Assembly (NCBI GenBank): GCA_964519305.1
Contig: CAZFHY010000001.1
Location: forward strand, 550,318-605,389
Direction of reading: 5' to 3'
Length of the DNA stretch: 55,072 nucleotides
Source of the DNA: Candidatus Undinarchaeota archaeon
GTDB lineage: Archaea; SpSt-1190; JASMDC01
Shown here: positions 1 through 55,072 of the stretch, piece by piece
How positions within the stretch are numbered: the first letter of the stretch is position 1
Layout: each line of letters opens with the position of its first letter
The notes under the pieces: generated by a model
The model's input: only the letters and a program-made list of their open reading frames with translations
What the model was told of the DNA's origin: nothing
The model's database searches: none
Position numbers and translations under genes: made by a program

Positions 1-11
1 GGCGTGGCCAT
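1..11 (-). CDS. 5' end of a gene running off the left edge (MATP...)
   Basis: ATG at 9-11 on the minus strand, with an AT-rich TATA-like box (35-42) about 26 nt upstream, the spacing seen for most genes here. Confidence 0.4.
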
Positions 12-42
12 GTCGGGAGCGCCGGGGGCATAGGATAAATAT

Positions 43-860
43 GTTCGCTCGGAGGTCCTGTGGTCTGTGATATCCGAAGCGCAATTCGGATATATGACGT
101 GGATTGAGCTCATTCTCTCGGACATTCGGATATCCGTCTGATGGGAACTGGTATCGGAGATCGAGTTCGTGATTACGACGTTGTGGGGATTTTATCGGAC
201 TACTGGAGTATGACTGTTCTTTCGTATACTAGAGCGCATCAGGGGCGATATACGACTAAGGACGAAGGACATTTTATCTGAAAGGAAAGTGCAGATATAG
301 GTAGTTATCGTACATATGTGCGAAATCTTACCTTACACACCCGGGCTATCTTCTGGATTACACAAGATCTCTTTGATTGGGGGCTCCTTCGCCCTCAGGA
401 TGTCATCTTGGATTCCTTTACGGCTCAAGAATCAGCTCGTTATGATACCATGAACAACGAGCCCAACCGCCACCCCCTCCCACCGCCCTAGAGCGCTCAA
501 CTGGGAGATCAACACCGGAATACCTCGCTCACCAGGAGCCAACGGATACCAGACCATACGTCCGATAACAGTGGGTTATCCGACCTCGCTTATTCCTCCA
601 GATGACTGTAAGAGCCACACGTAAGTTGTCGCCCCTCCTGCCTTAGATTACGTCCCTTTGTGAGCCCGAATTACCCGATCTGACCGACGACGTGATAACT
701 GTGGTTATACGATGTCGTTTCGACGATCCCGATCTTGTCGAATTCTAAATGATAAAGTAAACAGTTTGAAAAGAGAATAGCGAACTAACTGCATACTATA
801 TCATTATGAATTACATTCACATAGACCGTGAGCCCTTCATAGCAATAGACACCGGAGATC
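43..860. other. Long non-coding region, candidate replication origin or regulatory hub
   Basis: No ORF of 60 aa or more; short palindromes and repeats; AT-rich tract 741-820 (21/80 G+C by manual count). Confidence 0.35.
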
Positions 861-879
861 CCACGGACCCTATCCGTGG
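861..879 (-). terminator. Hairpin just downstream of mptA
   Basis: CCACGGA-N5-TCCGTGG inverted repeat 7 nt past the stop codon. Confidence 0.35.
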
Positions 880-886
880 AAGGATG

Positions 887-1867
887 TCACCGCATCCACT
901 CGTTCAACGAATGGTAGCGGGGCGCCGGGTGGTGGTCCTCACCCTCCAACTGGGCGCGTAACAGGCCAAGCGTCGCTGTGCACTCGGCAACGGCGTTGTG
1001 GCGGTGGATGCTCTCCATGCTCTCCATCCGCGCTGCCACAAGTGCGCCATCGGGTAGCTCGGGGAAATGCGTCATCACACCGCCCACCATGGCACGCACC
1101 GCGTCCTCGACGAACCGCGGTCGCCGGTGAGCGCGGGAGACCACATGGGCCTCGTCCGGGCGCTTGAGAACCTCGAAAACCGGTGAGGAGAACGCGTTCT
1201 CCACAATATCGATGAGCGTGTCCGCCTCAACTCTGAGCCGGGGATCGGCGAGCCCGACGGTGAGCTCTGCACGGCCTCGCTGATTGTGCGTGGCGATGGG
1301 GAGCCGCCCCAGGACCTTGTCGATCGCAGCGTCGTCCATGCCTGCCTCTATCAGCACCTCACGCGATGTCTCGCGCATCATCTCTTGTGCGCAGGGACAG
1401 GCCAGCATCCCCTCCACCTCGACCCCTATCGTGCGCCGGGTGGACAGATCGCCGTTAGTACGCCTTGCCACGGCCCGCCCAACAAGGGTGTACATCTCCT
1501 GGCTCCGTCGCTCGCTCACCGGGCTCGTTCGGTCAAGGGGGTACTCTGCGGACAGGTGCACCTCGGTGCGGGTGGCCTCAGGATGCCGTTCCAGGAGTCG
1601 CGAGGCGACCTCGGTGCAGAACTGCTCGACGTCCGCGACCTCGTGCTCGACCCCCTCCTCGATGACCTCGTTGATCGTGTCCGTGCACCGGGACATGTGG
1701 ATCCCTTTCTTCAGGGGATTGAGGTCGATATACACCTCGATATGGGCGGCGAGCGCATTCTCCTGTCCTCCGCGTCGGCGAACGATGAGCTTGCGGATGC
1801 CAGTGACACCTACACGATTGAGGGTGATACGGTGGTCGGGCGCCAGTTCTTGCACATCGGCCGCCAT
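887..1867 (-). CDS. mptA: GTP cyclohydrolase MptA/FolE2 family
   Basis: DVQ N-terminus, KGIHMSR, ACPCAQ, THNQRG, LKRPDE, FVED and ESIHRHNA motifs. Confidence 0.92.
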   Translation of the reverse strand: MAADVQELAPDHRITLNRVGVTGIRKLIVRRRGGQENALAAHIEVYIDLNPLKKGIHMSRCTDTINEVIEEGVEHEVADVEQFCTEVASRLLERHPEATRTEVHLSAEYPLDRTSPVSERRSQEMYTLVGRAVARRTNGDLSTRRTIGVEVEGMLACPCAQEMMRETSREVLIEAGMDDAAIDKVLGRLPIATHNQRGRAELTVGLADPRLRVEADTLIDIVENAFSSPVFEVLKRPDEAHVVSRAHRRPRFVEDAVRAMVGGVMTHFPELPDGALVAARMESMESIHRHNAVAECTATLGLLRAQLEGEDHHPAPRYHSLNEWMR

Positions 1868-1879
1868 GATCCTAGCACC

Positions 1880-2656
1880 TCAGGGGAACCCGGCCTGGCG
1901 ATGGCCCTGGACCGAGAGCGAGACCGCCTCGACGGGCAGATGCTCGCAGGCGGCGTCGGCGAAGCTGAGCAGGAGGCGGAGCGATGGAGGCAGGGCATCC
2001 CCCAGAGGGGTCACCGGTTGTATCGCCAGAGGGACATCGACCTCGGCCAGGAGCTTGGCCACATGCGCCACGTCCTGTTCCCGAGTACGTCCCGTGACGA
2101 CGAGCTTTGCATAGGTCTCACACCCTTCCTTCTTGAATGTCGCTGCACTGGCCACTTCACGTGCAACTAGCTCTTCCCACTCTTTATCGCCGTGTGCCCC
2201 GGCCGTGCGGTCCTTGATGTCCACACTGGCCACGTCCACGAGCTTCGCGACCTTCTTCGCGGCCTTCGGATCGTTACCGTTCGTTTCCAGGAAGACAGGC
2301 AGCTTCTTCTTCTTCAGGCTCGTGAACACCTTCTTGAGAAAAGGGACATGGAGCAGAGGTTCGCCCCCGGTGAACGACACCGAATGGAGCGACGGGGTAC
2401 GCAGGGCCATCACTGCATCGACCACCTGTGCAGGCGTCATGGGATTATCGATCCCGCGACGGCGGGATCCGGGAGCCGCCTCAACAAGAGCAGGTTGTCC
2501 CGAGGTGCCTAGTAGATGGGCCGTATCGCACCAGTCACAGCGGACATCGCATCCCCGGAGCCGGACGAACACCTGGCGTCGGCCTGCGCACGAGCCGGAC
2601 ACGGTCCCCCCTTCGCCTTGGAAGGAAGTGAATATCTCGTGCACCTCGGTATCCAT
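1880..2656 (-). CDS. queE: 7-carboxy-7-deazaguanine synthase (radical SAM)
   Basis: EIFTSFQGEG, CxxxCxxC (CDVRCDWCDT), TGGEPL, LETNG; start set at ATG 2656 from TATA box TTTATAAA at 2679-2686. Confidence 0.9.
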   Translation of the reverse strand: MDTEVHEIFTSFQGEGGTVSGSCAGRRQVFVRLRGCDVRCDWCDTAHLLGTSGQPALVEAAPGSRRRGIDNPMTPAQVVDAVMALRTPSLHSVSFTGGEPLLHVPFLKKVFTSLKKKKLPVFLETNGNDPKAAKKVAKLVDVASVDIKDRTAGAHGDKEWEELVAREVASAATFKKEGCETYAKLVVTGRTREQDVAHVAKLLAEVDVPLAIQPVTPLGDALPPSLRLLLSFADAACEHLPVEAVSLSVQGHRQAGFP

Positions 2657-2710
2657 GGTGGGTGCCAGCATCGGAGGATTTATAAATTCCTCGGGAAGGC
2701 CGGCAGAGAC

Positions 2711-4267
2711 CTACATGACCTCGAACATGGGGGTCTCGTCCAGCAGACGCTTGACGCGCCTGAGCTTGTCCTCGCTACCCGCGTACACCGTTGCGAGCAC
2801 ATCGCCACGATTGACGAACTCGTTGAACTTCCTGTTGAGGTAGACCCCTGCGCTCTTGTTCTGGGGTGAACCCGCCATGCGCGCCACCTTGGCAACGACC
2901 GTATTGATCGTATCGAGCATCTTTCCGGACCTCTCCGCCACTATGTCATACGTATAGGGCGCCAGCTTCAGGTCCTTTAGAGATATCTTTGGATTCCCGC
3001 CCTGAGCTTTGATGATCTTCTGCATCTGCTTCCAGGCCTTACCCGAGCGGAGGACCTCCTCCGCGACCTTGACACCGTCGCCACGTCGTCCACCTTCCTT
3101 GAAGCGCTCGATACCGATTAGCTCGATGAGACGGCCTGCAATGAGCAGCGACTTCTCCTCCAGGTCCTTCGGAGCGTCGGGTTTGTTCTGCAGTACCTTG
3201 AGCACGTCCTGAACCTCGAGCACGGGGCCGATACCATTGCCGATCGGCTCGTCACCGTAGCTGATGAGCACGTCTATCTTCATGCCCAGCATCCGACCGA
3301 GCTTGATGATGATGCTCTCCAGGTGCTTGACCTCGCCGATGGAACTTATCTTCGCTTCATATCCCAGTGGCAGGTCGAAGAGGACATGGGTCGAGCCCAT
3401 GGAGTACTTCTTGGCAAGGATGGATGGGAGGAACAGCCCGATGGGATCGAGCCCCATCGGCTTCCTCACCCTGATGAGCTTGTCGTCGGCAGGGGCCAGG
3501 TTTAGCCCGCCGCCCCAGGCGATGCAGCCGTTCGCCTTCTCAACGGCTTCGAAGACCTTCTCTTTTGAGAGCGTGACATCGGCCAGGACCTCCATGGCGT
3601 CCGCGGTCCCGGCAGCGGACGAGATGGCACGGGATGAGCTCTTGGGCATGCACACGCCAAGCGCTGCCATGATGGGGACCACGATGAGCGTGGTCCTGTT
3701 CCCGGGGACGCCGCCGGAACAGTGCTTGTCGGCCACTACATCCTGAGGGAACGACATGGTCTCACCAGTGCTCACCAGTGCGCGGGTGAGGCATGTTATC
3801 TCATTGAGCGTCATGTCCGACATGGACACGGCAGAGATGAACGAGGCGACCTCGACCTCCGTGAGCCGGTCGTCCACGACGTCAGCGATGATCGCGTTGA
3901 GCTCGTGCTCGGTCAATTCCTCACCGGCCATCTTCTTCTTGATGTATTCTATAGAGGGCGGCTTCCCGAGGGGCATGAGGGAGATCTCCTGCCCGTCCTC
4001 GATACCAAGGGTAAGGAACGTGTCCTCGAACAGGGCTACCTCGTAACCGGGACGCGACTCGGTCCAGAAATCGACGGTCGCAACGCACGAAACACGGGTC
4101 TTGTCGTCCTCCACGTGCGGTGCGTCCTCGCCGTTCTTGGGATCGGGCACGGTCAACCGCACGCGGTCCATGGGATTGAGGTCCAGGTCCTGGGCGACCT
4201 TAGGGCCCACGGCCACGACGTTGTTACCTCCTGTGAGGATATCGATCTTGTGAGCTATGACGCGCAT
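2711..4267 (-). CDS. AMP phosphorylase (archaeal thymidine phosphorylase family)
   Basis: DKHCSGGVPGNRTT, KSSSRAISSAAGTAD, WGGGLNLAPADD, PIGNGIGP motifs; start at 4267 or 4279. Confidence 0.93.
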   Translation of the reverse strand: MRVIAHKIDILTGGNNVVAVGPKVAQDLDLNPMDRVRLTVPDPKNGEDAPHVEDDKTRVSCVATVDFWTESRPGYEVALFEDTFLTLGIEDGQEISLMPLGKPPSIEYIKKKMAGEELTEHELNAIIADVVDDRLTEVEVASFISAVSMSDMTLNEITCLTRALVSTGETMSFPQDVVADKHCSGGVPGNRTTLIVVPIMAALGVCMPKSSSRAISSAAGTADAMEVLADVTLSKEKVFEAVEKANGCIAWGGGLNLAPADDKLIRVRKPMGLDPIGLFLPSILAKKYSMGSTHVLFDLPLGYEAKISSIGEVKHLESIIIKLGRMLGMKIDVLISYGDEPIGNGIGPVLEVQDVLKVLQNKPDAPKDLEEKSLLIAGRLIELIGIERFKEGGRRGDGVKVAEEVLRSGKAWKQMQKIIKAQGGNPKISLKDLKLAPYTYDIVAERSGKMLDTINTVVAKVARMAGSPQNKSAGVYLNRKFNEFVNRGDVLATVYAGSEDKLRRVKRLLDETPMFEVM

Positions 4268-4429
4268 GATGAACCTCACATCGGAAGTGCAACCTTAAAA
4301 AAAGGGTGGCTTCGGGCCCCCACTGGCATGCGCTGACATGGCTTCGGTTCGATTTTTAAGGTTCACCCTGCTGTGAGCGGCCCGAGGGGGCCTCCGGGCC
4401 CTATCATGTCATGATATGGAGTGATCGAG

Positions 4430-6073
4430 ATGGTCGATGATACGCCCAATATGGTGGATTACGAGAAGACTCGCAACGAGTTCAAGCTAGAGGTCCCCGA
4501 GTACTTCAACTTCGGTTTCGACGTTGTCGACAAGTGGGCCGAGGACCGCACGAAGCTCGCCTTGGTGTCGGTCAATCCGGACGATAGCGTGGAGAAGCAT
4601 ACGTTCTGGGACATCAAGACCGGTTCGAACCGTTTCGCGAACGTGCTCAAGAAGCTCGGGCTCAAGAAGGGCGACCGTGTGTTCATCATGCTGCCCCAGT
4701 GCGCTGAGTGGTACATGTGCATGATCGGTATGTTCAAGCTCGGTATCGTGCCCATGCCGGCCACCGCCATGTGCACCGCCAAGGACGTCGAGTACCGCAT
4801 CAAGACAGCTGGGGCCGTCATGGCCATCAGCGATGGTGTGGGCGCCGCCAAGGTCGACAACGTGTTCGATGACGTGGACTGTCTTACCAAGCGTATGATC
4901 CTAGGCGACAAGCGTGAAGGCTGGCTCTCCTACGATGACGAGGTCGCCGCCGCATCCTTACAGCTCGAGGGCGTCGAGAAGACCAGGTCCGACGACACCC
5001 TTCTCCTCTACTTCACATCCGGGACCACGTCCTACCCCAAAATGGTGCTCCATACCCAGGCGTCGTACGCCATAGGTCACCGCATCACGGCCACGTTCTG
5101 GCAGGACCTCAAACCCACCGACCTTCACTGGACCATGTCCGATACCGGATGGGCCAAGGCCGCCTGGGGCAAGCTCTTCGGGCAATGGACCGTGGGCGCC
5201 GCCGTGTTCCAGCTAGAGGGGAAGTTCGATGCCAAGCGTACGCTCGGAGCGATGCAGAACTACGGGGTCACGACCTTCTGCGCACCCCCCACGGTGTACC
5301 GCGTGATGGTCAACGAGGACCTGAAGGTCTTCGACCTGTCCGGCCTGCGCCACTGCATGGCCGCTGGCGAGCCGCTGAACCCCGAGGTCATGCGTATCTG
5401 GAAGGAGGGCACCGACACTCACATCTACGACGGGTACGGCCAGACCGAGACCGTGAACCTCGTGGCCAACTACCGATGCCTGCCCATCAAGCCCGGATCG
5501 ATGGGAAAGCCCACGCCCGGGTTCTACGTTTCCGTCATCGACGACGAGGGCAACGAGGTGCCTCCGGACACGGAGGGACACATCGCTGTTCGCGTGAAGC
5601 CCGAGCGCCCGGTAGGTCTCTTCAAGGAGTACTGGATGGAGCCCGACAAGACCAAGAGCGTCTACATGGGAGACTGGTACCTCACCGGCGACAAGGCCTA
5701 CAAGGACACTGACGGGTACCTCTTCTTCGTCGGACGAGCGGACGATGTCATCATCACCTCGGGCTACCGCATCGGCCCCTTCGAGGTCGAGAGCGCGCTG
5801 CTCGAGCATGCTGCCGTGCAGGAGTCGGCCGTGGTAGCTGCGCCTGATGAGACCCGTGGCGAGGTCGTGAAGGCCTTCGTCATCCTCGCACCCGGATTCG
5901 ATGGGAGCGACGACCTTGTCAAGGAACTGCAGACCCACGTGAAGACGGTAACTGCACCCTACAAGTACCCGCGACGCATCGAGTTCGTCACCGAACTCCC
6001 CAAGACCATCAGCGGCAAGATCCGCCGCGGTGAGCTCAAGGAGCGCGAGTGGAAGGACTGGAAGGTCAAATAG
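4430..6073 (+). CDS. AMP-forming acyl-/acetyl-CoA synthetase (medium-chain ACSM-like)
   Basis: YFTSGTTSYPK, YGQTET, TGD, GRADD, PKTISGKI motifs; SD-like GGAGTGAT 4 nt before ATG 4430. Confidence 0.92.
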   Translation: MVDDTPNMVDYEKTRNEFKLEVPEYFNFGFDVVDKWAEDRTKLALVSVNPDDSVEKHTFWDIKTGSNRFANVLKKLGLKKGDRVFIMLPQCAEWYMCMIGMFKLGIVPMPATAMCTAKDVEYRIKTAGAVMAISDGVGAAKVDNVFDDVDCLTKRMILGDKREGWLSYDDEVAAASLQLEGVEKTRSDDTLLLYFTSGTTSYPKMVLHTQASYAIGHRITATFWQDLKPTDLHWTMSDTGWAKAAWGKLFGQWTVGAAVFQLEGKFDAKRTLGAMQNYGVTTFCAPPTVYRVMVNEDLKVFDLSGLRHCMAAGEPLNPEVMRIWKEGTDTHIYDGYGQTETVNLVANYRCLPIKPGSMGKPTPGFYVSVIDDEGNEVPPDTEGHIAVRVKPERPVGLFKEYWMEPDKTKSVYMGDWYLTGDKAYKDTDGYLFFVGRADDVIITSGYRIGPFEVESALLEHAAVQESAVVAAPDETRGEVVKAFVILAPGFDGSDDLVKELQTHVKTVTAPYKYPRRIEFVTELPKTISGKIRRGELKEREWKDWKVK

Positions 6074-6098
6074 GCTCCCGTAACACGGGACCGTCCGC

Positions 6099-6257
6099 TC
6101 ACTCGATAGGGACAGGTACGCCCTCGAAGGGCCGTGAGGCACACATACGTCGATAGGCGAGGAATGCCGCGACGCTGAGCACTGCGGCCATGGCGAGGAA
6201 GCACATCACACCGCAACAGTTATCCTCATCATCACAGCAGGTGCAACTCGCGCACAT
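6099..6257 (-). CDS. 52-aa Cys-rich single-TM microprotein
   Basis: MCASCTCCDDEDNCCGVMC followed by a hydrophobic helix and RR; TATA-like TATTTAA (6281-6287) about 26 nt upstream. Confidence 0.6.
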   Translation of the reverse strand: MCASCTCCDDEDNCCGVMCFLAMAAVLSVAAFLAYRRMCASRPFEGVPVPIE

Positions 6258-6310
6258 AGCACCACATCGTCGCCTCGGGCTTAAATACCTTTTGCGAGCC
6301 GCGAAGGCCT

Positions 6311-7048
6311 TCACGCATTGAACAGCACGGGGGCAAGACCCTTCACAGGCACGGGGACGAGATAGTAGTCCTCACCGAGCAGCGTGTCCCGGGAAACAGA
6401 GAACGGCTCGAGCCGGGGATATGCGGTCTTCCTGAATCCAAGTAAAGCCACGGCGTCCCCGTCGTCATGGTCGGCGAGAATGCACCGTTCTCCCGGCGGC
6501 GGGTACGTACGGCACGCATCGGGCCTGTCCCCATAGCCCTTGCAGGAGAGGCCCAGGATGAGGCGTTCTGCATGCACCTTCGCTTCGACCTCGAGGTCAC
6601 TGCATGCCTGACGCACGACCACTGAACTAGGAACGTGACGGGCCAGAAGACGTGCGGGTTCGTCCTCCACCTTGTACCGTACGACTACGAGGACCACATC
6701 GTCCCGCGCTTCACGAGGCACCATGTTCCCCACGCCCACGAAGCAGCACAACCCGTCACTGCACGTGCGTTTATCACAGCGCACGCTCCGGGCCACCTTT
6801 CTGAACCGGGGGGCATCCAGCTGTTCATCGAGATATCGGCGGTCACGCCACCTGGACAGGCCGATCGTACGTGCCGCGAATATCGCGGGGAGCGGCCAGA
6901 AAATGTTGAAGGCCACTGCGGCAAGCACGATACCACGGACCGAGGTTCCCTCTGACCACAGCACAACGATGGCCGCTAGTGCACCGATCGCAAGGGCTAT
7001 GACATAGAATAGCTCCTCGCGGTCCTCCAGAGCAGTGACCGTGGCCAT
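6311..7048 (-). CDS. Hypothetical membrane protein (2 N-terminal TM helices)
   Basis: ATG 7048 divergent from the DUF116 gene; two hydrophobic segments, then a soluble domain with several Cys. Confidence 0.65.
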   Translation of the reverse strand: MATVTALEDREELFYVIALAIGALAAIVVLWSEGTSVRGIVLAAVAFNIFWPLPAIFAARTIGLSRWRDRRYLDEQLDAPRFRKVARSVRCDKRTCSDGLCCFVGVGNMVPREARDDVVLVVVRYKVEDEPARLLARHVPSSVVVRQACSDLEVEAKVHAERLILGLSCKGYGDRPDACRTYPPPGERCILADHDDGDAVALLGFRKTAYPRLEPFSVSRDTLLGEDYYLVPVPVKGLAPVLFNA

Positions 7049-7105
7049 GGGCGGCTGAGGGAGCGAGGAAAAGACATTAATACATGTCATACCTTCGCGT
7101 GAAGT

Positions 7106-7798
7106 ATGTTCGGGCTCCCGGAGTGGCTGGTGCTCCTCATGGGCCAGGTATTCGTAGGGCTCATCGGGCTCTCGTTCATACTCACCCTTATCGGTGTGGG
7201 GCTCATCCTCATCAACGCTTATCGCGACCGATTCTTCCTTCCCCGTGCAACACTTGTGCTCTTCACATCGTTCCGCTATCCCATCAAGGCGATCCTGCGA
7301 ATGGTCGGTATGCCCGGGACCACCATCGACCGTCTGAGCCTGGACATCCGGAACACCATCCAGCGTCCTTTCTTCTCCACAGTACCTCCCGGGAGACGAA
7401 TGGCATTCTTTCCCCAGTGCCTTCGTGATGTGAAGTGCCCTGCCCGCACTTCGCCCGAGCACGGGATCATGTGCGCTAAGTGCGGCAAGTGCGTCATCGG
7501 CAAGTTCAAGGAGAAGGGAGAGGAGCTGGGTTACATGGGAGTGTTCATCGTCCCCGGGTCCAGCTTCATCAAGCGGATCGTCAAGCGGGATGGTCCGGGA
7601 GCTGTTCTGGGCATCGCCTGCACTGCCGACGCCACTGCAGGTATGGAGATGCTCGAGGCCTACGGGCTGCCGGCCCACTCTGTCTACCTTCTCAAGGAGG
7701 GCTGTGTGAACACGGTGGTCGATGCCGATCGTGTGCTGGAGATCATGGAGCTGGGATGCGAGAAAGAAGATGTATCTCCTTCCGGCGTGGCAGCATAG
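7106..7798 (+). CDS. DUF116 domain membrane protein
   Basis: N-terminal TM; PQCLRxxxCPA...CxxCGKCxIG, IVPGSS, GIAC, GCVNT motifs. Confidence 0.85.
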   Translation: MFGLPEWLVLLMGQVFVGLIGLSFILTLIGVGLILINAYRDRFFLPRATLVLFTSFRYPIKAILRMVGMPGTTIDRLSLDIRNTIQRPFFSTVPPGRRMAFFPQCLRDVKCPARTSPEHGIMCAKCGKCVIGKFKEKGEELGYMGVFIVPGSSFIKRIVKRDGPGAVLGIACTADATAGMEMLEAYGLPAHSVYLLKEGCVNTVVDADRVLEIMELGCEKEDVSPSGVAA

Positions 7799-7816
7799 AA
7801 GTGCTTCGCTCACTGA

Positions 7817-8554
7817 TCACTCGTCACCGAAAAGGTGATCGAAACCATCCCCGATTGCGAGGCCCACCCTCTTGTACCAAGGCGATTCTCGCCGTACTTT
7901 CGCTTTTTGGGCGATATCCAGGAAGTTGTCCAGTAACTGGTAGCCCGCATCGTTGTCAATGCCTTCATCCTCGAGCTGTTGGCCCCATTCAGGGTGGAAC
8001 TGCACCGCGTAGACGGGTTTCCGCTTGTGCTGTATCCCCTGCACTTCGCAAAGGTCCGAATACGCTGTTACCTTGAATCCACGTGGGACCTCGGTCACCT
8101 CGTCACCGTGGTATTCGGCCATGATCACCTCATCGTCGAGCCCTTTGAACAGTGGACTCTTCTGTGTGAGGTGGACCTTGGTCGGGCCTCGCTCCAGGTC
8201 GTAGCCCTCCGCCTTATCGGTCCTCCCGCCATAGGATTCGGCAAGGAGCTGGTGAGCAAAGCAGATGCCGAGCACTGGCCGTTTCGATGAGCGGTAAAGC
8301 TCTTGCTCGGCCTGTAGCCATTCGTCATCCCTATGCTCACGAACATTATATGGCGATCCTGAACCGATGATACCATCGAAATCGTTGGGATCCGGCAGCT
8401 CACCCTTGTATGCCTCGAAACTTGTCACGTCAGCGCCCGCTTCCTCGAGGTATGACGCGACCATCCTCCCCGTATAGCCCTCGGGGTGGTTCTGGAGCAC
8501 GGCTATGCGCACGGGCTCGCGGTCAACCTCACAAGGTTCGTCCAAGGTGTACAC
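7817..8554 (-). CDS. Class I glutamine amidotransferase (GMP synthase A-like)
   Basis: GSGSP, LGICFAHQ nucleophile Cys and QFHPE His-Glu give an intact triad. Confidence 0.88.
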   Translation of the reverse strand: MYTLDEPCEVDREPVRIAVLQNHPEGYTGRMVASYLEEAGADVTSFEAYKGELPDPNDFDGIIGSGSPYNVREHRDDEWLQAEQELYRSSKRPVLGICFAHQLLAESYGGRTDKAEGYDLERGPTKVHLTQKSPLFKGLDDEVIMAEYHGDEVTEVPRGFKVTAYSDLCEVQGIQHKRKPVYAVQFHPEWGQQLEDEGIDNDAGYQLLDNFLDIAQKAKVRRESPWYKRVGLAIGDGFDHLFGDE

Positions 8555-8603
8555 TGGTTACCACTCTATAGTAGTAATATATCTTTTTGAGTATTTAAGT
8601 GTT

Positions 8604-8621
8604 GCGGTCTGCAAAGACCGC
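8604..8621. promoter_or_regulatory. Perfect palindrome, candidate operator
   Basis: GCGGTCT-GCAA-AGACCGC between divergent promoters, upstream of the regulator pair. Confidence 0.45.
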
Positions 8622-8665
8622 TCCACCTTACTTTTTTATTACTGGTGGTAGTATCTGCTGACCGG

Positions 8666-9412
8666 ATGTCCGTTGCTAGTGCCCTTGCTCACGAGGCCCG
8701 AATCGAGTTGCTCCGTTCCCTCATAGATGAAGGGGATGCCACATTGGAGGTGCTCTGTTCGCGCACAGGTCTTGCTGCCCGGGCAGTGGAGCAACATTCC
8801 AAGGTGCTCCTTGAGCTCGGGATGGTGACGCGTCTGGACGAGGACAAGTTGAGCGTCCTCGCCGACACCCAGACGCTTCTTGAGCCTCTCCTCCTACCGA
8901 AACGGCAGGGAAGTGCCGCAAGGTGCTGTAGTGTGATGGAGGACCAGACACAGGTCCTCAAGACCATGGAGCGTGTCAACGTCCGCCTCGGACGTCAGGA
9001 CGTCAACTACTACCTTTACAACGGTGATGAGCTCGCGAACCTCTTTGACTGGCTGAAGCGAGATGCGGAGCTGATGCCGGAGGAGCTGTGCCAGCGCGGT
9101 GTGGACATGCGGTTGCTGACGACAATCACGGAGGAGAACCTTCCAGATGTACGACGGCTCGCTCAATGGTTCGATATCCGACACCTGCCCAAGAAGGTGC
9201 TGGACTTCCGCTTCATCATCAAGGGTGCCAACGACGTGTTCTTCTGGTTCACACGACGACGTTCGAAGAACGATAACAAGAGGCTGTGCGCTCACTTCCA
9301 TGGCGAGGACTTCCAGAACGCCTTCTACGCGGTATTCATCACCCTCTGGGTGCTCTCCACTCAGCTGCCCGACCGGGTGGCCGAGATACGGGAGGTGCAT
9401 GAAGATGACTGA
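8666..9412 (+). CDS. ArsR-type wHTH regulator with TrmB/PLD-like C-terminal domain
   Basis: ALAHEARIELL...QHSKVLLELGMV HTH; RGVDMRLLTTITEEN...IRH and FxxLW C-terminal motifs; T-rich TATA about 26 nt before ATG 8666. Confidence 0.78.
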   Translation: MSVASALAHEARIELLRSLIDEGDATLEVLCSRTGLAARAVEQHSKVLLELGMVTRLDEDKLSVLADTQTLLEPLLLPKRQGSAARCCSVMEDQTQVLKTMERVNVRLGRQDVNYYLYNGDELANLFDWLKRDAELMPEELCQRGVDMRLLTTITEENLPDVRRLAQWFDIRHLPKKVLDFRFIIKGANDVFFWFTRRRSKNDNKRLCAHFHGEDFQNAFYAVFITLWVLSTQLPDRVAEIREVHEDD

Positions 9413-10223
9413 GGCCGTCATGGACACCAAGGAACTCGCTAAGCTGGCGCGAGCGCTGGCGAACCCGCTCCGTGAAGAGGCGGTCCGCCGGGCGCTCACC
9501 TTCGAGTTCGTCACCCAGGCCAACATCCGTGCCGACTTCCGTCTCTCGGAGCGCACGGTACACGATCACTTCAAGACACTCATCGAGGCAGGTGTGCTCT
9601 ACGAGCGCAAGTCCACGGAGGGCAAGACCTACCACGTCAAGGACGAGATCCGCGATACCGTAGAGCGGCTGGTGACAGGACGGTCAGGACCACGCCCCCC
9701 TGCTGTTTGGCGAGTGTTCGATGATGACGACAAGACCTACCCCTTCGCCGACTGGATCAACAACGCTCTTCGTAAGGGCGACACGGCATATTACCTGTAC
9801 GGTGAACAAGAGGTACGGTACCTTCACGGTTGGGTGCTCGGTAAGGCATCCTTCGGCACAGGACCTTCCCCCAAGGAGCTCAAGAAACGAGGGATAGACC
9901 TGCGGATCCTGACATCGGTCACCCACGAGAACCTACGGGAGATATCATCCCTCAAACAGTACTTCACCATCCGCCACTGTGAAGAGAACATCTTCAACCT
10001 ACGCCTCATCCTAAAGGGGCGCCGGCACGTTTTCCTCTGGTTCACGAAGATGGCCGCCGAGGGGACGCATGGGAGGAGCATCTGCACATGGTTCTCTGGT
10101 GAGGAGACGTTCGATGCATTCTACTCGGTGTACGAAGGCCTGTGGGAGCGGTCGGTACCGCTCATGGACCGAGTGAAGGTACTTCTCGACGAGCAGGACC
10201 GGATGGAAGGTAGGAAGAAGTAG
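9405..10223 (+). CDS. ArsR-type wHTH regulator with TrmB/PLD-like C-terminal domain (paralog)
   Basis: ALANPLR...HFKTLIEAGVL HTH; RGIDLRILTSVTHEN...IRH, YEGLWERS; SD GGAGGTG 7 nt before ATG 9405; overlaps the upstream stop. Confidence 0.8.
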   Translation: MTEAVMDTKELAKLARALANPLREEAVRRALTFEFVTQANIRADFRLSERTVHDHFKTLIEAGVLYERKSTEGKTYHVKDEIRDTVERLVTGRSGPRPPAVWRVFDDDDKTYPFADWINNALRKGDTAYYLYGEQEVRYLHGWVLGKASFGTGPSPKELKKRGIDLRILTSVTHENLREISSLKQYFTIRHCEENIFNLRLILKGRRHVFLWFTKMAAEGTHGRSICTWFSGEETFDAFYSVYEGLWERSVPLMDRVKVLLDEQDRMEGRKK

Positions 10224-10256
10224 CCCGGACCTTCCTGAACGAGGACTGTGATCCCT

Positions 10257-10766
10257 ATGGATGACTCGATTACAGGAAAGCTCATCGCGATGCTGCTAGT
10301 AGGCCTCGTTATCGGTGTGGCTGTGGGACTGCGGTTCGCCGCGGGGGAGCTTGCGCAGTGTCGGGACGCGGGCCGGCCCCCGGACAACTCCCGCGGTACC
10401 GTTGATGTCACTCCCGGCTCGACCCTAGTAAGCGGTAAAGGGATGACAGTGCAACCGACCGGTCCCGATGGACAGCCCGTTGGGCAACCTGTACCCATGG
10501 AGGGGGGATTCACGTATACTGCAGTACTTGGTTCGGGAGAGGTCGGCGTGAACCCGGAGAGCGAGATCCCTCCGGTGGGTGAGGCCGACGAGGAAGAAGA
10601 GGACACCGAGGATGAGGATGCGGAGGACGTGAGAGATGAGGAGACCGGGGATGAGGACAAGGCAGAAGAGGAAGCCGAAGATAACGATGAACCGGAGGAG
10701 AGATGGGAGGAGACCGGGGATGAGGGTGAGGCGGAAGAGATAGCGGAGGTAGGACAGGTTGGATGA
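10257..10766 (+). CDS. Glycine-zipper membrane-anchored protein 1, very acidic tail
   Basis: MDDSITGKLIAMLLVGLVIGVAVG...C35; GTGAT-N4-ATG; D/E-rich C-terminus containing a 19-bp direct repeat (10638-10656 and 10707-10725). Confidence 0.75.
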   Translation: MDDSITGKLIAMLLVGLVIGVAVGLRFAAGELAQCRDAGRPPDNSRGTVDVTPGSTLVSGKGMTVQPTGPDGQPVGQPVPMEGGFTYTAVLGSGEVGVNPESEIPPVGEADEEEEDTEDEDAEDVRDEETGDEDKAEEEAEDNDEPEERWEETGDEGEAEEIAEVGQVG

Positions 10767-11037
10767 CATCATGACAGGCAAGCTCATCGCCATGCTATTG
10801 GTAGGCATCGTTATCGGTGTGGCCATAGGACAGCAGTTCAACAGGGCCGAGCTCGAAGAGTGCCATGCATCCAACACTCCGCCGGCGAACTTCGAAGTCC
10901 CTGGTGACTTCGACGGATCCTTCTCGCCCGATGAAGGCATAGATCCCAATAGTGGCGCCGACAGTATCGACGAGGGGCTCAACACCATCCTCGAGGCATC
11001 CTCTGAGATAGGGGACTCCCTGGTGGGGGCCAGATAG
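10759..11037 (+). CDS. Glycine-zipper membrane-anchored protein 2
   Basis: TTG start with SD GGAGGT; N-terminus paralogous to both neighbours. Confidence 0.75.
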   Translation: MDDIMTGKLIAMLLVGIVIGVAIGQQFNRAELEECHASNTPPANFEVPGDFDGSFSPDEGIDPNSGADSIDEGLNTILEASSEIGDSLVGAR

Positions 11038-11050
11038 GAGGAGAAGCACT

Positions 11051-11296
11051 ATGGACGATTCACTGATTGGAAAGCTCATCGCCATGCTCTTGGTAGGCCT
11101 CGTAATCGGTGTTGCCGTGGGGCAGCAGTTCGCCGCGGGGGAGCGGGCACCATGCGTCCCGCCGACCGACACCACACCCACCTGCACTCCTTGCCCGGAG
11201 GAGGTGCAGCAGGACGCCCCCGAGGGCACCAGCGGTAACTTCACGGTGGAGAGAACCGAGATTGTAGCAGTTCCTACTCCCGGAACCGGTTCGTGA
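11051..11296 (+). CDS. Glycine-zipper membrane-anchored protein 3
   Basis: SD AGGAGG; paralogous N-terminus; Pro/Thr-rich tail with CTPC. Confidence 0.75.
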   Translation: MDDSLIGKLIAMLLVGLVIGVAVGQQFAAGERAPCVPPTDTTPTCTPCPEEVQQDAPEGTSGNFTVERTEIVAVPTPGTGS

Positions 11297-12878
11297 TCGG
11301 CATCCGTCGCCCCGAGCCGAAGGCCCTGGTCGTGACCTTGATGCCCAGAGTGGCCTGATAGCGCTTGTACTCGTTGGCGTCCACACGACGGACGACGTCA
11401 CGCACGACCGCTTCAGGGAATCCCTTTTCGACGATGGCATCAAGGGGGAGGTGGTCCTCGACGTACGCGGCAAGGATAGGATCGAGCACTTCGTACGGGG
11501 GCAGGTCGTCGTCGTCGCGCTGGTCCGGTCGCAGTTCGGCGGATGGAGGTTTATCGATAATGGTCTGCGGGATCAGCTCGCCCCCGGCCTCCTCGTTGAT
11601 GAACCGGGCGAGCGCGAACACCCGGGTCTTGGGGACGTCAGAGATGAGGGCCAGGCCACCGGCCATGTCCCCGTAAAGGGTGGCATAGCCGACCGCCATC
11701 TCTGACTTGTTCCCCGTGGTGAGCACAAGATGACCGAACTTGTTGGACAGTGCCATGAGGATGTTCCCGCGGACGCGCGCCTGGACGTTCTCCTCGGCGA
11801 CACCGGGCTCCGTCCCTTCGAAGAAGGGCGCAAGTGCACCTACATAGCTATCGACCATCGAGGTAATGGGCACCTCGTGGAACTCGATGCCCAGGTTCTC
11901 GGCCAGCTGCAGCGAATGGTCCACGCTCCCTTTCGACGAGACCGCACTGGGCATCGTAACGCCGACGACAGCGTCAGGCCCAAGTGCCCGGACCGCGAGC
12001 GCGGTAACGACCGCTGAATCGATCCCGCCCGACAGCCCCACGACGCATCGCTCGAAACGGTTCTTGCGTGCATAGTCCCGAAGACCGAGGCAGAGGGCAT
12101 CGGCCACCTCCTCATCTTGATCGACCGGGGCTGCGACTGGACCTTTGCCATCCTCGACCAGGAGTAGTTTATCGGTGAAGCGGGGAGCGCGGGCCACGAT
12201 CCTGCCATCGTCGGCCATGACGAAGCTCCCGCCATCGAATACCAGGTCGTCCTGGCCACCCACGAGGTTGACATACACCAACGGACGCCGGACCTGCTCT
12301 ACCAGGCGTCGGACGACGCCCTCCCTCTCGGTCCCCTTGCCCAAATGGAAGGGTGAGGCCGATATGTTCACGACCATGTCAGCGTTCCGTGCGATCTCGT
12401 CCCGGGCAGTGTCATCCACCCAGATGTCCTCGCACACGGTAACGAGCACGGTCTGTCCCGATATCTCTACGAGCTCCCATCGTGATGCAGGAGTGAAGTA
12501 GCGCTTCTCGTCGAAGACATCGTAGTTGGGCAGGTGGGTCTTGTCACAGTAGGCGACGATCTTTCCGTCGGTGCACACGGCCGCAGTGTTGAATAGCGCG
12601 TCCCCTTCCTGTCGCACAGTGCCGACTATCGCCGTGATGCCCTTTGTGGCCCGGGCGATCATCTCCAGCGACCGGTCACATCGCTCGATGAACGTCGGTT
12701 TGAGCAGGAGGTCCCGGGGAGGATATCCGGGGATGACTAGCTCGGGGAACACAATAAGGTCGGCCTGCGACGCCCGGGCGACGGTCACGGTCCCGGCCAC
12801 GATGGTGGCGTTCCTCTCGACGTCGCCGACCGCCGGGTCCACCTGTGCCAGTGCGACGGTGATGTCGGCCAGCGCCAT
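11274..12878 (-). CDS. nadE: Glutamine-dependent NAD+ synthetase (nitrilase + synthetase domains)
   Basis: FPE, HLPNYDVFDEKRYF, VCEDIW, GLSGGIDS, ENVQARVRG, TGNKSE, PPSAEL; start at ATG 12878. Confidence 0.95.
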   Translation of the reverse strand: MALADITVALAQVDPAVGDVERNATIVAGTVTVARASQADLIVFPELVIPGYPPRDLLLKPTFIERCDRSLEMIARATKGITAIVGTVRQEGDALFNTAAVCTDGKIVAYCDKTHLPNYDVFDEKRYFTPASRWELVEISGQTVLVTVCEDIWVDDTARDEIARNADMVVNISASPFHLGKGTEREGVVRRLVEQVRRPLVYVNLVGGQDDLVFDGGSFVMADDGRIVARAPRFTDKLLLVEDGKGPVAAPVDQDEEVADALCLGLRDYARKNRFERCVVGLSGGIDSAVVTALAVRALGPDAVVGVTMPSAVSSKGSVDHSLQLAENLGIEFHEVPITSMVDSYVGALAPFFEGTEPGVAEENVQARVRGNILMALSNKFGHLVLTTGNKSEMAVGYATLYGDMAGGLALISDVPKTRVFALARFINEEAGGELIPQTIIDKPPSAELRPDQRDDDDLPPYEVLDPILAAYVEDHLPLDAIVEKGFPEAVVRDVVRRVDANEYKRYQATLGIKVTTRAFGSGRRMPITNRFRE

Positions 12879-12901
12879 CGGTCGAGGATTGCACTGGTAG
12901 G

Positions 12902-12909
12902 TATTTAAT
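12902..12909. promoter_or_regulatory. Bidirectional TATA box (nadE / asnB-like)
   Basis: TATTTAAT centred about 27 nt from both start codons (12878 and 12932). Confidence 0.6.
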
Positions 12910-12931
12910 CGTTGTCCCCTGATGACCACTG

Positions 12932-14314
12932 GTGGCAGGTATCGCAGGCTCCTTCGGCCCAACGGGCTCGGGAGAGGTTGTGGCGGCCATGTTGCGCTGC
13001 ATGACCCACCGGGGGCCGGACGGCGCGTCACTCTCATGCGGCGTGCTCGCCTCGGAGGGCTCGGCAGCAATGGGTCATGCACGGCTCGACGCCGTGGACC
13101 GAGAACCCCAACCTGTCCGGGGCGCAGGAACCCTGGTCATGGACGGTGAGCCCTACGGGCCGGATGGACCGATGGACGCTACCACCCTTCTCGAAGCGCT
13201 TGACCTCGCCTGGCCAGGTCCGGAGACGGTGCTGGACGCTCTCGACGGACCGTACGCTCTGGCCTATTGGCGGGGCCATGAGGTGATCATTTCACGGGAT
13301 CCGTTGGGGGTCAAGCCGCTTTGGTACTCCTTCTGCACCGGTCTCGCCTTCGCCTCCGAGCGGCAGGCGCTGGAAGCGGTGGAACTGATAAATCCGCTCC
13401 CGCTCGAGCCCCGGTCACTGCTCAGGTATAATGTCCCCTCTGACCGACCGGAACTGTTGACGCGTGACGTGCCGTGGCTCGCGCCCGATAATGCTCCCTT
13501 GGCCAAAGGGCTCCCTCCCGCCGAACGTCTCATCGACCTCCTGACGGAGTCCGTGACCAAGCGCTTGACCCATCGCCCACCGGGCCCGGTCGGCGTGCTC
13601 CTGTCAGGCGGTGTCGACTCCACCGTTGTAGCACGGCTCCTGATGGACACGGGGGCGGATGTCCGCGGGTACGTGGCCGTGCTCGACGAACCGGGCCTGA
13701 AGGAGGCTGCCGACCTCGAGGGCGCACAACTGGCGGCGAACCATCTGGGCATCCCGCTCCATGTAGAGCGCGTGACCGTGGGCGGTGTCGAGGCGCTCCT
13801 CCCACGCATCGTCCCGCGGGTAGGCCACGACGCTCTTGTAGGTGTGGCTCTGGCGCTCCATCTCGGTCTTTCAGCGGCCCACAGGGATGGTGTCCGTGTC
13901 GTGTTCGCAGGCCAGGGTGCTGACGAGCTGTTCGGAGGCTATGCCCGCCACCGCACGGCCCAGGACCTTACTGGCGCTTGTCGACGGGACGTGCTGGACA
14001 TCTGGCGTCGCGACACCCTTCGTGACGATCTCGTCGCTGCGGGTTGCAGTATTGCGTTGCGCACGCCCTTCCTGGACCCGGGAGTCGTCCGGTTCGCAAT
14101 CTCCCTCCCTGACACCATGCTCAGGGACACCGACGTCAACAAGGTCGTGCTCCGGCAGGCCGCCTCCGTTCTCGGCCTCCCCGAAGAAATCGCCCTGCGG
14201 CCCAAGCGCGCAGCCCAGTACGGGAGCAGGTTGGACCATGCGATCGCCCGATTAGCTAAGCTCGCTGATGTTCCCCGGAACGAATACCTCGCACAGTTCG
14301 CTACGGGAGTGTAA
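12932..14314 (+). CDS. Asparagine synthetase B-like protein, N-terminal catalytic Cys absent
   Basis: GHARL, RDPLGVKPL, LSGGVDS, GQGADELFGGY, RTPFLD, RPKRAAQYGS; begins MAGIAG instead of MCGIAG. Confidence 0.88.
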   Translation: MAGIAGSFGPTGSGEVVAAMLRCMTHRGPDGASLSCGVLASEGSAAMGHARLDAVDREPQPVRGAGTLVMDGEPYGPDGPMDATTLLEALDLAWPGPETVLDALDGPYALAYWRGHEVIISRDPLGVKPLWYSFCTGLAFASERQALEAVELINPLPLEPRSLLRYNVPSDRPELLTRDVPWLAPDNAPLAKGLPPAERLIDLLTESVTKRLTHRPPGPVGVLLSGGVDSTVVARLLMDTGADVRGYVAVLDEPGLKEAADLEGAQLAANHLGIPLHVERVTVGGVEALLPRIVPRVGHDALVGVALALHLGLSAAHRDGVRVVFAGQGADELFGGYARHRTAQDLTGACRRDVLDIWRRDTLRDDLVAAGCSIALRTPFLDPGVVRFAISLPDTMLRDTDVNKVVLRQAASVLGLPEEIALRPKRAAQYGSRLDHAIARLAKLADVPRNEYLAQFATGV

Positions 14315-14343
14315 GCTCGGTGAGGGCTCGAGGATCATTGCCC

Positions 14344-17289
14344 TTACTGTGATTTATACTGTTGCTGTTGCCGCTGATAATAGTCGTAGCGGTAGTAGGG
14401 CCGGTTGTACTGATAGGAACCATAGGTGCTCTGCTGTGTCTGGTACCCGGCCCCGCGTGTTTGGGTCGTAGTCGCCGAAATGGCGGCCTGTGCTGCTGTT
14501 GAGGCGTCTTTCGCCTTGGCCGCGGCCTGTCGCGAGATGACGAACAGCCCAACACCACCGGCAAGTACTGCCAGGACACCTACGAACATTATGAACCTCC
14601 CCCATCCGCCCTCTTCCTTAGGCACTGACGTGGCGAGCGTGCGGAATGTCTCCATCTCGGTCCGGGCTTGTACCAGGTGGGCCTGTGCCCCCATCATGTC
14701 GCCTGAATCGGCCAGCCGGCGGGCCTCATCGAGCTCGTCCTGAGCGGTCTTCAGGTGGTTCTGGAGGCGCTCCTCGAGCATGGCGAACTGTGTCGAGCTC
14801 ACCTCCTTCTTCATGGTAGCGAAACGCTCCAGCTCGACCTCGATGTTACCCTCCGCCTCGTCGAGCTCCTCGCCGATACCCTTGGCGATCGCTTTCTCGT
14901 CACCGATCGAGACAGTCACGGTCCCGCTCCCCTTCGGCCCCTCCTTGGAGACCACTTCCACCTTGGCCGTGAAGCTCCCCTGCTCCTCAATTGCGAAAGA
15001 TATTGCGAATGTAGCATGGGCGCCCGCAGGGATGGCCGCCGCCCGTGTCTTGTCGGGTTTGCCAGGGATCCCGGTCAGGTTCAGGATTACATCATGGAGC
15101 TCCACGCTCCCTGTGTTCCGCACCCTGATATTGAACGAGCCCTCCTTACCGATCGCGGCGAACACCGTCCCCGTCGGGAGGTCGACTGCCATGGACGGTA
15201 CACACTCGCAATCGTCGGAACAGCTCTTACAATCCTCGCCGGGCTGGCAGGCGCCGTCACCACAATAGCCGCTCTCGGACATCACCTCTACCTCGTAGAG
15301 CGCGTACTGCGACTCGAGCCCCGTCCGTTGGATCTCGATACGAGCTTTGTACGTCCCGGTATCCGTATATTTCGGTACGGTAACCGTAGCATAGAGCTCG
15401 GTGGTAGCTCCCTTGAAGAGAGTAGGATGGGCATCCTCCAGGGTGGTCCAGTCCGCCGCAGCACCCCAGGCGATCAGCTTCGCCCGGACATCAGCGTCCC
15501 CCTCGTTCTTCACGGAGACAGTGACGGTAACGGTACCTCCGGGCGAGGTGCGCACTACCTCCGGCTCCTCGGGCACGAGCAGTCGTTGCTCCACCTCGGC
15601 CCCGCAATCGACAGGGCACGTTTCGCCATTCTCCTCCCCCTCGCACCGCTCATCACCGCACACGACAGCAGCGCATCCGGCCGCGTTGGCAAGGTCGCGC
15701 CCTATGTCGCACACCTTTCCACTTGCGCATGCGCAGTCCACGGAGATGGCGCAGGTCTCGTTGTGGTAAGCAGAGCACTCGCCGTCGCCCAGGCAGTCGT
15801 CAGTCCCGCAGTCAACGCAATGACTGGCGCATTCCCCCAGCTCGCGCTCGCACACGGCGTTCCCGCACCGCTCGTTGTAGCACCCTTTCTCGGTGGCGTT
15901 GGCGTGGTCAGGCACGCACTGCCAGTCCGTGGGACAAGTACACTGTTCCGGTGCGGTAGCGCAGTCCTCCCCCATGGCCGTGTTGCATCCAGGATCGGCC
16001 TTGCAGATGGTAAGGTTGCAGTCGGCGCACCCTGAACCGCACTCCCCCAGGTCCACATCACACACGCCGTCGCCGCATACCTTGAAGAAGCAGCCGCTGA
16101 CGTTCGCTCGTGGTTCGTCAGGATCGCATAGAGCGCCCTGGAGGCAGGGGCAGTCGATGGATACGTTGCAGTTCTCCCCGACCTTCAGGTTGCATGTCGG
16201 ATCACGAGCACACACTGTGACGTTGCATCCGGTACAGCCCTGGGCGCACTCGTCGAAGCGGGTCGTGTTCCCGCTCACAAGGTCCTTCACCTCGAAATCG
16301 CAGATATCGTCCGTGCACGTGACAAGGAAGCAACCCTGGCTGTCCGCCCGTGTATCGGCCGGATCACAGAAACCATCGGCCGCGCAGGCGCAGTCCGACG
16401 ATGTATCGCACCGCTCCCCGAGAGCAAGGGTGCATGCGCCGTCCCCAACGCACTGGGTTAGATTGCAATCGACGCATCCGGCCAGGCACTCACCCTCGTC
16501 GCATACACCATTCCCGCAGTCGGGACTGTAACACCCGCGAGGTGTGCTGGCCGGGGCCCCCGGTTCACAGCTCCAACCGACCGGGCACGGGCATAGGTCG
16601 GGATCGTTCTCGCAGTTAAGCTCCTCACCGATATCGCACGAAATCTTCTGCGAGATCGTGAGATCGAGGTCGAGGAGGCCCATGGGCGCTTCCTCGACAG
16701 TGAACGTCATGGCAAGGGCCCCGTCACCGAGGAAGGTGACATTGGGCGGTACCTGTGAACTGTGGACGAGAGTCATGTTACCATCACGGGTCGGTGCGAA
16801 CACCCCCCCGTCCGTGGTGCTGTAGCCCAGAGCCTCCATGTCCCTCACCACAAGGCTAGCTACACCGCCTCCCTCGAGGGTCAGGATGCCGGACAACGTC
16901 CAGAGCGTGGCCCCACGCGACATTGGAACGGCTGCGTCGTACTCCACGGCCACTACCTTCGAACGTCCACTCAAGAGCGGTTCGTTCAAGGCCACGACCA
17001 GTCCGGTACCTACGCCAGTGGGCGCCACCCGGACGTTCAGAGGTCGCTCCAGGTCGTACGCGACTATACTTGCTTCCTCTACCGGGAAGGGCGACTCGAT
17101 CCACCACTCGTCCAACTGTTCACCCTCAGCGCAGCAGGTAAGGTTGACCGCTACGATCACGTGGACGAAGTCACGTCCGTGAACTTCCACTTCCCACGCC
17201 ACCTCCGCAAGGCCCGGGACAGTCAGCAGGCTCACGATAACGAGCAGCTGCATGGCCATCAGGCCCGAACGTGGTGGGATCGCGTCCAT
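14344..17289 (-). CDS. Large Cys-rich type I membrane surface protein
   Basis: Signal peptide; about 4 copies of a ~70-aa CGDGxC...GExC super-repeat; two Ig/CARDB-like segments (VKNEG, VRNTG); coiled coil; TM helix; Y/Q-rich tail. Confidence 0.88.
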   Translation of the reverse strand: MDAIPPRSGLMAMQLLVIVSLLTVPGLAEVAWEVEVHGRDFVHVIVAVNLTCCAEGEQLDEWWIESPFPVEEASIVAYDLERPLNVRVAPTGVGTGLVVALNEPLLSGRSKVVAVEYDAAVPMSRGATLWTLSGILTLEGGGVASLVVRDMEALGYSTTDGGVFAPTRDGNMTLVHSSQVPPNVTFLGDGALAMTFTVEEAPMGLLDLDLTISQKISCDIGEELNCENDPDLCPCPVGWSCEPGAPASTPRGCYSPDCGNGVCDEGECLAGCVDCNLTQCVGDGACTLALGERCDTSSDCACAADGFCDPADTRADSQGCFLVTCTDDICDFEVKDLVSGNTTRFDECAQGCTGCNVTVCARDPTCNLKVGENCNVSIDCPCLQGALCDPDEPRANVSGCFFKVCGDGVCDVDLGECGSGCADCNLTICKADPGCNTAMGEDCATAPEQCTCPTDWQCVPDHANATEKGCYNERCGNAVCERELGECASHCVDCGTDDCLGDGECSAYHNETCAISVDCACASGKVCDIGRDLANAAGCAAVVCGDERCEGEENGETCPVDCGAEVEQRLLVPEEPEVVRTSPGGTVTVTVSVKNEGDADVRAKLIAWGAAADWTTLEDAHPTLFKGATTELYATVTVPKYTDTGTYKARIEIQRTGLESQYALYEVEVMSESGYCGDGACQPGEDCKSCSDDCECVPSMAVDLPTGTVFAAIGKEGSFNIRVRNTGSVELHDVILNLTGIPGKPDKTRAAAIPAGAHATFAISFAIEEQGSFTAKVEVVSKEGPKGSGTVTVSIGDEKAIAKGIGEELDEAEGNIEVELERFATMKKEVSSTQFAMLEERLQNHLKTAQDELDEARRLADSGDMMGAQAHLVQARTEMETFRTLATSVPKEEGGWGRFIMFVGVLAVLAGGVGLFVISRQAAAKAKDASTAAQAAISATTTQTRGAGYQTQQSTYGSYQYNRPYYRYDYYQRQQQQYKSQ

Positions 17290-17298
17290 GGTAATCCC

Positions 17299-20200
17299 CT
17301 AACCTATCGCACAATCCTCCGAACAGGCAAGACCGTCCTCGCCAGGGACGCACAGCCCGTCACCGCATACGGCGTCCGCCGAGGCCGCTGAGCCATAGAG
17401 ACTATAGTGCTCGTCCGGTGGGTCCGGGGCGGTCGTGACGGCCTGGCTGATGCACTTGTTGGCAACGCACAGACACGAGGTAGGTGCTGCGTCAGGCTTC
17501 ATGCAGACTATCCCTGTGCAGTCCTCCACCTCATCATAGCGATGATTGATACAGGCTGCTGCCTCTGGATCGCAGCAAGCATCAGCGTGCACGCAGTCTG
17601 TATCGGTCTCGCAGTACACCGCGGGTGACACGGCCTCTGCCGTGCACTCCCCGCCCACGCATGATGGCGCCCAGCGCTGAGCAGCGATATCGGGAGGTGT
17701 CGTACAGGCGCAAGTCCCCTCGCACACGACAGGTCGGCGGGAGAAGCGGTTGACGAACCGGGGCACATCGCACTCACAACAACCCGGCTGCCTGACACAG
17801 TCCGATGTCCGGCGACAGAAGCCCGGATCGAGGTAGGCGTCGTCCAGGTATGTACGCTCGCAGTCAACTCCCGCACGCACGAGCGTCGTTGTCTTTGTCA
17901 GTCCGCACCGGGCATCACCGGGCGGGCAGTCCTCCAGACCTTCGCCCTTGAACCGCACGAGAGCCTTGCACGTGTGGAGCACGGCGATATCGTCCGTACA
18001 GGCACCTTCTGCGGGCAACATGTCCTCGTCCCCCTTCTCTCGTGCGACAGCACAAGCCTCTGTCGGACCTTTGCAGCCAGCGAGACAGCCAGTCTTCCTT
18101 ACATCCTCGACCGTCCCGCAAGCGGCCTTACATGCGGTCACTCCATCCGGATCGGTCGAAGCACACTCTGTCACGCAGGTACCGACGGCCTCCACCGATG
18201 TGGCCTGGCACGTGTCCTTGCAGGTCCGTATGCTGTATAGTGTCGCTGCGCGCAGACATCGGTCAGCACACGAGGAACGCCACACGGCCGTGCGGGCATT
18301 GCACGCTGTCGTGCAGGCAGCGAACGAGCCCTGCTCCTTGATGCGGCAGTTGACATCGTTCTGTTCATAATCGTCCATGACCTTCCACGCGGCGGGTGAT
18401 GTGCACGATTGCTGACACTGGTCCGCCAGTGCCGTATGACCCGTGCATATCCCTGTGCAGGCTCCGACCATACAGGCCTGATAGTCATTATCCGTACCAG
18501 CACAGGCATTTCTTCCTTCATCGATACCACCATAATCCTCCCAGCCCTTGATGGTCCCACACACGTCCCTGCATCGCTCTCCGACGTCCAAGACCGCGGT
18601 GCATGCAGTAGTGCACTTGCTCTGGAGGCATTCCTGGACATCACCACCGGCCGCCACGCAGGCGGTCCGTGCTGTGGCGTAGTCACCATAGGCCGATAGG
18701 CCGGCAAAGGGTGTCTTACAATCCTTGGCGCACATCGCGGGCTTGTCCAGATCATCCTGGCAGGTCTCCATGCAACGTTGTGCCATGCAGGCGGCAAAGG
18801 TCGCATGGTTCGCGCACGCATCGTCGCGCAGACCCTGGTCGGCCCAACCATCGGGATCTGCGCAGGCATCAGCGCACAAGGTCTGAAGATCGGAGTCCGC
18901 CTCACAGGCGGTCCGACAGAGCGCGGTCATGCATTTGTCATATCTCGGTGGCGGGAAGAGTCGGCAGTGCTCCATGCATACGTCATCCACAGCGGGAGCT
19001 AGCACGATGTCCGCAGATGCATCGGCCAGTCTCGTGACGCCAGCGGCGACCAGGACCGAGAACGGACCATAGTCCCGTGCATCGGCATCATCATAGTCGG
19101 GGGTGAAAGTGAGGATGCGAGCCTCAGGGTCCTTCACCTGGAGGGAAGCTGTTCGAGAGTCGGCGTCGATCGATTCGAGCGTGAGCTCATAACCAAGATA
19201 TGTTATCGGGACTCCACGAGAAAGGGTCCTATGCTCGGCCACCCCAAGACTGGGCAGGAGCGTGGCGTTGCAGAGAGTATCACACTCCACATTGAGGTCG
19301 GGTAAGCACGCAGCGATACAGGGTGTGATGGCCGCAGTGCCCGCGTCCCTGCATGACTCCTTGCACTCGCTGGACGCCAGCGCGCACTCGGTCTCGCATA
19401 CTGTGCGCGAGAAGGCCGCACCATCCCTGCATCGTCGCTCGCAATCGCTCGTGAGCCATGGCTGCGGCAGCTCAAGGATGTGCAACCGGAACTCGGCCCA
19501 ATCACGGCCCATGCTGACCGGGACCGCTGATGAATCCGCGAGAGGACCGGCGATGCCCTGGCACCCGACTATCTTGGCCACAAGATCGTTCCCTACCTTG
19601 GCGAGAGAATCCTGTTGGACAAGGAACGTATTGGCGCCGATGCACCCCGCATCCGGACAACTTCCCTGATGAGCGACGTCCGCTCCGGCACAGGCTGCAT
19701 CGCAGGCCGTTGGATATGTGACTCCGTCCGAGCCGCACACGGGATCGAAGAGGTCCGGACATACGCACTTGGGCTCGTCGTTCATGCACACACCGTCCTT
19801 GCACACGCAGGTGTGAACGGCCGAACAGGATCGGAGGCAATCAAGGTCGTCATCACTGGTGGGACCGCACGAGCAGGAGCATGACGAGAACGAGCAGTCC
19901 TCATTGGTGGTGCATTCGTCGGCCACACCGAACGATCCCGTCAGCTCACGTGCTTGGGCACGTACCTTGTCGGCAATATCATGCGCCTTGTACCGGACGA
20001 GCTCTAGGGCGATGTCGTCCAGGGTGTGGACCACGGCCTCCATGGTCCGGGAGTTCTCGAGCGAGAGGGCGCTATCAGGCTCACAGGCGATTACCGGGCC
20101 GAACACCTCTGCCCGGGCCTCACGGAAGTACACTTCCTTGACCGACCAGTCCGATACGTCCACAAGGACGAGGATCGTACCGTATTCAGGGCACTGGGTA

Positions 20201-21009
20201 AGGCATCGACCGCCCGATCGGACGGTCGTGCCTGCGCACTTGGCCAGGCAAGGATTGGCATAGGTGATCCAGTCCTCCCCGCACACAGTTGCCGTCACGG
20301 CAGGGCATTGGCACGATGCGCAGAGCTGGTCCCGCCCAGCCTCAGCAGCAGCGGCGTCCTCATCACTGAGAGGCACGATACAGCTTGTCTCCAACGGGAT
20401 GAAGCTCAGGGCGATCAGGTTGTCCCTGGCGTGGGGTGGGATGTGGATCTCATAAGTATCCTTGTTCAGGAGGTCCGCCGATAGTGGTTTGATAAGCTCG
20501 TGAGCAAGAGCTACGCTCTTGAGCCGGTCCTTCTCGCCAGCGGACAGTGCCGCGAGGGTCGCCGGGCCAGGCCTGCCCAGTCCGGGCGCAGGTATCTTGC
20601 GGTAAGCGAGCTCGAGTATGTCCACCTCGCCCTTCACGTCCGCAGTTACCCGCAACACCAGGACGAGCCCGCTATCGAGCGTCGTCCGGTAATAGACGTT
20701 GACGGTTTTGACACCCGTCCCGTCCACGTCCCTGACGAAGGCGCGCGAGATGCTCGGTTCGACGCTAGCGAGGTCGATCCCAGCATCATTTAGGGATGAG
20801 AAGAAGGCCTTCATGATTCCGTTATTGGCAAGGCTTTCCACCAAGGCAGTGCGCTGGCTTGCAGGCACCACCTGTGCTTCAGGTCGCTGAGCGAGCACCT
20901 TTGCCCGGTTCTCCTTGACCAGGTCAAGGAGATTCCCGGCAGTGGCGCAGGAAACGACCAATATTATCGTCAACAGGATTACGAAAGTCCTACCCATGTC
21001 TAATCCCAA
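17299..21009 (-). CDS. Giant secreted Cys-rich protein with two Kazal-type domains
   Basis: Signal peptide; VCGEDWITYANPCLAKC and PVCGSDGVTYPTACDAAC; CxxxC helical repeats; CxxDxDC modules; no C-terminal anchor. Confidence 0.88.
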   Translation of the reverse strand: MGLDMGRTFVILLTIILVVSCATAGNLLDLVKENRAKVLAQRPEAQVVPASQRTALVESLANNGIMKAFFSSLNDAGIDLASVEPSISRAFVRDVDGTGVKTVNVYYRTTLDSGLVLVLRVTADVKGEVDILELAYRKIPAPGLGRPGPATLAALSAGEKDRLKSVALAHELIKPLSADLLNKDTYEIHIPPHARDNLIALSFIPLETSCIVPLSDEDAAAAEAGRDQLCASCQCPAVTATVCGEDWITYANPCLAKCAGTTVRSGGRCLTQCPEYGTILVLVDVSDWSVKEVYFREARAEVFGPVIACEPDSALSLENSRTMEAVVHTLDDIALELVRYKAHDIADKVRAQARELTGSFGVADECTTNEDCSFSSCSCSCGPTSDDDLDCLRSCSAVHTCVCKDGVCMNDEPKCVCPDLFDPVCGSDGVTYPTACDAACAGADVAHQGSCPDAGCIGANTFLVQQDSLAKVGNDLVAKIVGCQGIAGPLADSSAVPVSMGRDWAEFRLHILELPQPWLTSDCERRCRDGAAFSRTVCETECALASSECKESCRDAGTAAITPCIAACLPDLNVECDTLCNATLLPSLGVAEHRTLSRGVPITYLGYELTLESIDADSRTASLQVKDPEARILTFTPDYDDADARDYGPFSVLVAAGVTRLADASADIVLAPAVDDVCMEHCRLFPPPRYDKCMTALCRTACEADSDLQTLCADACADPDGWADQGLRDDACANHATFAACMAQRCMETCQDDLDKPAMCAKDCKTPFAGLSAYGDYATARTACVAAGGDVQECLQSKCTTACTAVLDVGERCRDVCGTIKGWEDYGGIDEGRNACAGTDNDYQACMVGACTGICTGHTALADQCQQSCTSPAAWKVMDDYEQNDVNCRIKEQGSFAACTTACNARTAVWRSSCADRCLRAATLYSIRTCKDTCQATSVEAVGTCVTECASTDPDGVTACKAACGTVEDVRKTGCLAGCKGPTEACAVAREKGDEDMLPAEGACTDDIAVLHTCKALVRFKGEGLEDCPPGDARCGLTKTTTLVRAGVDCERTYLDDAYLDPGFCRRTSDCVRQPGCCECDVPRFVNRFSRRPVVCEGTCACTTPPDIAAQRWAPSCVGGECTAEAVSPAVYCETDTDCVHADACCDPEAAACINHRYDEVEDCTGIVCMKPDAAPTSCLCVANKCISQAVTTAPDPPDEHYSLYGSAASADAVCGDGLCVPGEDGLACSEDCAIG

Positions 21010-21082
21010 GTCCCTTAATGGACACCAGGGATAAAAACATTTGGGCGACAGCGCTTAAGAGTCTCAATCCATCAGTGGACTG

Positions 21083-21123
21083 AAAGAGAAGAGAAAAAGG
21101 GAGGCCCTGATATGACAGGGCCT
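21083..21123 (-). terminator. Terminator after dodecin
   Basis: AGGCCCTG-N6-CAGGGCCT hairpin followed on the minus strand by a T/C-rich tract. Confidence 0.6.
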
Positions 21124-21322
21124 ACTTCTCTACCTTGAATGCGACCTTCACGGTCACTTCGTACTGGGCTATCTTGTTATCCTTCACTCGGACGCGAGCA
21201 TTGCCAACATCCATGTACTCGATGCCATGGAGGCTCTTCTCGGCATCAGAGAGTGCGTTCCGAACGGCCTCCGAGAAACCCTCTTCAGAGGTACCTATCA
21301 GTTCAATTACCTTGTATACCAT
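21122..21322 (-). CDS. Dodecin (flavin-binding)
   Basis: 66 aa; VYKVIELIGTSEEGFSEAVRNA...YEVTVKVAF. Confidence 0.92.
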   Translation of the reverse strand: MVYKVIELIGTSEEGFSEAVRNALSDAEKSLHGIEYMDVGNARVRVKDNKIAQYEVTVKVAFKVEK

Positions 21323-21411
21323 GGTCCCATCCAGTTAGAGCGAGCGGGCGCATACTTAAGAAGAGTCATGCACGGGCCTGTCGCAAGGGAACAAGGTGCA
21401 TGGTATGCCCC

Positions 21412-21843
21412 TCATACATCTCCCTTGAGGTCGATGGTGCCGATCATGGTCACCGTCTTGGCCACGGCATCGGAGTAGGTATCCCGGAAGTCGATGACGA
21501 ACTCGTTGAACTCCTGGATCCCAGGGAAGCGCAATTTCAACATCACATCGTACTCCCCAGTGACGCCAAACACCTCATGGACATATGGATTACCGAGCAG
21601 ACGTCGGTCCAGATACTTGGAAGAAGTACCGGACACGAGCATGAATACGACCAGCTCCTCCCCGAGCTGGGCATGGTCCACGGCGATCGTATACTTGCGT
21701 ATAACGCCATCCTCCTTGAGACGTTTCATCCGCTGGTGCACCGTGGAAGGCCGCATTCCCAGACGTTTGGCGAGGGTGCGTACCGAAGCGCGACCATCAT
21801 GCTTCAGCTCATCGAGGATCGCCCGGTCCCGTTCGTCAACCAT
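21412..21843 (-). CDS. Lrp/AsnC family regulator
   Basis: DERDRAILDELKHDGR HTH and VTGEYD RAM-domain motif; start at ATG 21843, about 26 nt from a TATA box. Confidence 0.92.
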   Translation of the reverse strand: MVDERDRAILDELKHDGRASVRTLAKRLGMRPSTVHQRMKRLKEDGVIRKYTIAVDHAQLGEELVVFMLVSGTSSKYLDRRLLGNPYVHEVFGVTGEYDVMLKLRFPGIQEFNEFVIDFRDTYSDAVAKTVTMIGTIDLKGDV

Positions 21844-21876
21844 AACTATAATTTGTCCGTTGATTGTTTTATATTT

Positions 21877-21930
21877 TTGGACATTGTCCATTATTTCAAG
21901 CGATTATTAACAAATTATTGGACATTGTCC
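21877..21930. promoter_or_regulatory. Two copies of palindromic TTGGACATTGTCC (candidate Lrp operators)
   Basis: Identical 13-mers at 21877-21889 and 21918-21930 between divergent lrp and ahcY. Confidence 0.7.
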
Positions 21931-21979
21931 TCGATTTTCGGTACAAACTATATGAACGTCGCGGAACACGGAAGGTATC

Positions 21980-23233
21980 ATGGGATCGAACGTTAAGGAC
22001 ATGTCCCTGGCCCCCCAGGGAGCGCTCAATATCGAATGGGCAGAGATGCAGATGGGAGGGCTCCTCCGTCTCAAGGCTTCCCTAGAGAAGAGCAAACCCT
22101 TCAAGGGCATCCGGGTCGGTATGTGCCTCCACATCACCAAAGAGACCGCTGTGCTCGTAAACACCCTGCGTGCCGCTGGTGCCGAGGTGTCCATCACGGG
22201 ATGCAATCCCCTCTCCACCCAGGACGACGTGGCCGCGGCCCTTGCCAAGGACGGCGTCGACGTGTACGGCTGGCGGGCCGAGACGAACGACGAGTACTAC
22301 GAGTGCCTCAACAAGGTGCTCGATACCAAGCCCCAGTACACGGTGGACGACGGGTGCGATCTCGTCACTATCGTGCACACCGAGCGTAAGGACCTTCTGG
22401 ACGGCATCTTCGCGGGTGCCGAGGAGACCACGACCGGTGTCATCCGCCTCCGTGCCATGGAGAAGGAAGGGGTCCTCAAGTACCCCATGGTGGCCGTAAA
22501 CGATTCGGACACCAAGCACCTCATGGACAATTTCATCGGCACGGGCCAGAGCACACTGGACGGCATCCTGCGAGCGTCGAACGTGCTCGTGGCGTCCAAG
22601 AACGTCGTTGTCGCGGGCTACGGTTCTTGCGGCAAGGGCGTGGCCCAGCGCGCTCGCGGGCTCGGAGCCAACGTCACCGTCACCGAGATCAATCCATTCA
22701 GGGCGCTCCAGGCCTCCATGGACGGATGGCGCGTTATGCCCATGACACAGGCCGCACCCACGGCCGACATGATCATAACCGTCACCGGGTGCAAGGACGT
22801 TGTGGCCGAGCCGCACTTCCCCCTGCTCAAGGACGGCGCCATCCTCGCTAACTCGGGTCACTTCGACTGCGAGGTCAACGTCAAGGCACTTACCACGGCC
22901 GCAAAGGGCGCACGCCGGATCCGCCCCGACTTCGATGAGTACACCATGCCTGACGGCCGACGTGTGTTCGTGTGCGGTGAAGGTCGGCTGGTGAACCTGG
23001 CCGCTGCAGAGGGACACCCCTCCACGATCATGGCAATGTCCTTCATGGACCAGACCTTTGCCCTGAAGTGGGCACTGGAGAACCGCGACAAGCTAGAGAA
23101 CAAGGTATACGTACTGCCCGAAGAGCTGGACATGAAGGTTGCCCGGCTCCAGCTGGAGAGCATGAAGATCGACATCGACGTACTCACCCCCGAGCAGGAT
23201 GCCTACCTGAACTCCTGGCAAGAAGGCACGTGA
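21980..23233 (+). CDS. ahcY: S-adenosylhomocysteine hydrolase
   Basis: CLHITKET, CNPLSTQDD, DDGCDL, EETTTG, GRLVNLAAAEGHP motifs. Confidence 0.97.
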   Translation: MGSNVKDMSLAPQGALNIEWAEMQMGGLLRLKASLEKSKPFKGIRVGMCLHITKETAVLVNTLRAAGAEVSITGCNPLSTQDDVAAALAKDGVDVYGWRAETNDEYYECLNKVLDTKPQYTVDDGCDLVTIVHTERKDLLDGIFAGAEETTTGVIRLRAMEKEGVLKYPMVAVNDSDTKHLMDNFIGTGQSTLDGILRASNVLVASKNVVVAGYGSCGKGVAQRARGLGANVTVTEINPFRALQASMDGWRVMPMTQAAPTADMIITVTGCKDVVAEPHFPLLKDGAILANSGHFDCEVNVKALTTAAKGARRIRPDFDEYTMPDGRRVFVCGEGRLVNLAAAEGHPSTIMAMSFMDQTFALKWALENRDKLENKVYVLPEELDMKVARLQLESMKIDIDVLTPEQDAYLNSWQEGT

Positions 23234-23275
23234 TACCTCCCGGGAAAAGGAACTCCCAGGACCGCGTGTACAAAA

Positions 23276-23325
23276 CGCAGCGGGCGTCCGGAACTGGACG
23301 GGCGCCCCTGCGCACTTTCTTTTTT
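23276..23325 (+). terminator. Terminator after ahcY
   Basis: GC-rich stem (CGCAG-GGGCGTCC / GGGCGCCC-CTGCG) followed by TTTCTTTTTT. Confidence 0.6.
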
Positions 23326-23349
23326 AGTCGAGATCGGCTCGGCCACGTT

Positions 23350-23379
23350 CCACCGCTCCACATAAAAAGCATTACTGCG
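23350..23379 (+). repeat. 30-bp duplicated promoter, copy 1
   Basis: CCACCGCTCCACATAAAAAGCATTACTGCG, identical to 25520-25549. Confidence 0.9.
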
Positions 23380-23392
23380 TCCACGGCCACCG

Positions 23393-25510
23393 ATGACCAT
23401 TCTCGCTCTCGGTCGTATCGCTGGACTGGCGTTCGCGCTCGCCGCTCCCGGGATCGCGGCCTCCGGCCTCCTTGGGCTGAAGGGGATGACCCGACGAGAT
23501 GCTCTCATCCTTGCCCTCCCCTTGGGCCTCGCCACTACTCCGACCCTGGCATTGGCCATTGCCATCCTGTTCGACACGGTTGTCACGCCCATCTTGCTTG
23601 TGACTACTGCCGCCTTGACGGCCGGATTGCTGTGGGGCTTGGGAAGCAGGCCGTCGTTCCCAGCGCTGGCCCGGCCCGGTCTTAGGTCAATTATCGTGCT
23701 CATTGCCATCTGTGCGCTCTTCACGCTCGACCTCAGGCCCCCTATGGGCCAGTCAGCGTTCGAAGCCACGAACTGGTCGAGCTGTACGGACATGGCCGTG
23801 TACGACACGATCGGGGCCGGGGGTATCAATTGGTTGTGGCGTAGTCGCCTTGAGGACGCTCATCCCTACGGTCTCCGCTACCCGACATCAACGGTCCCTG
23901 GCGGACCTCTCCCCTGGACAGGTGGTACTCAAGAAGAGGTATACATAGCCCCCGCCGCGCTGTCGCTGCCTTCCGATTACGTTACCAACGGCTTCGTGAA
24001 CATCGAGGACCAGCGTCTCGGTAACGCGGCCCTCTATGCGACATTCGTGGCATTCCTGGGCAGGCCCGGTCTCCACATAGCGTTCACCATCGCTCTGTTG
24101 GCGACCGTTCTCGCAACCATTGCTGCCGCACGCATGCTCTCTGGCCCCGGATGGCCGGGGGCTTTGGCGGGCGCCCTTGCGCTCCTCGCGGTGCTTGCTG
24201 GCCACTTCGGCCCGGGTCTTGTCCCGGTAGTGCCCGACACGCTCTTTGCTGGTTTTCTGTCTGCCACCCTCCTCGCTTTTGCACTCGGTCGTCCGACACT
24301 GAGAGGATGGTGTCTTGCCGGGATGGTCGCCGGTACCCTTCTGGCCACGAGGGATGTTGCGGTGTTCTGCCTTGCGGGCATGACCGTCCCCCTCTTCCGG
24401 GCTCACCGACGTCCATTGGCTTGTATGCTGTTCATCGTAGGATTGCTGCTTACCCTCTTCCCCACTATGTACGTCCACCGCTTCGCTCTGGGAAGCATCT
24501 GGTCCAATCCGACCATGGCAAAGTTCCCCGGGGAAGGGCTCACATACACGTTCATGGGGACACAGGTCACGATTCCTCTCTTCCTTAACTGGCCGTTCCA
24601 CGATGCTATGGTCCGTACTCCCACAACACCGTTCCCGACCGCCCTGTTCCTACCACTAGTGATCGCTTTCGTTCTAGGTACCGGCGCACTCGCGCTCACG
24701 CTGGTGGGCATCGCACGTTCGGGCGAGGGGCGCTGGGTGCTCGCATTATGGATTATCCCGCTCCTCCTATTCCTCGCGGTCCAAGAGGACTGGGACGTGG
24801 CGAGGACATCCCTGATCAATCTCATGTTCCCCGCCCTATGGGTGGCCATCCCCGTAGGGATCCGGACAGCGAGCGACCGGAAAGGAGCGATCGTTGTCCT
24901 GAGCATAGTCCTGCTCCTCACTTTTACCATCAGGATCGCTGGACGTGTGGACGTACCACCAGACAAGCGATGGTCCGAGGTCTATGGTGACCGTCACATC
25001 GATGAAGGGGGTGTTGCGGACGTTCGGGAGCGGCTCCTCTCAACGGGAGTGTTCCCCCTCCTACCCGAAGAACTGCCTCTGGACATCGGACGTCTCGCTG
25101 GTGAGCTTGCTCGAGCGGACGATCCCCGACCTCTGTCAGAGCGTCCCTGGCACCTGCCGCGGTTCGACCTGGAACGGAGCTCATTGCACGTGGACCTCCG
25201 TTCGAACCCTGCCGAACTGCGGTTCGCCCTCCTGGCCAGTACGGATCTCGGTCTCCCCCGGGCCAAACGGAAGGGTGACGCTTACGAACTCACCATACCC
25301 CGCAAGGGAGGAGGGGGCCCATGCACTCTGTACGAGATGACGTTATCGGACGACGGGAACGTGCTCTCGGTGGGGCTCCGGCCATTCCCGTCCGCGGAAC
25401 TCGGTGTACGCTGCCCTTCCCGCTCAAGGAGCGAACAGCTCGGGAACGTCATGCTATGGACGTCCGGACGACGTGATGTCTCGGTCCATCGCTATCCCTT
25501 CCCGTCGTAA
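23393..25510 (+). CDS. Polytopic membrane protein, GT-C fold glycosyltransferase-like (paralog A)
   Basis: More than 10 TM segments; large first external loop with EDQRLGN; VPDTLFA, FLNWPFHD, QEDWDVA motifs. Confidence 0.75.
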   Translation: MTILALGRIAGLAFALAAPGIAASGLLGLKGMTRRDALILALPLGLATTPTLALAIAILFDTVVTPILLVTTAALTAGLLWGLGSRPSFPALARPGLRSIIVLIAICALFTLDLRPPMGQSAFEATNWSSCTDMAVYDTIGAGGINWLWRSRLEDAHPYGLRYPTSTVPGGPLPWTGGTQEEVYIAPAALSLPSDYVTNGFVNIEDQRLGNAALYATFVAFLGRPGLHIAFTIALLATVLATIAAARMLSGPGWPGALAGALALLAVLAGHFGPGLVPVVPDTLFAGFLSATLLAFALGRPTLRGWCLAGMVAGTLLATRDVAVFCLAGMTVPLFRAHRRPLACMLFIVGLLLTLFPTMYVHRFALGSIWSNPTMAKFPGEGLTYTFMGTQVTIPLFLNWPFHDAMVRTPTTPFPTALFLPLVIAFVLGTGALALTLVGIARSGEGRWVLALWIIPLLLFLAVQEDWDVARTSLINLMFPALWVAIPVGIRTASDRKGAIVVLSIVLLLTFTIRIAGRVDVPPDKRWSEVYGDRHIDEGGVADVRERLLSTGVFPLLPEELPLDIGRLAGELARADDPRPLSERPWHLPRFDLERSSLHVDLRSNPAELRFALLASTDLGLPRAKRKGDAYELTIPRKGGGGPCTLYEMTLSDDGNVLSVGLRPFPSAELGVRCPSRSRSEQLGNVMLWTSGRRDVSVHRYPFPS

Positions 25511-25519
25511 GGTGCGAGG

Positions 25520-25549
25520 CCACCGCTCCACATAAAAAGCATTACTGCG
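25520..25549 (+). repeat. 30-bp duplicated promoter, copy 2
   Basis: Identical to 23350-23379; same 13-nt spacing to ATG. Confidence 0.9.
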
Positions 25550-25562
25550 AACACGGCTCTCG

Positions 25563-27701
25563 ATGCTCTTCACCGCGCTCTGGCGACTGTGCGGTCTTGC
25601 TGTTGCTGTAGTGCTCCCTGCCATCGCCGCCATCCGTCTCTTAGATGGTCGTCGTTCTCAAGATGACAATCCGGTGCTCTTGGCGATCCCTCTCGCCATG
25701 GCCACCGTGCCCCCGGTCGCCCTGGGACTGGCCTTCCTCTTTGAAACCCTCATCACTCCCACGCTCCTTGTAGCAACTTCCCTGATCATCTCCGCTCTCT
25801 TCTGGGCCGCACGGACGCGTCGTCCCCATGTCGAGCCTCAACAACTTGACCTGAAACTCCCTGCTGCAGCGCTGCTCGTCCTCGTCATTGGTCTTCTAGT
25901 GGACATCCACCCGCCGCTCGGGGAGTTCTCCTTCGAACAGAACCCCTGGAGCCGGTGCACGCATGTGGCCGTGTACGACACGACCGGGACAGGAAGTGTC
26001 ACCTGGCTCTCTCGTATGCGGATGGAGGTCTATTCACCCTTTTTCCCGCATTATACGCGGAGCATCCACGACGGGCTCCCATTACCCGACCAGGTCCTGG
26101 AACGTGAGCATGGAACCTCTGAATGGGATGACGAAGTGTTCGTGTTCCCGGCTATGTCCTCGCTCCCCGCCAACTACATTACGAACGGGTATGTGAACAT
26201 CGGCGATCAGCGACTGGGCAACACGGCCATCTATAGCGCGCTCTTCCCATTTCTGGGGAGCTATACGTTCCATTTCGCTTTTGCACTCGCGCTCTTGGGA
26301 ACGGTGCTCGCCACGGCGGCCGCGTCCTTGCGATTGTCTGGAGCGGGTTGGCCTGTCACCCTGGCTGCTGTCTTGGCACTACTCATGCCCCTGGCGACCC
26401 ACTTCAGCCATGACTTCCTCTATCTGGTCCCCGACACACTTTTCGCAGCCTGCCTTGCGGCCGCTCTCATTTCTCTGGCGCTCGATCGACCCTCATACCG
26501 GGGATGGCTCCTGGCCGGGATGCTCGCCGGCACGTTGCTGAGTGTCAGGGACGTGTCCTTGCTCTGCCTTCCTGCGTTCGTGCTCCCGCTATCCCGGGCG
26601 TCGCGCCCACGGTCCGCGACCGCGCTGTTCGCGATAGGTGCGCTAGTCACGCTCTTCCCGACCATGTACGCCCAGCAGTACGCCTACGGTAGCGCGTGGA
26701 CGAGCCCTGCTGTGGCCAAGTTCCCTGGCAACGGTATCGAGTACTCCTTCCTGGGAGCACGCACGACACTACCACTATTCCTCAACTGGCCTTTCCACGA
26801 TACCATCGTACGCACGCCCCTGAGCCCGGTCCCGACGTTCCTCTACCTGCCTTTGATCATGGCTCTTCTCTTCGGGACCGCCGGGAGCGCGCTAGTCCTG
26901 GCTGGGCTCTGGCACTCCGGTGAACGGTGGGTGCTCCTGCTCTGGACCGTCCCGCTCGTCCTCTTCCTTGCCGTGCAGGAGGATTGGGACGTGGCGAAGA
27001 CAAGTCTAATCTACCTCTGGCTCCCAGCGCTCTGGATCGCTGTCCCTGAGGGTGTGCGCGCGTTCTCCGGACGTCGCGGGATCGGTGCTATCGTGCTGCT
27101 CACGCTCGTCCTCTCGCTCACGGTGCGCTTCGCAGCGCAGATAGAGTTCGATGCGGACCCGCGGTGGACCGAGGCTTATGGGCTCGTCCTCGATCGTACG
27201 TTCCTCGGACCACATACGAAGGCCATCGCTGCGGGACGCCCTCTCCCGCTGCTCCCCATAAAGCTCCCGCTCTCGCCCTCCAGGCTCATTGGTGAGCTCG
27301 GTCGTGTCGGGGACGACCGCTCCATCCAGGACCGCTCAGTCCTACTGCCGCGGTTCAACCTGGAGAATGGACCCGTGAATCTGGACCTGCGGACCGTTCC
27401 GGATCAGCAACTCAAGTTCGCTCTTGGTGTCATGTCCGGCCTTAGCGCTCCACGCTCCGCACGGGTGCCTGGAGGCCATCGCATCACCTTCCCGCGGGAA
27501 GGAGGGGGCGCATGCACCTACGTGGAGGTCACAGTAAATGTCGTAGGGGACGGCTTCGTGATCGACCTCGTACCCCTCGGTCCCGGTGATCTGGGCATCA
27601 CCTGTCCAGAACTCCCGCAACGTGATCCCCTCGGTGAGTTCTTCGTCTGGACCGACCGTTCTATCGAACTCCGGACGGACAGTACCTGGGCCCGTACATG
27701 A
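25563..27701 (+). CDS. Polytopic membrane protein, GT-C fold glycosyltransferase-like (paralog B)
   Basis: Colinear with 23393..25510, sharing AVYDT, DQRLGN, VPDTLFA, LFLNWPFHD, QEDWDVA, LPRF. Confidence 0.75.
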   Translation: MLFTALWRLCGLAVAVVLPAIAAIRLLDGRRSQDDNPVLLAIPLAMATVPPVALGLAFLFETLITPTLLVATSLIISALFWAARTRRPHVEPQQLDLKLPAAALLVLVIGLLVDIHPPLGEFSFEQNPWSRCTHVAVYDTTGTGSVTWLSRMRMEVYSPFFPHYTRSIHDGLPLPDQVLEREHGTSEWDDEVFVFPAMSSLPANYITNGYVNIGDQRLGNTAIYSALFPFLGSYTFHFAFALALLGTVLATAAASLRLSGAGWPVTLAAVLALLMPLATHFSHDFLYLVPDTLFAACLAAALISLALDRPSYRGWLLAGMLAGTLLSVRDVSLLCLPAFVLPLSRASRPRSATALFAIGALVTLFPTMYAQQYAYGSAWTSPAVAKFPGNGIEYSFLGARTTLPLFLNWPFHDTIVRTPLSPVPTFLYLPLIMALLFGTAGSALVLAGLWHSGERWVLLLWTVPLVLFLAVQEDWDVAKTSLIYLWLPALWIAVPEGVRAFSGRRGIGAIVLLTLVLSLTVRFAAQIEFDADPRWTEAYGLVLDRTFLGPHTKAIAAGRPLPLLPIKLPLSPSRLIGELGRVGDDRSIQDRSVLLPRFNLENGPVNLDLRTVPDQQLKFALGVMSGLSAPRSARVPGGHRITFPREGGGACTYVEVTVNVVGDGFVIDLVPLGPGDLGITCPELPQRDPLGEFFVWTDRSIELRTDSTWART

Positions 27702-27780
27702 GAGCCGCGGACCGTGCAGGTCAGGTTTAAGAGGCTTTGGGTGGTATCGCCAAACGGTCCGCTCCCAGGGCGGACAGGTT

Positions 27781-29118
27781 GTGATTCCAATACCAGTTCT
27801 GAGCATCGTCGGGTCGCAGTGGGGCGACGAAGGGAAGGGTAAGATCGTGGACGCTGTGTCCGAGAACGCTGACATGATCGTGCGCTATCAGGGTGGCGAC
27901 AACGCCGGTCATACGGTCATTGTCGATGACCGGACCTATAAGTTCCACGTCCTTCCTGCAGGCGTGCTCCGGGGTCTCCGGAGCCTTGTTGCCAGCGAGG
28001 TCGTCGTGAATCCCGCACAGGTGAAGCGCGAGCTCAACGCTCTCGAGCGCGAGGCCAATCTCGGGATCGATCCCCGATGTCACGTCATCATCCCCTACCA
28101 CGTTGCCATAGACCTGGCCAAGGAAGCCCACCGTGCAAAGACCACGGGAGCTGCCATCGGCACAACCGCTAAGGGTATAGGGCCCTGTTACTCGGACGCT
28201 GCGGACCGCACGGGCATCACATTCTTCGAGCTCGTGGGGGACCCGAAGTTCCTGGAAAAGCGTATCCGCGAGAACTTCATCCTCAAGGAGAAGTACCTCC
28301 GGGCCGTGTACGACGAGAGCATGACCGTTATCCGTGATGGGAAGCGTGTGGAGACGACCGCGGACGAGATCGTGGCCGAGTACATCGAGCTCGGCAAGCT
28401 CCTACGCCCATACCTCGCCGACGTGTCCTTAGAGGTCAACAAGGCGATCGAGGCGGGCAAGAACGTAGTGTTCGAAGGTGCACAAGGGACGCTCCTCGAC
28501 CTGTATTTCGGTAACTACCCCAAGGTCACCAGCTCCCACCCCATGACCGGCGCGGCTTTCACCAGCGTGGGCATGCCCCCGATGGCCATCCAGAGCATCG
28601 GCATCATGAAGGCCTACGTCACCAAGGTCGGCTCGGGTCCCGTGGTCACCTGCCTGGACGGCGGACGATGGCCCGTGGACGAGTCGGCTTCGGAACCAGA
28701 GGCAATTGAGATCCGGAAGGTGGGCAAAGAGTACGGTGCGACCACAGGCCGCGCCCGACGTGTGGGATGGCTCGATCTTGTCGTCCAGCGCTACTCCAAT
28801 CGCATCAACGGCTTCACCGATATGGCCCTTACAAAGCTGGACGTCCTGGCCGGTATGGACAAGATAAAGATCTGTGTCGCCTACGAGTGCGACGGTGAGA
28901 CCATCACCGACTACCCCTCCTGGGACCTGGACAAGCTTGCACGATGCAAGCCCGTGTACAAGGAGTTCCCCGGTTTCCAGAAGGTGGACGACGAGAACGC
29001 TCAGCGGATCATCGCTTTCATCGAGGCCGAGATGGGCGTACCCGTAACCATCCTATCCACGGGCCCCGGCCGAACAGAGACGGTGTATCGCGGCTTCGAG
29101 GGACTCCAACAGAAGTAA
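27781..29118 (+). CDS. purA: Adenylosuccinate synthetase
   Basis: QWGDEGKGK, QGGDNAGHT, IGTTAKGIGPCY, FEGAQG, EYGATTGRARR, TKLDVL; start GTG 27781 or ATA 27790. Confidence 0.96.
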   Translation: MIPIPVLSIVGSQWGDEGKGKIVDAVSENADMIVRYQGGDNAGHTVIVDDRTYKFHVLPAGVLRGLRSLVASEVVVNPAQVKRELNALEREANLGIDPRCHVIIPYHVAIDLAKEAHRAKTTGAAIGTTAKGIGPCYSDAADRTGITFFELVGDPKFLEKRIRENFILKEKYLRAVYDESMTVIRDGKRVETTADEIVAEYIELGKLLRPYLADVSLEVNKAIEAGKNVVFEGAQGTLLDLYFGNYPKVTSSHPMTGAAFTSVGMPPMAIQSIGIMKAYVTKVGSGPVVTCLDGGRWPVDESASEPEAIEIRKVGKEYGATTGRARRVGWLDLVVQRYSNRINGFTDMALTKLDVLAGMDKIKICVAYECDGETITDYPSWDLDKLARCKPVYKEFPGFQKVDDENAQRIIAFIEAEMGVPVTILSTGPGRTETVYRGFEGLQQK

Positions 29119-29130
29119 GGTCAAGCTTGC

Positions 29131-30417
29131 TCAGTCGGTCGTCAGGTCCCGGGCGATGCCCCGCACACGCTTGAGGATGTCTTCCACTGGGAACGTGAAC
29201 GCTCTGTCCCGATAGAGGAACCTACCTCCGACGAGCGTATCGGTGACATCGCCCCCATGTGCCGCGTAGACCAGGTTTGAGACCGGGTCATGGCAGGGTG
29301 TGAGCCGCGGCGAATCGAGGTCCAAGAGCACAAGGTCGGCCTGTTTCCCTTCCTCGATCGAGCCCAGGTCGCTCTCGACGTGCATAACCCGGGCCGCGTC
29401 GATCGTCGCCATGTCCATCACTCGCCGGGCAGGCATGACGGTCGCATCTATGTTCGTCGCCTTATGCACGAGCGCGCACACTTTCATCTCTTCCAGCATG
29501 TCGAGGTTGTTGTTCGAGACGTTCGAGTCGGTACCAAGGCCCACCGGCACACCGGCCTTGTCCAAGAGGGCCATGGGGGGCACTCCGCCCACGGCGAGCT
29601 TCATATTGGACGTGGGATTATGAGAGACGGTCACGCCCTTGTTGGCCATGATCCTGACGTCGTCCTTGTCCAGATGGACGCAGTGGAACGCGATGGTGGG
29701 CAGATCGAACACTCCTAGGTCCGCCAGATGACGCGGAGGGCGCTTGCCCTTGTCCTTCACCATGTTCTCTACCTCGCCCGGTGTCTCGGACAAGTGTATC
29801 TGGATGGGAACCTCGTGCTCCCTGGCCACGTCCATGGCCATTTGCAGGGTCTCCTCCGAGCAAGTGTAGGGTGCATGGGGTGATATGTCAGGGTAGATGA
29901 GCGGGTGTTTCTTGAAGGCCCGGCACAGGGCATCGGCCGAGCGCTTGTACCCCTCGGGTCCCGATGCCATGTTAGTGGGGAAGTCCAGGAATATACCACC
30001 GGGAGCGAACCGCATGCCTACTGTCTCGGTGGCCCTGCACCCCTGCTCGGGCCAGAAGTACATGTCGTGGCAGAAAGTGGTCCCAGAGGACACCATTTCC
30101 AGCTGGGCGAGCACGGTGGAATAGTACACGGCCTCCTCGGTGAGCTTTGCCTCGGTCGGCCAGATACGCTCCTCGAGCCAGGGCATGAGGGCCATGTCAT
30201 CAGCAAAGCCACGCATGAAAGACATTCCGGTGTGACTGTGGGTGTTGATAAGACCAGGGATGACGATCCGTCGGGAGGCATCGACCACCTCGTCTGCCTT
30301 ATCGGGAATGTCCTTACCGACCTTGACGATGCGATCGCCGTCGACGAGCACATCACCGCGGAACACGCGGCGCTTGGGGTCCTGTGTCACAAGCAGTCCG
30401 TTCTTGATGAGCAGCAT
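29131..30417 (-). CDS. mtaD: Amidohydrolase, MTA/SAH deaminase family
   Basis: PGLINTHSH, GTT, PHAPYTC, IHLSET, HCVHL, NPTSNMKLA, GLGTD motifs. Confidence 0.85.
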   Translation of the reverse strand: MLLIKNGLLVTQDPKRRVFRGDVLVDGDRIVKVGKDIPDKADEVVDASRRIVIPGLINTHSHTGMSFMRGFADDMALMPWLEERIWPTEAKLTEEAVYYSTVLAQLEMVSSGTTFCHDMYFWPEQGCRATETVGMRFAPGGIFLDFPTNMASGPEGYKRSADALCRAFKKHPLIYPDISPHAPYTCSEETLQMAMDVAREHEVPIQIHLSETPGEVENMVKDKGKRPPRHLADLGVFDLPTIAFHCVHLDKDDVRIMANKGVTVSHNPTSNMKLAVGGVPPMALLDKAGVPVGLGTDSNVSNNNLDMLEEMKVCALVHKATNIDATVMPARRVMDMATIDAARVMHVESDLGSIEEGKQADLVLLDLDSPRLTPCHDPVSNLVYAAHGGDVTDTLVGGRFLYRDRAFTFPVEDILKRVRGIARDLTTD

Positions 30418-30489
30418 GGTCGTTCAACTGAAAAACAGTGGTGTGAGAATCTTTAATTATCTACGGGAGAATGTCTGGAAGGTAGCAGG

Positions 30490-31767
30490 ATGGAGATCCA
30501 CAGTTCACGCAAGACCTATGTCGATGACGTCCACCGCGTTGTCCCCCCCAACGTGACCGTCCGCAGGATACGGTCGCTCCTCGAGCAATCGGGTAGGTTC
30601 GGTGATCTAATCGTGGAGCGCCTGGACCAGAAGGACATATTCGGGGTCCCTGTGTACCGCATCTACCAGAAGGGCGACAAGTATCTCGAACACGGGAAGG
30701 GTCTCATCCGCGCACAGGCCATGGCCAGCGGGCTGATGGAGTTCGTGGAGCGCTACTCCGCCCTTCGTCCTGTCCCTTCTGCCATGACCATGACAACGAA
30801 GGAAGAACTGGGCGACTCGGCCGTGTCCTATTGGGACCTTGTCCCCGAGCGACGATTTTCAGAAGAGAGCAGCCGGGATTATGTGGACCGACTCAAGATG
30901 TACTGGACCCGCGCATGGTCGCTCACTCGACAACAGGACGTGTACGTCCCTGCTCATTTGGTCTATACGCACATCCCTTACCTCGACACGAAGTGGTACT
31001 GTACCAACGGCCTGGGGGCGGGCAACACCATGGAGGAGGCCATTGTCCACGCTGTCTGTGAGGTCGTGGAGCGCCACCAAGAGGAGGTCACCAACAGGAA
31101 CCATCTTCCTGTGGACTGCATCGACCAATCCACAATCACATCAAAGCCGGTGCTCTGGGCGCTGAAGCTCTTCAGGAAGAACGGATTCGAAGTACACCTG
31201 GCCGATTACTCCGGGGATCTGGGGATCCCTACCGTCCAGGTCCTGGCCATCCACCCAGCAGAAAAGACCACCCATGCAGGTTGGTGCATGGCGCACGGCA
31301 CGCACACCGATCCCGCTGTCGCCATGGTGCGAGTGCTCTCAGAACTGTGCCAGACGCGGGCCGTGTACATAAAGAACACAGAGGATGGGAGCCATGAGAA
31401 GGAAAAGCAGTACTCTTCCCTTTCCATTGGTGTGCGTAGGATGCTCAAGGAACGTCAGCACACCCGGCCCGTACCATTCTCGACACTCCCCGACGTCACC
31501 CGCGACGACATCGGTGAGGAGGTCGAAGAGCTCGTGAAGAGACTGGATGCTAGAGGATTCGAGGTCATCGCCTCAGACATCACTCACCCACACCTGAAGG
31601 TGCCCTGCGTCCGCGTTATCATACGGGACATGCAGCCCACGTTCCACAACAAGTACGTGGTCCCTGAAAACGACCAGCTGCGCTTCTCGCGCCATCTCGA
31701 CATGAAGAAGATCTTCAAGCCTTCGGTCTACAGTCCCGACGACGCATGGCCTGAAGGTTGGGTCTGA
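30490..31767 (+). CDS. ycaO: YcaO family protein
   Basis: GKG, SxxxExxER (SGLMEFVER), TNGLGAGN, EVVERH, RVLSELCQ ATP/Mg-binding motifs. Confidence 0.9.
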   Translation: MEIHSSRKTYVDDVHRVVPPNVTVRRIRSLLEQSGRFGDLIVERLDQKDIFGVPVYRIYQKGDKYLEHGKGLIRAQAMASGLMEFVERYSALRPVPSAMTMTTKEELGDSAVSYWDLVPERRFSEESSRDYVDRLKMYWTRAWSLTRQQDVYVPAHLVYTHIPYLDTKWYCTNGLGAGNTMEEAIVHAVCEVVERHQEEVTNRNHLPVDCIDQSTITSKPVLWALKLFRKNGFEVHLADYSGDLGIPTVQVLAIHPAEKTTHAGWCMAHGTHTDPAVAMVRVLSELCQTRAVYIKNTEDGSHEKEKQYSSLSIGVRRMLKERQHTRPVPFSTLPDVTRDDIGEEVEELVKRLDARGFEVIASDITHPHLKVPCVRVIIRDMQPTFHNKYVVPENDQLRFSRHLDMKKIFKPSVYSPDDAWPEGWV

Positions 31768-31776
31768 GCGTTCCGG

Positions 31777-31953
31777 TCAGGAGGGTGTAGCACCTCCCTG
31801 TACGAGGAATTCATCGAGCCGTTCCTGGACCAGCCTGTGGCGTCGATAGATGAGCCTGCCGCATCGATGGCACTGTACGAAGGCGTACCGACCCTGAGCG
31901 TTCTCGGGAACGGTCCACTTGAAGTGACAACGATCGCACTCCACCTCACGCAT
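31777..31953 (-). CDS. 58-aa Zn-ribbon protein with C-terminal PIP-box-like motif
   Basis: CDRC...CHRC and QERLDEFL; TATA TTTAAA (31976-31981) about 26 nt from ATG 31953. Confidence 0.7.
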   Translation of the reverse strand: MREVECDRCHFKWTVPENAQGRYAFVQCHRCGRLIYRRHRLVQERLDEFLVQGGATPS

Positions 31954-32018
31954 GAATGAGAAAGGCCGCCCATCCTTTAAATGGGACAAGAGGGGGGAAT
32001 GCCGGTATTCGCCAGTGC

Positions 32019-32246
32019 CTAATCGAGCTTCATGCCGCCCGTCAGGAAGGAGAACACGTCCTCCTCGGCCTGGTCCTTCCCGAAGAACATGCCCACCTTG
32101 TAGCCTATGAAGAAGCCGCCGGCGAACACTAGCACCTCAGGGTGCTCGATAAGGAACTCGACGATGGACGTGACAAGACCATAAAGAAAGGCGAAGATAC
32201 CCTTGCCTACCTCGAGAGCCTTGGCGATAACCTCGTCAGGGTCCAT
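32019..32246 (-). CDS. Small membrane protein (75 aa)
   Basis: Amphipathic helix plus GxxxGxxxGxxxG TM segment; TATA TTATATA at 32274-32280. Confidence 0.7.
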   Translation of the reverse strand: MDPDEVIAKALEVGKGIFAFLYGLVTSIVEFLIEHPEVLVFAGGFFIGYKVGMFFGKDQAEEDVFSFLTGGMKLD

Positions 32247-32296
32247 CAGGTGTGATAGAGCGGCTCAGGGTAGTTATATACCTTTCGCTTGCCCTG

Positions 32297-34600
32297 TTAA
32301 GGCCCCGGGGGCCGGTTCCAGGCCTGCTGTGACTGTTGGACGGAGCCTTGAACGGGGGCTTGCATGGGTGGTGCAGATGTCGGGGCTGGTTGGGGTGCGG
32401 ACGCGGCCATGGCAATATCCATCCGCGTTTTTAGACCCCACGCGAGCGCCAGATGTACCAAGAGCGCGGTCGCTGCCGTAAGAATCCCATCGTTCCCCTG
32501 TTTCATTACGATCGCGACCATGAATAGAACAACACCCATCGTGACGATCGCAAGGAACGTCTTGACCTCCTCCTGTGAGATGTCCAGAGCAGTAATGGCG
32601 AACCACTCGCCCGACCGGAATATGAACGCGAGGTAGGAGACCAGGTAGAACGTCACGGTGACGATCATGAAATCCCCGAACATCTTGACGAGGGCGAGAT
32701 TGATGTTACCCACGATAAGCTGCGAAAAGTAGAGGGTCATGCACGCTGAAAAGATGAATATGTACTGGGAGAAGAACAACATCGATAGAATGAAGGAACC
32801 GGTGAGTATGAGGTTGCGTAACGTTGTGTACGACCACAGCGCCAGCACGGTGAGAAGGATGACGGCCGATAGGCCCAGGATCGCGGGGAACAGATTGGCG
32901 CTCGATCCAAGAGGCTGTGTCTGGAAGTCCACGCCCCCGACGTTCCCGATGGTCGGCAGATCTATGCTCTGGCCAAGGATCGTATAGGTCTCGTATCCCT
33001 CGTGTAGCATCCCCATGGAGCTCCATGGCGCCATGAAGTGGGCCACGGCGCTGGAAAGGAACAAGGCCAGGAGCAGGCGAGTGACAAGCCAGTGCTTCCA
33101 GACGGGATTGCCACCCATCTCCTTGGACGCCATTAGCACGAACACTGCCACGGGCATGGCCATGAGGAAGAGTAGGGCGATAGTGTCGAGAACGTACACC
33201 CCCACGGTCATAGCGATCCCGATGCCTTGAAGCCCTTCGATGTCCTTGGTGAGCAGCTCGATAGGAGGGCGGTGACGCTGGGCCCAGAGAGCGGGATCGA
33301 TGTTCACCATGCGGGTCTCCATTCCGCCGAATAGCGAGGGAAGGATGAAGTAGCCGGCGTCCGCGATGACGTGGGTTATGAGGAGGGCGGCGAGTCCGAG
33401 GTATACCAAGCGCGACTTCGTGAACAGGGACGCCAACAGGATCACGAACTGCTCATCCATGGCCTCGAACTTGTTGGCAGCGGCGATGTCAAGGGAGCGG
33501 AAGTAAGAGAGCGCGTAGAGGAACGCTACGACGTAGAGCGACTTGTCGATGGAGACGACCAGCCATTGGGTCACCGTATCGAACACGAACATGAAGAAGC
33601 CCAGCATGGCGTAGTACACGGCGATGAACCTGACCAGAAGGAACGCCAGTAGCCGATGGCCCGGTTCGGACCGGAAATCCGTGGAGAGGAGCTGCCAGAA
33701 CGTGGCCACGTCGAAGGAGCGGAGGACGGTCAGCTTCGATGTGATAAGTACGAAGAACGAGTAGGAGAAGCTGGATCCAGTGAAGTCCACGGCCCAGGCA
33801 GCAATCGCTGAGTAAATGGCAAGGAGCAGGAACCCGAGTGCCATGCTCCACTCATCGAGAGTGGTGCTGACGCCTGACACGAGATCCTTGTGAGCAGCAC
33901 TCGCCGCGACCTGCCAGTCCACCTCCTCACGCATGTGGAGGCTCACGGTCACAGGTGCCCGGGGTATCATCTTGAACTGGTTCTCGAAGGAATAGTTCGC
34001 ACACTTCACAGTTCCGCTTACAACGAACTCGGCGCTCTTCACCACCTCCTCACCAGTCTCCTCGTCCAGGTACTCTAGCTGTACGACAGGTGTCTGCGTG
34101 AGAACTAATGTCCCGTTCTGGTCATCAAAGAGGCCCACGAGGGTCACACCTGTGGCACGCGGGTACTCGTTGATCAGGTTGTACTTGATGACTACTTTGC
34201 CCCGCTCTTCATCAAGGATCTTACCCATGACCTTCATGGGCGCGAAGTACTTCGTCGGACTTGCGTATTCCATCACGTCCCCTGGATCCACAAGGTTCAA
34301 GGCAGTGCCCACCTCCACCAGAACCAGACGACCGGTCTCGAAGGTAGTTGCAGTGAACACCACGTGCTTGACAGCAAGGATGTAGAGGATGGCAAGGATG
34401 GCCAGGTTCATCTTCTTGGACGTGGTACCGAAGAGGATCGCAGGTATGTTCAGCTCGTACCAGAGCATCGAGAGCATCAGGTAGGCCAGAGCGTCCCCAA
34501 AAAGGTCCAGCCATTCAGGCAGAAGGCTGAGAAGGTCGCCGATACCCAGAGCGAGGGTTAGGAGGATGAACACTCCCTTGACGACCTGCGCAATATCCAT
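32297..34600 (-). CDS. Large polytopic membrane protein of unknown function
   Basis: 767 aa; many TM helices; one ~150-aa beta-rich soluble insert; P/Q-rich tail. Confidence 0.8.
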   Translation of the reverse strand: MDIAQVVKGVFILLTLALGIGDLLSLLPEWLDLFGDALAYLMLSMLWYELNIPAILFGTTSKKMNLAILAILYILAVKHVVFTATTFETGRLVLVEVGTALNLVDPGDVMEYASPTKYFAPMKVMGKILDEERGKVVIKYNLINEYPRATGVTLVGLFDDQNGTLVLTQTPVVQLEYLDEETGEEVVKSAEFVVSGTVKCANYSFENQFKMIPRAPVTVSLHMREEVDWQVAASAAHKDLVSGVSTTLDEWSMALGFLLLAIYSAIAAWAVDFTGSSFSYSFFVLITSKLTVLRSFDVATFWQLLSTDFRSEPGHRLLAFLLVRFIAVYYAMLGFFMFVFDTVTQWLVVSIDKSLYVVAFLYALSYFRSLDIAAANKFEAMDEQFVILLASLFTKSRLVYLGLAALLITHVIADAGYFILPSLFGGMETRMVNIDPALWAQRHRPPIELLTKDIEGLQGIGIAMTVGVYVLDTIALLFLMAMPVAVFVLMASKEMGGNPVWKHWLVTRLLLALFLSSAVAHFMAPWSSMGMLHEGYETYTILGQSIDLPTIGNVGGVDFQTQPLGSSANLFPAILGLSAVILLTVLALWSYTTLRNLILTGSFILSMLFFSQYIFIFSACMTLYFSQLIVGNINLALVKMFGDFMIVTVTFYLVSYLAFIFRSGEWFAITALDISQEEVKTFLAIVTMGVVLFMVAIVMKQGNDGILTAATALLVHLALAWGLKTRMDIAMAASAPQPAPTSAPPMQAPVQGSVQQSQQAWNRPPGP

Positions 34601-34708
34601 GGGACGCCCTCACCGGTGTACCGAAAGCTACAGGGGCTCGTTAATATTTAAAACGTGGTGGGACGGGGAGCGCGCTGCCCCCCGCACCGTCCGCGTAACT
34701 CGGCGCTC

Positions 34709-35179
34709 TTAGCTGCCGGTGGTCGTAATGGTGACGTTGCCGGTATCACTGGTCTCGTTGAAATAGTAGTCGTACCGGACAACACCTGTACCCTCACCAT
34801 CGAGCTGAGCGTTGTCGCAGTTGGGCGACGCGCAGCAGGTGTTGCAGATGTCGTGGGGGAAGAACGTTTCAACGTCGTTACACTCGTTCAACATCCCCGC
34901 TTTCGACAGTGTATAACATGGCATAGGGTTCTTGTCCACCTTGCGGTTCTTTGCGCACTCGGTGTACTTGGTCTCGCACTGGCTGGCGATGATGGCGAGA
35001 TCGTCGAGGCACCCGCCCGCCGAGTTGATGGCGATCTGGGGCTCCTCGTACCGCTTGCACGGATCCTGTCGGCTGATCATCCCTCGGATGAAGGAGATGG
35101 CGATGGCCGCGATTGAGATCATGGCCACGAACATCAACAGCTTCTCGATCTGACCGCGCTTGCTTCTGATGAGCTTCAT
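34709..35179 (-). CDS. Type IV pilin-like protein (class III signal peptide), Cys-rich
   Basis: MKLIRSKRG|QIEKLLMFVAMISIAAIAI; 10 Cys in the globular part. Confidence 0.75.
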   Translation of the reverse strand: MKLIRSKRGQIEKLLMFVAMISIAAIAISFIRGMISRQDPCKRYEEPQIAINSAGGCLDDLAIIASQCETKYTECAKNRKVDKNPMPCYTLSKAGMLNECNDVETFFPHDICNTCCASPNCDNAQLDGEGTGVVRYDYYFNETSDTGNVTITTTGS

Positions 35180-35243
35180 AGTTGGTTAGGGGCGGGTATA
35201 GTATTTAAATGTTGTATCTAGGCCGCGGCAGGCGTTCTCGCCG

Positions 35244-36227
35244 CTAGATAACAGGCTCGCTGGCGACCATGTACCAGATGATGGCGGCGTTGATGAGGGG
35301 GAATATCCCTCCGAAGATTATGTAGAACATGAAGGTGGGCATGTCGGCCATCCCGGAGCTCACGGCCACGACCATGAGCGCTCCGAGCATGGCAGGGAAC
35401 ACCGTCGAGGTAGTGATATAGAACGCCACCAGTCCCTTGAGCTTACCCGAGTACTCTCGCAGCTTGTTGATGAGCGTGTCGTCAGCGTTCTTGGAGAGGT
35501 TCCACAGGGGAGACTCGATGTTGGCACCCGACTCCACGGCGATGGCCAGCTGCTTGAGCGCTGTGGCCATGCCCTGGCTGTCCTGCTGGTCGCCCACGTT
35601 CTTCAGTGCATCGGCGAGCGACATCCCTCCGGCCCGCGACTGGCGCACGACGATCCCCACGGTCTTGGAGATGGGGCCGTAGTCACCCTCGGCAACGTTC
35701 ATGAGGCTCTCCTCGATCTTGACACGCATGCACTGCTCCAAAGCCAGTGCTCGCAGGAAGTCGGGAAGCTCGCGCTCGGTCTCCTCCATGCGCTGCTTCT
35801 GGACGCTCTTGGGGTAGCCCTTGACGAACTGGAGCGTGAAGATGGAGATGAACACCGCGATGGGCATGGCTATGGCCATGTCCGTGATCAGGACGCCCAA
35901 CCACTCCAGAGACGGGCCGAGCATGGCCGGGATGAGGTCGACACCGAACTCCCGCATGAAGCTCATCTGGTCGGTCGAGGGGATCGCCAGGAACACGCCG
36001 ACACCAACGAGAACGATACCTACCAGGAATCCTACGATGGCCGCTACGTTGTAGAAGTTTATGTACTCCTCGACGCTGATCCCCGTGAACCCGGCTTTAT
36101 CGAGGTCCTTGCGGATTAGGTCCCGGCTCATGGGATCCACGCTCCCCAGGGTTCCGCCCACACGGTCCTTGGCGCCCTTAGCATAGCGTTCGTAGGTCGA
36201 AAGGTTCGGGGTAAGGCGGGCACGCAT
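35244..36227 (-). CDS. Type II secretion F / TadC-like pilus assembly platform protein
   Basis: TM pair, ERELPDFLRALA, YGPIS, AVESGAN, LREYSGKL, two C-terminal TM helices; start at 36227 or 36299. Confidence 0.85.
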   Translation of the reverse strand: MRARLTPNLSTYERYAKGAKDRVGGTLGSVDPMSRDLIRKDLDKAGFTGISVEEYINFYNVAAIVGFLVGIVLVGVGVFLAIPSTDQMSFMREFGVDLIPAMLGPSLEWLGVLITDMAIAMPIAVFISIFTLQFVKGYPKSVQKQRMEETERELPDFLRALALEQCMRVKIEESLMNVAEGDYGPISKTVGIVVRQSRAGGMSLADALKNVGDQQDSQGMATALKQLAIAVESGANIESPLWNLSKNADDTLINKLREYSGKLKGLVAFYITTSTVFPAMLGALMVVAVSSGMADMPTFMFYIIFGGIFPLINAAIIWYMVASEPVI

Positions 36228-36259
36228 GGCCTGCTCGTCCCGCTCGTGAACGAGCGAGT

Positions 36260-36718
36260 CTACGCCGCCGGGCAATCCTCTCCCTCCGGCGTTATGCACT
36301 TGATCGTAAGGACATTCCCCGTGATACTGACATGGACCTCTTGGTCACCTTGAACATCGACACTGCTTCCCCCATTTACCAAGAACGGGAACTGGCGATG
36401 GAAAATATGGAACGCTGTACCCCCTCCGCGCGAATAATCAACGCGCAGGTCCGTGGAGTTGTTCTCGATATGGAGCACGACACTACGGGGCAGTCCAAGC
36501 TTAAATCTGTACTCGTTATCGTTCCCCCGGGAATAGGCAAGAGATACTCCAGCGTATATTTTCTCCCCGGCATGTCGTGCCGAGGACATGTTCATGGTGT
36601 TAGAGGCAACTGCGTACCGCGAGTAGCCCCAGCCGACGGTGAGCGAAAGAACGGAGAGCCCGGCCACGAAGATCAGCAGGGTCTCAAGGGCCTCCTGGCC
36701 GCGTCGGTGCCGGAGCAC
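36260..36718 (-). CDS. Type IV pilin-like protein (Q+1/E+5 class III signal peptide)
   Basis: GTG 36718: MLRHRRG|QEALETLLIFVAGLSVLSL. Confidence 0.8.
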   Translation of the reverse strand: MLRHRRGQEALETLLIFVAGLSVLSLTVGWGYSRYAVASNTMNMSSARHAGEKIYAGVSLAYSRGNDNEYRFKLGLPRSVVLHIENNSTDLRVDYSRGGGTAFHIFHRQFPFLVNGGSSVDVQGDQEVHVSITGNVLTIKCITPEGEDCPAA

Positions 36719-36767
36719 GGTCCCGGGATGGCGTGAAAAGCATAAATATGCTTGGGTGGGGTGCGCG

Positions 36768-37427
36768 TCACAGTTCGCTGCCGTCCAGCACAAGACGGGT
36801 CAGCTCTTCAAGCCCTCGCAACATGTGAGGCCCCGTATGCTCGCTCTCCCGGTCGATGAGATAGGCCTTTATACCAACGTACCGGGGCTGCTCGAGGTCC
36901 AACTTGGGATCATCGCCGATGTGGACCACCTGCTCAGGTCTGACCCCCAGCTCGTCCACGACCCGCTCCCATACACCCGCATCCTTCCAGACGTCCCCGA
37001 AGTCGCTGGGTACCGAGAAGATACGCTCGAATCGGTCCGAGAGAACGGGGGATGCGAGCTTGGCCGCATGGAACTCGCGACGAGCAAGGGTCACGAGCAC
37101 CAAGCGGAAGCCTGCATCCCTGAGAGCGTCCAGGCAAGGGGCAACGTCCGTGTACACACCGACACATCGCGCAAGCCGCTCGATGACCTCCTCCTGTGTT
37201 TCGGGAATGCTGAAGCGCTCGAGCCAGTAATCAAGTCGGAACCATCGAGGGTTCTCACGTCCGATCTCGTCGTACGCGGCCATCACCCGGCGTCGGGCCT
37301 CCCTGAGGGGGATACCCTTGAGCTCCGATACACGACGGGGGATGTAGGAGAACCATAGCTCGTCGTCGAACTTCTTGTCCACAAGTGTCCCGTCCAGGTC
37401 GAAGGATACCACCGTGATCGGGGCCAC
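36768..37427 (-). CDS. HAD-superfamily hydrolase
   Basis: FDLDGTL, LVT, K, HIGDD...DL motifs; GTG start at 37427. Confidence 0.9.
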   Translation of the reverse strand: MAPITVVSFDLDGTLVDKKFDDELWFSYIPRRVSELKGIPLREARRRVMAAYDEIGRENPRWFRLDYWLERFSIPETQEEVIERLARCVGVYTDVAPCLDALRDAGFRLVLVTLARREFHAAKLASPVLSDRFERIFSVPSDFGDVWKDAGVWERVVDELGVRPEQVVHIGDDPKLDLEQPRYVGIKAYLIDRESEHTGPHMLRGLEELTRLVLDGSEL

Positions 37428-37450
37428 GGCACCATCCCCCACCGCGAGGT

Positions 37451-37456
37451 TTATAA
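37451..37456. promoter_or_regulatory. Bidirectional TATA box (HAD / SAMP)
   Basis: Palindromic TTATAA equidistant (26.5 nt) from starts at 37427 and 37480. Confidence 0.65.
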
Positions 37457-37479
37457 CTGCTTCCACCCATGCCACCGCC

Positions 37480-37683
37480 ATGCAGGTCCTGGTGAGCGTC
37501 ATAGGACAGGAGCCGGAAAAGAAAGAGCTGCCGTCCGCGGCCACCGTAGGCGAGCTCCTGGCCGCCCGGGGCGTCAATCCTGTCACCGTGGTCGCTACAG
37601 TCGGTGGTCGTCTGGTCCCCGAGGACGCGGAGCTCACTGACGGGGACGAGGTCGTGCTCTACCCGGCCGTTTCGGGGGGATGA
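37480..37683 (+). CDS. Ubiquitin-like sulfur carrier (SAMP/ThiS/MoaD family)
   Basis: 67 aa; LTDGDEV...VSGG C-terminal diglycine. Confidence 0.9.
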   Translation: MQVLVSVIGQEPEKKELPSAATVGELLAARGVNPVTVVATVGGRLVPEDAELTDGDEVVLYPAVSGG

Positions 37684-38624
37684 GGACGACAGCCGATCCG
37701 TGCACCTGTGGCAGACCGTCTGCAGTGTACCTCGCCTATGGCAAGGAGCATCTTTGTGTCCGTTGCTTCGCAAGGCTCGTGGAGAAACGCGTGAGGACCA
37801 CCGTCCGCAAGCACAAGCTCATCCGCCACCACCAGCGCGTGGGTGTGTGCGTGTCCGGGGGTAAGGACTCGGCGACCGCTCTCCACCTCATGCACCGGCT
37901 CTATCGAAAGCGTAGCGACCTCGATCTCGTGGCAATCACGGTGGACGAGGGCATCACCGGCTACAGAGAGCACGGTATCACTGCGTGCCGTGAGAACTGC
38001 GCCCGTCTTGATATCCCCCACCACGTCTTCACGTTCCGTGATGCGTTCGGGATCACCATGGACGATATTGCAGGGATGGGCGACGAGCTCGGGCCGTGCA
38101 CATATTGCGGTGTGCTGCGGCGGCGTCTGCTCAACTCGGCCGCCCGCGAGCTGGGCGTGGACGTCTTGGTGCTCGGCCACAACGCTGATGACGAGGCACA
38201 GTCGGTGCTCATGAACCTCCTCAGGGGAGATGATCGGCGCATGATCTCCATGGGCCCGGTACCTCCAAGAACTGAGAATCCTGCATGGGTCCCGCGTGTG
38301 CGACCGCTGCGGGCCCTACTGGAGCGTGAGACCACTGCATATGCAGTGGCCAAGGAGCTTGCCATGGAGCTGGGGGAATGCCCCCATGTCCCCCGAGCGT
38401 TCCGTGTGACCGTCCGCGACATGCTAAAGGACCTTGAGCATCAATACCCCGGGAGTACCCATACGGTTGTCCGGACCTCTGACCGCCTAGTAGCACGACT
38501 GAGGGAGCACGACGACCGTCCTCCCGCCACAGCATGCTCTTCGTGCGGCGAACTCTCATCCGGTGATCCCTGCATGGTGTGCTCACTGCTCGAGCGTGTT
38601 CAGGTGAAACGCTCTACGGACTAG
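37680..38624 (+). CDS. tRNA 2-thiolation protein (TtuA/NcsA family)
   Basis: N- and C-terminal Zn fingers, SGGKDS PP-loop, CTYCGVLRR, GHNADD, ECP; overlaps the SAMP stop. Confidence 0.92.
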   Translation: MRTTADPCTCGRPSAVYLAYGKEHLCVRCFARLVEKRVRTTVRKHKLIRHHQRVGVCVSGGKDSATALHLMHRLYRKRSDLDLVAITVDEGITGYREHGITACRENCARLDIPHHVFTFRDAFGITMDDIAGMGDELGPCTYCGVLRRRLLNSAARELGVDVLVLGHNADDEAQSVLMNLLRGDDRRMISMGPVPPRTENPAWVPRVRPLRALLERETTAYAVAKELAMELGECPHVPRAFRVTVRDMLKDLEHQYPGSTHTVVRTSDRLVARLREHDDRPPATACSSCGELSSGDPCMVCSLLERVQVKRSTD

Positions 38625-38654
38625 GGATGGGATCACAGGCGCCCGACAGGGCGC

Positions 38655-39404
38655 TCAGTCCGTGTCGACCCGCGGCGCAAGGATGAAGGACAGGTTCACC
38701 TTATCGATCTGGGTGAAGTCCATCCGCATCGGGTAGTCATTGCCCAGGCTGACAGAGACGATCGGAGCGATCTTTGTACCGCTCACCATCTTCATCAAGT
38801 AGTCCAGAGAGTACCGTGACTTGGTAGCGTCCTTGGACTCCGCCTTGATAAGACCGTCGGACTCCTTCGCCAGCTGGAGGGCAGTGTTTCCGGTGTCGCC
38901 CTCGGCCTCCATGTGGAATCCTTCGGGTCCGATGGAGATTATCACGTTGTCGCTGAATATCTTGGCGTCCTCGATGCCGTCCTTGAGGATCTCTGCCCGC
39001 AGTTCCGCCGTGGCGGGGAAGTCGAGCTTGGGCACAGGGCGGTCCGCGTCGGTCGTGTCTAGCAGGGCTATTGCGAAGGTCCGGGTGGACTTGCCCTCGT
39101 AGGTGACCATGAGCTTCTCGTTCTCAAGCTTGAGCGTTAGGCCGTCGGAGGGCTTGGCACGCTTTAGCACCGTAGTGAGGTTCTCGATGTCCACGGTGAT
39201 GTTGGTATCCTGATCGACCTCGAACTTCTCGAAGGCAGGCGATAGGAGGTTGAAGATCACCATGGCCACGTTAGCAGGGTCCATGGCAGCGAGCTTGATG
39301 CCGTCCTTGGAGATGTTGAACGTGCACTGGTCCTTCACCAGGCTGGCGATTGTGGAGACGGTCTCCTTGAGGAGCCGTGTGTCCTGAATACGTGCTTCGA
39401 ACAT
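38655..39404 (-). CDS. pcn: DNA polymerase sliding clamp PCNA
   Basis: 249 aa; MDPANVAM, RYSLDYL, GNDYP, FILAPRV motifs. Confidence 0.96.
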   Translation of the reverse strand: MFEARIQDTRLLKETVSTIASLVKDQCTFNISKDGIKLAAMDPANVAMVIFNLLSPAFEKFEVDQDTNITVDIENLTTVLKRAKPSDGLTLKLENEKLMVTYEGKSTRTFAIALLDTTDADRPVPKLDFPATAELRAEILKDGIEDAKIFSDNVIISIGPEGFHMEAEGDTGNTALQLAKESDGLIKAESKDATKSRYSLDYLMKMVSGTKIAPIVSVSLGNDYPMRMDFTQIDKVNLSFILAPRVDTD

Positions 39405-39406
39405 GA

Positions 39407-39760
39407 TTATTCACCCTTCAACTTGACTTCAAGGTCCCTGACCCGCTTGAGCAGACCTACGTCAAGGTTATTAATCTTTTCAACGGCCTCGCCGCGGAGC
39501 TCGAAGCCCCCTTCCAGGGGCACCACGCGACCGATTAGCTTCACCATGTCGCCCTGAGTGATGCCATCCAGACGCTCAATTAGGTCGAGGTCATCGAAGA
39601 AGGCCGTTGCCGTGCCCGTGCCATCGTCCAGGGCGATGGTCGAGAGCTCCGAGTCCTTGCCGACCACCGTACCGATGATCCGTATACGCCGGTCCTCGGT
39701 TGTGATCGTCCCGATCTCCCGCTCAACACTGGGACGTCGTCGCAGTTCCTGGCCTTCCAT
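39407..39760 (-). CDS. Small OB-fold protein, RPA small-subunit-like
   Basis: RRRPSVER, IRIIGTV, LDDGTG, VKLIGR; immediately upstream of PCNA. Confidence 0.8.
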   Translation of the reverse strand: MEGQELRRRPSVEREIGTITTEDRRIRIIGTVVGKDSELSTIALDDGTGTATAFFDDLDLIERLDGITQGDMVKLIGRVVPLEGGFELRGEAVEKINNLDVGLLKRVRDLEVKLKGE

Positions 39761-39815
39761 CCCGTCGGGCGACAACCCCAAGAAATATAAATCTACGACC
39801 GGGCCTCGCAGGCCC

Positions 39816-40610
39816 GTGGACCTGCAGTTCCGGGCTCTCTCACGAACGAGACCACGCGATCCTGTCCTTGTAGAGGGCCTTCCCGGCATCGGGAACATAG
39901 GGCTCATCACCGTCGACTACCTCATCGACCATCTAAAGGCCCGACCCTTCGCCGAGCTGTACTCACGCCATTTCCCTCCGGTCGCCATCCTCGACGATGA
40001 CGACCAAGCGAGCCTCCCTTCTAACGAACTCTATATCCACCGCCGGAAAGGTGGCGATATCCTCTTCCTTCGAGGCGACACCCAGGCCATAACGGTAGAA
40101 GGTCAGAATGCAGTCGCACGTGGCATCATCGATACATGCCACACTCTAGGTGTCCGTCGGGTGGTGACGGTGGGAGGCTTCTACACGGATCCTGGCGAGA
40201 TGAAGGGCGGCCCGAAGATACTCGTTGCGACATCGTCCGCTGAGGTCCGTTCCGTTATAGCTGCTAGCGGGCTGGCTGGACGCGTGGAGTTCCAGTCCGA
40301 CCACGGGGGCGGCACCATCCTCGGCGCCAACGGATTGCTGCTTGGATTCGCCCACCTTCATGAGATCGAGGGACTATCTATTATGGTCCAAACACTCCAT
40401 AAGGACGAGTACGGGTTCGACCTGGACGCGAGCTGCTTGGCGATCGACGCCCTCTCCCGCCTCCTGGATTTCCCCTGCACTCCAAAGGACCTGGCCCGGG
40501 ACATGGCCGCTGTCTCAGACGAGATATCCGAGTCGGCACTGGGACCGCGTCACAGTATTCTCAATGCCCTTACCAAGGCACCCGAGGAGGACGACTTCTA
40601 TGTCAGATGA
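39816..40610 (+). CDS. PAC2 family proteasome assembly chaperone
   Basis: EGLPGIGNIG, HFPP, GDTQ, TVGG, GANGLLLG motifs; GTG 39816. Confidence 0.88.
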   Translation: MDLQFRALSRTRPRDPVLVEGLPGIGNIGLITVDYLIDHLKARPFAELYSRHFPPVAILDDDDQASLPSNELYIHRRKGGDILFLRGDTQAITVEGQNAVARGIIDTCHTLGVRRVVTVGGFYTDPGEMKGGPKILVATSSAEVRSVIAASGLAGRVEFQSDHGGGTILGANGLLLGFAHLHEIEGLSIMVQTLHKDEYGFDLDASCLAIDALSRLLDFPCTPKDLARDMAAVSDEISESALGPRHSILNALTKAPEEDDFYVR

Positions 40611-41319
40611 CACCTTGGACGATAGACCTTCGGTATCCATAGTCATCCCCTGCCACAACGAGGAGCGGAACGTGGAACGGGCAGTGACCGAGACCTTGGG
40701 ATCGCTGGGCGGCCTTGAACTAGAGGTCCTCGTGGAGGAGGACGGGAGCACTGACCGGACCGCCGAGATCGCACGGTCGCTCGCCGAGGGTGATCCCCGG
40801 ATCCGGGTGTTGTCCTTCCCGGAGGAGCGGTTGGGTAAGGGTGGTGGATTCGCCCGGGCCACGGGAGAAGCGACAAATGACATCATCGTGCTCATGGACG
40901 CTGACCTGGCCGTCCATCCCCGGGAAGTACTGCGGGCGTTGGAACGGATGCAGGAGGGCGTCTCCATGGTGATCGGCTCACGGGAGGTCGCCGGCTCAAA
41001 AAGGGTAGTGGACCAGAGCCCAGTCCGTCGCGTCGCTGGCAAGGTGTTCTCCCTCCTGGTGCGCACGATGTTCTGGCTCCCGTTCCACGACCTTCAGTGC
41101 GGGTTCAAGGTCATGCGCCGAGAGGTCATCGAGTCGGTCACCCTTACGCACCTTGGATGGGAGTTCGACACCGAGCTCATCTGGAAGGCCCGAAAGGCCG
41201 GATTCACAGTGGAGGAGATGGGGGTCCACTGGAGCGAGGGCGGGGACTCACGGTTGCGTCTATACCCTGATGCGTTCAATATGCTGTGGGGGCTCATCCT
41301 CCTCAGACTGGGGAGATGA
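40600..41319 (+). CDS. GT2 glycosyltransferase (polyprenol-phosphate sugar synthase-like)
   Basis: IPCHNEE, EDGSTDRT, GKGG, MDAD, IGSR, DLQCGFK, FDTE motifs. Confidence 0.92.
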   Translation: MSDDTLDDRPSVSIVIPCHNEERNVERAVTETLGSLGGLELEVLVEEDGSTDRTAEIARSLAEGDPRIRVLSFPEERLGKGGGFARATGEATNDIIVLMDADLAVHPREVLRALERMQEGVSMVIGSREVAGSKRVVDQSPVRRVAGKVFSLLVRTMFWLPFHDLQCGFKVMRREVIESVTLTHLGWEFDTELIWKARKAGFTVEEMGVHWSEGGDSRLRLYPDAFNMLWGLILLRLGR

Positions 41320-41322
41320 ACT

Positions 41323-41595
41323 ATGGGTCGCGACCGCGTTACCAAGGACGAACTGGAGACCTCGCTCACACGCATCGAGGCGGTGCTCTCGGGCATCCGG
41401 GTGCTTGACGATGAACGGGGACCGGGCTACCTCGAGAACGTGCGTGCGTATGTCAGCGACACGCGTTTCTTTATGGACAAGAAGGAGGACCTCGTGCTCG
41501 CTTTCGAGGCCGTGACATGGGCATGGGCGTGGGTGGAGATCGGATGCGATCTCGGTGTGCTCGCTTCCGACGAACCGCGTCTCCAGAAGTTTTAA
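41323..41595 (+). CDS. DUF357 domain protein
   Basis: AYVSDTRFF...DLVLAFEAVTWAWAW...G pattern. Confidence 0.8.
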   Translation: MGRDRVTKDELETSLTRIEAVLSGIRVLDDERGPGYLENVRAYVSDTRFFMDKKEDLVLAFEAVTWAWAWVEIGCDLGVLASDEPRLQKF

Positions 41596-41620
41596 GAGTC
41601 CTGCGGTCGGGTCTATTGCC

Positions 41621-42262
41621 ATGGACGATGAGCGTCAGGAGATAGCCCGCGGAGCAGAAGCGGTCCTCTACCGGTCCGCCCGGGAGGATGGAGACGTGCT
41701 GATCAAGGAGCGTGTCCCCAAGGGCTACAGGCATAAAATCCTGGACGATCGCTTGCGCCGACAGCGTACGAAGCGCGAGGCGAAGCTCTTGGAGAAGGCC
41801 CGCACTGTGGGCGTCACATGTCCCAAGGTGCTCGCTGTGGACAAACGGGCCCAGGCCATCGTCATGGAGTTCATCGACGGGCCCCCTCTGCGTCAAGTAG
41901 CGAACGAGGTAAGTCCTGAGGAACGGATCCGGATCTTCAAGGAGCTCGGCAGGATGGTCGGCTCTCTCCACGGCAAGGACATGATGCATGGTGACCTCAC
42001 AACCTCCAACGTAATCGTCAAGGACGGCAAGCTCTTCCTGATCGACTTCGGGCTCGGGTTCCACTCTACAAACGTCGAGGACAAGGCCGTGGACCTCCAC
42101 CTGCTGGAGCGGGCCATCGACGCGACGCACTTCGCCTTCGCCGATGAGGCCTTCAATGCTGTGAAGGAGGGGTACGTTGAGACGCTACCGGACGCTGAAC
42201 TGGTGTTCCGCCGTATCGAACAGATCGAGGGGCGTCGAAGGTACACCTCAAAGAAATCCTGA
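41621..42262 (+). CDS. bud32: KEOPS complex kinase/ATPase Bud32
   Basis: RGAEA, KERVPKGYRH, HGDLTTSN, IDFGL, EDKAVDL, C-terminal RRRY. Confidence 0.93.
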   Translation: MDDERQEIARGAEAVLYRSAREDGDVLIKERVPKGYRHKILDDRLRRQRTKREAKLLEKARTVGVTCPKVLAVDKRAQAIVMEFIDGPPLRQVANEVSPEERIRIFKELGRMVGSLHGKDMMHGDLTTSNVIVKDGKLFLIDFGLGFHSTNVEDKAVDLHLLERAIDATHFAFADEAFNAVKEGYVETLPDAELVFRRIEQIEGRRRYTSKKS

Positions 42263-42308
42263 GCCGGGACCACTCCATTTATTAAGGTTGACCGACCCCC
42301 CCGACTTA

Positions 42309-43244
42309 ATGGCACGCAAGGGAGCGGGCACCGGGAAGAAGAAGAAAGAAGGGAAGAAAGCTCCAGCCCCCATGGGGATCCATGAAGGCGCTGAGCAGGG
42401 GACCGCTACGATCCCCCAGGCCCTCGGCGAACGGGAGATGCGGCTCATCTATGACTTCACTGCCAAGATGGTCCAGCAGTTCCGCCTCTTCATCAAGACC
42501 GTGGCAGTTTTCGGCAGCTTTGCTCGCGGTGACATTGGTGGAAAAGGGGACATCGACATCCTCATCCTTGTGGACGATGGTGCCCTCGAGCTGCGTGGCG
42601 AGGTTAAGAAGCTCTACAATCAGGAGATGCAGCGCATCATCCGCTCTGAGCACTCACCGCTCAAGTTCCACGTTAACACCGTCCCCCTCTCCGAGTTCTG
42701 GGATGGCGTCCGCATCGCTGACCCCATTCTCCTCAATATCGTACGGGAAGGTCTGCCCATCTTCGACAGAGGGTTCTTCGTCCCTGTCAAGAAGCTCATG
42801 GAACAGGGTAAGATCCGCCCGACCACTGAATCGATGTTCCTTTGCCTGGACAACGCGGACATGCATCTGGTCCGTCATCAGGACTTCCTGCTCAAGTCGG
42901 CGAACGAGCTCTACTGGGCGGCGATCGATTCCGTCCACGCTGCGCTTATGAGCGTACGCGTCGTTCCGCCCGATCCAAAGGACGCGGCCCGGATGCTGCG
43001 CGAGCACCTGGTGGAGCCCGGTCACGTCGATGAGCGCTACGCGGTCATCATGGACGAGATCTATCGCGTCATGAAGATGATCGACCACGGGGAGCTCAAA
43101 CACATCTCCGGAGAGGACGTGGACAGCTATGCCTCATCGGTGAACGACCTCACCTCCCATCTCAAGAAGTTCGTGCGTGATAGGGAAGCTGCGACCCTGA
43201 AGAAAATCGAAAGGCTTAAATCGAAGGACGGGGGCAGAGTATAG
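42309..43244 (+). CDS. Nucleotidyltransferase domain fused to HEPN-like helical domain
   Basis: VFGSFARG...DIDILILVDD; C-terminal LYWAAIDSVHAAL...P..P..A...L HEPN-like pattern. Confidence 0.82.
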   Translation: MARKGAGTGKKKKEGKKAPAPMGIHEGAEQGTATIPQALGEREMRLIYDFTAKMVQQFRLFIKTVAVFGSFARGDIGGKGDIDILILVDDGALELRGEVKKLYNQEMQRIIRSEHSPLKFHVNTVPLSEFWDGVRIADPILLNIVREGLPIFDRGFFVPVKKLMEQGKIRPTTESMFLCLDNADMHLVRHQDFLLKSANELYWAAIDSVHAALMSVRVVPPDPKDAARMLREHLVEPGHVDERYAVIMDEIYRVMKMIDHGELKHISGEDVDSYASSVNDLTSHLKKFVRDREAATLKKIERLKSKDGGRV

Positions 43245-43245
43245 T

Positions 43246-43338
43246 ATGGGCATTCAGGGCATCGCCACTTTTTTTGGCTTCATCATCCTGTTCTATGGCC
43301 TAGTCTCCCGACTCGCGGAGCCTCAGACATATCCGTAG
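43246..43338 (+). CDS. 30-aa single-TM microprotein (not in the ORF track)
   Basis: MGIQGIATFFGFIILFYGLVSRLAEPQTYP; CTTAAA box about 26 nt upstream. Confidence 0.45.
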   Translation: MGIQGIATFFGFIILFYGLVSRLAEPQTYP

Positions 43339-43368
43339 GTTCCGACCGTTGACGGGGTGAGCTAGAAC

Positions 43369-43566
43369 ATGGACCTCTCTAAACCGTACTCGAAGCTCGC
43401 TCTTTTGTACATCCTCGCCCTCACAATCCTCTTCTGGCTCGGATTCCCCATGAGCATCCTTGCCATCCTCGTGATCGTGTGGATCGTGTACTCCATCGAG
43501 TTAATGGAGAGCCTTGAGAAGGAAGGGAAGAAGAGCAAGGTGAAGCAGGGGCTCGACGAGGACTAG
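43369..43566 (+). CDS. Small membrane protein (65 aa)
   Basis: SD GGGGTGA; hydrophobic hairpin followed by a charged tail. Confidence 0.7.
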   Translation: MDLSKPYSKLALLYILALTILFWLGFPMSILAILVIVWIVYSIELMESLEKEGKKSKVKQGLDED

Positions 43567-45365
43567 ATCCTGCTGAATGGGTGGTGATGGAGCCACCTCC
43601 ACCGGGGACGTGCGCGGATAAGGATCTCATCGACCGGTACGCAATAGAGCTCGTCCTCGACACCGGTGGGTGTGCACTGGAGCACATTCCCGCCCTGGAC
43701 CGTCACATAGGTCATGGTGGGTGTGAAACCAAAGGGGAATATCTGGACACGGAAAACACGCGGTGGCAGGCGGAGCCCGGCCTTCCCCTCGGCGGTCGTC
43801 CAGTAATCGAACCGTGTCATACCCTCGCCCTCGATAGAAATCCCTTGAGAAGGCAGCACTCGAACGTGCGTGCGAGGGATAGGTCCACCATCGGGACCGA
43901 CAACACGTAGTGGGACAGTTATCACTTCGTTGAAAATGTGGTCAGTCAGTCCATCCTGGTCCACCCTGAGCAGATGGCAGCTCGGGCACGAAGCCAGCGA
44001 GACACGTTCGACGAATGGCTGGTCTTCCAGGATCGGTACGGGCCCGTGAGAGAACACCCATCGTGCCCCATAACCGAGCGTGCGCACAAGGGTTATGTTA
44101 TCGTCAGGTACCACATGCTCGGCGAACGATCCGGTGAAGAGGGCGATCTCCCTGAAGAAGGTAGGGGAGAGGATGATGCCCTCGGGATTATCGAGCTCAT
44201 TGAGCTCTGTCAGTATGCCCTGGTTGGTGCGCCAGATGTCCTCCCGGGCATCGGTATGAGGGTCGGCGGGGACCGTAAGGACACACCATCCGACCAATCC
44301 CGCCACCACGACAGCAGTGAGCTTGGGATCGCTACGTACCGCACGACGGACGCCCACCAGTGCCAGCGCCACGAGAGGCAGGAGTATGGTGACCACGAAC
44401 TTCCAACGGAAAAGGACCGGTGTGTATACCGCGAACACAAGAAGAGGAGCAGCGGCCCATGCCACAAGGAGTGGTACGGCCTCCGGCCGTTCGCCCTCGT
44501 CCCTTGACTTGAGCGCGATGCCAAGTGCGGCCAGCGCGACGATCGGCCAGCCTGCGAATCCGGGGAGGGTCCAGAAGGGTTCATGCTCGCCCCCGACCCC
44601 CCACTCCTCGGCCTGTGTGCGACCGGTCTCCTGCATCACCTTCAGGAAGATGGGAAGGCCGTTGGCGTAGAGGTACGCCGACCAGAGGAGCTGGCCCGCC
44701 ACGGCACCCGCGACGAACATGGAGAGAACATGGACCTCTCTGTCAACAGTACGTCCGCGGGCCCGGCGCCAGGCGCTGAGGAGTGCGAGGGAGAGCAGGC
44801 AGGGGCCGTAGTTGAGCTTGGTGAGCATCCCTAGGAAGGCCAACAGGAAACCCCGGCGAGCGGCCTGTCGATTACCGTCCAGAGCCTTGAGATAGAGAAC
44901 GTGGGTGGCCGCGTACAGGAAGCAGATCATGGCGGGGTGGAGCACAAGTCGTGCATACGAGATGAAAGCGGGATGGAAGGCGAGCACAGTGATCGTCGCC
45001 AGGGCCGTCCGCCTGTCCAGGAGCGAACGGAGCAGTAGGTAGTGGAGTGCCAGGGCCATACCAGCGAACCCCGCCACTACCAGATGGGAGGCCCAGAGTA
45101 TATCGCCTATGAACACGGTCACGGCAGCGATTACCGTAAAGAAACCGGGAGGATGGAGGATGAATACCTTGCCCAGAAGGCGTGGTACACCATCGACCAG
45201 GAGTGAGCGGGCAACGAGCATGTCCCGGTAGGCATCGTGCGCGGTCGTCGAGTCGAACGCCTCGAGCGAGGCGACGGGCACGAGCTCCGCGTGGTCCCAT
45301 CCTATAGCGTACCACGTGGTGGCGAGCAGCACGAGCACCAGTGCTACCCGGTCCTCGGCCTCCAC
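43563..45365 (-). CDS. GT-C (family 39 / PMT_2-like) glycosyltransferase with C-terminal soluble domain
   Basis: HDAY...A, HPPGF, FHPAFI, GMLTK motifs and many TM helices; start GTG 45365 (or ATG 45383). Confidence 0.82.
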   Translation of the reverse strand: MEAEDRVALVLVLLATTWYAIGWDHAELVPVASLEAFDSTTAHDAYRDMLVARSLLVDGVPRLLGKVFILHPPGFFTVIAAVTVFIGDILWASHLVVAGFAGMALALHYLLLRSLLDRRTALATITVLAFHPAFISYARLVLHPAMICFLYAATHVLYLKALDGNRQAARRGFLLAFLGMLTKLNYGPCLLSLALLSAWRRARGRTVDREVHVLSMFVAGAVAGQLLWSAYLYANGLPIFLKVMQETGRTQAEEWGVGGEHEPFWTLPGFAGWPIVALAALGIALKSRDEGERPEAVPLLVAWAAAPLLVFAVYTPVLFRWKFVVTILLPLVALALVGVRRAVRSDPKLTAVVVAGLVGWCVLTVPADPHTDAREDIWRTNQGILTELNELDNPEGIILSPTFFREIALFTGSFAEHVVPDDNITLVRTLGYGARWVFSHGPVPILEDQPFVERVSLASCPSCHLLRVDQDGLTDHIFNEVITVPLRVVGPDGGPIPRTHVRVLPSQGISIEGEGMTRFDYWTTAEGKAGLRLPPRVFRVQIFPFGFTPTMTYVTVQGGNVLQCTPTGVEDELYCVPVDEILIRARPRWRWLHHHPFSRI

Positions 45366-45387
45366 GGAGGATAGGATGAACATATGG

Positions 45388-45395
45388 TTTATAAA
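45388..45395. promoter_or_regulatory. Bidirectional TATA box (GT-C / pfkB)
   Basis: Palindromic TTTATAAA about 26 nt from GTG 45365 and GTG 45417. Confidence 0.65.
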
Positions 45396-45416
45396 GATGG
45401 GGACTCCCGGGGCGGT

Positions 45417-46289
45417 GTGGACGCCCCGGACATCGTGGTGGTCGGCCATCTCACGCACGACCGCATCGTACGCGGCTCGCAAGAGGACGCGTGCATGGGA
45501 GGCGTCCCCGCGCATTTCGGTCTGACCGTTGCCGCTCTTGGTCTGACAACAGGTGTGGTGACCACGGTGGGCCCCGACCTCGATCCGGAACACCTCCGTG
45601 TCCTGCACGCTGCAGGTATCGACCTCACAGGAGTCCACATAGGTCAGGCGCCCACGACGACGTTCGTGAACATCTACGACGGAGGACATCGGATTCAGGA
45701 GTGTCCCGCCGTCGCTGACGGTATCGGTCCTGATGATGTACCGGCCGTATATGAGAAAGCCCGCGCCATCCACCTTGGACCGCTCATGGGCGAGATAGAT
45801 CCTGCGGTGGTCGACCGGTTCCCCAGTGCGTTGATATCAATGGACGTTCAGGGGCTTGTGCGTCGACGTGATGGTCCACGGGTCCTGTCACAGTCCCTCG
45901 ATCACGATACACTCCCTCGACGGCTCGACGTGATCAAGCTCGGTGAGGACGAGCTTGAGCTGGCCACGGGTGTCACTGACGTAGTGGAGGGTTCGGAGAT
46001 CGCGGTTGAGCTCGGGGCCCGCATATCCATCGTCACCCTGGGCGGCCGTGGTTCGCACGTGTACGACGGACGACACCACGACATCCCCGCTTTCCCGGTC
46101 GAAGAGGTGGACCCCACCGGTGCTGGTGACGCCTACATGGCCGGTTTCCTGGACGCGCTCCTCGCGGAGCGTGAAGTGGCTGATTGCGGCCGGTTCGCCG
46201 CCGCATGCGGTGCTTTGTGCGTTACTAGCGTGGGCTCGGGCTTCGCGCATTCCCGCAAGGAGGTGGAGCTGCTCGCATGGGCGACATGA
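45417..46289 (+). CDS. PfkB/ribokinase family carbohydrate kinase
   Basis: GHLTHD, GG, VTLGGRG, VDPTGAGDAY motifs. Confidence 0.92.
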   Translation: MDAPDIVVVGHLTHDRIVRGSQEDACMGGVPAHFGLTVAALGLTTGVVTTVGPDLDPEHLRVLHAAGIDLTGVHIGQAPTTTFVNIYDGGHRIQECPAVADGIGPDDVPAVYEKARAIHLGPLMGEIDPAVVDRFPSALISMDVQGLVRRRDGPRVLSQSLDHDTLPRRLDVIKLGEDELELATGVTDVVEGSEIAVELGARISIVTLGGRGSHVYDGRHHDIPAFPVEEVDPTGAGDAYMAGFLDALLAEREVADCGRFAAACGALCVTSVGSGFAHSRKEVELLAWAT

Positions 46290-47299
46290 GCCGTCTCCGG
46301 CCAATTGGACTGGTCATCCTGGCCTTCCTGATATACCACGTGGGCGTGGGCGAGCTCGTGGCACGCCTGCAGGCCGCAGACGTCGGATTGTTCCTGGCGG
46401 GATTCGCCATCCTCATCATATCAGGCCTCGTATTCCTCGTCCGGTGGCAGGTGCTCCTTCGCGGTATCGGTTACACCATACCTTGGCGGTCCGCCTATGA
46501 GATCACGCTCCTGGGTCTGTTCTCCAATCTCGTCACCCCCGGACGGCTCGGGGACATCCCCGTCCGCGCCTTCTTCCTCAAGCGGCGAGAAGGCATTCCG
46601 GTCAAGGACGGCCTCGCGACTACTTCGGGGGACCGCTATGTCGATATCATGTTCCTCATGGTCGTCGGCCTCGTCTCCTTCTGGCTCCTGACGGGGACCG
46701 CCGAGATCGCGACGCTCCAAGGGGCAGGTATGGCACAAGTACGCTCGGCCGTCGCGGTCGTGCTCCTCCTGATGGCGGCCGTACCGGCGATCGCCCTCAC
46801 CCGCACCGCGTTCTTCATCGGACTGCTCAGGCGTGTGCTACCTGAGCGCGCAGGCCCACACCTCGACACAGCTGAGGAGGCCGTTCCCCGCCTCGTGGAC
46901 AACCTCCGGACATTCCTTCACGGCCCCTCCCTGGCCGCCCTCATCGTGTGCACACCGGCCATGTGGATCCTGTACGCGTTATCGTTCCACATATATCTCC
47001 TCTCCTTCGGTGAGACGGCCGACCCGTGGCTCGTGCTCCCGGCGTTCTTCGTGGCCTATCTCTTCGGTCTGATGAGCATGGTCCCCGGTGGCATCGGTAC
47101 CTCGGACCTAGGCGTTGTGGCCATCCTGGCCTCGGCCGGGATCGACCGCTCGGCTGCGCTCATCGCGTCCATCGCGGTGAAGGTCACGAACCTCATTTAC
47201 GTCGGGTGCCTTTGCCTGCTCATACCTGACCGGGCGGCCATCGAGGAGGCCGCTACCGTGACAGAGGAAGTGCGAGAAGAACAAGAGGATGACGAGTAG
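46286..47299 (+). CDS. Lysylphosphatidylglycerol synthase TM / UPF0104 flippase-like protein
   Basis: RWQ, NLVTPGRLGD, DRYVD, PGGIG motifs; ATGA overlap with the pfkB stop. Confidence 0.88.
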   Translation: MSRLRPIGLVILAFLIYHVGVGELVARLQAADVGLFLAGFAILIISGLVFLVRWQVLLRGIGYTIPWRSAYEITLLGLFSNLVTPGRLGDIPVRAFFLKRREGIPVKDGLATTSGDRYVDIMFLMVVGLVSFWLLTGTAEIATLQGAGMAQVRSAVAVVLLLMAAVPAIALTRTAFFIGLLRRVLPERAGPHLDTAEEAVPRLVDNLRTFLHGPSLAALIVCTPAMWILYALSFHIYLLSFGETADPWLVLPAFFVAYLFGLMSMVPGGIGTSDLGVVAILASAGIDRSAALIASIAVKVTNLIYVGCLCLLIPDRAAIEEAATVTEEVREEQEDDE

Positions 47300-47362
47300 A
47301 AACATCCCCCCTCCAGTTCTTGTTCGTTCCAGAGATAGTTATATAACATTGTCAAGGGCCTA

Positions 47363-50300
47363 GTGCCCTCTGCCCCTGACAAGGGCATGCGGGATAGAAT
47401 GGGTAGTGTGAGAACATTGGTGTTTTTATCTAGAAGGAGCACCTCCGTAGCATTAGCGTGCCTGATAATCGTCCAGATTGCGCTCTCTGCAATGCTCCTT
47501 GCCCATAAGGCCCCTGAATGGGGCCTGGGTGAATGCTCCATCCTAAAGAACGCACAGCTCATGCTAGGACACAATCCCGGAGCGCTCGCCGCTAAGGGTG
47601 CTGCCCTTGCAGGCAACGCAGCTCTCATCCTGCTCGTCGCAGCGGTCCTCCGCGCAACGGGCTCAAGGAATGGCGCAATCCTTGCTGCCACGCTCCTCGC
47701 TGCTGCGCCCGCGGCCCTGCGCGGACCTTTCCTCTCAATAGGCGTCGGTCCCTTGTCCACCGGGCTGCTAATGCTCGCTGCGCTTCTGGTTTCCCTGAAC
47801 CGGGAGAGCAGCGCTCGATTGCGGAGCGATCTTCTCACCGGGGCCATGATCGGTCTTGGGCTTGTACGCTACAGATGGTTCGGCGCCCTTCTCCTGGGAC
47901 TCGTCTTCGCCCGGTACAGGCGCGGTGATGGTGGATGGTGGCGTCCTGCTGCTGTTGCGACTGTGGTCGCGCTCATCCTTGGTGCGCAAGGTGCTGTGAC
48001 GTTCATCAATCCCACGCTAACCGACAACGGTCCGGGCGGGGGGATGACCACCATCCTGCCGCCCACTGCAGCGGTAATGCTCCTGCTCGTGACAGCTGCC
48101 GCGTTAGCGGGTCTCCTACGCCCACAGGCCGGGACCACGGGTGAGCTCGCCGTAGCGGCGGGAGTCACCGGGATGATCGTACTGGTCATATCCCTTGGTA
48201 CGGCCGTTGATCCTATTCTGGTGAAGGAGGACCTGGCGCTGGCCTGGCTTATCCTCGTGCCTACTGCGGTCATCGGATTCGAGAGCCTCGTCCATCAGCC
48301 AGGTGATAAGATGCTCGCTCTTATTGCCGTGGCGGCGCTCGGTGTCGGGGACATCCTTCCACTCCCACTGGATTCGTGGCAGGGAATGCCCGTGTGCAGG
48401 GAGGTAAAGGAAGGATTCCTTGAGTGGGGATGGTCCACACAAGGTGGGACGAATTGCCCCGACGGCTCGACACCCTGGGAGGACTGCTTCTTCCGAGCAG
48501 GCCGTGATGTCACATGGGAGGGTGGTGATCCAATTCTCCCCGACGGGCTTTCAAGACCGGCCGAACACATCTACGCGCTCGGTGTCGGGGAGGGGCTCGC
48601 AGAGCGCCTGGGAACAGGTCGTGATAGCGAGGTCGCACGACTGTGCAGTGAGCTAGGACCTGAGCTAGAGGGAACATGTACTGCGGGCATAGGGTCCCGT
48701 TCGACAGCCGAGCTCATGGAGGAAAAGGCCCCGATCGTCACACCTTGCAGTGGGCTGGACGATAGACTGGGTGCCCTTTGCGCCCAAGGTCTTGGGGCCG
48801 GTATCCTTCTGAGGGCCCGGCGCCGAGGCATCCAGTTGGAGAACGGTATAGAGTTCTGTTCTCGTCTTCCTTCGGTGCATAGGGCGCACTGTATCAGAGG
48901 TTTCGCCCAGACACTGGGATTCACACGACGCGGGGCCAGTGATGTCGATCCCTCGAACTGGCGACATTGTATCGGACTGCCCGAGGACCACTATGTCCAG
49001 TGCATGGGAGGGCACGCGGCGAACTTCGGTTGGCCGGGCGAGTTGAGCCTCGAGAGCGGCATCAAGAGCTGTGTCAATCCGTTCCAGGAGCAGCACTCGA
49101 AGTTCTGCCTGGTGAACTTAGGCTGTTCCCTCGGATTCCACTTCAGCAGAGATACCCAGAGAGCATGGGACATCTGCAAGGGACTCCCGGACAATATCAT
49201 TGTCTATTGCGTGGAAGGGCTCGGTGATGGTATCGGTTTCGCGAATCCCGGGGACCTTACAAGCTCGGTGAAGGCATGCGAGGTACTCCCGATCGAACAC
49301 AGGTCCATCTGCTACCACCGGGTCGGAAACGACCTGGGGCTCTTCATGACGGACGATATACCAAGAGCGGTCGACCTCTGTACGAAGGCATCTGCGCGAG
49401 CAACGCCATACTGCTTGGAGGGTGCAGGTGAGGCCGTGGGATGGCCTACGGGGCCGAACATCACTGCATCGATGCTTGCATGCGAGGACTATCCTCCCGA
49501 ACTCAGGCACTACTGCCACTACGGTCTGTGCGAGAGCTATGGGTGCAAACTGGGGACGGATCCGGATGATCCCGTCGCTCTCTGGCACGAATTGCCCCCC
49601 GAAGGTAAACCGTTCTGCGCGGAAGGGCTCGGTGACAGCCTTGGATGGCGGTTCGGGTACAACGCGACCGATGCGATGGCCTTATGCGACTGGCTCCCCG
49701 AGGAGGACGACCGGGTACTGTGCTATCTCAATGTAGGGGATCGCATCCACTGGCGGTTCGGTAAGGGACCGGAGGCGGTCGAGCGATGCTTAGCGCTACC
49801 CCCCAAGAAATCTAATCCCTGCATGCGCGGGCTTGGACGCTTCGCGTCCTGGCAGTTCGGCTCCCTCCTTACCGGCAGAGAGAACACATGCGCGCACGAA
49901 CCGTTACAAGGAAGGCCTTTCTGTGCCATGATGTTCGGTCGGAACGTCCTGTTCAAGGAAGGAATGACGGCCGTAAAAGAAGCCTGTGACGGGCTGGCCG
50001 AGATGGCTCCCCATTGCTGGCGAGGTGTAGGCTGGGCGCTTGGCTGGCTCGTGAGGTCCGAAGGCCTACCGAAGACGGTCTGCACACAAGCAGGTGATCT
50101 TGCAGAATCCTGTCATAAAGGGATCTGTACGGGTCTTTCTGCCGTGCTCGGTGATACAGGGAAGGTGCTCGATACGGCGCAAGATCATGTCGAACGCGGG
50201 ACCTGCCTTCCCGGGATCGGTGCGGGTCTCGTCTGGTACGCTGATGACGACGCTGCAGTCGTTGCCGCGACGTGTGCAACCCTCCCTCTACCGGATGCGG

Positions 50301-50449
50301 ACGAATGCGCACAGGGCGCGGGTAAGGCCGTGGCCCAGGAATCTCTCTATCTTTATGGTACTACGGACAAGGCACGTGAATTCTGTGAAGCTATGAACAC
50401 GCCCCTGACCGAGGCCTGTCTCGCGGGGATTGGGAACGCATCGGTGTGA
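47363..50449 (+). CDS. Multi-TM N-terminus fused to ~18 Cys-paired helical repeats (paralog A)
   Basis: About 330 aa of TM helices, then C-x9-11-C-x2-G-x-G repeats; true start may be 47399 or 47408 by alignment to paralog B. Confidence 0.8.
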   Translation: MPSAPDKGMRDRMGSVRTLVFLSRRSTSVALACLIIVQIALSAMLLAHKAPEWGLGECSILKNAQLMLGHNPGALAAKGAALAGNAALILLVAAVLRATGSRNGAILAATLLAAAPAALRGPFLSIGVGPLSTGLLMLAALLVSLNRESSARLRSDLLTGAMIGLGLVRYRWFGALLLGLVFARYRRGDGGWWRPAAVATVVALILGAQGAVTFINPTLTDNGPGGGMTTILPPTAAVMLLLVTAAALAGLLRPQAGTTGELAVAAGVTGMIVLVISLGTAVDPILVKEDLALAWLILVPTAVIGFESLVHQPGDKMLALIAVAALGVGDILPLPLDSWQGMPVCREVKEGFLEWGWSTQGGTNCPDGSTPWEDCFFRAGRDVTWEGGDPILPDGLSRPAEHIYALGVGEGLAERLGTGRDSEVARLCSELGPELEGTCTAGIGSRSTAELMEEKAPIVTPCSGLDDRLGALCAQGLGAGILLRARRRGIQLENGIEFCSRLPSVHRAHCIRGFAQTLGFTRRGASDVDPSNWRHCIGLPEDHYVQCMGGHAANFGWPGELSLESGIKSCVNPFQEQHSKFCLVNLGCSLGFHFSRDTQRAWDICKGLPDNIIVYCVEGLGDGIGFANPGDLTSSVKACEVLPIEHRSICYHRVGNDLGLFMTDDIPRAVDLCTKASARATPYCLEGAGEAVGWPTGPNITASMLACEDYPPELRHYCHYGLCESYGCKLGTDPDDPVALWHELPPEGKPFCAEGLGDSLGWRFGYNATDAMALCDWLPEEDDRVLCYLNVGDRIHWRFGKGPEAVERCLALPPKKSNPCMRGLGRFASWQFGSLLTGRENTCAHEPLQGRPFCAMMFGRNVLFKEGMTAVKEACDGLAEMAPHCWRGVGWALGWLVRSEGLPKTVCTQAGDLAESCHKGICTGLSAVLGDTGKVLDTAQDHVERGTCLPGIGAGLVWYADDDAAVVAATCATLPLPDADECAQGAGKAVAQESLYLYGTTDKAREFCEAMNTPLTEACLAGIGNASV

Positions 50450-50490
50450 CCGAGCCTTTATAATTCTCCACCACGATAAGGACTGCCGTC

Positions 50491-53397
50491 GTGAGATACA
50501 TCGATACTCTATTGCGAACACGGACCATCATCTTACTGGTCTGTATGTTCACCGTCCAGGTCAGCCTCGCGGCCATCCTATTCTCCGAGTTTGGTTTGGG
50601 ACGGACGTGGATCGAATGCTCACTTGCACATATTGCCATGTTGGGACCGGCTGCACCCGTCACCCTCGGACCTCTGGTCGCAAAGGTCGGGGCCGTCGTT
50701 CTCGAGTGTGTCCTTCTCCTGGCCATCGGCGGCATCCTCATCACGCACGCGTCGTTCCGGGCTGCGATCGTGGGGACGGCCCTATTCGTCGCAACTCCTG
50801 AACCATTACGCAGACCGTTCCTCGTCCTTGGTGGCCCTGCAGCCCCATCATCGCTCTGGGCCGTCCTCGTCCTCTTCGCATACCTGGAATGGCGTAGAAC
50901 GAACGGGCGGAGGAACGCAGTTCTCCTGGGAGCTCTCGCGGGGGCCGGCGTGGCCTTTTCCACGGACCTGTTGCCCGTGCTCCTAGGCCTTGGGCTGGCG
51001 TACTTCCTGTCGCCCCTGGTCCGTCATCGAAGGTCCATCGTTGCAGCGCTCGTTATAATCAGTTGTCTCTTCCTACTGGCCGGCGAACGCGCTCAGGGGC
51101 AGGACACTCCCTTAGGCATCGCTGGGCATGTCCCTTCCATCCTCGCCATCATCCTCGTCCTGTCGGGGACGTTCATACCACTGATCTCACCTACCACGGG
51201 ACAAGGTAGCGAGCTCAACACTGCCGCGGGGGGAGCGGGTCTCATCCTGATAGCGACCTCGCTACTTTCGAGCTCGGTCACAGGGACGCTCGCTCTCGCC
51301 TGGATCATCCTCATCATTGCAGCTGCACCCTCCCTGACAAGACCGCCAGGCTCATTCCTCATCGGTTGTGTTGTCGTTGTTTGCCTCATTGACGGGCTCT
51401 ACCTTACAGACATCGCTGAGCAGAAGGACCTACACTCCCATCTTTGGGAGCAGTGCGTTCGCACTATCGCTCGGGCCGCTGCACGGGAAGGGATCGTACC
51501 TAGGATAGAGGGATTGCTCTCGAAGGACGCAGGCTACCACCTTGCCCTCGCATATGGTGAAGGACTGGCTGCCGGGGTCATCGACGCAAAGGAGCTCGTG
51601 CAACGCTGTGCCGTTCTGGGCTCCACGTCCGCGGAGGTATGCATCAAAGGTCTGGGATCAGGTACAGCACTACGCGTCTGGGAGGAACGGTCCATGACGG
51701 TCACACCCTGCGGTCCGCTCAATGGTGCATTGCGAACACACTGTCTTGAAGGCGTCGGGGCCGGGCTCTTCCTGGAGACGCGACGACAGGGGACCTCCCT
51801 TGAAGAGGGCATGGCGCTCTGTGCGCTCCTCCTCCCTCCGGACGTCCCCGTCTGCCTGAGGGGGTTCGGCCGTTCACTAGGTCACTCGCGCCCCACCCGT
51901 CCAGGAGAGATCCAATGGGACCGCTGCGCGCCCATCAGCGACCGCTATATCTATCACTGTTATTGGGGGCCAGCGGGGACATTTGGTTGGGAGATAGAAC
52001 CGACGGTCGAAGCGGCCATTGCCACTTGCATCGAACCCCATCCAGATAATCCATTGGAGACCAAGGTCTGTCTCACTAGGTTCGCGGGAGCAATGGGACT
52101 GCACCACCAGGGAGATACGGCCCGTGCCGTGTCCCTATGTGAAGAACTACCACCGCACACGATCTCCTACTGCCTTGAAGGGGTCAGTGACTACCTCGGA
52201 TGGTACCTTGTCGACGAACCCTCCCTTGGCCCCGGGGAGTGTGATCACTTCCCTCTGGAGAACCGGGGTGTATGCTACCAGATGCTAGGCAACGCCCTTG
52301 GCTGGTTCCACGTCGACCATCCCGAACTGGCGGTGGCCGCTTGTACCAGCCTCGTCGCCAAGGCCCGATCCCATTGCTACCAGGGACTGGGGGAAGCGTT
52401 CGGCTGGGAGACGGCACCCGATGTGGCCGCGTCCATCGCACGATGCGGCACCTTGCCCGTTGACGGCCGTCCATACTGCAATTTCGGACTGGGGGAGAGC
52501 TACGGGTGCAAGTACAACTCCCAGCTCGAGCGATCGGCCACGCTATGCGCTGCCCAGGAATTTGAGGGGCTCCTTCACTCCTCTGAGGGTTTTGGCTACA
52601 GCCAAGGATGGCAGTTCGGCCATGATCCTGTAGCGGCCATGGAGAGGTGTGACGTGCTCGCGGAGGGAGCTCCACGAGAGCTCTGTCGGCTCAGCGTCGG
52701 CGACCGTATTCTCTGGCAACATGGACATAGTCGCATAGATGCTATAGCCCTCTGTCGCACATTCCCTGAGGACCTCATGCTCACCTGTCTCAGGGGGCTC
52801 GGCAGGTACGATGGTTGGATGTTCGGAGCGGGGCTTACTGAACCCCGTGATATCTGCGCCGAAGAGCCCGCGGCCGGGAGGCCGTTCTGTGCTGAGATGT
52901 TCGGAAGGACCCTTGCTCTCAGGAACGGTTTCGACATGGCAGCTGCTGCATGCGATGGGCAGGACGAACAAACGCCTCACTGCTGGCGCGGTATCGGTTG
53001 GGCACTCGGCTGGATAGAGGGAGCGAGTGTATCCGCTGATGCATGTTCCTTGGCCGGCGGCCACAGGGAACAGTGCCTGGATGGCTTGTGCTCCGGGCGA
53101 ACCGCCGTCAAAGGTGTCGTCCTAGATGGGGGCCTCGATATGATTGAATGCGCTGTGGGGAGCGGAGCAGGCCTGTGGTGGCGGTATAACGGTGATGGGA
53201 TAAGAACGGCAGAGGACTGTTCATCGTTCCCTCCCGATGAGGCAGGAGCATGCTCTCAAGGAGCAGGTCTCGCTGCTGTCCGTGAGTCGCTCTATATGAC
53301 AGGAATCTCCACTGATGTCGAGTATATGTGCGAGACCATGGGGACGCTGATGGACGCATGCCTTATGGGCGTAGCGGAAGGCGTGCTTACTGAATGA
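50491..53397 (+). CDS. Multi-TM N-terminus fused to Cys-paired helical repeats (paralog B)
   Basis: Colinear with paralog A (ESYGCK, VGDRI, GRPFCA, PHCWRG.GWALGW, ESLY); TTTATAA box upstream. Confidence 0.82.
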   Translation: MRYIDTLLRTRTIILLVCMFTVQVSLAAILFSEFGLGRTWIECSLAHIAMLGPAAPVTLGPLVAKVGAVVLECVLLLAIGGILITHASFRAAIVGTALFVATPEPLRRPFLVLGGPAAPSSLWAVLVLFAYLEWRRTNGRRNAVLLGALAGAGVAFSTDLLPVLLGLGLAYFLSPLVRHRRSIVAALVIISCLFLLAGERAQGQDTPLGIAGHVPSILAIILVLSGTFIPLISPTTGQGSELNTAAGGAGLILIATSLLSSSVTGTLALAWIILIIAAAPSLTRPPGSFLIGCVVVVCLIDGLYLTDIAEQKDLHSHLWEQCVRTIARAAAREGIVPRIEGLLSKDAGYHLALAYGEGLAAGVIDAKELVQRCAVLGSTSAEVCIKGLGSGTALRVWEERSMTVTPCGPLNGALRTHCLEGVGAGLFLETRRQGTSLEEGMALCALLLPPDVPVCLRGFGRSLGHSRPTRPGEIQWDRCAPISDRYIYHCYWGPAGTFGWEIEPTVEAAIATCIEPHPDNPLETKVCLTRFAGAMGLHHQGDTARAVSLCEELPPHTISYCLEGVSDYLGWYLVDEPSLGPGECDHFPLENRGVCYQMLGNALGWFHVDHPELAVAACTSLVAKARSHCYQGLGEAFGWETAPDVAASIARCGTLPVDGRPYCNFGLGESYGCKYNSQLERSATLCAAQEFEGLLHSSEGFGYSQGWQFGHDPVAAMERCDVLAEGAPRELCRLSVGDRILWQHGHSRIDAIALCRTFPEDLMLTCLRGLGRYDGWMFGAGLTEPRDICAEEPAAGRPFCAEMFGRTLALRNGFDMAAAACDGQDEQTPHCWRGIGWALGWIEGASVSADACSLAGGHREQCLDGLCSGRTAVKGVVLDGGLDMIECAVGSGAGLWWRYNGDGIRTAEDCSSFPPDEAGACSQGAGLAAVRESLYMTGISTDVEYMCETMGTLMDACLMGVAEGVLTE

Positions 53398-55072
53398 TGC
53401 CTGACCACTCACTATAGGCCATCACCAGTCCGGCCTGCTCGAGCTCCGTGTCACCTGACAGGAACAGACCCGCCAGGGTGAGCGGTTCCTTTTCTATCAT
53501 AGCCTGCTCAACTACATCCATTGTCCGTCTCTCTAGCTCCGCAAGCTCTACACGGTCCAGCGACTCGATGTCAACGGGAGTGTCCCTTACACTGATGAAG
53601 TGGGTTAGAGCCAGAGCGGCCCGACGCACGGACATTCCCGCATGTACGGCCTCACCCAGTCGCGGATCGTCTCCACGCTCGGGTTGTGCTCCGAGCACAC
53701 GCCGCAGGTCCTTCTCCACAGCGTTCCGGCGGGCCTGTGTAAGAGATGTCAACTGATCCGACATATCCTCGCTGACAAGGGCCATCAGATGGTCGATGGC
53801 GGCCTTTGCCTCCAGAAGCCCACATCCTGCGGCCAAGGCCACACGACCGACAGCTACATGTCCTGCCGCGATATCCGAGGGTGCTGCTTTTGCGAGGATC
53901 GTGTCATAACGCTTCTCCTCCCGTCCCTCTGCCGATATCAACGTGGCAGGATCCTGAGGTGTGGCGGCCCAGATCACCAGTGCACGTGCTCGGGATAGCA
54001 TCCTGATGCCTATGCCGAGGTTCGCGGCCACATGGAGAAGATCCGCGTCCGTAACCTCTCCGCCGGTGGCCTCCAGTAGGCGGGCCACGTTCCGCTCAAG
54101 TGAGGTACGCTGACGCGTCGGGAGGTCGGTCGGGTCCAGTGGTTCTGTGTCCTCTAAGGCAGCTTGGATGAAAGGCCCGAGAATACGGGCTGTAGGGAGG
54201 TCCAGCTCCAGGTCGAACACTGAATTATCGACCTCGGGGAGGGATCCTGTCGACCGGGCGAACCTAGCGGCCTTTACAGAGGCACGGTCAAGGCGTTGGG
54301 CGTCGTCGCTGGACAGTGTATCAAGATCCATTGAGTCAGGTGGCGTGACGAGATCGAGGAACCGGTCCCTGATCCTGTCAACCGCGTCAAGGCGGACCTT
54401 TGCGAAAGCGAAGCACTCTAGACGTGACGGGGCACGACCCTGTTCGTGGACGAACCAGAGCATGCGTAGATGGTTGAGACCTGCGGGCGTGGCAATCCCA
54501 CCCAAGAACAGGTTCCGGAGGGCATGGGGAGTGAGCGCCTCGGGGAGCGGGTGGCCCTTTATTGCATCGAGTATGCCCGACAGGTCGATATGCGGATAGG
54601 CGCCCTCGATCCATGTGATGAAGGTCTTCTTGCGTACGAGCTTTTCCGCCTTATCCAGGTCCTTGCTCACCACAGGCGCTAGCTTGGCAAGAGACGCATA
54701 GCGCTCCTTGCCGATTGAAAATGGTCTGGGGGCGGGCTTGTGTGCCAAATCGAACGTGCATAGAACGAGCATATCGATGTCCACGTCCGCCGCGAAAGCA
54801 GGTTCACGACCTGCCATAGCGATCGCTTTGACATTGCCCTCACGCACCCATCGCTTGATGGCCTCAGGCCATTTACCAGCTGACTCCCAGGCAGCCGCTG
54901 CATCATCGTACCGTTCAAGGGCCTCAAGACACCGGGCCTGTCCCGCAGGATCATCATGTTTGTTATAGCAGGCAAGGGCCTTCTCGAACGAACCCTCGCG
55001 TTCGAACCGGCGAGCCCGGTCCGCGTCCCCTTCGAGGGAGCCCTCATCTTCAGGGGCTTCTTCCTCTTCGGG
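53387..55072 (-). CDS. Large hypothetical protein, 5'-truncated by the window edge; TPR/alpha-solenoid-like segment plus C-terminal repeats
   Basis: The frame of 53387..54847 stays open to 55072: PEEEEAPEDE...ARRFEREGSFEKALACY...ARCLEALERYDDAAAAWESAGKWPEAIKRW. Confidence 0.75.
   Translation of the reverse strand, partial: PEEEEAPEDEGSLEGDADRARRFEREGSFEKALACYNKHDDPAGQARCLEALERYDDAAAAWESAGKWPEAIKRWVREGNVKAIAMAGREPAFAADVDIDMLVLCTFDLAHKPAPRPFSIGKERYASLAKLAPVVSKDLDKAEKLVRKKTFITWIEGAYPHIDLSGILDAIKGHPLPEALTPHALRNLFLGGIATPAGLNHLRMLWFVHEQGRAPSRLECFAFAKVRLDAVDRIRDRFLDLVTPPDSMDLDTLSSDDAQRLDRASVKAARFARSTGSLPEVDNSVFDLELDLPTARILGPFIQAALEDTEPLDPTDLPTRQRTSLERNVARLLEATGGEVTDADLLHVAANLGIGIRMLSRARALVIWAATPQDPATLISAEGREEKRYDTILAKAAPSDIAAGHVAVGRVALAAGCGLLEAKAAIDHLMALVSEDMSDQLTSLTQARRNAVEKDLRRVLGAQPERGDDPRLGEAVHAGMSVRRAALALTHFISVRDTPVDIESLDRVELAELERRTMDVVEQAMIEKEPLTLAGLFLSGDTELEQAGLVMAYSEWSGIIQ

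Follow-up and report, generated by a model that had tools for sequence, protein, structure and literature searches.

Tandem archaeal membrane proteins with a predicted GT-C fold and cysteine-paired helical-repeat solenoids are putative glycosyltransferases of a TMTC/TMEM260-like design

What function is served by two adjacent archaeal proteins that each join a hydrophobic N-terminal third to a long array of cysteine-paired repeats? The two genes were found in a 55,072-nucleotide stretch of DNA, analysed as a whole and called the window here, and their host is an uncultured marine archaeon. Gene A (47363..50449, + strand) encodes 1028 residues and gene B (50491..53397, + strand) encodes 968, both with the GTG starts as listed. 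A sequence-only reading of the window had described two colinear paralogs of about 1000 residues, and both open reading frames are indeed found at these coordinates and align in a single colinear BLASTP alignment of 1034 columns (33% identity, E 3e-156); each protein contains 43 cysteines. The true start of A is more likely to be an ATG at 47387 or 47399 than the GTG, because B and the relative P0001 align from about residue 15 of A and a TATA-like box is found at 47339-47346. Another such box (50456-50463) lies ~28 nt before the GTG of B. Contigs from all four metagenome runs examined, which represent two studies and possibly the source samples, carry the locus without indels. Eight single-nucleotide variants were seen there, all in B, and the four common to every run are synonymous third-position changes. 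On these grounds, A and B are real, intact genes under purifying selection.

The C-terminal portion of both proteins is composed of repeats. In A, residues 423-1028 (48629..50446, + strand) hold 18 cysteine-paired helical repeats of ~34 residues, and in B, residues 368-968 (51592..53394, + strand) hold 16 clear and two degenerate units. A hidden Markov model of the repeat, seeded with nine units of A and then iterated over both proteins, detects the 18 units of A at per-unit E-values of 3.4e-6 to 1.3e-14. The consensus of the 34 clear units, av..C..Lp...r..C..GlG..lGw..g.d, agrees with the motif C-x9-11-C-x2-G-x-G-x3-[GA]W and the roughly 17-18 repeats that had been read from the sequence. The Cys-x10-Cys pair is near-invariant, with 0.2 and 0.0 bits of entropy in the cysteine columns and 2.2-3.7 bits in most others. 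AlphaFold models each repeat of A as a short helix and a long helix, with block pLDDT mostly at 82-95 and dips at ~520-560 and 820-850. In the DSSP string of the model, 12 of 16 pairs have their first cysteine no more than two residues away from where the short helix ends, and all 16 have their second cysteine 3-9 residues inside the long helix; these positions make a disulfide within each repeat plausible. As modeled, the repeat domain is a confident all-alpha solenoid without a close solved relative. None of the 932 chains aligned with this part of the full-length model reached Z 8, and an ESM Atlas search with the domain returned unnamed clusters only. The best structural neighbors are the PC repeats of Rpn1/Rpn2, through a weak match to 9bw4_U (Z 7.5, rmsd 7.5, 228 aligned, model residues 519-834); these resemble the repeats of A and B in length and in the Gly-rich character of the long helix, but they are cytosolic, Cys-free and without sequence relation to them. 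The Sel1-like repeats of the Helicobacter Hcp proteins are helical hairpins, each with a cysteine pair thought to form an intra-repeat disulfide, and are likewise extracytoplasmic in setting; the Hcp proteins are small, soluble and not fused to a membrane enzyme. The repeats of A and B differ from them in spacing and repeat length, and match no Sel1 family of Pfam at E<=1.

The sequence-only reading also remarked that positions following the second cysteine vary, and it proposed a variable binding groove. The variation is present between repeats but not between orthologs, where these positions are 80-90% identical. A groove that varies from strain to strain is not supported by the pattern of conservation, as orthologs share 75-78% identity in the repeat domain against 52-71% in the membrane domain (75% and 55%, respectively, for A and P0001).

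The membrane domain of A covers residues 12-331 (47396..48355, + strand) with 11 predicted helices, and its homologous counterpart in B covers residues 1-310 (50491..51420, + strand). A juxtamembrane linker in A (residues 332-422; 48356..48628, + strand) contains a beta-hairpin (344-356) and two helices. Six Kyte-Doolittle stretches, some containing several helices, account for the hydrophobic N-terminal third. Neither protein matched any Pfam or NCBIfam family even at E<=1, including PMT_2 (PF13231), PMT (PF02366) and every glycosyltransferase model; a Pfam scan of P0001-P0004 gave no PMT_2 or PMT match, and searching PDB sequences with the own-family profile A1 gave none at E<=1. Evidence on the fold came from two AlphaFold models, whose alignments contained no recognizable glycosyltransferase or GT-C sequence. 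The full-length model of A was built from the 62 rows of alignment A1, with PMT_2-type relatives excluded (mean pLDDT 77.7), and a second model of residues 1-420 from nine own-family rows (mean pLDDT 59.4). Confidence in the membrane part is moderate, with 10-residue block means mostly at 55-87 in the full-length model and lower in loops. This model places 11 long helices and a short first-loop helix (55-67) in residues 12-331; members of the GT-C superfamily have 7-13 membrane helices and short helices in the first outer loop. When it was compared with 48,161 PDB representatives by VIA-align, the top 20 rows were all GT-C-fold proteins aligned over residues ~20-340, led by Pmt1-Pmt2 (6p2r_B; Z 15.8, rmsd 5.8, 316 aligned, model residues 20-342) and followed by STT3 (Z 13.7), PglB (13.7), ArnT (13.5) and Pmt4 (13.4), down to ALG6 (7.7), scores to be read with the caveat that this aligner can give a predominantly helical model a best Z of ~14 without a known relationship. 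Row 21 was an unrelated protein (Z 6.9, 56 aligned). The model of residues 1-420 returned the same GT-C top 20 at Z 15.8 to 7.0, and the first row outside the GT-C fold stood at Z 6.9 with 56-75 aligned residues for the two models. With the full-length model, Foldseek returned no GT-C protein, its matches being generic HEAT solenoids (karyopherins, CAND1; E 5e-5, TM-score 0.09-0.16). With the membrane-domain model it found nothing at E<=1e-3, although its best-ranked entries were AglB and ArnT (E 0.011-0.16). In a comparison of ESM features, residues 1-400 placed PMT_2/ArnT clusters first (0.94, 155 shared features), which we treat as a lead only. Based on the top-20 matches of two independent models, together with this language-model result and the profile-profile comparison described below, the models indicate that the membrane part of A and B has a GT-C fold too diverged for family databases to recognize, in keeping with the earlier suspicion of a degenerate GT-C. 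Short loops give a weak positive-inside signal (4 inside, 2 outside), so the predicted outward orientation rests on the fold match and the Cys-rich C-terminal domain.

A search with A by phmmer revealed the repeat in 85 representatives at E<=1e-3. PMT_2 matches at E<=0.01 were present in 7 of 31 relatives scanned, four of them above the Pfam cut-off, and a profile of the PMT_2-type relatives finds 19 clusters, 14 with a precomputed PF13231 assignment. It is through the repeat region that phmmer reaches these proteins from A (P0019, 9.2e-12; P0023, 4.4e-11). Exemplified by the unnamed metagenomic proteins P0019, P0033 and P0058 (620-685 residues; one labeled Nanoarchaeota, one labeled 'ArnT-like glycosyltransferase'), they share with A and B the Cys-x10-Cys-x2-G repeat (phmmer E down to ~1e-11), an identical domain order, an invariant first-loop Glu, often followed by Cys, and a Lys in helix 2. 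They differ in having ~6-7 repeats rather than 18 and a membrane domain that is recognized by Pfam PMT_2. Direct profile-profile comparison by hhalign of the own-family N-termini with 25 of PMT_2 type gave 86.8% at E 4.3e-6 over 161 columns, confined to helices 1-5, and 69% at E 4.3e-5 when 12 rows were used; controls with the flippase-like protein, a reversed profile and the neighboring GT-C gave E 0.22-0.39. In a tree, A and B group with their close relatives in a clade of their own, set apart by a long branch (100/100). A third gene of this genome belongs with the PMT_2-type fusions (99.8%, E 2e-30). The architecture, which the earlier reading did not recognize, is not unique to this genome: fusions of the repeat with a PMT_2-type domain recur in unnamed metagenomic proteins. 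The limited set of literature searched contained no description of a GT-C domain fused to cysteine-paired helical repeats. Homologues of residues 1-420 were limited to the source protein, P0001 and P0087, the identical three being returned with profile A1. No match to the query was found in 39 other relatives or in 15 other genomes of the phylum, several of which are only 72-90% complete; alignment A2 found only the congener among genome contigs, and none of 591 pattern matches of alignment A6 in metagenome contigs was confirmed.

If these proteins are enzymes, their first outer loop is where an acidic catalytic residue would be expected. In A, this loop contains the invariant E57-C58 (codons 47531-47536), accompanied by invariant K78 at the start of helix 2, P116, R120 and P122 in helix 3, and, in the linker, W372-E373-x-C375, R381 and G409-E410-G411. 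The equivalent invariant residues noted in B are E42-C43 (codons 50614-50619), K65, P103 and R107. Nine own-family rows with 25-40% overall identity retain E57, K78, R120, R194, E373, R381 and E410. The first-loop Glu is present in 6/6 own-family and 24/25 PMT_2-type sequences (the 25th has a gap), and the helix-2 Lys in 6/6 and 25/25. The GT-C hallmark at this site is described in the available text of PMC8698208 and PMC7801869 as Asp-Glu or Asp-Asp with an essential Asp; in the same texts, S. coelicolor Pmt is inactive as D113A or D113E and active as E114A, and ArnT D55 mutants are inactive. This canonical Asp is not present in A or B, where the invariant Glu is preceded by Gly (G56-E57) and Ile (I41-E42), respectively. 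Within the set of own-family proteins and the third gene, Asp-Glu occurs only in P0003 and the third gene, and hhalign aligns the invariant Glu with the Glu, not the Asp, of the third gene's DEC motif. An acidic residue before the Glu is also missing in 7 of the 24 PMT_2-type relatives that have a residue at this column (Q, R, M or S instead), and its absence is therefore normal for this clade. The first-loop Glu cannot be mapped onto ArnT or Pmt by sequence, since the PMT_2-type profile A5 found only viral VP2 (E 0.25) among PDB sequences. For the related case of TMEM260, the accessible part of 10.64898/2026.03.17.711096 reports that D52E retains about 20% activity and that the catalytic base resides in the luminal domain.

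A flippase-like membrane protein (46277..47299, + strand; LPG_synthase_TM E 7.3e-43; TIGR00374 flippase-like domain 1.2e-30) is encoded directly upstream of A and occupies the equal position in the congener. A pfkB-family sugar kinase gene (45384..46289, + strand), also kept in the congener, overlaps it by 13 nt. Divergently transcribed is a recognizable GT-C (43563..45773, - strand) with a PMT_2 match above cut-off (E 1.1e-07), a weak Agl23-like match and a CarboxypepD_reg-like C-terminus; considered as a relative of the A/B membrane domain, it showed no detectable relation (hhalign E 0.33). A GT2 glycosyltransferase (40342..41319, + strand; PF00535, 1e-30) is a candidate donor synthase, as its best NCBIfam neighbors, all below their cut-offs, are the polyprenyl-phosphate sugar synthases PgfS, AglJ, ArnC-type, PpgS and dolichyl-phosphate hexose transferase. 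The order pfkB, flippase-like gene, A and B, with the PMT_2 GT-C opposite, is conserved in the congener. Of the A-type gene, only a decayed remnant of 118 aa is left there, and the gene is thus dispensable in the congener. A related paralog exists there as two proteins, one a short combination of GT-C and repeats and the other a repeat protein with a single anchor.

The nearest design among characterized enzymes is that of TMTC1-4 and TMEM260, eukaryotic protein O-mannosyltransferases of the GT-C type that carry TPR domains in the lumen. The overall parallel with TMTC drawn in the sequence-only reading is a good one and extends to TMEM260, as both, in the available portions of PMC7801869 and 10.64898/2026.03.17.711096, have an N-terminal GT-C domain of ~11 helices and, after it, a domain of helical repeats that faces away from the cytoplasm. 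The resemblance is one of design, as A and B have no detectable sequence relation to these enzymes and no Rossmann-like domain, and their repeats are not TPRs (no Pfam match at E<=1) but ~18 Cys-paired units of one short and one long helix, in place of the five-helix TPR fold of TMEM260. They also have an x-Glu-Cys first-loop motif where, according to the portion of PMC7801869 available, TMTC and TMEM260 strictly conserve Asp-Asp; that portion also notes full-length prokaryotic GT-C+TPR homologues. The TPR domain of TMEM260 is described as sufficient for acceptor binding and recognition in the accessible part of 10.64898/2026.03.17.711096. With the PMT/ArnT/STT3-type enzymes (6P2R, 5F15, 6S7T, 5OGL, 3WAJ), A and B share the modeled membrane fold (Z 12.3-15.8, 260-316 residues) and an acidic residue in the first outer loop, but identity is 6-14% and they have no MIR domain, periplasmic alpha/beta domain or canonical Asp.

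We consider that A and B are probably divergent members of the GT-C class that act as extracytoplasmic lipid-linked-sugar glycosyltransferases, putative in activity and equipped with an acceptor-binding solenoid, and we place the probability of this reading at roughly 0.55. In this scheme, a polyprenyl-phosphate-linked sugar would be bound by the 11-helix domain on the outer side of the cytoplasmic membrane, by means of the invariant first-loop Glu (E57 in A and E42 in B) together with Lys and Arg residues at the outer ends of helices. The acceptor, either a surface protein or a glycan, would be positioned above the active site by the outward alpha-solenoid of ~600 residues, much as it is by the TPR domains of TMTC and TMEM260. 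A Cys-x10-Cys disulfide probably closes each of the ~18 repeats. From the context of the flippase-like gene and the GT2, we infer a polyprenyl-phosphate sugar donor; these two genes, the latter 6 kb upstream, would supply the flipped lipid-linked donor by a three-component logic of the kind described in the available text of PMC11127046. Counted against this reading are the failure of A and B to match any Pfam or NCBIfam glycosyltransferase, the lack of the essential Asp, a membrane domain that evolves faster than the repeats, the decay of the A-type gene in the congener, the moderate model confidence and the existence of non-catalytic GT-C folds, GPI-transamidase chains being among the matches of both models (Z 7.6-9.4).

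Several of these points would also suit a pseudo-enzyme, in which a non-catalytic GT-C fold binds a lipid or lipid-linked glycan and the solenoid serves as a scaffold or receptor for the recruitment of surface proteins or further glycosylation enzymes, comparable to the GT-C-fold subunit of GPI-transamidase. This explanation, which we regard as possible though somewhat unlikely, draws on the missing Asp that is essential in Pmt and ArnT (in the available text of PMC8698208), on the absent family matches, on the tighter constraint on the repeat domain and on the split paralog of the congener, which indicates that the solenoid can act as a separate subunit. It must contend with the invariance of E57, K78 and R120 at the expected active-site positions across paralogs only 25-40% identical, with the PMT_2-type relatives that likewise have no acidic residue before the Glu and, as far as the accessible part of 10.64898/2026.03.17.711096 describes it, with the residual activity of TMEM260 D52E and its luminal base. 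Should the proteins instead be surface adhesins or receptors, the target of the solenoid would be a partner cell, a particle or a ligand, and the membrane domain would mainly be an anchor or signal transmitter unrelated to glycosylation. The organism is labeled as a member of a DPANN order, and among the 85 relatives with the repeat, 47 show just one hydrophobic segment, at the N-terminus, both of which fit such a role; an 11-helix GT-C fold with invariant polar residues is nevertheless an improbable plain anchor, the flippase-like gene, another GT-C and the sugar kinase lie alongside in both congeners, and the repeat surface is conserved rather than diversifying, with only synonymous variants common to all four runs. 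We consider this very unlikely.

A further alternative keeps catalysis but changes the donor, casting A and B as oligosaccharyltransferase- or polymerase/ligase-like enzymes that use a diphosphate-linked oligosaccharide rather than a monophosphate-linked single sugar. STT3, PglB and AglB score near PMT and ArnT (Z 12.3-13.7), and Foldseek puts AglB first for the membrane-domain model (E 0.011), though the Z differences among the top rows lie within ~2 units and give the fold search no power to choose a donor type. The relatives at the sequence level are of PMT_2/ArnT type, not STT3, Pfam STT3 is not matched, and no soluble domain of the WWDXG type follows the membrane part; we give this alternative little chance. 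A more ambitious form of the glycosyltransferase reading, speculative and in our view distinctly unlikely, would make A and B the founders of a new GT-C family working as a paralog heterodimer like Pmt1-Pmt2. The Asp would have been given up, and catalysis would fall to the invariant Glu and to invariant acidic residues of the linker in W372-E373-x-C375, which a C58-C375 disulfide would tether to the first loop, and in G409-E410-G411, analogous to the luminal base of TMEM260. Two 18-repeat disulfide-stapled solenoids would then form a clamp or ruler dedicated to glycosylating the organism's giant cysteine-rich surface fibers.

GT-C enzymes construct and decorate the cell surface in every domain of life, but the divergence of their membrane domains past the reach of sequence comparison makes new families hard to discover. 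In this case, a GT-C fold missed by Pfam and NCBIfam was exposed through structure prediction and a common unnamed Cys-paired repeat, which ties A and B to PMT_2 proteins of DPANN-type archaea. Our findings highlight an undescribed variant of the TMTC/TMEM260 design of GT-C plus helical repeats that is known from animals. If A and B are active, they would be the founders of a glycosyltransferase family that is new and whose first-loop motif is unusual, a Glu without an Asp, and the combination of a transferase with a helical-repeat acceptor clamp would have arisen independently in archaea, with a disulfide-stabilized repeat that suits the cell exterior. The repeat is a candidate for a Pfam family of its own and might serve as a scaffold for stable binding proteins that work outside the cell, and the locus offers a concrete starting point for studying surface glycosylation in an unusual archaeon that has a large genome and is related to the small-genome Undinarchaeota.

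Genes A and B lie on the + strand at 47363..50449 (1028 aa) and 50491..53397 (968 aa), 41 nt apart, where the sequence-only reading had placed them, and its view of them as colinear paralogs agrees with BLASTP, which aligns the products end to end over 1034 columns with 33% identity (E 3e-156); each contains 43 cysteines. A repeat HMM, started from nine A units and then refined by iteration over both proteins, assigns 18 units to residues 423-1028 of A and 16 clear plus two degenerate units to residues 368-968 of B. The consensus of the 34 clear units, av..C..Lp...r..C..GlG..lGw..g.d, with both Cys columns nearly invariant, is the same motif as had been read from the sequence. Contigs spanning 46200-53500 come from four metagenome runs in two studies, possibly of the source samples; they show no indels and eight SNVs, all within B, of which the four common to all runs are synonymous third-position changes; both A and B look like functional genes. 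Four linked synonymous SNVs fall within 51912-51987 (76 nt, gene B), and a second 136-nt contig variant of this stretch, at roughly a third to half of the depth in each of the four runs, indicates two co-existing strains. A TATA-like box, TTATATAA (47339-47346), stands 24 nt ahead of the listed GTG of A, a position that makes an ATG at 47387 or 47399 the likelier start; another, TTTATAAT (50456-50463), stands ~28 nt ahead of the GTG of B, a gene that may be leaderless. Both calls follow the promoter consensus.

Neither protein is matched in Pfam or NCBIfam, even at E<=1, the family profile found no PDB sequence, and the TPR, Sel1 and HEAT models of a Pfam scan do not match the repeats; the literature searched contained no description of a GT-C (integral-membrane glycosyltransferase) domain joined to Cys-paired repeats. 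HMMER over 1.84 billion representatives returned 85 proteins at E<=1e-3, of which no more than 5 reached E<=1e-30, and the membrane domain alone retrieved just two other clusters, P0001 and P0087. Among the genomes searched, genes of the A/B type were found only in the window's own and in that of the congener (2 of the 41 relatives, the window's genome included; 2 of 17 across the phylum). These genomes measure 3.63 Mb (42 contigs, 99.8% complete, 4.3% contamination) and ~3.8 Mb, respectively, and the 15 other species representatives in the phylum 0.6-1.2 Mb. Undinarchaeota are small-genome DPANN according to PMC7414124; a member with a three- to fivefold larger genome would be notable, or else its placement or binning may be at fault.

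The full-length AlphaFold model of A was built from a 62-sequence alignment; to keep the fold from being copied from known GT-C proteins, all relatives whose N-terminus is multi-helix and PMT_2-type had been removed beforehand. The mean pLDDT of the model is 77.7, and 10-residue block means are mostly 82-95 across the repeats and mostly 55-87 across the membrane helices, with lower values in loops. Foldseek with the whole model returned only generic HEAT solenoids. When VIA-align was run against 48,161 PDB representatives, the top 20 rows were all GT-C-fold proteins, led by Pmt1-Pmt2 (Z 15.8, 316 residues aligned, model 20-342), STT3 (13.7), PglB (13.7), ArnT (13.5) and Pmt4 (13.4), though helical models can reach Z ~14 through arrangement alone. 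The other rows comprised ALG9, ALG12, AglB, AftA, EmbA, AftB, GPI mannosyltransferase I, DPY19, ALG3, GPI-transamidase chains, AftD, PimE and ALG6 (Z 7.7), below which came an unrelated 56-residue match (Z 6.9). A second model of residues 1-420, made from nine own-family sequences at lower confidence (mean pLDDT 59.4), gave an identical top 20 (Z 15.8 to 7.0), and Foldseek ranked AglB and ArnT first for it, not significantly. The argument draws on the family identity of all 20 rows, near-complete coverage of the domain and replication; by these models, the membrane domain has a GT-C fold, as the sequence-only reading had supposed.

Sequence comparison leads to the same class of protein. The part common to A and its 85 distant matches is the repeat only; by hydropathy, 47 of these have one N-terminal hydrophobic segment, one has three, 21 (many of them fragments) have none, and 16, including three close family members, have four or more. 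Among 31 relatives scanned with Pfam, PMT_2 was found in seven at E<=0.01, above cut-off in four of the seven. A profile of the PMT_2-type relatives, unnamed GT-C proteins with the same repeat, found 19 clusters, 14 with precomputed PF13231, including one JGI entry named ArnT-like glycosyltransferase and one NCBI hypothetical protein from a Nanoarchaeota MAG. In hhalign, A/B-family N-termini matched 12 PMT_2-type N-termini at 69% (E 4.3e-5) and 25 of them at 86.8% (E 4.3e-6; 161 columns, helices 1-5), against E 0.22-0.39 for three controls; a language-model search also ranked PMT_2/ArnT clusters first (0.94), as a lead only. The closest true relatives of A and B are these unnamed PMT_2 and Cys-repeat proteins of DPANN-type archaea. 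A third gene of the window's genome (contig C3, 2770..5322 of locus L019; 850 aa) encodes a membrane domain that falls firmly within the PMT_2-type set (99.8%, E 2e-30) and has the first-loop motif EDEC; its product also has about five Cys-pair repeats and, at the C-terminus, a WD40 beta-propeller (5.8e-20). Upstream lie GT2 (1.6e-32) and radical-SAM genes, and at 5289..6866 of the same locus a 525-aa protein, with no Pfam match, combines a signal/anchor with a Thr/Pro-rich linker and a Cys-rich repeat of another kind (roughly C-x-x-I-x6-R-x2-C).

In a tree of the shared region, the whole family separates from the PMT_2-type proteins as a clade (100/100), comprising an A-type (A, P0001, P0087), its sister C-type (89/93; the congener gene G001_A1 and the relative P0002), a B-type (B and its 75% identical congener ortholog) and, apart, the relative P0003. 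The congener's A slot holds a C-type gene of 689 aa that ends after ~7 repeats; the repeats that come next are encoded by a second gene behind it (261 aa), which has a single membrane anchor of its own. Behind this split pair, a different paralog from A, comes a 118-aa ORF that is 60% identical to A 416-502 and is the remnant of a true A ortholog (whole arrangement, 9590..12964 of locus L007 on congener contig C73). P0002 and P0003 stop at the same point as the C-type gene, so the short form is natural, and in the split pair enzyme and solenoid have parted by natural fission. Together with the A remnant, this indicates that the solenoid can be provided either in cis or in trans and that A-type genes come and go.

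The congener also keeps the gene order of PMT_2 GT-C (opposite strand), pfkB kinase, flippase-like protein (LPG_synthase_TM, E 7.3e-43), A and B. A GT2 gene at 40342..41319 is most like polyprenyl-phosphate sugar synthases, all below their cut-offs; extracytoplasmic glycosylation, as outlined in PMC11127046, has three components, namely synthase, flippase and GT-C. Elsewhere in the window, a 1236-aa protein (17299..21009, -) has Kazal-type protease-inhibitor domains (9.8e-09), unusual for an archaeon, and adjoins a 981-aa protein with NPCBM_assoc/CARDB domains (14344..17289, -), and a convergent ORF of 561+ aa (53387..55072, -) overlaps the end of B by 11 nt, with faint TPR matches at its N-terminal end only and no family.

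In the model, a loop joins the two helices of each repeat unit, a short one of ~8 residues and a long one of ~16-20 residues. Cys1 lies within two residues of the short-helix end in 12 of 16 pairs, and Cys2 sits 3-9 residues inside the long helix in all 16 (position 6 in 11), which fits a predicted staple spanning the loop between them. Among solved structures, the PC-repeat toroids of proteasome Rpn2/Rpn1 come nearest (Z 7.5, rmsd 7.5, 228 aligned), and none of the 932 chains aligned to the repeat domain reached Z 8. The variable binding groove first proposed, in the sense of variation from strain to strain, is not supported: identity is 75% in the repeat and 55% in the membrane domain between A and P0001, and 78% and 71% between B and its congener ortholog. 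Positions after Cys2 differ among repeats yet are 80-90% identical between orthologs (inter-Cys loop, 60-70%), so every repeat has its own conserved identity, which points to a specific, conserved putative binding surface rather than a diversifying one.

Nine own-family sequences (25-54% identity) all keep E57-C58 in the first loop, K78 where helix 2 begins, P116, R120, P122 and R194, and, in the linker, W372-E373-x-C375, R381 and G409-E410-G411 (numbering of A). Of the 25 PMT_2-type relatives, 24 have the first-loop Glu, the remaining one being gapped at that column, and all 25 have the Lys; this Glu follows an acidic residue in 17 of them and Q, R, M or S in 7 others. The motif is Gly-Glu in A and Ile-Glu in B. 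The canonical GT-C motif, according to PMC8698208, is Asp-Glu or Asp-Asp with Asp as the critical residue: S. coelicolor Pmt is inactive as D113A or D113E and active as E114A, and D55 of ArnT is essential. PMC7801869 describes the first Asp as common to all GT-C hits. For TMEM260, a eukaryotic GT-C enzyme, 10.64898/2026.03.17.711096 gives ~20% retained activity for D52E and a base located in the luminal domain. With the E57/E42-type Glu kept, the canonical Asp missing and D52E partly active, the acid is present but non-canonical, and catalysis by A and B is putative.

In the most likely reading, which we consider somewhat probable (about 0.55), A and B are divergent glycosyltransferases of the GT-C class and hold the acceptor with their disulfide-stapled solenoid. 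A non-catalytic scaffold would share the GT-C fold and sit with the missing Asp, less readily with the kept Glu and Lys, and seems rather unlikely. A receptor or adhesin, to be set beside the conserved repeat surface and the GT-C fold alike, is improbable, and we give similarly little credence to an OST- or ligase-like enzyme using a diphosphate donor, STT3, PglB and AglB being among the structural matches behind Pmt1-Pmt2. As had been anticipated for TMTC, A and B share their overall design with the eukaryotic TMTC and TMEM260 enzymes, with their luminal TPR domains, but fall outside both on repeat type, which is not TPR, and on first-loop motif. The two proteins likely represent a GT-C family not described before, and their presumably extracellular repeat is likely new as well.
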